Shown: positions 1 through 64,000 of the stretch, in pieces
How the letters are laid out: the number at the start of each line of letters is the position of its first letter
How positions within the stretch are numbered: position 1 is the stretch's first letter
Origin: Mobula hypostoma
Lineage: Eukaryota
NCBI RefSeq assembly: GCF_963921235.1
Contig: NC_086097.1
Coordinates: 47,928,001-47,992,000, forward strand
Reading direction: 5' to 3'
Length of the DNA: 64,000 bases
The notes under the pieces: generated by a model
What the model was told of the DNA's origin: nothing
The model's database searches: none
What the model saw: only the letters and a program-made list of their open reading frames with translations
Program-made: the position numbers and the translations under genes

Positions 1-1220
1 GCTCCTTACTGTTAATAATTTCTCCTCATTCTAGGAGGAGGGAGATGTCTTCCTTTTTTAAAGAAAGGGGCTTCCCTTCCTCCACTATCAACTCTGCTCT
101 TAAACGCACCTCCCCCATTTCACGTACATCTGCTCTCACTCCATCCTCCCGCCACCCCACTTGGAATAGGGTTCCCCTGGTCCTCACCTACCACCCCACC
201 AGCCTCCAGGTCCAACATATTATTCTCCGTATCTTCCGCCACCTCCAACGGGATCCCACCACTAAGCACATCTTTCCCTCCCGCCCTCTCTCTGCATTCC
301 GCAGGGATCGCTCCCTATGCAACTCCCTTGTCCATTCGTCCCCCCCATCCCTCCCCACTGATCTCCCTCCTGGCACTTATCCGTGTAAGCGGAACAAGTG
401 CTACGCATGCCCTTACACTTCCTCCCTTACCACCATTCAGGGCCCCAAACAGTCCTTCCAGGTGAGGCAACACTTCACCTGTGAGTCAGCTGGGGTGATA
501 TACTGTGTCCGGTGCTCCCGATGTGGCCTTTTATATATTGGCGAGACCCAACGCAGACTGGGAGACCGCTTTGCTGAACACCTACACTCTGTCCGCCAGA
601 GAAAGCAGGATCTCTCAGTGGCCACACATTTTAATTCCACATCCCATTCCCATTCTGACATGTCTATCCACGGCCTCCTCTACTGTAAAGATGAAACCAC
701 ACTCAGGTTGGAGGAACAACACCTTATATTCCGTCTGGGTAGCCTCCAACCTGATGGCATGAACATCGACTTCTCTAACTTCCGCTAATGCCCCACCTCC
801 CCCTCGTACCCCATCTGTTACTTATTTTTATACACACATTCTTTCTCTCACTCTCCTTTTTCTCTCTCTGTCCCTCTGAATATACCCCTTGCCTGTCCTC
901 TGGGTCCCCCCCCCTTGTCTTTCTTCCCAGACCTCCTGTCCCATGATCCCTTTGTATCCCTTTTGCTTATCACCTGTCCAGCTCTTGGCTCCATCCCTCC
1001 CCCTCCTGTCTCCTCCTATCATTTTGGATCTCGCCCTCCCCCTCCAACTTTCAAATCCCTTACTCATTCTTCCTTCAGTTAGTCCTGACGAAGGGTCTCG
1101 GCCTGAAACGTCAACTGCATCTCTTCCTAGAGATGCTGCCTGGCCTGCTGCGTTCACCAGCAACTTTTATGTGTGTTGCTTGAATTTCCAGCATCTGCAG
1201 AATTCCTGTTGTTTGTGTTT
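1..1220 (+). mobile_element. Penelope-like retroelement (Neptune-like), 3' part with GIY-YIG endonuclease, 3' UTR and tail
   Basis: ORF 45-788: Cys-rich linker [36 protein letters not shown]. Bases 1-26 read LLTVNNFS (RT region) and join directly to HSR..EMSSFF, implying an internal deletion of the RT core relative to the copy at 32613-34610. Confidence 0.9.
1081..1116 (+). ncRNA. Minimal hammerhead ribozyme motif (PLE-borne), one stem I mismatch
   Basis: AGTC-CTGACGA-AGGGTCTCGGCCT-GAAA-C-GTC-AACT. Confidence 0.7.
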
Positions 1221-1387
1221 TTAAAGCTGCTGGCACTCATACAAAATGATACGTGGACGGTAGCAAGGAGTTCAGCAGTCTCACAGCCTGGGGGAAGCTG
1301 TTTCCCACCCTAACAGTTTTTGTCATAATTCTACAGTACCTCCTGCCTGATGGCAGGCAGTCAAAGAGATTGTTGGACAGACGGGAG

Positions 1388-2694
1388 TGTCATGGTCTGG
1401 TCCGTGAAGTCTACATTCCGGTTCATGGTCCAGTCTGTGGACTCAGGACTCTGGATCTTCCAGCTGTCCCTTGTTTCGGTTGGGTTAATCATAGGCACCT
1501 GACTCCCATCTTGGGGCTTGGAATGTAAGTAGCCTAGGGGTTGAGTGTGGGCTGCTGGTTTGTCTTGTCAAGATCCCCTGGGAGCAACCTGCCGGAGGAA
1601 GGCTGGAGCAGCCACTTGCCATCTTTAGGCCGCGTTGGAGAAGCATCGCTTCATGGAGCCTTGCTGTCGGTAGTCGGAGCGGTCCTTGCGGTATGGATTC
1701 GGCCGTTTCCTGGGCCAGCTGAGGGGCCATCAGCCACTCCGAGATAGGTAGGGATCCGGCTGTTTCCATAGCCAGCTGAGATTGCTGGCCGTAACTGTGA
1801 CTCAGAGCAACCCCAATGCAGAGATAGAACTGTCTGTCATTCTTCGGTGTTTGTCTCTTCTTGTCCTCGCCTCCGTGGGGTAAGTCAGGCCATTCTGCAG
1901 TTGCCCTGCGGGGGGATCTGTCTTGTCTTGTCTTTGCCTCTGTTGGGTAAGTCCGGCCATTCTGCCGTTACCCGATGGATGGACCTGTCTCACCTTGATG
2001 TGGAGATAAAGTTGAGTCCCGGTTTGTCTTAGGATAAGTCCAGGCTCTATTTCTATGTACTGTCCAGTCTCATGTTAGTGTCGTGTTAAAGGTGAGTCCT
2101 GGCTATTCAAAGGATAAATCCTGGCTCTATGTTAATGTACAGTTCCCAGTCTGTCTCCGAGCTCCAGCCTCCGAGTTATCAGCTTCCACATTCCAAGACC
2201 CCAGCTTCCAGCCTCAAGCCTCAAGATCCCAGCCTCAAGCCTCAAGCCTCAAGATCCCAGCCTCAAGCCTCAAGACTCAAGACCCCAGCCTCAAGCCACA
2301 AGACTCAAGACCCCAGCCTCAAGCCTCAAGACTCTAGACCCCAGCCATGTCCTGTCCTGTAGCCATGTCATGTCCTTGCCTAGTTCTGGGGTCCGAGCCC
2401 GAGGCAAGACCCAGGTTCTGGGTCCTTGTCCAGTCTCTGGCTCAGAGTCCAAGCACAGGCTCCTAGTTCATGGTTCCTTGTCCTGGTCCCGCTTTCCCAA
2501 ACCCAGGCTCCTAGTCCATAGTTCCTTGTCCAGATTCCCTGTCTAGTCCTTGTCCTAGCCCAAGTCTGTGTTCTTGTCCCTGCTCCTTGTCTGTATCCTG
2601 TCACCTCCTACTCCAGTCAAGTCCTGTTCCTAGTACTTCAGTGTCTATGTTTTGCATTTGGGTCCGTTCCCAGCGCCCCCCCCCCCTTGTGTTA
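1388..2694. mobile_element. Solo LTR-like insertion (~1.3 kb) with 5-bp TSD
   Basis: Begins TGTCATGG, ends TGTGTTA (degenerate TG..CA); flanked by GGGAG at 1383-1387 and 2695-2699; no convincing coding content. Confidence 0.7.
2190..2345 (+). repeat. Minisatellite of 7-bp units (CAAGCCT / CAAGACT / CAAGAYC-CCAGCCT) inside the solo LTR
   Basis: ccagcctcaagcctcaagatcccagcctcaagcctcaagcctcaagatccc... Confidence 0.9.
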
Positions 2695-3575
2695 GGGAGG
2701 GATTATTGACAATGCTAGGGGCCCTGCATTCCTGATAAATATTTCAGAGAGACCCCAATGATCTCAGCAGTCCAAGTCAAATGCCTTGCAATTCCTATAC
2801 CAGATGGTGATGCAGCTGGCCAGGACACTCTCGATGGTAAGCTTGTAAAAGTTGGTTAGAATGGGGGAGGGGGGAGTCTCACTCGCTTCATTCTCATTAG
2901 GAAGTGGAGAAACTGTGTGATTTCTTGAGTAAAGAGGTGGTGTTGAGGGATCAGGTGAGATCATCTATTATATGCACTCTCTAAAACTTGGTGCTCCTAC
3001 CTCCCTTCATGGAGGAGCTGTTTATGTGTAGCAAGCAGTGGTGAACCTGCACCTTTTTTTTGTTTATCTCAACAAAACGTTGTTGATTCCAACCATGTTA
3101 CTACACTGACGCTCGTTTTAAGATCAAAAAAGTCTACATTGAGGCATTCTTCTTGTCACAAAATGCCAAGAAAACTGTCATTGGAGAATCCCTAAATTCT
3201 TCTAGCACTGACTTAATGTCTTTTCAGCGTGGCTCTTACAAGAAACTTGCTGACTCTGCTTAGAAGTTGTTTGGAAGTTGTTCTGTTTTAGTCTTTCTCC
3301 TTTGCATTTACAGTATATTGGATGACTTTTTTAATTTTACATATCTTGAGCAATATGGATTTTCCCCTCAGAAATCCATGTATGTGATTCACAGTCTTGC
3401 CTCATCACTGAAATTTTCACTCTTGCTATAGATGCTGTCAAGTGAACTGAGAATTTGAAGCATTGTTCTTATTAATTTAAAAGACAGGCATTTTACTTCA
3501 AATTTAAAATGTTTGTGAATAAAGTTAATGTTTTTTTTCATTTTTATTAATTTTGATATATATTATGTAAATAAA

Positions 3576-3875
3576 TAGACATCCGTTAGTCTCGTGAGAC
3601 CATAGATTTGCGCCTTGGAAGGTTTCCAGGGTGCAGGCCGGGGCAAGGTTGTATGGAAGACAGGCGGTTGCCCATGCTGCAAGTCTCCCCTCTCCATGAC
3701 ACTGATGTTGTCCAAGGGAAGGGCATTAGGGCCAATACAGCTTGGCACCAGTATCGTCGCAGAGCAATGTGTGGTTAAGTGCCTTGCTCAAGGACAAAAC
3801 ATGCTGTCTCAGCTGAGGCTCGAAATAGTGACCTTCAGATCACTAGACTGATGCCTTAACCACTTGGCCATGCGT
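3576..3875 (-). mobile_element. tRNA-derived SINE
   Basis: Minus strand starts TGGCCAAGTGGTTAAGG (A box) with a degenerate B box, then the conserved gtccttgagcaaggcacttaacc central motif and a LINE-like 3' tail. Confidence 0.75.
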
Positions 3876-4189
3876 TGACACATATTACGTGGTGGCAGGG
3901 AAATCCATATTGGCCTTTAAGTGATTTTTACTGTTGCATTTTTGGGTAATTGTTCTTTTATGACCTTCTGCATTATGCTCATTGTCTCAATTTGTGTTCA
4001 ATTATATCAAGCAAGGTTTTAAATTGTTGAATTAAAAAACAATTAAATGAACTATTATATATTCATCTAAATTTACAGACTTTATTTAATGAATATAAAT
4101 AGACAATAGTTCACAATGAATCTGTGCATCATTGTTATAAAGCAGTGCAAAATTATTGCTCGCATTATACACCAGGGTGCTCTCTTCAG

Positions 4190-4640
4190 TTACCTGATGA
4201 GGTAACCATAGCCTTTGGCCAGGAGCAGATGTCATTAGGTGGTGCCCAACCTTCATAAAGTGTTTTGACTCATAACCACTACACTCTCCTGCTGGTGGTG
4301 GCCAAGCCACTGCCCATCTGCTCTTGAATTGCAGCTCAACTCCTCTCGCCTGCTCCATATCCAGCAAGAAGCACTTTCTGCTTCCACCCCCATCCTGCGA
4401 GCTGCTTGGTTCTTGATCTTTTCATCAAGACCCAGTGCAGACAGCAACGTCCATGCTGACCTTGCCGGAAACCCTCTATTTCCGATCTCCACTGGGAATA
4501 GCCACGTCAGCCATCCTTTGTCCCTGCACTCCTGGACTAAGGACTGGTACTTCAGGGCCTTCCTCTCATGAGCCTCCTTACATCCTTCCTCCCATGGTAC
4601 TGTGAGCACCATCAGGATGATTTTCTTTGTACAGATAAAT
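4190..4640 (-). mobile_element. HERO-like (R2-group, restriction-like endonuclease) non-LTR 3' fragment
   Basis: LTVPWEEGCKEAHERKALKY...FPVEIGNRGF...SASCWIW (ORF 4253-4612). Confidence 0.75.
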
Positions 4641-5529
4641 CCACTCTCTATTTGATGTTAGTTGATGAAGATTTGCATGCAATGGTGCATTTTGGAAGTT
4701 ATGTAACAGAGAAGGAGGTGAAAAACTGGGAGGCAATACAAAGTGGCGGAAGATGGGGGAAGTGGTTTGTCATTGGCAGAAGACTCATGGATGAACTTCA
4801 GTTTATAATGGTGGAGTAAGAGCTAGTAACCAGTAGTGTGTTGCAATGATCTATTCTAGAGGGGTGACATGTGTACATGAAAGAGGGTTTCTGCAGAGGA
4901 GCTGAAGCTTGGATGGATTTTGGCTCATTTATGATGATGGCCAAGGACAGATATGGATAATTGTCCATGTTTGCTGGGTCAAGTAAATGGTCTCATTCAG
5001 CCTCAGGCTTTTGCCAATAATGAGAAGGGAGTTGGTGACTAGAGAACATTTTTTTTAATTGTGGAAATCTAAGACAGTAGTTTCAATCTTTGATATTCAG
5101 ATAGAGGAAATTTTAACTCATCTGGTGCTAATTTTCAAACAGTCTTACCAGTGAGAGAGTAAGGAATGAAAAAGCCCAAAGACAGTGCTGAGTTGAGTGA
5201 TGAGGAAGTTCGGGTTAGCAAGCTGGCTTGCAGTCAGAGTGGGTTACCAAACTGATGATTAGGTACACAGAGACAAGTGGAAGTGAGCCAAAGGGGGATA
5301 GAGGGTCTGAAGAGTACGAGTTATGCAGAATTGATCACAGCAACAGTAAACAATGCATTATAGTTAAAGATTACTATAAATTTGGGGGTGATGGTGAAAT
5401 ATTGGTCAAGCCATGAGCAGTGAAACCCTGGCAAAGAAACCTGACTGCAGTAAAAACTTTCCGATAGGAAAGTCATCAGCTCAGGAGTTGGCAGCTCTTC
5501 AGGAGGGTGGATTGCAAGCTAAACAAAGT

Positions 5530-5633
5530 ACACAAAATTCTGCAGGAAATCAGCAGGCCAGGCAGTACCTATGGAAAAGAGGGAACAGTTGACGTTTAGG
5601 GCCGAGACCCAGATGATGCTTCTCTTGTTTGTG
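5530..5633 (-). mobile_element. Tiny PLE 3'-end insertion with inverted tail remnant and 14-bp TSD
   Basis: aagctaaacaaagt (5516-5529) / aaactaaacaaagt (5634-5647); interior matches the PLE 3' terminus. Confidence 0.7.
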
Positions 5634-5856
5634 AAACTAAACAAAGTTCTATTACAATTTAAGCAACTGCCCAGCAGATACACGACTAAATAGCTGAGCA
5701 TTGCATTTTTGCAGAACACAACAAAGCAGAGGATCTACATAATAAAGACCATAACTAGGTTACATAGAGTCGGACAGCTTGGAAACCGGCCCTGCAAATG
5801 ATTCATGCCAATAAAGTTGCACCATCTAAGCTTGTCCTGTTCGCCGGAATTTAGCC

Positions 5857-8137
5857 CAGTGATTCACAACAGGGGCAGTTACATGTCCTAAGGGAGTGTT
5901 AGGGGAAATAGAATTTGTTGGGGGCATTCCAGATTCTTCGCGGGGGAGGGGGACATTAAGCTGCAACCTAACTTGAGGCACAAGACCTGACTGTTAGTAG
6001 AGCAGACTCTTCCAAAACAAAACGGATGAGGCACTGGAACATAAGAACCAGAGCTCTGTAGGTGGTGAAATAGAGCCAATTAGTAAACCTGCTGACCCCG
6101 AGGATTTCTCTGAGTTGTTCAAAGCGACCTTGGCTTCATATGTGTGGTCAAGAACCATCTTTGAGGATTACCAGACCCTATATGTGCTAACTGGAATAGT
6201 CTAAAGGTAGCTTGCCGAATACCAGTCCTATCCCAACTGACCCTCAGATTCCAATCTGAATCCCTGTCAATGTAATGTTCACTGTTGTGATTGTCTTCAC
6301 CTTTGCCTCGCCGTTCCTTTACATGCTGCTACTGTCATTCCATCCATGTCAACAGACTGCCGTTGATGTTAACCGATAGGCATTCCCAGCTTGTGTTAAT
6401 TTTAAATTTTAATTTAGCCCCATTAATGATGGATAAATACGTACAGTGCAATCTCTGTGTCCGAAGGCAGTGAAGCCTTGAATTTTAATCCTGCTAGGAA
6501 ATAGAAACTACAGAAAGTGCATCAATAAAATGTTACATACCTGGAATGTGGTTTTATTCCATTCCCGTCAGATTAGTGATGCCCCATGTGTCTTATTTGT
6601 AATGCTGTACTGTCTAATGAAGCTATGAAACCATCAAAATAAAAGATACCCTGAAAAGGTTACTTATGGTATTACTCAGTTCCAAAAGCTGAAAGAAGCA
6701 AAATTAGTGAGACTTGGAGTATCAACTATGCACAGAGCTACAAAAAACTCAATTTGGGTAACAACTGGATGAGTCAACTGTGCGAGACAATGGAAAAGTT
6801 TATGAAGTGATTCTCTTTTGTTAAAAAGTTAAAAACAAGTGTCAATAGAGAATCAATCTACAATTAGCTCATACTGTATACTGAGGATAAAAGTATTGTG
6901 ATTAGAAACATGATTTCTTGTGCAACAGATGGCGCTCCATATATGACAGGTTGCCATGCGGGTTTAATGGCATTTATGAAAAAAGAAATTTCAAGTCTGT
7001 TTGCCATCCATTTTGTAATTCATCATCAATATTTCACAGCCAAAAACCTCAGCCGGTGACCTTTTTCAAGCATGAATTTTGTAATATCTGCTATCAACAA
7101 AATTAAAGCTCATCCATTAAATAGAATATTTTGCCAGTTATGCCAAAATAATGATGAAGAGTTTGAATGCTTGCTTCTTCACACTGAAGTGCAGTGGCTG
7201 TCAAAAGGCTGCTGCTTAAAACATATATTTGACCTTTTTGACACCGCAGTTGAATTTTTGCTCAAAGTTGACAAGAGCTTGGGAAACAAGATTGAACTTC
7301 TATGTCGAGATGTGACATATCTAACCAATCTGTATGAGAAAATGAACATTTTGAATATGAAACTGCAGGGTGAGAATTTCAATTTAATCTAGGCAAATTG
7401 TGTCCATTTTTATTGAAAAATTGGAAATGTGTAAGCAAAACATTGGGAGAAGAATGTTTTCATAGTTTCCCCGCATGGAAAGTATGGCACTTTCTTTCAC
7501 AGATGGTGATTTGCAAGAGTCCTGCTCACACCTTCAGTCACTGAAGAAGGAGTTTCAGAATGAATTCAAGGATTTGAACGATCTGGAAATACCTAACTGG
7601 GTAATTAACTAATTTCTTTGCAATGTGGAAACACAGGAAGAGAATTTACAAGAAGAAATAATCAAAATTTAGAATGATGAAGAAGAAAAAATACTTTTCA
7701 AAAATGGTGGCTTTTGTGATATGTGACTACATTGTCATACAAAGTTTCCTGGTTTTTGGAGAAGAGCCAAACTGCTCTTCATTGTATTTCCATCCTCCTA
7801 CCTTGTTGAAAGAGGCTTCAGTGCAGTGAATCACATACTCACAAAAAACAGAAACCGCATGTACATTGTTACACGTGGGGACTTAAGGCTTTTGTTGTCA
7901 CAACTTGAACCAGGGATTTCAACTCTTGCTAGTAACCATCAAGCTTAAGGATCACATTGATATTGAAGCTGCTGTACAGTACACATATGGTAGACATGTT
8001 TTTACTCTATGGGGGTGCCAGAGAGTATATCATGCCTGAGAGGGGTGTTGGCAAGTATGAAGATGCTTTATGGGGCTGTTGGCAAGTATGAAAGTGCTTC
8101 AGGGGAAAATGGGCTAAAAAAAGGTTAAGAAACATTG
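5857..8137 (+). mobile_element. hAT (Buster/Charlie-type) DNA transposon, decayed
   Basis: Imperfect terminal inverted repeats (TIRs) cagtgattcacaac / gttaagaaacattg; 8-bp TSD-like atttagcc / gtttagtc with central TA; transposase remnants ATDGAP, LLLHTEVQWLSKG, FPSSYLVERGFSAV with stops and frameshifts; inserted in a CR1 3' end. Confidence 0.8.
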
Positions 8138-8164
8138 GTTTAGTCTGTAACTTTCTAAACCTTT

Positions 8165-8740
8165 CCAAGCCATAAGACACAGGAGCAGAATTAGGCCACT
8201 CAGCCTATTGAGTCTATTCTGCCATTCCATCATGGCTGATCCCAGATCCCCCTCAACCCCATACACCAGCCTTCTTGCCATATCCTTTGATGCTATGACT
8301 GATCAGGAAGTTATCAGTTTCCACCTTAAATATACCCATGGACTTAGCCTCCACTGCAGTCTGTGGCAGAGCATTCCACAGATTTACCACTCACTGGCTA
8401 AAAAAGAAATCCTTCTTACCTTTGTTCTAAAGGGTTGCCCCTCAATTTTGAGGCTGTCACCTCTAGTTCTGAATACTCCCACTATAGGAAACATCCTCTC
8501 CGTACAACTGCTCTATCCAGTCCTTTCAACATCCAGTAGGTTTCAATGAGATACACTGCCCCCCCCCCACGTGGCATTCTTCTAAATTCCAGAGCGTTCA
8601 GGCCCAAAGCTCCCAAATGCTCTTCATATGTTAACCCCTTCATTTCTGGAATCATCCTCGTGAATCTCCTCTGGACTCTCTCGATCCTTTCTGAGATATG
8701 GGGCCCAAAACTGTTGACATTTATCTGTCCAGCAATAATT
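8165..8740 (-). mobile_element. CR1-type LINE 3' fragment
   Basis: Shares the 3' UTR and ORF2 C-terminal sequence with the copies at 12360 and ~40000-40505. Confidence 0.7.
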
Positions 8741-8929
8741 TAAAACATATTATTGTACCTCCCTCTACCAGTTCTTCTGGCATACCACTCTTTGTGTAAA
8801 ACAAAAGTTGCCCCTCAAGTTCCTGTTAAATCTTAGCTCTCACCTTAAACCTGCGCCCTCCAGTTACCTGATTCCATAAATAATAGAGAACGCTGTTACA
8901 CAATAGAATAGCTACATAACAGAGAGCTG

Positions 8930-9780
8930 AATGTGTGATATTTAAGAACAGTATGAACCATAGGAACATCCAAGAACTGAATAGACAGTTATGAGATATG
9001 ATAGGAAGTGAATGCAATTTGTGTCAACAAAGTTTTTTTTAAGTAGTTTCTGATTGGCTAAGTGTGTGGCAACTCATCCAATAAGAGGAAAGCAGTATTA
9101 AGTGGAGGGCTATTTTAGAGCCGCCGTTGTGCCAGTAGCAATTTTAGTGCAGTGATTCTGCATATAGCAAGAAGGCATAGGTGAGAAGCAGGTAAGAATG
9201 AGTGGGATTTTTGCTTTCCTATGGATCTGTGACTTTCGAATTAGTGTAGACAATATGGTAGTGTGGCTAGTGTAATTTTCCTGCTGCAGTATGTGGGAAG
9301 TCAGAGAGTCTCCTGTTGGTACAGTTGGATGCACTCTGGATTATCTGGGAGGCTGAGAGCTTTTGTAAGGTGATCATAACTCGGTGCAGGCTACAGTTAG
9401 ATGTGTGACCACCAGGAGAAGTGAGGGGAGTAGGCAGATGATACAGGGTTCTGCAGAAGAGCGTCAATGGCTGAGAGGAAACCTGATAGAGGCTCTTAAA
9501 TTGAGAGGCAAAAATAGTTTAGATCAGAATTTTTTTCCCCGGGTAGAAATGTCAAACACCATGGGATATGCTTTTAATTTGGGGGAGGGGGAGATTATAA
9601 AGGTGACATGAGGTGGAAGTTTCTTTTAATGCAGAGAATTGTAGGTGCCTGGAGTAGTTTGCCAGGGATAGTAGTGGAAACAGGCAGTTTGGTGGAAGTT
9701 AAGAGACTTTTACATTGGCACATGGATGTGAAAGGAATGGAGGGAAATGGATAATGCACCGAAGGAGGATATTTAAGATA
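8930..9780 (+). mobile_element. CR1-type LINE remnant (5' piece joined to 3' piece)
   Basis: LRGNLIEA, FFPRVEMSNTMG and RIVGAW-like ORF2 C-terminal motifs. Confidence 0.55.
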
Positions 9781-9789
9781 AAATTGGTT

Positions 9790-10190
9790 TTATTTGTCAC
9801 ATTTAAGTGAAATGCATTGTGTGCGTCAAATCAGATCAGCGATAATTGGGCAGTCCGCTATTCTAGCGCCAACATAGCACGTAGACAACTGAAGAGCAAA
9901 TCTGAAGATCCTGGAAATTAAAGCAACACACACAAAATGCTGGAAGAACTCGGCAGGCCAGGCAGCATCTATGGAAAAGAGTAAACAATCGATCTCGGCC
10001 CGAAACGTCGAATGTTTTATTCTTTTCCACATCCACAACTCACTAGCCATAACTGTACGTCTTTGAAATGTGGGAGGAAACCGGAGCACCCGGAAGAAAC
10101 CCACACGGTTACAGGGAAAACCGGCAGCGACAAGAATCCTGACCTGACGCTGTGAAGTGTCGCGTTAACCGCTACGCTGCCGTGCCGCTT
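9790..10190 (-). mobile_element. HE1/V-type tRNA SINE carrying a nested inverted PLE-end insert (~9891-10030)
   Basis: gtgggaggaaaccggagcacccggaagaaacccac V-domain; A-box head gcggcacggcagcgtagcggttaacgcg on the minus strand. Confidence 0.75.
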
Positions 10191-10251
10191 TATCTTGGCA
10201 TACATTAGCATCAAATTCGGCTTATTATACGCCGAATTGTCTTTCTGGTGC

Positions 10252-10389
10252 AATGCACACAAAATGCTGGAGGAACTCAGCAGGTCAGACATCATCGATA
10301 AAAATGAATAAACAGTTGACATTTCGGGTCCTGATGAGGGGTCTCGGCTCGAAATGTCAAGTATTCATTATCTGCAGAATCTCGTGTGT
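10252..10389. mobile_element. Mini inverted PLE-end insertion with hammerhead core and 15-bp TSD
   Basis: TSD ttgtctttctggtgc (10237-10251) / ttgtctttccgatgc (10390-10404); inverted ttgacatttcg / cgaaatgtcaa; core CTGATGA-GGGGTCTCGGCTC-GAAA-T-GTC at 10331-10358. Confidence 0.75.
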
Positions 10390-10674
10390 TTGTCTTTCCG
10401 ATGCTGTGTTGTTCTGTGAAGGACGGATTTAATTTGCAATTGAATGTCCTGTGTCAGAGCTGACTTTTTAAAAGAGAATTAGAAGCTTGGTGTATATTAG
10501 AGTAAGTTTTGCTGTCACAAACTATGATAAGAAACAGTATTACTTGAAAGCAGAATGAATATCTCGCGGTTTAAATTGACTCCGCGATATGTTAGAGACT
10601 AGTCTATCGTGAACAACAGATTCTGTGATACAGATTAGAGTTTTCTAAACACGGGATGTGTGTGCTCTGCACAT

Positions 10675-10760
10675 AGATAAGGGGTGTGGCGGTTGTCTGT
10701 GACGTTGCGCTCTGGCTTGATTGGCTCTGCACACACCACCTCCTTTTCCTTCTCTAGATT
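10675..10760 (+). promoter_or_regulatory. Putative TATA-less ASPG proximal promoter
   Basis: Clustered AGATAA (10675), GGGGTGTGGC GT/KLF box (10681), TGACGT CRE-like site (10700) and inverted CCAAT (ATTGG, 10720) within 100 bp of the ATG, in a locally CpG-rich region (~10100-11400). Confidence 0.5.
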
Positions 10761-10772
10761 GTCCTTGTGCTG

Positions 10773-11046
10773 ATGGCGGAGACCGATGTCGTGCGAAGCT
10801 CGGCTTCGAGTTGTAGCATTTTGTCGCTCTCCAGCGCGCTGTCGAACACCCGGCTCGACTTGCTGGAGTCGGAGTGCTCCCCCAGCACCCTCAGCGGCTT
10901 GCAGATGTCTCGACCGGCTTCTAGCAGCCGGCTGCGCCGAAGCAGCTCCCGCAGCTACAGCGTGGAATCAGCGGACAGCCCAACCGAGGTTCGAGTGCTG
11001 GTGATAAACACCGGAGGAACTATTGGCATGATGTACCGAAATAATG
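10773..11046 (+). CDS. ASPG: ASPG coding exon 1
   Basis: ATG at 10773; [10 protein letters not shown]...[17 protein letters not shown]; donor G|gtgagt, phase 1. The start codon is less certain than the 3' boundary. Confidence 0.88.
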
Positions 11047-14000
11047 GTGAGTACGAAGCCAGCAGGCAGATTTTATACACGCGTGACACTCCGCACACCA
11101 TAAGGGATTGTATAAACTCCAATAATACTTAAGGAATTGGATAGAAAACGCTTAGAGCGGTTTGGGCGAAACAGAGACAAATGGGACTGATTCGGATATA
11201 CGTATTCACCGGCGTGGACGAGACATTGTAGGGCCCATTGTCATCGGTGTATAACTTTCTATAACACCGACCAGAACACGAGGCCATTCCGCCCTTTGAG
11301 CACGAGCAATCAAATCGCAACTGACTTTATCACAGCAGCCTTTCCCTGCCCTGTTCCCATACTCTGATATGGAATAACGTCGACTATCCCTTTGCCTCAA
11401 CAACTGCTGCTTATGTGATAGTTTCCTGTGCTGTAGATTCCAGCATCTGCATTCTACCTCTCGTCACTATCCCCATATCCCCCATTTGCTCCAGAGTCCA
11501 GAAAACTACTGGTAGTAGTTTTGAACGCACTGAAGCTGCCAAAACACGCCAGAGTTCCAAATTCATCATCCTCCGAGTGAATACATTTCTTCCCATTTTA
11601 GTTCTAAATGGTTGATCCCATATTTTGAGAGAATGATCCTGTAGTTCCGCATTGTTCCACCTACAGTTTCCTTTAGCCTGTATAAGAGTGTTGAGGCCTT
11701 TTTTTTTGTATCTTTCAGTGAGGTCACCGTTTTAGTCACCTGCATCCTAAACAACAGGGGACTTGATCTCTCCTCATTTTCTCGTGTTACTTTGCTAGGA
11801 ATCGTTCTAGTGAATGTCCATTGCACACCATCTGTGGAAAAAATCTACAGAAGTGCTCCTCCCAAGCATATATCTGCTAATAGTAAAACTTGTGTATCCT
11901 TGTACTGATAACTTTTTAGTTGAGTTTAAAAAAAACTTTTTCACAATGTGCTCTGCCGTTTGTTTTGCTGTCTATGCACTCAGCTTGTCTAAATTCCCTT
12001 GAAGCCTCTTGGGAACCTCAGCTTCATCAAATAACATAAAACCATTTAATTTGGTTACATTGGACTAATTGTTGATCAGTCCAACACTGATCCCTGTTCT
12101 GTTGCACCAGTCACAGCCTGCCCACTTAAGGGTATGCTTAACCAGCTATCTTAATGCATGTTACCCCCTCCCCCCGACCCCATCTACTGCAATCTTCTTC
12201 ACACGTCTCTGGTTTGACCGCGATTCCCTTCTGAAAATCTATGATGATCCTGGTCAATTGTATTATTTTCTATTGGCTGTGAGATCATACACTTTGTTCC
12301 AGATGCCAGCATTTTTTTTCCATCTACTGATATCAAGCTAACAAATAAAGTCCATTTTGGACAATAAGACAAAGGAGCAGAATTGGGCCTTTTGAGTCTG
12401 CTCCGCCATTCCATCATGGCTGATATATTATCCCTGTCAACCCGATTCTCCTGCCTTCTGTCTGACAAATCAGGAATTTATCAACAGCTGCTTTAAATGT
12501 ACCCAGTGAATTAATGTACCCAGTCAATTAATTCCACAGATTCACCACCCTCTAGCTAGAGAAATTCCTCTTTCTGCTCTAAATGGCCATCCCCCTATTC
12601 TGAGACTTTTCCCTCTGGTCTTGGACTCCTCCACTATAGGAAACATCCTTTCCACATCCACTCTATCTAGGTCTTTCAATGTTCAATAGGTTTTTAAGAT
12701 ACCTCTCTCATTCTTCTAGCTCCCAAGTACTGGCCCTATACCATCAAATGCTCCTCATACATTAACTCTTTCATTCCCAAATCATTCTTGTGAATCTCCT
12801 GTGGATTTTCCAATGCTAGCACATTCTCTCTTAGAAAAGGGGTCCAAAATTGCTCACAATATTCCAAGTACTGTCTGACCAATGTCATGGAACCTTAGCA
12901 TTACATCCTTGCTCTCGTAGTCTAGTCCTTTCAAAATGAATGATAGCATTGCATTTTCTTTCTATACCTGGGACTCGACCTGTCAGCTAAAGCTTTATGG
13001 AGTCCCACATGAGGACACCCAAGTTCCTTTGTGCTTCTGATTTTTGAATTTTCTCCGTATAGAGAATAGTTTGCACTTTTGTTCCTTCTACCACAATGCA
13101 TGACCAAATACTGAATGCTATATTCCATTTGTCACTTAAACTGAGTCTTTTTGCACACCTTGCTTCCTCCATGTTATTGCCCTTCACCTATCCTTGTAGT
13201 GTCTGCAGACGTGGTCAGAAAGTCATCAATTCTGTCATTCAAATCACTGAAATGTAACTCGAAAGCTGGCCCCAACACAGACTCCTGCAGAACACCACTA
13301 GTCACTGGCAGCCAACTAGAAAAGGCTCCCTCTATTCTTTCTCTTTGCCTTCTGCCAGTTAGCCAATTTTCTATCCATGGTAGTATCTTTCCTGTAATAC
13401 CATGGGCTCTTGTTTAGCAACCTCATGTGCCGCACCTTGTCAAAGGCCTTCTGAAGATCCAAGTACACAACATCCACTGATTCTCCTTTGTCCTGCCTGT
13501 TGTTTCCTCAGAATTCCAACATTTTTGTCAGGAAAGACAAAAGGAAAGGAAACCTATTGGCCTGTTTCATCCAAGTACCCTGAAATCTCGTTCTTAATAA
13601 TGGACTCCCTGAAATCAGGCTAACTGGGCTATAAATTACTTTTCTTTCTCCTCTCTACTTAGAGTGGAGTGTCATTTGCAATTTTTCAGCCCTCTGGAAC
13701 CATTTCAGTATCTAGTGTATTTTCTCCTTCCCTCTTCCTTTAAAATGTGGGATCATATTTTCTCTTCACCAATTTGGAGACCTTTCCAGAATTTATAGTA
13801 TTTGAAAGATGATTGCTAAGCATTTACTATTGCATAGCCTTCTTTCTTTTTTAATCTTTTTATTAATTTTCAAGTTCATAAACATAATAACAATAGTGAT
13901 ACAAGGAGATTGGAATTACCTTATTGTTAATAAACATATACAAAAAAAAGACTACAAATAGTACAAGTGTAATAGACTTCCAAATTCTTGATATAGTTAA

Positions 14001-17000
14001 TCCTGGAGAAAAAATAAATAAAAAGAAAAGGATATTGCAAAGAAAAACCCCAAAAAAACTAAAAAAAAGTAATGACTAAACTCAAACAAAAAAAGCAAAC
14101 AGAACAAAACAAGGCTGAACCAATATATTAGATCGAATACATTCATTAATGTCGTCAACTCTGCTCCTCTATTTGTATATTCTAAGTTAATAAAAAGGAT
14201 TCGGAAAAGGTCAGACTACATCATATGAAAATGTTGAAAAAATGGCTTCCAAGTCTCTTCAAATTTAACCGAAGGATCAAGAATGACACTTCTGATTTTT
14301 TTTCTAAATTTAAACATGATATGGTTTGGGAAAACCATTGAAATGTATTGGGGGGGGGGGGTTAGTCTCTTTCCAATTCAATAAAATAGATCTTCTGGCC
14401 ATTAGTGTAACAAATGCGATCATCCGACAGGCTGAAGAGGACAAAGATCTATGTTCCATCATTGGCAAATCAAAAATTGCTGTAATAGGATGGGGTTGTA
14501 AATCAAAACGCAAAACTGTTGAAATAATATCAAAATATCTTTCCACAATTTTTCTCAGAGAGGGCAGGACCAGAACATATGAGTCAACGAAGCCACCTCA
14601 GAATGGCTTCTGTCACAAGTAGGATTTATATGGGAGTAAAAACGAGCTAGTTTATCTTTAGACATGCGGGCCCTATGCACTACCTTAAATTGTATCAGCG
14701 TATGTTTAGCACACATAGAGGAAGGGCTAACTAATTGAAAGATTTTTTTCTCATTTCTCTATAGGTAGGCCAAGTTGAACTTTCCTTTCCCATTCATTTT
14801 TAATTTTATCAGATATACCTGGCTGTATTTTCATAATTGTATCATAAATGGTGGCTATTAATCCCTTCTGATAAGGATTTAAACCTAAAATGTCTGATAT
14901 CTAATAGTGTGTGAAATCAGAAAGGTAGGCAGTGTGGTATTTAAAAAGTTTTGTGTGTGTGTATGTATATGTATGTGTATGTATGTATGTAATTATTAGT
15001 TATCTAATCAATATAACTTGCCCAGATCATATTTTTTATATATATAAAAAAATATGATCTGGGCAAGTTATATTGATTAGATAACTGTTCAAAAGACATG
15101 AAACAGTTATTCAGAAATAAATTACGGAAACATGTTATACCCTTCATTTTCCATATCAAAAAGGCTTGATCCATAACTGAGGGTTGGAAAAAAATTAGAT
15201 ATAATAGGGCTTTAATATGAATTTGTTCAAACCAAAAAATTTACGAAATTGGAACTATATTCCTAATGTATGCTTAATTATTGGATTAACCAATTGTTTA
15301 TTCAATTTAGAAAATACAAAGGGAAGTGACGTTCCTAAAATAGCAACCAATGAAAACGCTTGTACAGAGTAACTTTTGAGGTTTACCCATTGTGGACTTG
15401 GAATTATATCCCAATCTTATGTCCAAAATATTAACTATCGAATAGTAATTGCCCAGTAATAGAATCTTAAATTTGGCATTGCTAAACCACCATCTTTCTT
15501 GGACTTCTGTAAATATCTTTTATTTAACCTGGGATTTTTATTCTGCCATATATAAGAGGAAATCTTAGAATCAATAGTATCAAAAAAAAGATTTAGGAAT
15601 AAAAATTGGTACTGCTTGAAATAAATATAAAAATTTAGGTAAAATCATTTTAATGGCGTTGATTTGGCCAATCAGTGATAGAGACAATGGGGACCATTTA
15701 GTGAGCAATTGTTTAACCTGACTAATTAACGGTGAAAAATTGAGCTTGAATAGGTCCTTATGTCTCTTAGCAATTTTAACCCCCAAATAAGTAAAATAGT
15801 AATCAATCTGAATGGGGATATTAGAGGAAGGTTTTTTGGGGATAATAGAGGAAGGTTTTTTACTCAGAGAGTGGTTGGTGCGTGGAATGCACTGCCTGAG
15901 TCAGTGGTGGAGGCAGATACACTAGTGAAGTTTAAGAGATTACTAGACAGGTATATGGAGGAATCTAAGGTGGGGGCTTATATGGGAGGCAGGGTTTGAG
16001 GGTCGGCACAACATTGTGGGCTGAAGGGCCTGTACTGTGCTGTACTATTCTATGTTCTATCTATAAATGGGAACCTGCATATTGAATGGAAAAAGTTCAC
16101 TCTTACCAAGATTAAATTTGTAACCAGAAAAACTACTAAACTGAGCATGTAAAGATAATACTGCCGGAATGGATTTCTCAGGGTTAGAAATACGTAATAG
16201 TAAATCATCTGCATATAGTGATAATTTATGTATCTCATTACCACGGGTAATACCAAATATATTAGGAGAGTCACAAATAGCAATTGCTAACGGTTCCAGG
16301 GCAATATCGAATAATAATGGACTAAGAGGGCAACCCTGCCTAGTACCACGGAATAACTGAAAAAAGGGAGACTTTGATTATTGGTAAATACCGAAGCCAA
16401 AGGAGTAAGGTATATCAATTTAATCCAAGATATAAATATTGGACTGAAATTAAATTTCTCAAGCGTATTAAACAAATATGTCCATTGGACTCTATCAAAA
16501 GCTTTCTCAGCGTCCAATGAGATGACGTACTCTGGAGTTCTAGGTAAAGAAGTATAAACAATATTCATTAATCTCCTAATATTAAAGAGTAATGATTTCT
16601 AATAAATCCAGTCTGATCAACAGAAATAATTTGAGGTAATACATTCTCCAATCTTGTTGCCAATATTTTAGAAAAAATTTTAGAATCCTCATTCAGCAAA
16701 GATATAGGCCTGTAAGATGCACATTCAGTAGGATCCTTATCTTTTTTAAGAATTGGGGAAATAGAAGCTTGATTAAAAAGATTGAGGTAATTTACCTATA
16801 GATGCTGCATCCCTAAAGGTTCTATGTAACCAAGGAGAAAGTATAGTAGAGAAGGATTTTAAAAATTCTACTGTAAAACGGTCTGGACCAGGTGCTTTAC
16901 CTGAATTCATTGAAGAAATAGCATTTTTTATTTCTTCTACCATAATAGGTACATCTAGTTTTATACGTTCATTGGGTGGTAATTTTGGAATATTCAATTT

Positions 17001-20000
17001 CTTTAAAAATTTGTGCATTAAAGTGGAGTCATCAGAAAATTCTGATTGGTATAGAGAGGTATAAAATTCTTGAAAGGATTTGTTTATCTCATCATGATCA
17101 ACCGTTAGAGTACCATCTTTTTTACGAACCTTAACAATCTGGCATTTAACCGAAGCTGATTTCAGTTGATTAGCCAGTAGTTTCCCAGTTTTATCACCAT
17201 GTATATAGAATTGACCCCTAGTTTTAATTAATTGATTTTCAATCGAAGATGATAGTAATAGACTATGTTCCATTTGAAGTTCGACTCTCTCTTTAAAAAG
17301 CTCCTGATTAGGAGTAATAGAGTATTTCTTCTTGATTTCTTTGATCTTGCCAACCAGCTTAAGTATTTCATCATTATTTCGCTTTTTCAGTCCAGCAGAA
17401 TATGAAATAATTTGTCCACAAATATATGCTTTAAAAGTGTCCCATAGTACCCCACTGGAAATTTTTACATCTCCTTGTGATGTATCAGTTTCAAGACATT
17501 TTAACTTCAACTTTTCTAGTATTTCTGTTAAACTTTTCTTTTCCTCAGTCACTCTGGGCCCTTGATTCTCTGCATTTCTAGGACTGTTCTTCAATGGCTC
17601 CTTGCATATTTCCTTGGAAGTAAGTGGATGATTACATTGATTAACCAGTGGTGCAGATGGATTGTTAGCTCTTGTATTAGGAGGAATGCTGTATAACAAG
17701 AGTTATACAGCATTTAGGGAAACTCTGTTAAACCACACCTGTTCCTGGAACAATGCTGCCCATACTAGTTAGGAATGCACAGGAACATTCCCTTCAGCAC
17801 ACATTATGCCAAACTAATTAGATTATGATTAAATGTCTAAGCACACCTATCCCTTCTGCCTTCACAATGGTCATATCCTTCAATTTCCTGCATCTTTGTG
17901 CCTACCTAAGGGCCCCTTAAATGCCTCTATTGTATTTGCCTCCACTATTGCACTTGACATTGTGCTGCAGATACCAGCCACTCCTTGTATTTAAAAAAAA
18001 ATGTATCTTACCCAATCAATCTCCTTTCATCTTGGTTTCTCACCTTAAACGTATTTCCTCTAGTATTAGACATTTCAACCCAGTGGGGGGGGGGGGTGGG
18101 ATGTACTAGCTGCCCACTCTATCTAAGCTTCTATAATTTTATAAACTTCTAACCAGTCTCAACCACTGTTTTTGGGGAAAACAACCAACGTTTTTCTAAC
18201 CTCTCCCAGTGTCCTATAATGCAGGCAGCATCCCTGTAAACCTCTGCATCAATTTCAAAGCCCCTATATCCTTAATTGAATGTAATAATATAGGGGTGGC
18301 CCAACTAGAGATTTATAAAGCTGCAATGTAATTTCTCAACTCTTAAACTTGATGCCTCAACATCACTCAAGATGGTGATATTGGCATGGGGGAATTTCGA
18401 TCTGGAACTAACCCTTCTATAGCTGTTTAAACTTAGAAGATTAATAGTGATTTGGTTGAAGTATTTAAGAAAGGAAGTGGAACTGGTAGAGTAGAAAGGC
18501 CACTCATAATTGAGGCATCTACTTGTGGAATAAGTAGGCAGTTTCCAAAAGAACTACTCCATTTTAGTACCTTCTATGCGCAATAGATGGCAGAACTTCT
18601 GAAATCTCTTTAAAAGCCAGTTGATGCCATGGTAAATGCAGATTTTAAAATCTGAGATTGATAACTTTTGTTAAACACAAATGCTGAGGAATATTGAGCA
18701 AATGCACGTGCAGAGGCTACATAGGTTAGGGAAGAGGTGACATACTGAAACCTAATTTTATACAATTTCTGCCTCATAATGTTTTGTGAGCCTTGCAAAT
18801 AATATCAAGGTGTTCCATGGTGTTCCTGAACAACTAGATAGAGTATGTTTCATTAGTTTTTACCTATAAAATATTGAAACTCTTAGTGGACATGGAGAGG
18901 ATATTTCCTATAGTGGGAGAATCTAGGACCAGAGAGCACAGCTTCAGAATAGAAGGACATCCCTTTAGAACAGATGAAGAATTTCTTTAGCCAAGGGGAT
19001 GGTGAATTTGTGGAATTATTGCCACAGCTGACTATGGAGGCCAAATGATTGGATATATTTAAAGCAGAGTTTGATAGGTTCTTGATTAGTAAAGACATTA
19101 AAGGTTATAGAACATGGAAATCTACAGCACATTACAGGCCCTTCGGCCCACAATGTTGTTACTTTGGAAACTGCCTAGAATTTCCCTACCCCATAGCCAC
19201 CGATTTAACTAAGCTCCATGTACTTGTCTAAAGGTCTCTTAAAAGACCTTATTGTATCCGCCTGTACCACTGTCGCTGGCAGTACATTCTACCACTCTGT
19301 GTGGGGAAGAACTTGGCTCTGACACCCCCCTTGTATCTACTTCTAAGCACCTTAAAACTATGCCCCCTCGTGTTAGCCATTTCAGCCCTGGGGCGGCGGG
19401 GGGGGGGAAAACCTCTGACTATCCACACGATCAATGCCTCTCATACCTCTATCAGGTCACCTCTTATCCTCCGTCACTCCAAGGAGAAAAGACCAAGTTC
19501 ACTCAACCTAATCTCATAAGGCATACTTACTCCAATCCTGGCAACATCTTTGTAAATCTCCTCTGCACTCTGTAGTATCCACTTTCTGCCTGTAGTGAGG
19601 TGAGCAGAAGGCCGAACGGGGCTGTGAGGGGTAATAAGGCAATAAAGTGATGGTCCAAAGGAACTAATTCTGCTCCAGTGTCTTTCGGTTTAATTTAGTA
19701 ATGGGTAGTTCTAGGGTGAACACAAGATATTTAAAGGAAGGCAAATATTGTCTAAAAACTGTGCAAGGTAATATCAAATGAGAAGCTATTAAAAAAAACA
19801 ATAGAAGCATAATGCAGTATTAAAATAAAATAACATACATCAAAGTTGCTGGTGAACACAGCAGGCCAAGCAGCATCTGTAGGAAGAGGTGCAGTCGACA
19901 TTTCAGGCCGAGACCCTTCGACCAGTCTCAGCCTGAAACGTCGACTGCACCTCTTCCTACAGATGCTGCTTGGCCTGCTGCGTTCACCAGCAACTTTGAT

Positions 20001-23000
20001 GTATGTTGCTTGAATTTCCAGCATCTGCAGAATTCCTGTTGTTTGCGTTAAAATAAAATAAACTAGGTGAAGCTCAACTCTTTCACAGTTTTTGTTAATC
20101 TGGTTTTGTATTCACTTGCCTAACTATTGATGAGACCCAAAACCAGGAGATGGAACAAAGCTGGAACTCGAGCTAAACCCTTGTTCAGTAAAACCACACA
20201 ACTACAAAACTACAAAAACAACTACAGAAGTCAAACTCATCCCAATGAATGACTATTTGAATGGTTTATCTAAGAGCGTTCGAGGCATTGATACGATCAA
20301 TAACCATCAGTGAAAGTCAGCCTAGAATTAGTTGTCAGCTGAGCAATAAACAATGGTGGTTTTGGTTTGCTGTAACACCTTCCTTTTGAATGTGGTTACC
20401 TGCAGGATTTGAGCCTGGGGTTGATGCGGGTTAGAACAGCTGGTGATCAGTCCTTTGTTAGTGGTCCCAGGCTGTTACTTCCTTGTCGCAATGTTGCTTA
20501 TGGCTATACTGGCACTAGTGGATGGTTCAGTCGGGGTAGATTGAACCCTTCCAGGAGGAGATAAAGGTTCAGCTCTGTCTCTGCTGATCTGCCTGATTTC
20601 AGATCTCCCTCGTGTTTGCCTGATTAACTTGTTGGGCCTTTAGGAGTAGATGGCCACAACAGGCTGATGTGGCAATACCAGCAATTTCTGTCTATGATAA
20701 ATCTGTAGAGCAATTTAACCATTCGTTTGACAATCTAACCTGGTGTCCAGGAGTCCATTACAATACTGTCTGTCCTGAAGTGCAGCTCAAGACATGAATG
20801 ACTTCACCCTTCGACCAAGATCAGAATGGTTCCTTTTGTGCACCTGTCCATCTGTCTCGGATGTTGGACACTATCAGTATTGTATCCAACACCGTGTGGA
20901 GTTTTATTCCCAAAAGCACTTTGGCTGCAGCTCCCCACAGGCTTGGATGTGGTGTAGCTCAGTATGTCAACAGAAATGTGTTGAGAGCTTCGGTTGATGC
21001 TCCTTCCCCTTTTGATTTCAGAAGTGACTGAAAGTATCCACAACCTCTCTGCTTGGCTGTTGGACTGTGGAGTGAGGGGATGTGGATAACTCTGTTCTGG
21101 GACAATGTGGCAAACTGCTGTGAACTGAATTGAGTGCCATTGTCAGAAACAAGTGTTTCTGGCATGCAAAGCAGTTGACGATCTGCTACAACTGTTGAAT
21201 AGCAGCGTCTGTCATTGTTGATTTCATAGGTAATACATCTGGCCATTTCAAATGGGTATCATTCAGGCCAAGGTCGGGACACCTGTTGACTGGATCATTC
21301 TTGTCAACATGTGCTCTACTCCATGGGCTAGTAGCCTGAAGTTCTGGCTGTGGATCGGCTCTACTCGGGTTCTTTGCTGCCACAGAGCACTGAGAATGGT
21401 GCTTGCACATGTATGTACCTTCTCTGCCTATCGTCTGAAATGTGTGCCAAGCATCTCCAAACATGTCCACAGTTGAATAATGTATTAGGTTGGTAGAAGG
21501 CTATGACCTTTTCCTCAAACTTGACTAGCCATCCTTCAATGAAGTATCGGGAAATGTGCTGAAGAAGCGGATCTGCAGCTATTTCTGCTCTGATCTTGTC
21601 AACCGTGACCAGAAGATCTTCAATGGCATCTGATACAAACTGGTGGACTTCACAATCAATTAAAATCGCTCCCCATCTCTGATCTCCACAAGGCAGCTCT
21701 CCGGACCTAGCATAGCATTGGAGCCTTTGATCGATTTCCAAACTGTATATCACAGGCTCCAACAGTTTCTGTAACACAAACAAGACAAAGAACAAGCAGA
21801 AGGCGGAAAGTAGTGACCATCATTCAATTTTACGAATAAATTTGCCAAAACTGGTAATGAGTGCTGGTGTGTCTCTAAAGCTAAATTAAGATCAGTTGAG
21901 AAGGCAGCAGATGGTCTCATAGTACCATTGGCTTTCTTGATGATCACTATTGGAGCTGCTCAATGTGAGTAGTTGACAGCTTTTTATCACACCAGCTTGC
22001 GGTACGTGATCTAGCTCTTGCTCCATGATTGGTAAGGCTGTGTATGATACCGATGTTTTGGGACAGAAGACTGGCTTTGCCTCAGGACGGAAATGGAGTT
22101 TTGCTTGCCGTTTGGTGCAGCAACCTAAACCTTGAAACATTTACTGCCTAGTGCTGTTGCTGTTGTATGGTGTCAAGTACTGATCGTAGAATGGCATGAA
22201 CTGACTTGAGCTGAATTGCCAATGTCTTCATAGAGACTTCATCTAGAGGGATGCTCCAGAGATTAAGCTTGTCTATCTAGTGAGTTTGGATCAGGCTGCT
22301 TTGTTGGGTAACACGCACAGTTCACTTAGTTACCATTCAGCTTCCCCATGAGGTTCAGTTCACCAGTCAGTAGGAGGGTTTCACCCGGTTAAACTGCACA
22401 TGGAATGATGAGTTGATTTGACTGGTGTGGACCTGAGAGCTTGCCATGTGTGTTTAGAAATGACGGTGATGTCTGATGCCATATTGAGTTGTAGTTGATA
22501 AATAAACACATTGATGTAATGCCTCCTGGGGATGAAATCAACTTTGAACATGACCATTAAATTCACTGTAGATTTTCGTGGTTTTTGAAACTTCCTGAAC
22601 TTGTATTTTACTGGCGTAGATGACAGTGGAGGATGGCAAATGCTCCCTGTGTGACCATAAAATTGGTATTTGCTGCAAGTATTTCTTGTATTGGCAGTTT
22701 CTTCCATGATGCCATGCACCACAGTTCTGGCAAGCTGTGTTTATCTGCTTGGAGATGTGCGTGATGTCTGGGCCATTAGACACTGCATTGACCCTGGTCT
22801 GTTTGACCAGGTTGGAATCGTGTTTCAGGTTGATCAAATGCTGACATTCTTGAGTGGCAGCTTGAAGAGTCATACCAGCGTCTTGCTCCCGTCTGGCCAG
22901 GAGCTGTTGCAAATGCCTGCATTGCCTGGTGCCTGAAATCCACAAATAAAAATCAGACTCTTGAACTGCGATTCAGTCATGTTACCCAGCTTGAGCTTTT

Positions 23001-26000
23001 CACACTTGTGATTGATGATACCTGAATATGTAACAAACTCATTGGCATCATGCTTAACGAGTTTTGGGCTTTGGTAGCAAACACCGAAGAGATGACTATT
23101 CTCCAAAAATGCTTGTTAGCTATCAGACAGTTCCATCACATAAGTCGCACATGTTCTTGGGCAGAATTAATTTGAAATAATGCTCGTGTACAGCTGTACA
23201 CAATTTTCAGAGCAAAATCCACGTCTTGCACAACGCAACTTGGTTGCGTTCAAACGCAACTCTCGAAGCAGCATCAAACTGAAAATTGGTATGGACGCAG
23301 CAACTGAATCATCTGAATTCTGTCCAGTGTTTGACATCAATGTCATTGGACTCACTGATAATCAAAACCTTAATGAGCAAGTTAACTTCAGCTGGGCTAC
23401 CTCAAATTGAGTTTGCCTCTGTTGTATTGTGGCTAAGCCTTGCTGAAATTGCCATGTCGATATAATACAACACTTCACAGCCAATTTTGTGTTTGCTCAC
23501 CTGTTACTAATGAAACCCAAAGCCAGGATTAGAGCAGAACCAGAACTCAAAATAAACCCTTATTCAGTAAGACCACCCAGGTTTCAACTCAAAAGTACGT
23601 ACCAAAGCAGGACTATTTAAATGGTTTATCCAAGGCCCTTGGATGTTGAGAGGAATGAGGACCAATCAATGAAAGTCAGCCTGGGATTGGTTATCAGCTA
23701 AGTCCAGTCATTGGTTGTTTCAGCTCGCCATAACAGATTTTTAGCAGAAATTGTTCATTTTTGACTCCAGGAAAAAGTTGGTTGGCATCCCATTCTCAGA
23801 ATGCAACCCATATACAGACATCCCACCTCTCCTGGAAGTTCCGGAAGTCTCCCGCATATTGATAGTGGCTCCCTGACGCCCGGAAATTATATACAATATC
23901 CCGGAAATCGATTTTTATTCCCCCCCCCCCCCGAGAGGGAGAGTGAGCATCCTGATAGGTCTACTTAGCACGAGGAGAGACCAGTCAGTTTTCTCTGTGT
24001 ATGGACTTTACAGTCGACCTCAAAAATGATGAGTTTTGTCCGCTGCACTGTTTGCAACAGTGACTTTTCTATTGCCCATGGTGGGTTAAAATGTAAAAGA
24101 CATTGAGGTGAGTTTAACAGGTGTCATTTGTTCATTAGCATAGCTGATGTTATTTAAACTAGCTGGCTAGTTGCTAAGGAGCTACTCTATTGATGTCCTA
24201 CATGATGAGGCCAAACTCCCTGTAGACTTGCTTAAAGTTGTAATAGAATAAACATGATAATATAAGTACATATTTTCATGTAACATTTTCTGCATATACC
24301 CAATTTGGTTTACAGATTAGACAAAATCACAAAATTATTACATACACCCTTGGAGGTCGACCAGGGGGTGGGGGAGAGGGGGAATATGGGGTTGCGGGGG
24401 GGGGGGGGTTGCAAGGATTCTATCTCCCTGAAATGGTGGTGCTACTTCCCTGAAATGAGTTTTTGCAGGGTGGATGTCTGTATATATAATTTAATGACAG
24501 GCAATTTAAGCAAGCCATCGAAGATTTTATTGAAAGGTGTGTTAGTTTTAATGAAGCTTTCTTTTGTTTGCCATGCTATAACCTGCCAGGGTTATATTTT
24601 TAGGGATTTGTATTCAGGATTTTCAGGATTAATTGTATAAGATGCAAAAGCTATAAAAAGCCATATCTAGTTAAGGTGGTTTAAATATAACCTCGACCTT
24701 GAAATGTTGTATGATTGTTTTCATGCATCTTAAAATTCATGTGAAATCAAAAGGTTAAATAGAGTAATTTTTGTTAGTGGGGCTTTAGAGTTATTCCAGG
24801 AACTTGCCTAATTATGTCTGGGGGCATTTGATCCTGTGCCAATCTGTTTTTGCGCATCGTTCACATTGCACATGACTGCCTCTCAGTAATGCAATGGGCC
24901 AAGTAGAGTTACAACTCCAGGTGTGTAAAATCTAATCTTCTTGTGATATACAACTAAAATTCTTATGGCCCTTTATTTCCACATCCTGGAAAAGGTTTCA
25001 CTGTTAATGTAATGGTCTCTCTCTGTACAGAAGCAGTGTTTGTGTTATGGTTAGAGATAACTGGTGCTTTGGAATGTGAGCTGTCCAATCAGGGGAGTGG
25101 GTATTTGTGCATCTGACACTGGTCTGAGGTGAAGAGAGAAGACACTGCAGAGAACTAGTAGGATTCGACCTGGTGGGGTCCTTGATTCGCTGGAGCACTA
25201 CTGAGGATCGGTGAATATGATTTTCAGAAGAGTTGACTCCAACTTATGCACATTTGACTGTTTCATTATAATGAGCCCTGTTTTTTTTTTCCCTTTACTA
25301 ACCCATAACATCCATTAAATATTTCTTCAATCATATGCAGTGTGCTATCTGTTATTTCTTGGCACAGAGATATAACAGGGTAACAAATCACACAGCATTC
25401 ATATAAACCAGGATTTGGGGTGGGAGAGCCATCCCATTCTCATGGATTTACTGGGACCGGAGTGTGTATTCCCGAGATGTACCCGTATCAAGGAAACCAG
25501 AGTTTGATCAATATTTCCTGAACACTGATCAGTTAGGCTACTTTGTATATAACTATGAAGGCAGCCTCTCCAGTTCTCCAGACTTGCTGGGTTCTTTCTC
25601 TCCTTTTTCTCTACCATTTTATTATTGTAACCTGTAAGGTGATTTGAATCAAATATGTCTCCTGGACTAGAGAAAGCAAGATTTCCCGGTGGCCACACAT
25701 TTTAATTCCACGTCCCATTCCCATTCTGATACGTCCATCCACGGCCGCCTCTACTGTCAGGATGAAGCTACACTCAGGTTGGAGGAACAGCACCTTATAT
25801 TCCGTCTGGGTAGCCTCCAACCTGATGGCATGAATATTGACTTCTCTAACTTCTGTTAATGCCCCCCTCCCCTCACACCCCATGCCTTATTTATTTAATA
25901 TATATTTCCCTCCCTTCTCTTTTTTTTCTCCTTCTGTCCCTCTCACTATAACTCCTTGCCTGCTCTCCATCCTCTGGGCTCCCCTCCCCCTTCTTTCTCC

Positions 26001-29000
26001 CCAGGCTTCCTGTCCCATGATCCTCTCCCTTCTCCAGCTCTTAGCTGTATTCCCCCCCCCCCGTCTTCTCCTATCATTTTGGATTTCCCCCTCCCCCTCC
26101 CACTTTCAAATCTCTTACTATCTCTTCTTTCAGTTAGTCCTGACGAGGGGTCCTGGCCTGAAACATTGACTGTACCTCTTCCTATAGATGCCGCCTGGCC
26201 TGCTGCGTTCCACCAGCAATTTTTGTGTGTCACCTAGACCGTTTCTTTCGAGCCCATGTAGGGATGTCAAATGTGTTCACCCCTGGTCAACAGCTCAGTT
26301 TAGGAAATCCCCACATGAATCTAAATTAATTCACAATTTGTGCTTAACTTGTGTGTTTAATTATGTAAACATAATGTTGACTCCAGACCATCAAGTTGGA
26401 TTCAAAATGTTGCTATTCCTTTTGTAGCAGTCATCACCAAAAACACACTTAAATCTACAGTAACACGAGGAATTCTGCAGATGCTGGAAATTCAAGCAAC
26501 ACACATCAAAGTTGCTGGTGAACGCAGCAGGCCAGGCGGCATCTCTAGGAAGAGGTACAGTTGACGTTTCGGACTGAGACCCTTCGTCAGGACTAACTGA
26601 AGGAAGAGCTAGTAAGAGATTTGAGAGGGGGAGGGGGAGATCCAAAATGATAGGAGAAGACAGGAGGGGGAGGGATGGAGCCAAGAGTTGGACAGGTGAT
26701 TGGCAAAAGGGATATGAGAGGATCATGGGACAGGAGGTCCGGGGAGAAAGACAAGGGGGAGGGGAGGAAACCCAGAGGATGGGCAAGGGGTATAGTCAGA
26801 GGGACAGAGGGAGAAAAAGGAGAGAGAGAGAGAAAGAATGTGTGTATATAAATAATGGATGGGGTACGAGGGAAAGTGGGACATTAGCGGAAGTTAGAGA
26901 AGTCAATGTTCATGCCATCAGGTTGGAGACTACCCAGACAGAATATAAGGTGTTCTTCCTCCAACCTGAGTGTGGCTTCATCTTTACATAGAGGAGGCCG
27001 TGGATAATTCCACATCCCTTTCCCATTCTGACATGTCTATCCATGGCCTCCTCTACTGTCAAGAGGAAGCCACACTCAGGTTGGAGGAACAACATCTTAT
27101 ATTCTGTCTGGGTCGCCTCCAACCCGATGGCATGAACATTGACTTCTCTAACTTCTGCTAATGCCCCACCTACCCCTCGTACCCCATCCGTTATTTATTT
27201 ATACACACACATTCTTTCTCTCTCTCTCCTTTTTCTCCCTCTGTCCCTCTGACTATACCCCTTGCCCATCCTCTGGGTTCCCCCCCCCACTTTCCTTCTC
27301 CCTGGGCCTCCCGTCCCATGATCCTCTCATATCCCTTTTGCCAATCAACTGTCCAGCTCTTGGCTCCATCCCTCCTCCTCCTGTCTTCTCCTATCATTTT
27401 GGATCTCCCCCTCTCCCTCCCACTTTCAAATCTCTTACTAACTCTTCCTTCAGTTAGTCCTGACGAAGGGTCTCGGCCTGAAACGTCGACTGTACCTCTT
27501 CCTAGAGATGCTGCTGCCTGGCCTGCTGCATTCACCAGCAACTTTGATGTGTGTTGCTTAACTCTACAGTATTGAAATAGGGAATCTCCAGTTGCTCAAG
27601 TGATTGAACTATCTTCTCTCTGTTTTGGGCATGGGGTCTTCTTTACAACAGTTTGTCTTCAGAATTCTTGCTGAACTACACCCAAAATACTTCATTCTTA
27701 TACACATCAGCTCTGTGTTGTCATGCTTTGATTCCGTTGGACTTGTGTGAGCCTTTCATTGGTTTTGTCCCAAGGCAACAGAAAGGAGAAGAGCAATAAA
27801 GTAATGCTAAGTAACTATTTGCCTCTGTCATTCCCTTGCTTCTCTTTGAGTCAGGGCAATTCTAATCGGTTACAATCAGTACGGGCCAAGCACTGGGCAC
27901 TCAGGTTAATTTAATTCCAATACTACTGCCTTTCCTTACACTACAGTTCTCTTCCCAAAGAGCAGTTCATAAGCAATGTATTTGGAAATAATCTCTGATT
28001 TAGCAGCATTAGTAGGGACTTCACTCTGTTCACTTTCAGTTGTTCTGATCCAGCCATTCCTGAGCAGAGATACTACATGAAACATTTCACAAAATGGTTG
28101 CACGTGCAGGCTTTCAAAATGGCAGCCTTCATTTTTCTTACCAATTGGCAACAGCAAAGACATTTGTCTACTTCCACTGTCCTGGATGTACGAGGAGTGA
28201 TTGATAAGTTTGTGACCTAAGGTAGAAGGAGTCAATTTTAGAAAACCTAGCACACTTATTTTTCAACATTGTCCCCTCCTACATTTACACACTTAGTCCA
28301 GCAGTCGTGGAGCATACAGATCTCTTCTTTGTAGAAGTTGTCATCTTGGACCTCCAGAAAGTGGTCCACAGCAGGGGTAATTGATAAGTTCGTGGCCTAA
28401 GGTAGAAGGAGATGAGTTACACAGCTCTCGTTACATGCACATGCAGGTCAACTCTGAGTGATTATGCAGAAAGTTTGAAGTTAATAACCCATCTCTTTTT
28501 ACTTTAGGCCATGAACTTATCAATCGCCCCTGCTGTGGACCCCCTTTTGGAGGTCCAAGACACCGACTTCTACAAAGAAGGGATCTGTATGCTCTACGAC
28601 CGCTGGACTAAGCGTGTAAATGTAGGAGGGGACTATGTTGAAAAATAAATGTGCTAGGTTTTCTAAAATTGACTCCTACCTTATGCCATGAACTTATCAA
28701 TCACCCGTATTCCAGTTGGCTTTTACAGATTGTAATTTCTTCATGGCCTACAGTTCAAAATTGTCAAAGAAAATCAAAGAAAAACAATGTGTCAACCTGA
28801 AAACGCTATTAACAATTGTTTTGATAAGGTGGTTCTGTTTGTCAGACACTAATTATCTCAGCCTTCTGGAGTTCCTCAGGTATATTCCTCTTCATTTGTT
28901 GCCTTGGAATTAACCATCTTTCTTTCGTTTATCGTTAGTACTGGCACCAAAAGAAAATGCTTTTATCAGTGCTCTTCGAAAACAACCGGGCTTACATGAT

Positions 29001-32000
29001 GAAGATTACGCTATAAAAACCAGGCTTTATGAATGTGATGTACCAGAAAATACTCTGGTGCTTCCGTAAGTAATTATTTATATGTCTAATTTAAATTTTA
29101 GGAAATGCTGATCTATAGAAACGTGGATAACAAATTGAAACTCTAGGCTCAGCAATGTTGGATGGATTTCTATTAACTTGGACCACTATGGTGCAAGTAG
29201 CCATTTCACAATACTCCATCACGAGATGTTTAGTTCCCCTTCCTAGGAGTTTAATGTGAAATATGGGCTGATACTTTAATGTAATATTGCTGGTGTTGGC
29301 AAACATTAATGGAGATTAAAAACATAACCATTATTGCAAAGTAGGAAATCTGGATGCCAGTTTCTGTAAATAGCAGTGATAATGAAGAGATAATCAGATT
29401 TTGGGTATTGCAATAAAATAGATATTTTCCAAGACCATGGGGATAATGTCACTGCTGTTCTAAAGGTTGGTTTTCATGTCCACTGTGACCATGGGACTGT
29501 GGGTTAAAGTCTCATCTGAAATTCAGAATCTGCAGTGGTAGTGCACAATCTCAGTACTATATTGAGAGTGTCAGCTTAAGTGTTTGGGCTCAATTTGCTA
29601 GAGTGGGACTTTATGCATAATCTTTTGACTGTAATGTGAAAGACCTAATAAGTAAGCCATAGCTCACTAAATTAAGTCTTGTGTCTGCAGCCAGTAAAAC
29701 ATTTATTTTAAAAGAAAACCTGCATGTGTGTGTACACTTGGTGGCCACTTTAATTATAAAAGAGTGGAACCCAGTGGTCTTCTGATGCCGTAGCCCATCC
29801 ACTTCAAGGTTTGAAATGTTGTACGTTTGGAAATGCTCTTCTGCCCAAAACGGTTGTAACGTGGTTATTTGAATTACTGTTGTCCTTCTGTCAGCTTGAA
29901 CCAGCCTGGCCATTCTCCTCTGATCTCTCTCATGTGGGGTGCTTTTGCCCACAGAGCTGCGGCTCACTGGATATTTTTCTTTTCTGTACCCTTCTCTGTA
30001 AACTCTAAGGGACTGTGTGAGAAAATCCCAGGGGATAAGCCGTTTCTGAGATGCACAAACCACCCCATCTGGCACCAACGATCATTTCCACGGTCAAGGT
30101 CACTTAGATTACATTTCTTCCCCATTTCTGATGTTTGGTCTGAAAAACTGAACCTCTTGACCATGTCTGCATGCTTTTATGCGTTGAGTTGTTGCCCCAT
30201 GATTGGCTGATTTAGATATTTGTATTAATGCGCAAGTATACCTAATAATGTGGCCATTTGAGTGTATATATTTCGCCCTGTTCTGCCCAACAGTTTAATT
30301 CAGTCTGTGTCTCAAATTCAAATAAGTCAATTTTTTTCTTTTCCATTTGTAACCACATTTTGCTTCACTACTGTTTGCAAAGCAAAACACAGCACTTCTT
30401 TGTATCTGTGACTGGAAAATACTTGTTCAGAGCTGACCTAGGATTTGTGCTTCCTTCTCAAGTGAGCCAGGAACCCATAGTCTTTGACTTAAAGTCAAAA
30501 GTACTGCCTACAGCTGACAGAAGGAAATATCCATTAAGTGTTCATGCTTTGGGTGAATCATTGTACATTAAGGTGATTCTTTGTTAAAAATGCACAGAAT
30601 TCTTTTAATGTTCTGGCGCGTATTCACTCAGCTTCCATCCCCAGAAATGGAATTAGGCAGTCGTTCCTGGTTTTGACACGGCCACAACTTCATTAACCCC
30701 AGGCAAAGCAAAATCCTGCAGTTTCCTCGACATTTTCACGTTATGCATTTTCTATGCAAAGAATACATTCTTCCTAATTAGAAGGTGGCTTTTGGTATCG
30801 CCTAGTCCAGGGTGCCTTAAAGGAGGGCAAATTAGTATGCAACCTTCAACCTTAGCTGGCCGTTGAACTCCATACAGTGCTTTCTCTGATCATATTGCTT
30901 TTACTGCATAAACAGCTATATAAATCATGATGACCATCTTGTTTCGAGAGATTATCTTGCATACATACCAATCAAATTCCAAGTTGGCTTAACAGAGCTG
31001 TGTCAGGTTATTGTCAAAACATTTGAATGTGACTGAAATTTAAAGTGCTTTCTCATTTATCACCAGGGCATATTAGTTTTCAATCTTGATGCCAAAGAAA
31101 GTATGCTAATCCACAGGGCACACATCAAATTCCAAATGGGGCAGAATTTGATTTGTGCTTCTAGGAAGGTTCCCTAAATTGGTATTAAATAGTCCAATTT
31201 GACTTGAAGGCCGTACTGGCGCTGACATGGCCAAGTGATTAACCAGTGGAGAAACAATGGAAAATGGTGATTAGTTTTAAGATGACTGTGAATAAGGACA
31301 CGTATGGATCTTGCGCAAGATTATTAAGTTAGGGCAAGGAAAATTAAGAGCTCTAGGGAGAATTAATCAGAAGTAGCTGGCTTTGAGCAATTCAAGGATA
31401 AAGGAGGAAATGTGCTGAGAGAGTGGGGTCCTGAATGAGCATTTTGCATTGATATTAGTCAAAGAGGACATCAAAGTTCAGAGTAAATTTATTATCAAAG
31501 TACTGTACATATGTCTGTATATCCTACCCTGAGATTCATTTTATTCCAGGCGTTCGCAGTAGAATCAATGAAAGCTCGTCTGTCAAACAATGTTCAAAAG
31601 AAGTCGATCTGTGTAAGATGGGGAAAAAACCCAATAATGATTTTTTTTAAGTAAATAATATTGGGAAAACTTTGTAGAGATCTTGAAAGTGAGTCCGTAG
31701 GTTGTGGAATGGGTTCAGAGTTGAGCTGAGTGTGTGTGGTGGACAGAGATCAGAGCTAATACACTAGGGCATTTTGAGATGGATAAAGAGGGAGTGTTGC
31801 ATTTCTTAGACAATGTTAAGTGAGTCAGATGTTTGCTGTATGCCCAGGTAATTGTATGCAAGTACAATGGGAAATCCTGCAGCAGCATCACAGGTATATC
31901 GCATCATATAAGCAACATTCACAGGAAAATAAGTTAAATGTTTAATCACTGTTTTGACAAACAGCACAGTTACAACTAAGTTCAAAGTGGTCATCGAGTT

Positions 32001-35000
32001 TGTTAAACTAGTGGTGATTAAGGTTTTGCTGGTTAGTTCAAGAACTGAATGCTTGATGAGCACTAGCAGTTCATGAACGTGGTGGTGAAGGATTGTTCTT
32101 CTCTCCCTCCTGCAAAAAAAAAAGTCATGGCCAGGATGGTGGGGATCTTTGGATATTGCTTTGAGGCATTGCCTTCTGTAGATGCTTCTGATGGTGGAAA
32201 AGGGATTCTTGTATTCCTGCAATTTGAAGTGCTATTCCAGATCATGATGCAACCAGTCAGTATTTGGTGACAAACCGAGCCTCTATCTCCTCCTGGGCTG
32301 GTGCACTTTCCTTGTGATTCGAATCTATGTGCTGGTCCGGCTCAAATGAGCTACCATGGATTTAAAGCTGACTCCAGACTGCTTGTTTTTCCCCAGAGCA
32401 GTCTGGTCCTGATGGGATATACCCCAGGTTATTGAGAGATTTCTGGGACCTTGACCAACACCTTTCTTTCCTTTGATGTCAGGCTGAGTCCCGGAAGACT
32501 GGCAACTACCTAATGCTGTCTAAAGCAAGAAGGGAAATGGGGAATAATCCTGGGAAATACTGTCCTTACATTAGAGGTATTTGGGGGTGGTGGGCAGCAT
32601 ATAGTGTAGTGACACTCACAACACGCTGGAGGAACTCAGCAGGTCGGGTAGCATCCGTGGAAACGATCAGTCAGCGTTTTGGGCCGGAACCCTTCAGGAC
32701 TGAAGAGGGAAGGGGCAGAGGCCCTATAAAGGAGGTGGGGGGAGGGTGGGAAGGAGAAGGCTGGTAGGTTCCAGGTGAAGAACTAGTAAGCAGAAAGATA
32801 AGGGGTGGGGGAAGGGAAGCAGGGAGGGGATAGGCAGGAAAGGTGAAGAAAGAATAGGGGAAAACACAATAGGTAGTAGAAGGAGGCGGAACCATAAGGG
32901 AGGTGATAGACAGCTGGGGGAGGGGGCAGAGTGACATAGGGATAGAGGAAGGGAGGGGGAGGGAATTATCAGAAGTTGGAGAATTCAATGTTCATACCAA
33001 GGGCTGGAGACTACCCAGATGGTATATGAGATGTTGCTCCTCCAACCTGGGTTTAGCCTCATCATGGCAGTAGAGGAGGCCGTGTACGGATATATCTGAA
33101 TGGGAGTTGGAAGCAGAGTTGATGTGGGTGGCTACTGGGAGATCCTGTCTGCTGTGGCGGACGGAGTGGAGGTGCTCGACGAAGCAGTCCCCCAATCTAC
33201 GTCGGGTTTCACCGATGTAGAGGAGGGAGCACCGGATGCAATCGATGACCCCAACAGACTCTCAAGTGAAGTGTTGCCTCACCTGGAAGGACTGTTTGGG
33301 GCCCTGAATGGTGGCAAGAGAGGAGGTGTAGGGGCAGGTGTAGCACTTGTGCTTACAGGGATAAGTGCCAGGTGGGAGATCCATGTGGAGTGATGTGTGG
33401 ACCAGGGAGTTGCGGAGGGAACGATCCCTGTGGAAAGCGGAGAGGGGTGGAGAGGGAAAGGTGTGCTTAGTGGTGGGGTCCTGTTGAAGGTGGCGGAAGT
33501 TGCGGAGGATAATGTGCTGGATCCGGAGGCTGGTGGGGTGGTAGGTGAAGACAAGGGGAACTCTGGCCCTGTTGTGGTGGTGGGAGGATGGGGTGAGGGC
33601 CGAAGTGCGGGAAATAGAGGAGATGCAGGTGAGGGCATCATTGATAACGGCAGAAGGGAAACCACGATCCTTAAAGAAAGAGGACATTTGAGATGTCCTG
33701 GAATGGAAAGCCTCATCCTGGGAGCAGATGCAGTGGAGACAGAGGAACTAGGAATAGGGAATGGCATTTTTGCATGTGGCAGGGTGGGAAGAGGTATAGT
33801 CGAGGTAGTTATGAGAGTCAGTGGGCTTGTAGAAGATGTCAGTGGACAGTCTGTCTCCAGAGATGGAGACCGAGAGGTCGAGAAAGGGGAGAGAAGTGTC
33901 TGAGATAGACCAAGTGAATTTGAGGGCTGGGTGGAAGTTTGAAGTAAAGTCGATGAAATTAATGAGCTCAGCATGGATGCAGGAAGCAGCACCAATGTAG
34001 TCATCAATGCAGTGAAGGAAAAGTTGGGGAGCAGTACCAGTATAGGTTTGGAGCATAGACTGTTCCACATAACCGACGAATAGGCAGGCATAGCTGGGGC
34101 CCATGCGAGTGCCCATAGCTGCACCCTTGGTCTGAAGAAAGTGGGAAGAGCCAAAAGAGAAATTATTAAGTGTGAGTACCAGTTCCACCAACTGGAGGAG
34201 GGTAGTGGTGATGGGGAACTGGAACTGTCCAGAAAGTAGCGGAGGGCTTTGAGGCCTTCTTGATGGGGAATGGAGGTGTATAAGGATTGGACGTCCATAG
34301 TGAAAATGAAGCGGTCGGGACCGGGGAACTGGAAGTTATTGAAGAGGTGGAGGGCATGGGATGTATCCCGGATGTAGGTGGGGAGGGACTGAACTATGGG
34401 TGACAAAATGGAGTCCAGGTAGGCAGATACAAGTTTGGTGGAGCAGGCAGAAACTATGGGTCTACTGGGACAGTCAGGCTTGTGGATCTTGGGGAGGAGG
34501 TAAAACTGAGCCGTGCGGGGTGTGGGAATTGTGAGTTTATCGGCTGAGGATGAAAGGTCTCAGGAGTTGATGAGTGTTGCTTTGACCCCAGCATCTGCAG
34601 AATATTTTGAATAGTGTAGTGATTAGCACAACGATTTACAGTACCAGTGACGCATGTTCAATTCCTGCTACTGTCTGTAAGTAGTTTGTATGTTCTCCCT
34701 GTGATTGTGTGGTTTCCTCCAGGTGCTCTGGTTTCTTTTCACAGGTCATTGTAAATTGTCCCATGGTTAGACTTGGGTTGCTGGGCAGCATGGCTTGAAG
34801 GGCTCATTCCGTGTGGTATCTCAATAAGTAATAAGTTGGAGAGGATTCTTAGTGACAGGATTTATTAGAATTTGGGAAAACATTGCCTTAAGGACAGTTA
34901 GTGTGGCTTTATGTGTGGCAGGCTCTATCTTGCTAACTTGATTTGAGTTTTTCAAGGATGTGGTGAAGATGATTGAGGTTAGTGCAGTGGATGTTGTCTG

Positions 35001-38000
35001 TATGGATTTTAGTAAGGTGTTTAACATGGTCGCACTAGGTCAGTTCATCCTGGAGATTAAGTTGCATTTGATCTGCAGTGACTTTGCCATTTGGATCTGA
35101 GATTGGCTTGCCAGAGAGAACGCAGGGTGGTCATGGTCATGGTTAATGGGACTTGTTCTGGCTGGTATTCCAGTAGAACTACTAGGACTTGATGTTTCAA
35201 TCCCTATGGTAAGTTGGCACTCTCGATGTTGGCAGTGGGTTTGGAGTGGTGACAAGGAGGGAGGGTAGGTACGTCATCGGGGTCATCAGGTGGGCACCCT
35301 CCTCCTTTGACGTTTCGTTGATAAGCCCACGATGTCTCCAGAGGGTTCAACGCTGCTACCTGGTGTCCCAGATACACCCCCCCCCAGTTCCATACCCTCC
35401 TGTCTTCATCTCGCAGCCCAGTTGTTCTCTTTCCTTTTAATCCAAATCCAATTGCTGTGTTCTTCTGCTGCATTTGACAAGGATTTGGTTGCTTGTTGGA
35501 GGGAGTGACCCCTCACCCCCATCTTCTTCAATAGACTGGTCGTAGATGTAGCAACGAGTCCCCTGCATCCCACTTCTACAGGGAAAATCTTGGTCTTCCT
35601 GCCATTCCAGGCAGCTTCAGTTGTCAGTTCAGAGTACTTGGTCTTTTCCCTCTCATAAGCTTCTTCAACACCATCTTCCCATGGTACTGTCAATTTCACA
35701 ACATATGCCAGCTTGGCTGTTGTGGACCACAGGACCATGTCTGGCCAGAGTGTTGTAGCCGCAATGTCTGGGGGAAACACAAGCTTTTTCCAAGTCCACG
35801 TCCATTTTCCAATCCTGAGCAACCTCCAGAATGCTTACACCTTTTGAAGTTGTGTGGTGCTCTGGAGGTTGACATATAATTGACTTGGATAGAAATGTAG
35901 CTTGGGTTATTGAATCCACAAATGATACAGGTTTGTAGTGTTGTAGGTAGTTTAAAAGATTGCTAAAATGTAGAGCAGGGTTTAGATCAGTTGCAGATAT
36001 AGGATGGAGAAATCACAAGTGGAGTTTAATGTGGTCAAGTGTGAGGTATCAGTTTGATAGACCTAATGTAGAGTGAAAGTACGCAGTTATTGGCAAGACC
36101 CTTAATAGTGTGGATGTAGAGGGATCTCGGTGTCCAAGTTCATAGCTTCCTGAAGGTGGCTGTGTAGGTTGATATGTTGATAAAGTATGGTATACTTTAT
36201 TATATTTTAAGCATTGAGTTCAAGAGTCAATAAGTTGCATTGCAGCTTTGTGAAACTCTGGTCAGGTTGCATCAGAAGGGATTAGTTTAAGTTGGTATTT
36301 ACTTACTAGTTTAATAGCATGGCACAACATGAGCTGAGTTTCTTCTCCTGTGTATCATCAATGAATCATTATAGAGCGCATATATTTGTTAGAAATGAAG
36401 TATTGGTGTTTGTTTTGCAGTTGTACAAGGTCAAACAAAAGGATTGTGTACTCAGTAATTGAATATTCACCTTTGCTGGACTCCTGTAACATGACCACAG
36501 ATGACTGGGCTAAAATTGCTCTTGATATAGAGGTAAGTTGAGACTTGAGTCGGGTATTTCAGAGAATTTTATAGGACCAATAAGTAGCAGAGGTTTAAAA
36601 TTCCTGCATTGAGGGAATGATTGTCTTGGGGCAGATCTCTTGCTGTCTGACAGGAATTTGGCTCAAAACCTGGATCTGATCAGTTTCTGCTGTTTAAGCT
36701 CTGAGTGGGCTTTCTCTCCAAAACTGATGAAGTTATAGCCGCACAAAGGTAACCTAGTCTTGGGTCAGATTGCCTTTAGTCAGTAGAAAGCTGGTATTAT
36801 TGGGATTGCGGTTTTATTTTTGTATGGTGTTGGCTTAAAACCACTTAATATTTGCAGACTTAAGTACTGATGTATCCTGCTTTTCTGTTCCATTTTCAAC
36901 TTAAGTGGACATAATTCAACATACAATGATTCTGATTTGGGATTCTTGATTGACACAACAGGAACTGATGCAGGAGTGTTCCTTCAAGTTATCAGAACTG
37001 TTTCCTCTTAAATAATTTGTTATCATAGCATTAAGCTCATCAGTTTCCTGGTTTAAAAACAAAATCAGTGTGTTAACAGTTTAGTACTAGAAATGGCATG
37101 GAATTTCCTGGATGATTTGTTTAACATTTTCAAAGCTCTAAGGTAGTATTAAAAGTTATAAAATCATACATTGCTGTTGTTGGTCAATATTGCTGTCAAG
37201 AGCTTTGAATGTACCAGTAAATTTGCGAACGAGCTTGGGTTTCCAAATTTCCATTGAACACTTTGGACTATGAAGTGTTGGAGATTTCATCATTCCTGTA
37301 CACTGGCCAGTGATATTGAAGGGTGGGGACAAATTAGACTTCAGAAAATCCTGCTTTGTATCAGATTAAAACACTTCAAGTGGGTAACATCAAGCACTCT
37401 AATTTCCTGTGCTAGTTCTGTCACTGCCCTTTCAGCAGCATGATAGGAATGATTCAAAATGCCTGGCATATAGAATAGAAGATATAAGTGAGATTTACAC
37501 TGTTGAGGTGAAATTTGATATGTCTGTTCCTCACAAATCAACTTGCAAGCCATAGATCGGAAGCCAGTCTCATAGCTCTGCAGTTTTCTAAGCTTTGTTT
37601 TCTTTTTGTGTATTGCCAGGCTCGCTACCAAGAATACAGTGGCTTTGTGATTCTTCATGGAACAGATACCATGGCTTACACTGCTTCTGCCCTTTCATTC
37701 ATGTGTGAGAATCAAGGAAAGCCCATCATCCTGACTGGTTCACAAGTAAGTTGTAGTGAGTCAGATCTTTACAAGGAAAGATGGTGATTTAGATTTCGCG
37801 TACTATGTTAAGAACAGTACTCCTGGAATTTGTATAGGTCTTTAAAAGGTATACAGTAGATAGAAATTGTTTAGTTCCTGTAGGCTTCTGACTTGGTTTA
37901 ATTTTCAAGTGCCACCTTTATTAACATCCAAGGACACACCTTGTATTGGAAGAACAAACAGGTAGGCAGGGTGGGCTGGATCAGTTGATAAGAAATTAAA

Positions 38001-41000
38001 TCACATCCTTGGAAAGAACTGGCATAGGACTGGAAGATGTAGAGTTAAGAAGCTACAAGGGTTAAAAACTCCTTGATGGGGAGTTGTATACAGGCTTCTG
38101 AACAGTAGCCAGGATGTGGGATATAAATTTAAACAGGAAATAGAAAAGGCATGTAATACGGGCAATGTTACGATAGTCATGGAGGATTTCAATATGCTAG
38201 CATATAGGAAAGCCAGATTGGTGCTGGATTCTAAGAGGGAATTTGTAGAATTGTCGAGTTGGCTTTTTAGAGCAGCTTGTGGTTGAGCCCACTAGGGGAA
38301 AGGCAATTCTAGACTGGCTGTCATGTAATGGACCAGATTAAATTAGGGAGTTTAAAGAAAAGGAGCCCTTGGGAGGTAGTGATCATAATGATAAAATTTA
38401 CCCAGCAGTTTGAAAGGGAGAAAATAGATGTATCAGTATTGCAGTGGAGTAAAAGGAATTAGTGGCTTGAGTGAGGAGCTGGCTAAAGTTGATTGGCAGG
38501 GGACACTAGCAGGGATGGTAGTAGATTAGCAATGGCTGGAGTTTCTGGGAGCAATTCGGAAGGTGCAAATTGATGCATCCTAAAGAAGAAGAATTATTCT
38601 AAAGGGAGGATGAGGCAACTAGGTAACAAGGAATGTCAAAAGACAGTACGAAGGCAAAAATTAGCTTATAATATTGTCGAACTTGGAAGTTAGAGGATTG
38701 GGAAGCTTTTTAAAAGCCAACAGAAGGCAACTTTCGTAAAAGAAAAAAAAACAACACACGAACCACATTTTTTTCCAGATATAAAAGAATAAGGGGTGAG
38801 AGTGGATTCTAGACCACTGGAGAGGTAGTAATGAGGGACAAAGAAATAGTGGATGAACCTGATAGACTGATGTCTGTGGAAGACACTAAAAGAATGCCAG
38901 AAATTTGAGAGTTGGGGGCAGAAGTGAGTGTCATTACTATTACTAAGGAGAAGGTGTTTTGGGAAATGAAGATAAATAAGGCACCTGGATAGACCCCCCC
39001 CCCCCAGATTTCTGAAAGAGGTAGCTGAAGATATTGTTAGTAATCATCTTTTAAGAATTACTGGATTCTGGAATGGTATAGGAGATCTAGAGAATTGCAT
39101 ATGTGTCTCTCCACTCTGAGTAGGGAGGAAAGCAAAAGAAAGGAAATTATAGACCAGTTAGCCTGACTTCAGTGGGAAGATGTTGGAGCCCATTACTAAG
39201 GATGAGGTTCTAGTTACTTGGAGTCGCATAATAAAGTAAGCCAAAGTCAACATGGTTTCCTTCGGGGGGAAATCTTGCCTGACGTATCTGTTGGAATTCT
39301 TTGAGGAAGTAACAGGCAGGACAGTCAGTGGATGTTGTGTGCTTAGATTATCAGAAGGCCTTTGACAAGGTGCCACACATGGGGCTGCTTAACAAAATAA
39401 GAGCCCATGGTATTACAGGAAAAAATCTAGCATGGATAAAAGACCGGCTGATTGGAGGATACAAAGTGTCAGAATAAAGAGGGCCTACTCTGGTTGGGTA
39501 CTGAGGACTTGTGGTGTTCTGTAGAGCCCTGTACTGGGACTGCTTTTCTTCCATATTATATGTCAGTGATTTAGATGATGGAATTGATGGCTTTGTGGCT
39601 AAGTTTGCAGACAAAGGCAGGTAGTGTTGAGGAAGCAGGGAGTCTGCAGAAGGACTTGGACAGATTGGGAGAATGGGCAAAGAAGTGGCAGATGAAATGT
39701 AGTGTCTGAAAATGTATGGTCATTCACTTGGGTAGAAGAAATAAAGGTATAGACTATTTTCTAAGTGGGGAGAAAATTCAAAAACCAGAGGTACAAAAGG
39801 ATTTGGGAGTCCTTGTGCAGGATTACATAAAGGTTAACTTGCACGTTGAGCCAGTGGTAAGGAAGGCAAATGCAATTTTAGCATTCATTTCAATAGGACT
39901 AGAATATGAAAGTAAGGATGTAATGATGAGGCTTTATAAAACATTGGTCAGACTGCACAAGGAGAATTGTGAGCAGTTTTTGGCCCCTTAGCTGAGAAAG
40001 GATACGCTGGCATTGGAGGGAGTCCAGGGGAGGTTCGTGAGAATGATTCCAGGATTGAAAGGCTTAACCTACGAGGAGTGTTTGACAGCACTTGGCCAGT
40101 ACTCGCTGGAGTTCAGAAGAATTTTGGGGGGGGGGCGGTGTTGGAGGAGGGTGGGAATCTTATTGAAACCTGCCGAATATTGAAAGGCTGAGATAGTGGA
40201 TGTGGAGAGTGTAGGGCCAGTGGTGCGGCCACTGAATAGAGGGACATTCATTTGGAACATAGGTGGGGAGCCTGAGGGTGATGCATGTGTGTAATTCATT
40301 GTCATAGATGGTTGTGGAGGCCATGTCATTGAGTATATTTAAAACAGGGGCTGGCAGGTTCTTGGTTAGTCAGCATGTCAAAGGTTACAGGGATAAGGCA
40401 GGAGAATGGAGTTGATAAGGATAATAAATCAGCCATGATGGAATGGCTCAGCAGACTCGATGGGCTGAGTAGACTAATTCTTCTCTCATATCTTATTGTC
40501 TTATAATATGAAAACTTATTAATTTACCAAATTAGTAATTGAAATGCCAAACTTTTATTATATTAAGTTCAAATACTATCACGTAAGTGGATAATTAGAC
40601 ACTTCTATATATATAAAAAAAAAGAATTCTGGTATCAATAAAAGAAATAGACATTTTCCCATGACCTATGAAATTGCAATAAGCGTTCAGGAAACCAGTA
40701 ATTCTAATTAATGGGCTTTCAGTGCTGTTAATCTGGATAAGGTATAGGAGGGGAACCTTGTTAGTTACTTTAATTGGGTTGAACTTTCAGCATGATGCAA
40801 ATCCATCTGTCATTATGTTGATAAATCAAAATGCATTGAATTTTTCGGGGATTAAAATATCACATGCAAAATTCAAATTGCATGCTCTGCTTTTCTGTGA
40901 TGTACTCCAAAGTGCAGGAGCCCTTCTTAGCATTGGATTTCATCTGCCACACTGGCACCATTCACTTAGCTCGTCGGTGTGTGCTTGAAACCTCTCCACC

Positions 41001-44000
41001 TCCTTCATACTTGTAATCCCCCCTAATCTTTTCAGGGCACAGATTTGCAGGAGCAGAATGGGTCAAAGTTTAACCATATTCCAAATGTTTTAAAATTTGT
41101 TATTTTGGAAACTAACTCAATTGAATCATGTAGAATTGTCTTGCCTCTTCCTACCTCTTTCTCCCCCCTCCCCAGCAGCATCTGCAGCCTTGTGGGGCCC
41201 ATAAAACTCGGGTCTTCATTACAGTAGGCATCAGGCAGCACGGAGAAGGATGCAGTCAGTGACGACCCTTGGGCAGTGGATCCTAAATCCTACACCGACC
41301 CCAAAGCCCTTTTGACTGCTTGCTGCCATTGAAGGTCATTTGACTGCTTCTAAATGATGGTCAGAGACATTTTGAAATGATTGAAATATTCAGAAATTGT
41401 TTTAAAAAGTAAAATACAAATTAATGCAAAACATGAGTGATATCAGTTCATTGATAAAGTGGAGGAGGGAAAAAATTGTATGTACGTACATTTCAATCCG
41501 TGTCAGTGATCCCATTCAGGTAACAGGTAGAATCTGAAGGGTTTGGTGCAAAGTGCTTCTGGGGTCTCATCTTCGACCTGACTCCAAAATTGGTGTGAGA
41601 GGCAAATTATGCAGTCATTCGACTACAAAAGCACCATGCCAGCAGTCTGTTGGCAAAATGTTAGTATATTTAGATCAATTTTTACAACTCTTATTTGTCT
41701 GTTTAAAGACTTTAATTCTGTAACTTTGAATCTTGCATTCTTAAATGTGCCTGATGTTTGGCAATACTATAGCAGAAGTTGAAGTACCTGGATTTGGATA
41801 CATTCTGGAGCAAGCTGGAATGAGGGCTTTAATAAATACTAATTACTGAATTTTATCATCCATCCCTAATGCACACAATGGAACACTCGCAGAGTTTTCT
41901 GATTTTGTAACAAGTGCAAGTATATTCATTTATGAAAGCTGAAAAAGATATTGACAGAGGTAGAACTTTTACAGAGAAAGAACAGGTAATGAGAAGCAGA
42001 AATTGATCCTTGGATTCTGTGGATGTCATGTGAATGCAGTTGTGAAGTTAAAATTCAAGCTGAATAGAGTTAAGTTGTTCTGTGTCCACCCCATTTAAAT
42101 TTCACCTTGTCAGATTAACTTAAGTCCTTGACAATTTTCTCAGAAGGGAAGAGTATGTCCCTGTGCTTGCTGGCTGTCAGGATGTGCCCCCCGCCCCCAC
42201 ACTATATTGCCTGAAGCCCCAATGCTTGAGACTGCACTGCCTGACTCCAGGGTATGAGAGCCCAATGAGGTTAGCTCTGTGCACCAGGCCTGAAAGCAGG
42301 CCGAGTCCAGAACACTTCAGTCCGTAAGTATATTGGGAAGCTTTTTGGTCATTGAGGTTCTTTGTCACGAAGTGCATAACATACTGCCTGTTCCTTCTTG
42401 TCCATATCCTAGGGAATATGCAGGATTTTCCACAGTACCACATACACCTGCTCTACCCTATCAAAATAGACAGTTTAAGTGTTTACTTGATGGATACAAG
42501 CATGCAAAAGGAAATCTTAGACACAGATCCTAAAAATACACACCTTTATACATGTATGAGGTGGACAATATTTAACAATTGAAATATAACAAAGTACCAA
42601 AACATTAGTATTGGTTCTTGTATTCCTGGCCTTCTGAAATTCATATTTTGGTCAAATATTCCTTGAAGCTTGTCTGTTGCATCTATATCCCTGGACTTAG
42701 TCACTTATGAAGGATTTTATCAAGTGCCTTTTGTATGACCAGTGTCTTTTCTAACAGAGCAAAACAAATTCCAGCAGTCATTAGGTTGGCCAGTGCAATG
42801 CGGCAGGAGGAAGATAAAATGCAATGAAAGGAAATGGACTGCAAAGTTTTTTCAAAAAGAAATTAATTCACTCAAATTCAAGTCATCGAACCAGACTTTC
42901 TTTATCAATTTCCTTTAATCATTTCTGTTTTTAACATTGCATTGTTTTAGGTTCCCATCTATGAGATGAGAAATGATGGCCACGATAATTTACTTGGGGC
43001 GTTGCTGATTGCTGGCCAGTTTGTGATCCCAGAGGTAAGCATGCAGCTTCTGATGAAATGAAGGGTCCAGTCTGGTTGACTTGGTAATTTGAAAACTGAT
43101 ATTTTTACTAATATGCATTACTGATTTTTGTGTTAAATTATTTAGGTTGGTCTCTACTTTCAACACAAGTTGTACAGAGGAAATCAAGTGACAAAAATAG
43201 ATTCTGCAAGTTTTTCTGCATTTACCTCACCAAATATGCGGCCACTTGTCAATGCTGAAGTAGAAATTAAAGGTAAATGCATTTGTTGTAGCCCAATTGT
43301 TTATCAAGTTTATGTACTCTGTACATAATTTTTAAATGTCAATTCCATATTGGGTGTGATTTAGTAATGGCATTATTTTTGCAAATGTGGAACACATAGA
43401 AAATCTTTGAATCGCTTGTATTATGGATTTGCTGAATGCAAGTAGCTAATGTTAATAAACATTAAAGTAACTAACTTAAATACCTGCCATTTTTTTTAGT
43501 AACTGGCAGAGTAAACTAGACAGATAGTCCAAGTGCATGCTGCATTTATTATTAGACAAAATGGACAAATTAAGCATATATTCATCATGCAGGTATATAT
43601 TTTTGAGTGTGTCCCATGATACTTTAATTATGACCTAATTCGTATGAAATCTCAACTAGCCATCCATGACTAGTGCTTAATATAAAGAAATATCTAGTTA
43701 TGTTTTATCAAGTGGTTTCATGATACAAAACTCAACATTCATTTGAGAGTGTAGTTCTCTAGGACTGAACCTCTCCAAGAGAATCTGCTGCTTACAGACT
43801 TTTCCTGATCCTCTTTCATTTCTCCTCTCAAGTTTTGTTTTTAAGAAGAGGAACTTTAGTTTATAACTTTTTGTGTTAATTTATAAATATGCAAACAGTT
43901 ATTTAGCTGAGGAATTCACCTGGTATTAAGGTAGAAGTAAAGATGTAGTACATTAGAGTACACAGATATTATCTGGTGTTAGTAGGGTTTCCTTTTTGGA

Positions 44001-47000
44001 ACAGGGTAACTGGAGAATGTACACTGTGGCTATTTTGTTAGATACATAAGGTACCCAATAAAGTGTCCAGAGTGTAGATAGCATACTGCAAAAACAACTG
44101 CATGACCACAGCAAGATCAACTATAGATTTTGTCCTTGACAGTGGGTTCAAATAACCTCTCCAAGCAGGTATTAACCTCCATCAAATATGAGTACTTAGC
44201 AGTCTATGGAAATCAAAATGTATATTTTAACTTGATCTAATAGTTTTTTAAAAAAAAGTCCATCAGTAAAAGGAAATGTAAAACAAATCTTCAAGAAAGG
44301 GAAGATAAATAAGAAATTGTTATCACTAACACATGCAGGGGAGTTATCTGAATTTAAAATAAATGCAGATATTAACAGAACTAAATGCTAAAACGGAAAA
44401 GTAACACCGATGATGGAAATCTGAATTTGAGCATGCGCTGTCTAAACAGCTGTACATGTGGAGCGAAGCAAATAATATTTCGGGGCAGTGATTTGATGAC
44501 AGGTCATTAACTTGAAATATCAATTGGTTCCCTTTGTTCAGAGGCTGCTTGTTGTGCTAAGTGTCCTGAATTTTTCGGTAAATGCTGTGAACTATGAGCA
44601 GAAGGGTGGAGTACAGAAGATTTGTGTTGGATTCTATGCAAAGCTACAGCAGACATTAACCTCTTGTTTTTGGATTTTTCCTATACTAGTCCCACAGTTA
44701 TGGACTGCTGCTATGATTGCAGAGTTGGCAGTTTTTAATAAACCCTTCCTTCCCTCCTCATCAATTAAGCCAGTGTAATATTTTTACTTTAATATTTATG
44801 TTTGTGGTCTTCTGCTGTTGTAGCCCATCCACTTCAAGGTTCAACATGTTGAGTGTTCAGAGATGCATTTCTGCACGACACTGTTATAATGTGAGATTAT
44901 CTGAGTTACTGTCACCTTCCTATCAGCTTGAAGCAGTCTAGCCATTTTCTGACCTCTCTCATTAACAAGGCATTTTCAGAACTTCCGCTCACTGGAGGTT
45001 TTTTGTTTCTCGCACCATTCTCTGTAAATTCTTGAGACTTGTGCATGAAAATCCCAGGAGATCAGTTTCTAAGATACTTGAACCACCCCGTCTGATACTG
45101 ACAGACATTCCACAGTCAAAGTCACTTGGATCACGTTTCCGATTCTGATGCTTGGTCTGAACAACAACTGAACTTCTTGACATGTCTGCATGCTTTTAAG
45201 CATTAGTTGCTGCAATGTGATTGGTCAATTAGATATTTGCGTTAATGAGCAGATGTACCTAATAAAGTGACCCCTGAATGTATATGGAACCAGTTAATAA
45301 ATTTGAAACTGGTTATGACACTTAGAAAAACTAAGCTGAGCTAGATAGAAAAAATATCCTCTTCATGCCCTCAGCATTTCAAAACAATTTGTTCAAAGTC
45401 AGTGGAAAGAAGCAATTCTAAATCTTATTCATTTCCCTTAAAAAATCAATGTAGTTACTTTCTCTTTTCTGTGTAATGCCTTATTATTAAGCTACTTATT
45501 TTGTCACGTTGCTGACAAATTGATTATCAAATTTGAAGGCTGAGAAGACAGCAATTAAATTATAATCCCAAACTTTGTATCATAAGATTTATTTGTTTGA
45601 ATCAGTTTTGGCAGATTTTTTAAATCTTGGCCACCGTTGGATTTGTAATTATCTCCCTTGCTACTCTCCACCCCAACATTCCAAAAAGTGTCTGTTTCCT
45701 TCTCCTTAAAATTGTGAATCGGTGAACAATGTGGAATTTTGGATTGCCACCTGTGGCAGAAAATTAAATCTCTTATTTGTTTTGTTCTCTACGAGGCTTC
45801 CTGTTTTCAAAAATGGGGAGTCAAATACTACCAATACATTCAATCTCCTTGGCAGCAAACTGCTTCTATTTTTTTTAAAGCAATTCACAAATTAAAGATA
45901 AAAGGCAGAGATCTTAAACTTGTGCACTGAAATCATTAGTGAACAGAATTACAATGACATTTATTTCAAAGCTTTATTTAGAAGGCATGGTTTAGGTAAT
46001 CTCTTGTAATTGTGATCAAATTAAGTATGTTCTGTAATTGGATAAAATCCTAGAATTCGCATTTCTTTGCTATCAGAGATGATTGTCACAAAATAGCTTA
46101 ATGGTAAGCCCAGAAATTGGGAAATTGCTTTCTGAACTCTCCACTCTGGAAATTGCACTAGCACATAATTCACCAAAAGTCATGCCATTGAAATACATGG
46201 ACCTTGTGTAACCTGTAGTATCGAAACCCACTGAGTGTGCCAAAAGATGTTTAGATTAGTAATTTCTCAATGACTAGGTGCTTTGTCTATTGGTAACTGT
46301 TCTTTTTGGCCACAGAAGTTATGTATCACTGTCACATTTTAATTATTATTGGCAACTTTGAAAAAGTGAAGTACATTTTTAATAACTCCCTTTCTATCTC
46401 TCTCCTCCTCTCCTTTTATTTCCCTTTCTATATGATTTAGCTTTAGCTTACTTATTCCAAGTTCCACCTCCTGGTTGAGTCTAATTCTTAAGGCTAATGA
46501 CTCAGCAACAAATATACAACTTAGTTTTAATTCCTCCCAGGTCTGATACAGAGTGCTGTAGCAAAATGAATTCTCAGTAAATTCTAATGCAAAAGCCAAT
46601 AGTCTGTAGCAAATTAGTGTGTAATGAATGGCTTGAGCATATTATAAAATCCAAACTTTTATTTATACTCAAACATTTCTACTTTTTTGATTTGCTATTC
46701 ATGGATTACTTTCATAGTATTATAAGCTTGGGTCTATCACAAACTTGTGCCAAGCCCTTCTCATAAACGGGATTCTGCTGATGCTGGAAACCTGGAGTAA
46801 CGCACACACAGTGCTGGAGGAAGTCAACAGTCGGGCAGCATCTATGGAGAGGAATAAAAAGCCATGGCCCAAAACATCAGCGCTTTAGGACTGGAAAGGA
46901 AGGGGGAAACACCAGGATAAAAAGGTGGGGGGAGGGGATGGGTGAAGCCAGGTGGGTTTGAAAGGTAGAGGGCTGGAGAAGGAATCTGATAGAGGAGAAT

Positions 47001-50000
47001 TGACCATGGGAGAAAGGGAAGGAGGGGCACCAGGGGAATTGATTGGCAGGTTGATGAAAGGGTTAAGAGGCTAGAGTGTGGAAAAGAAGGGGAAAGAGAA
47101 AGAGTTACCGGAAGGAGAAAGCTATGTTCGTGCCTTCAGGTTGGAGGCTTCCCAGACAGGATATATCCTTCCTGATGCAAGGAGACCAGAACTGCAAGCA
47201 GTACTCTGGATGTGGCCTCATCAGTACCATATTCAGTTGTCGCATAACCTCCCTGCTCTTAAATTCAATCCCTCCAGCAATGAAGGCCAACATTCCATTT
47301 GCCTTCTTGATAGCCTGCTGTACTTGCAAACCAACCTCTTTACGATTCATGCACACACACTCCCAAGTCGTTCTGCACAGCAGCATGCTGCAATTTATTT
47401 TTATCATTTAAATTATAATCTGATCTTCCACTTTTCCTTCCAGAGTGGATGACCTTGCATGTATCAACATTGTACTCTGTCTGCCAGACTGTTGCCCACT
47501 CACTTAACCTATCTATATATCTCTCTGCAAACTCTCTGTATCCTCTGTGCAATTTGCTTTTCCACTCAATTTAGTGTCACCAGCAAACTTAGATGCACTA
47601 CACTCAGTCCCTCTTCCAAATCGTTAATGTATACCGTGAACAGTTGTGGGCCCAGCACCAACCCCGCAGTACGCTGCTCACCACTGATTGCCAACCAGAG
47701 TAACACCCATGTATCGCAACTCTCTGGTTTCTATTAGTTAACAATCCTCAATACATCACCCCCAACTCAATGCATCCTTATCTAATGGATTAGTCTTTTA
47801 TGTGACACCTTATTGAACACCTTCTTGGAAATCCAAGTAAATAACATCCATCTGTTCCTCTCTATCCACTGTTCATTATATCCTCAAAGAACTCCAGTAA
47901 GTTTGTCAAACAGGACCTTCCTTTGCTGAATCCATGCTGTGGCTGCATGATTGATCCATTTCTTTAAAGATGCCTCTCGATTTCTTCTTTTATGATACCT
48001 AAATGATAGCATTTTCCCAACTACAGATGTTAAACTAACTGGCCTATAGTTACCTGCCTTTTGTCTACCTCTGTTTTTGAACAGTGGCATGATATTCACC
48101 TTCTTCCAATCTGACGGGACCTGCCCAGATTCAAAAGAATTTTGGCAGGTTGACTCAGTGTTTAAGAAGACATACGATGCATTGGCCTTCGTCAATCGTG
48201 GGATTGAGTTTAAGAGCCGAGAGGTAATGTTGCAGCTGTATAGGACCTTAGTGAGACTGGAGTACTGTGCTCAATTCTGGTCACCTCACTAGGAAGGACG
48301 TGGAAACCGTAGAAAGGGTGCAGAGGAGATTTACAAGGATGTTGCCTGGATTGGGGCGCATGCCTTATGAGAATAGGTTGAGTGAACTCGGCCTTTTCTC
48401 CTTGGAGCGATGGAGGATGAGAGGTGACTTGATAGAGGTGTACAGGATAATGAGAGGCATTGATCGTGTGGATAATCAGAGGCTTTTCCCCATGGCTGAA
48501 ATAGCTAGCACGAGAGGGCATAGTTTTAAGGTGCTTGGAAGTAGGTACAGAGGAGATATCAGGGGTAAGTTTTTTATGCAGAGAGTGGTGAGTGCTTGGA
48601 ATGGGCTGCTGGCGGCGGCGGTGGAAACAATAGGGTCTTTTAAGAGACTCCTGGATGGCTACATGGAGCTAAGAAAAATAAAGAGCTATGGGTAAAGCCT
48701 GGGTAGTTCTAAGGTAGGGACATGTTTGGCATAGCTTTGTGGGCCGAAGGGCCTGTATTGTGCTGTAGGTTTTCTAAGTTTCTAAATTATCACCAAGGCC
48801 TCAACTATAACCTTTGCCATTTCTTTCAGCACCCTGGGATGTATTCCATCAGGACCAGGTGATTGGTCTATCTTTAGGCCCACAAGTTTGCTCAGCACCA
48901 CCTCTTTAGTGATAGCTACTATATCGAGGTCCTCACCTGGAAGTACTGTTTGGGAATGGAGGTGAGGGAGGAGGTGAATGGGCAGGTGTAGCATTTGTTA
49001 CTTGCAAGGATGTGTACCAGCAGGGAGATTAGTGGGGATGGATAAATAGAGGAAGTGATTGTTCCCCATGGAAACCAGAGAGTTGGGGGGAGGGGGGCGC
49101 GGAAAGAGATTAAAAAAAAAAAATCACCAGAAGTGGAATTTCCTGGTGGTCAACCATTGTAATTCCAATTTGCATTCCTATTTCGACATGTTGGTCCATG
49201 ACTGCTGCTTTTGCCATGATGAGGTCATTCTCCAGTTGGAGGAGCAAAGCCTCATTCTGTCTAGGTAGCCTGTCTAGGTGACCTATCCATTGGAGTTGGT
49301 GTGGCTTAATTGTGGTGGGAATGCTGTTGATGTTGGTCCTTTCCAGTACGCTGGTGTTACTGGGTCTGTCCTTCCAGCTGATCCTCAGTCTTGAAGTTCT
49401 TTGGCATTGTTTCAGGTCTTTCAGTTGTCTACTGTCGGTGGTCCATGATTCAGTACTATTGGAAGGACAAATGCTCTATAGATCAAATAATAGATGTGCA
49501 ATTGCAATTGTTTGGATTCACTCAATGGAATCTGATGTATGAATATCTAATACAATGTACATGCAGTAATACCCATATACCTGGGTTATCCATCATGCTA
49601 AAATCAGGATGGTTTTCAATACCTCCAGAATTTCCTATCTCTTTATCTACTTGAGACTCATCTCACAGCATAGTTTCACAAAACTCAGCTTTGCCTTTTA
49701 GGAAGCTTTTGCTTGACTAAAATTTGTCTTTATCCCTTTGAGAAAGGGGACCAAACACTTCCCTGTAACATGCCTGATAATATGGTTGGCACAACAAAGG
49801 TTGCACTCTTGAAAGGAAATGATCGACGCCACCTCTTGGTCAGCTGAGCAATCAAAACAGTCCCATATTAATTTGTCTATCATGTTTAAAATGTAATATT
49901 TCAAGTACTGTAATAGTCTTTCCAAATGAGGTAATGAATAAATAATCTAATGTGTTAACAATCTTCAACTGCCTATGTTCAATGTTTCAATGCCAAGTGC

Positions 50001-53000
50001 TTGTAACTTGTGTGGAGAGGAACTTCCTCCTCTGTTCTCTAACAATGTTTAACTGTGACTCAGAACATCACCCTTGTACCTTTTCAAAGCCATTCACTTT
50101 CTTTTTGAAAATTTTGTCACGATCCCCCCCTCACCAGGAACTAGAATAAAACAATTCAAACACAGAATGTTTTTGGAACTTCCTGTAGCTATAATCCCTT
50201 TGGCTTGAGCTGAGTTGAAAGTAAAGGGCCAAAGGTGAAAAGACGGACTTACTGAAATAATCTAATTTGATTTAATTGTATTTTTTTCAAATTCCTTTCT
50301 TTAAACATGCTGTACTCTCCATGGAATAGAAATCAGTTTTATTAAACTGCAGTGAAATTGTTTGTTTCCTATAGTCAACTGGGATGATGTTTGGAGACCA
50401 CGGTCAACTAAGAAATTTAGAGTTCACACTAACATGAATCGAAATGTGGGATTGTTACGACTCTTTCCTGGAATCACTGCTGCCACGGTAACTGCCCTCT
50501 TCTTGATGAATTAGCTAAAGACTCTTTTGATGGTCAAAGTGAAACATTAATTACTGATAAGAATATTGAATGGAAAAATTGTATATGTATAGTGGTATTT
50601 CCATAGGCGTAATGGTGGTGACATTTATAAATTATCTGGTTTGTTGGTAATATCAAGGTAAGGTATGAAATTCAACACCAAATTAATTCCTGGGAATATA
50701 AGGACAGTAACAGATGCATATGCAAGTGGATGGGCTGACAGATTTGCAATATTTACTAACAAAATGGATAAACTTTCAGCTTTGGGTCAAATTGCTTTCT
50801 GAAGTTATTGTGGAACTTGCTGAAGACAAGTTGATGTGAATAGATGTTGGAAATTTGAAACGAAAAGTAGAAGATGCTGGAAACACTCAGTCAGCGGCAT
50901 CTACAAAAATAGAAAGTTAATGCTTCAGATTGATCCTTGTCTTTTCTGTTTAACTTACACTTGCATTATGATGTTGAAAAGCAGCTGATATTTTAGTTTC
51001 AAGATTTGTAAGTTGGGTGATACTCTATTGATCCCAAAGGAAATTACAGTGTCACAGTAGCATTACAAGTGCACAGGTATAAATATTAGAAGAGAAGTAG
51101 AAAGAAATTAAAAAGTTGCCACAAACAGTCTAACATGAGGTGGGGGGGGGGTGTCATCACTTTCCTGACTATAGATTGACTCTTAATAGAGCCAAATGGC
51201 TGAGGGTATAGCGCTCTTTGGAGCAGTGCAGTTGTCTTTGTTTCTTGCTAAAAGTGCTGCTCTGTTCAACCAAGGTGGCATGCAGAGGGTGAGATACATT
51301 GTCCAGAATGGCCAGGATTTTCTGTCGGGTCCTTTGTTCTTCCACAGCCTCCAGTGTGTCCAGTTTGACTCCTCTAATGCAGCCATCCTTTCTAATCAGT
51401 TTATTGAGCCTGTTGCTATTAGCTGTCTTGATGCCGTTGTCCCTGCACACTACTGCTTAGAAGATTCTACTGGCAGCAACTGACTGGTAGAACATGTGAA
51501 GGAGAGCCCTCCATACTCTAAAGGACCTCAGTCTCCTCAGGAAGTAGAAGCGGTGTTATTCAAAGACTCTGGTATTGTTTTATACAGCCAAAAACATGTT
51601 AAAAATTAATTAGACATTTTTAAATAGATTCTGTCCCGCAGCACTGTGGACAGAATTTTTGCAATAGAGCCAACTCCATTTAAGATTCTTTCTCGTTGAG
51701 ATTTTATTGAGCTATGTTCTTTCTCGCACCCAGTAGCAAGTTACATAATCTCCAGTGGCTTAGACCTGGGGAAAATCTTTCTTTCTAAATTTAATACCCT
51801 TTTGATGCTTGGAGAACTTAATGAAGTGGGGATGGATTTTTATGTTTAAAAACTCTGTTAAGAGTGGGAGGGTTAATCTTGGGCACTTCAAGTAAGGCAG
51901 GAGTTTGGATCAGTACCTGGGTCTCTGTTTCCCAGTACAAGCAGAATTTGACCCAATTTCATTTGAGGAATGGGATTGGATGAAAGGCTTATTCTTATCT
52001 GTTTCCACCCCCCCCCCCCCCATTGGATTTGTGGACTGTCAGATACCTAAGGGATGGTCTCATGGGTACTTGGAAATTCCAAGTGACTATCAGACATTGT
52101 TGGGTGAAGAGGTAGCACGAGTTGCGACATTTCAGCTACATAATGGTCGGAATTGTTTCTCTGCCCACCCCTTAACTTTTTGGATAAATTAATTTTCGCA
52201 CATTAATCTTTGACGATTCCACCTCCTAGTGGGTGTAGCGTGATTATAGTATGGTCATCAGCATTAAATGCAAGTTGACCCTCCAGTCGTTTGAATGACC
52301 TCATATTAGGGAACTAGATGCCATTCCATCACCCAAAATGACAAAGCTGGAACTTGTGATAAAGAAATGTAGGTATTTTAAATCTATGGATGCCATCCAA
52401 TTTTCATTTACAACATTTTGAAGATAGTCAGATCACTGTTTTCTTCAAATGTCCCCACCATAGTTATGGGAAAGAAAGTTTGGATGTTCAGTATGCAGTT
52501 TACTGCTTTCCATAAAAGGTACATTTCTAGGCCATCCAGACATTAATTAGCATTTATTCAATAGTTCCATTTAATATCTGAGAACGTATACAATATACAA
52601 CCTGAAATTCTTGCTCTTCGCAGACTTCCATGAAACAGAAGAGTGCCCCAAAGAATGAATGACAGTAAAAATGTTAGAACCTCAAAAGCCCTCCCCACTC
52701 TCCCTCCCACGCATAAGCAGCAGCAAATCAACGACCCTCCCCCACCTCCCTAACAAAAAAAACAACTCACTGATCGCGATGTTAAAGTCTACTGCTCTTA
52801 CCCCCCCCCACCAAGTTCTCCAACGTGAGAATCAGCAGCAACTCCTTCCCCACCAACGAAAGTGAGCAATTTGCCAAGTACAGAGACCTCCGACAGCCGA
52901 TCTGCTGTTCACAATACTTGTATTGGTATAGTTGAGTGCATTCTTTCAGATCCTATTGAGAAGGATGTGTGGAATCTTCTTGGGTGCCAGTTCTGAATAA

Positions 53001-63026: not shown

Positions 63027-63959
63027 GTAAGGCGAGGAAATGAAGCCTGCACTTGCTAAGAATTAGAAACAAAACACAGTGCTGGAAAATTTGGTAGATC
63101 AGCCAGAGTGGAGAAAACAGAAAATACAATTCCTGCTTGGAGTTCCTGTTTGATTGATGTGCTGTGGATTGGCTATTAGCCTTTGTTTACAATGAGTCCA
63201 AAATTCAGATCAATGGAACCTAAACTAGGTACCTGGCTGCGACACTGCCATAACAGTTGAAATTGATTTTTGACATGTTGTTATGGTCATACTATTTGTT
63301 ACACTCTCAATAAATGGGAAAACTTAATGGGTAGTTTTATTCGATTGCACAATAACATCATCCAACGGGTGTCAAAAGTACACTTTCTCATTGTGCTGGA
63401 TTCCTCCCCCAGACAGACACAAAACAGAGAAATATGGGATCCATTCAAAGAAAAGATCAAATACACAGTGTGCAAAAAATGGACAAATCACACAAATGGC
63501 AAAAATAAAAGCAAAAAAAAACGCACAATATAAGATATCAAACACATCCTTGAGGCAGTCTAGGAATGTTCGGTTCAGTTTAATTTAGCGGTGTCGTTCA
63601 GTAACTGCAGGCTGCAGAGCCAGCCTGCCCAGATCAAAATTGCACATAATAGTGAGGAAAAAAAAGAAGTAACCAGAAAAGCATGACGTGCACCGCATAG
63701 TCCAATCCACAAACTGCATCGATTAAACCTTGACCAAGACTCAAGACTTTGGCACCTTCCTCTGGCAGCAGTGAGACAGTGCTGAATACTCATTCACCTT
63801 TCGCTCTCACGAGGCAAACTTGTTTATTTCATGTGGAAAAATACAAGTGAGCAGAAGGTTATCAGAAATAATACCTAAAGGTCGTTTCAGAATCTAGAGA
63901 TCAAACTTTTCTCTAACTTTGGAAAAGAATTACAGAAATCACACTACTGGCAGCTGGTT

Positions 63960-64000
63960 TTGCCTGGCCTGCTGCGTTCACCAGCAACTTTGATGTGTGT
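63960..64000 (+). mobile_element. PLE 3'-terminal fragment running off the window
   Basis: tgcctggcctgctgcgttcaccagcaactttgatgtgtgt matches the PLE ends at ~1137-1175 and ~27515-27555. Confidence 0.8.

Follow-up and report, generated by a model that had tools for sequence, protein, structure and literature searches.

The minimal hammerhead motif at positions 27456-27491 on the forward strand of the window (the whole 64,000-nt stretch of DNA analysed here) is best read as the terminal-repeat ribozyme of a Penelope-like element (PLE), carried as a passive passenger and, according to RNA folding predictions, locked within its own fold-back insertion. We put the probability of this reading at about 0.85. 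PLE minimal hammerheads are an already known kind of ribozyme, and the 27456 copy is an ordinary leftover of it. A preliminary description of the window had given the letters of the motif exactly as we find them, with the core intact, and its predicted cleavage after C27487 agrees with our placement of the C17 position at 27487. The motif, its parts, and its leader are listed below.

27456-27491, + strand: minimal type I hammerhead motif (from sequence, fold energies, and family variation)
27456-27459 / 27488-27491, + strand: helix I, 4 bp
27460-27466, + strand: CUGACGA core box (from sequence)
27467, + strand: bulged A, an extra base preceding helix II
27468-27471 / 27476-27479, + strand: helix II (from fold energies)
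27480-27483, + strand: GAAA core box (from sequence)
27483-27486, + strand: ACGU palindrome, all that remains of helix III (from sequence)
27485-27487, + strand: GUC cleavage triplet, of NUH form (from sequence)
27436-27459, + strand: pyrimidine-rich leader, with TACTAAC at 27436-27442 and AG at 27452-27453 and 27456-27457

In the leader, TACTAAC resembles a branch point, and A27452 and A27456, the positions equivalent to the enriched 5' ends of the family (see below), lie in initiator-like contexts. A stem II is present as had been described, but in place of the 3-bp register (-4.6 kcal/mol) a 4-bp register is preferred (-6.0 kcal/mol), consisting of G.U, G-C, G-C, and U.G pairs after the bulged A27467. 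The 10.1-11.1 pair is G.U in the 27456 copy and in 35 of 36 protein-anchored copies of its subfamily, A, and G-C in subfamily B, where the C at 11.1 (21 of 22 copies) backs the 4-bp register with the bulged A; moreover, the fourth pair is U-A rather than U.G in 483 copies. G10.1-C11.1 is highly conserved in PLE minimal hammerheads, yet not invariant. The architecture of this class, to which the motif had been likened, was found throughout (core, helices I and II, and the 15.2-16.2 palindrome), while the closed helix III of canonical full hammerheads is absent from 27456-27491. An Rfam search of the window at E<=5 returned no hammerhead family among 15 matches, and its miRNA matches were hairpin-driven and below the gathering score.

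The minimal hammerheads of PLEs described by Cervera and De la Pena (2014, PMC4209133) are alike in their core, loopless helix III, palindromic 15.2-16.2 positions, extra base between 9 and 10.1, 4-bp helix I, and location in a terminal repeat. They are also alike in occurring mostly as single dispersed copies, with pairs either about 3 kb apart around an ORF or close together on opposite strands. Two features differ: helix II has 4 bp here versus 7-8 in the Schistosoma family, and the G10.1-C11.1 pair is G.U in this subfamily (PMC4209133). Judged by its sequence, therefore, the motif belongs to the PLE minimal hammerheads on all features examined except the G.U at 10.1-11.1.

The PLE origin that had been proposed for the motif is borne out by a full-length relative elsewhere in the genome (L080), which has the organisation pLTR-ORF-pLTR and an RT-GIY-YIG ORF (1,043 codons open between stops) flanked by two sense hammerheads 3,516 nt apart. 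This arrangement likewise backs the earlier suggestion that such hammerheads need to act as dimers. The L080 copy is preceded by an inverted truncated copy, and its ATG lies just past the end of the long tail, ~135 nt beyond the cut site. Upstream of the 27456 motif is the end of the GIY-YIG ORF. Homologues of the element protein (n=668) carry RT and GIY-YIG Pfam domains, with PF00078 (RT) on most of them, and the best named homologue is from bamboo shark (71%), which suggests that the genome probably belongs to a cartilaginous fish; the ORFs of L080 and a second copy, L079, themselves match GIY-YIG at E 0.001, under the curated cut-off. The protein has a DKG motif and, in the window copy at 3-788 as well as in L079 and L080, a CX4CxxC linker before the GIY-YIG domain. 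A CX2-5CxxC linker before the endonuclease is a mark of the Neptune and Nematis clades (PMC8557442). By these sequence features the element is an endonuclease-positive PLE with a linker of the Neptune/Nematis type.

Genome-wide (3.48 Gb, 200 contigs), a 34-nt hammerhead pattern has 45,753 exact matches, divided 22,850/22,903 between the assembly strands. A looser descriptor, which provides the count of cores that the preliminary description had called for, fits 86,221 sites; the reversed control gave 0 in both cases. This number is about ten times the largest in PMC4209133 (about 9,000, in Xenopus), although the descriptors differ. Open frames of 900-1,054 codons persist in several copies, and identical scores are common, so that the family is young and possibly still active. 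In several rarer minimal-hammerhead families of the genome, the core and the ACGT palindrome are unchanged but helix II, of 6-7 bp, has an unrelated sequence; a search for divergent helix II sequences in this setting gave 2,117 matches versus 1,078 in the control, so that half are background.

The immediate setting of the motif is a composite one. The copies at 26559 (-) and 27456 (+) are the two arms of one head-to-head insertion, spanning 26449-27571:

26449-26462, no strand: left target-site duplication, 14 bp, one mismatch against the right copy
26463-27006, - strand: left (antisense) arm, which includes a hammerhead (26559-26594) and carries the long tail (+133); identity to the right arm 90%
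27005-27557, + strand: right (sense) arm, with the end of the PLE ORF (stop at 27159-27161), 3' UTR, hammerhead, and short tail to ~+100 from the hammerhead start
27558-27571, no strand: right target-site duplication, 14 bp

The 14-bp target duplication, together with the alignment of the arms, which join at a TA microhomology (27005-27006), points to a single insertion event. The 3' ends of the family fall into two groups, at ~+97 and ~+134 from the hammerhead start, giving a tail difference of 37 nt. Every head-to-head pair examined combines a short with a long tail, in 17/17 pairs and then in a further 12/12 (29/29 in total), where raw alignment ends alone gave 26/29 and the remaining 3 were assigned by means of the target duplication. 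These three are the 27456 locus, where the alignment had extended into the duplication (leaving 16 of the 17 scored automatically), and two of the further 12. The loci concerned, in the window and elsewhere in the genome, had been picked by pattern or protein, neither randomly nor by tail. Target duplications of 9-16 bp were found in 15 of 17 head-to-head pairs, the other two reaching the edges of their loci, and an inverted partner lies within 1.5 kb at 9 of 29 pattern-anchored loci, which is a rough share in a non-random sample.

We infer that fold-back pairs originate by two-strand priming driven by a protein dimer. The element protein would nick both DNA strands ~14 bp apart and prime a cDNA on each, one beginning at the proximal start site and the other at the distal site, both of them downstream of the uncut hammerhead. 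Self-priming on an antisense template has been proposed as an alternative for such inversions (PMC3846280). PLEs are known for inverted copies and for tails at a single end (PMC8557442, PMC3846280), and two RT starts as well as extension of both strands have been demonstrated for PAc, a Poseidon element of Anolis (Frangieh et al. 2024, PMC11167929). In PAc, the two RT starts downstream of the hammerhead define the tail, the template is uncut RNA, and both DNA strands are nicked and extended, all of which resembles what we find. PAc belongs to another clade, however, and its ORF starts within the hammerhead, whereas here the ATG is ~135 nt past the cut site (PMC11167929).

The units described for Neptune and Nematis PLEs (Craig et al. 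2021, PMC8557442; Arkhipova et al. 2013, PMC3846280) share with ours a single RT-then-GIY-YIG ORF with DKG and CX2-5CxxC motifs, a partial tandem pLTR, an adjoining inverted and 5'-truncated copy, and a target duplication. Their tail of 30-40 bp, often present at one end only, compares with 37 nt here; the one-tailed state was found in 29/29 pairs in this family, and target duplications are 8-10 bp in the rotifer examples versus mostly 12-16 bp here (PMC8557442, PMC3846280).

The insertion lies in a host gene, and the motif is on the sense strand of intron 1, as had been stated beforehand:

10773-11046, + strand: coding exon 1 of the ASPG-like gene, with its ATG at 10773
28939-29065, + strand: exon 2 of the ASPG-like gene, intron 1 being 11047-28938
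36421-36532, + strand: exon 3 of the ASPG-like gene

A Pfam search of the window placed an asparaginase domain (PF00710) above cut-off at 37599-37760. The predicted product is ASPG-like; the name is carried over from the preliminary description, and this is one of two such genes, the second type I asparaginase-like gene being located on contig C18 at 10.30-10.32 Mb. Just upstream of exon 2, at 28190-28710, there are repeated and apparently inverted segments of ~40 nt, possibly a relic of a small DNA transposon.

The same description had proposed that the 27456 copy, once transcribed, could cut ASPG pre-mRNA in company with a second copy. The predicted structure of the insertion speaks against this, since the antisense arm precedes the 27456 hammerhead in the transcript and is predicted to pair with it. 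The fold of 26449-27573 has a predicted energy of -958 kcal/mol, and in the minimum-energy structure 35 of the 36 hammerhead bases pair with 26559-26594. The modelled probability of helix I is 4e-38 within the whole insertion and 0.0005 in the right arm alone. Predicted duplex energies are -952 kcal/mol between the arms (495 nt) and -786 kcal/mol between the older copy at 25.7 kb and the antisense arm (448 nt), compared with -9.5 kcal/mol for a double hammerhead and -3.7 kcal/mol for a heterodimer with the 26136 copy, which has one mismatch in helix III; all of these folds are equilibrium models of RNA without proteins. In the pre-mRNA, the antisense arm would thus form a hairpin of ~500 bp over the hammerhead, preventing its fold and its cleavage, and intron 1 would then be spliced out normally.

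Cleavage of ASPG pre-mRNA at 27487, lowering or rerouting expression, would require a partner either in cis, with the 26136 copy as enzyme strand, or in trans. The 27456 copy itself has an intact core, triplet, and helix I, the 26136 copy retains an intact enzyme half and helix I strand sufficient for the heterodimer, and trans partners are potentially plentiful among the 86,221 descriptor sites. The only nearby sense partner, 26136, is however complementary to the same antisense arm as the 27456 copy. That arm is predicted to win by hundreds of kcal/mol, and with one of the two sense copies always sequestered the cis route would be removed. The antisense arm could pair with the older copy before synthesis of the right arm, to which it would then bind more stably; were it to stay on the older copy, this kinetic trap could free the 27456 copy for a trans partner. 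A cut inside an intron could still be spliced around. In published work, activity is low or depends on protein: animal minimal hammerheads were inactive as monomers and weakly active as dimers (PMC4209133), and the PAc hammerhead cleaved only with the protein of the element, RNA-seq in that study showing no ends at its cut site (PMC11167929). Because the antisense arm is made first and would pair over the hammerhead, we consider cutting of ASPG RNA very unlikely. Contigs from four sequencing runs, which are only guessed to be RNA, contain many pieces of the family, with no pile-up of ends and with the unique part of the intron almost uncovered; this reading does not rely on them. No host selection is visible: copies are even between assembly strands, which are not the same as orientation to genes, and the gene itself holds both orientations. 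In our reading, the role of the motif is in the RNA of the element itself, where two sense copies flank the 3.5-kb unit and can pair by way of the ACGU palindrome into a weak double hammerhead; published work suggests that the element protein probably assists.

Further copies in the window place the insertion within a resident family, the principal ones being:

3-1220, + strand: longer family copy, with the ORF from the RT thumb to the GIY-YIG end (3-788), 3' UTR, hammerhead at 1081-1116, and long tail
19820-20061, no strand: smaller second head-to-head insertion in intron 1, with an exact 14-bp target duplication and both arms ending inside the hammerhead
25703-26230, + strand: older, separate sense fragment of the same PLE family, 82% identical, with a hammerhead at 26136-26171

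The four related cores reported previously are all present, with 1 mismatch (1081-1116, +), 8 mismatches (10327-10362, +), 5 mismatches (26136-26171, +), and 4 mismatches (26559-26594, -) to the 27456 motif. Helix I is broken in the 10327 copy, which lies ~450 nt upstream of the ATG at 10773. The 26136-26171 copy had been described as mutated in the triplet, but AUU still fits NUH; its core is intact, and the damage is in the palindrome, with ACAU replacing ACGU. Decayed copies were recovered at 32669-32704 (-), 56257-56292 (+), and ~55380 (-), while the one reported near 44490 (+) is, by eye, a plausible but heavily decayed relic. Three further places complement that earlier list, at 19893-19928 (-)/19911-19946 (+), 9978-10013 (+), and 5587-5622 (-). 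At <=14 mismatches the window has 11 matches, versus 0-2 in each of 20 shuffled windows, and with the genome-wide reversed control at 0 this indicates that the hammerhead family in the window is not due to chance.

Other repeats were seen alongside these copies. Just upstream of the first coding exon, small and older head-to-head junctions of the hammerhead-bearing repeat itself occur at 9892-10013 and 10310-10362. Intron 2 contains a 2-kb fragment of a second PLE subfamily at 32600-34559 (-), with an ORF ~77% identical and a deletion in its hammerhead core. A near-perfect hairpin of 91 nt with an AT centre, at 14997-15087, is probably a small inverted-repeat element, its Rfam miRNA matches being below the gathering score. 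Broken reverse-transcriptase-like frames at 15580-17702 (-), 47884-48695, and 54120-54881 (-) represent other retroelements, LINE-like by eye.

The preliminary description would have given up its proposal had the core been no better conserved than the neighbouring UTR. Core positions are in fact less variable than the flank, with variants per site of 0.58% and 1.4%, respectively. When any base is allowed at five sites of the core and one of helix I, the baseline of 45,507 exact 35-mers grows by 3.5%, and a second set of core sites adds 3.2%, versus 8.5% for six non-CpG flank sites, an excess that may be concentrated at a few subfamily sites. A first non-core control (+18.6% versus +3.2% for the core) was discarded, as trimmed terminal Ns had allowed 5'-truncated copies and other subfamilies to inflate it. 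Between subfamilies A and B the hammerhead is identical at 32 of 36 positions, while the UTR alignment is at shuffle level (0.51 versus 0.53), and the catalytic positions are the least variable. The constraint on the core, together with the A/B and other-family pattern, is consistent with selection acting on source elements, inserted copies then decaying, and not with host selection.

The 5' ends of copies indicate where templates begin. We counted them genome-wide as abrupt stops of the match (three consecutive non-matching bases), the patterns not being individually normalised. By position from the hammerhead start, the counts were 138 at -10, 453 at -4, 1,842 at 0, 697 at +2, 280 at +28, 487 at +32 (the cut), 182 at +33, and 242 at +36. 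Ends are thus most frequent where helix I begins (1,842 versus 138-280 at controls), with a lesser peak 4 nt upstream. The excess at the cut site is weak, 1.7-2.7-fold over its neighbours, and 39 of 100 listed cut-site matches are explicable by microhomology or small deletion (CAG 15, CCT 13, CGA 7, and CGT 4, counted by hand). With the main peak 32 nt upstream of the cut, most templates appear to be uncut RNA that starts at the ribozyme.

These distributions bear on whether the motif is still a ribozyme even for the element, or is retained purely as a promoter or protein-binding sequence. In favour of the latter, the dominant subfamily has G.U for G-C at 10.1-11.1, inserted copies retain an uncut motif with 5' ends that peak upstream of the cut, and catalytic mutants had no effect on insertion in vitro (PMC11167929). 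Mere binding would leave the concentration of low variability at catalytic positions to be accounted for, as well as the unrelated helix II sequences that other families combine with this core and ACGT and the excess of 5' ends at the cut site itself, and we regard loss of ribozyme function as unlikely.

At the helix I peak, transcription could start, reverse transcription could stop, or a 3' splice site could be used. We favour a transcription start, since both enriched A's lie in contexts that are presumably initiator-like. A pyrimidine tract ending in YAG adjoins helix I in three subfamilies, including the leader at 27436-27457 and the copies at 55380 and 56257, and branch-point-like words occur in two; the tract may represent a conserved 3' splice site. 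The Penelope intron of D. virilis terminates at helix I (PMC4209133, PMC2377424). Among 20 sampled position-0 matches, 12 adjoin an inverted arm and 1 adjoins the duplication; 2 belong to other subfamilies, and 5, with no duplication within 170 nt, were left unassigned. These 20 showed no upstream sequence in common and none that resembles an exon, leaving splicing unsupported as the cause of the peak. In 5 of them, the start follows an additional GA.

A host effect through RNA structure or splicing may be considered on the same evidence, with the hairpin serving as a substrate for A-to-I editing or small RNAs, or with 27436-27457 as a cryptic 3' splice site. The predicted hairpin is long, with arms 90% complementary, and both the YAG-ending tract shared by three subfamilies (even though the A and B UTRs align at shuffle level) and the D. 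virilis intron (PMC4209133) would suit a splice site. The leader at 27436-27457 is itself inside the hairpin, however, similar insertions number in the tens of thousands and imply no special role, and of the 20 sampled copies that begin at helix I, 13 are directly adjoined by the other arm or the target duplication, with no foreign exon. We consider such an effect highly improbable.

As a tentative joint reading, which we would back at clearly less than even odds, the RNA of the element would start mainly at the initiator-like A that opens helix I and to a lesser extent 4 nt upstream of it, and the ribozyme would form the 5' end of the transcript, removing the cap plus 32 nt from a minority of molecules. 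A protein dimer would prime both strands, always combining a proximal start on one strand with a distal start on the second, giving insertions that are often self-locking. A search of the main text of openly available papers yielded nothing on the hammerheads of this shark/ray family or on the helix I 5'-end peak; both may be touched on in supplementary data to PMC4209133 and PMC11167929.

Intronic hammerheads of RECK and CTCL, regarded as domesticated in amniotes, are reportedly conserved single-copy motifs. The 27456 copy is similar to them in its location in a host intron; they are drawn with tertiary contacts (PMC6155905), whereas it is a young repeat copy that has no helix III and is predicted to be hairpin-locked. 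Animal non-LTR retrozymes (Li et al. 2026, bioRxiv 10.64898/2026.07.22.740005) are similar in having type I hammerheads related to PLE terminal repeats; as described there, they are non-coding tandem arrays whose units each contain a hammerhead, in contrast to the inverted, ORF-bearing PLE fragment found here, which has no tandem array.

The host gene is probably unaffected: near-identical leftovers number in the tens of thousands, and this one should, by prediction, be held in a hairpin. The family, as a young and very large sample, is useful for retroelement biology, where the role of PLE hammerheads is at issue, their activity having been low and dispensable for insertion in vitro in published work. 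Concrete predictions for the biology of the element follow from the helix I 5'-end peak, from the weak surplus of ends at the cut, and from the strict pairing of short and long tails. If the joint reading is true, fold-back insertions often lock their own ribozyme, which would help the genome to tolerate tens of thousands of intact cores.
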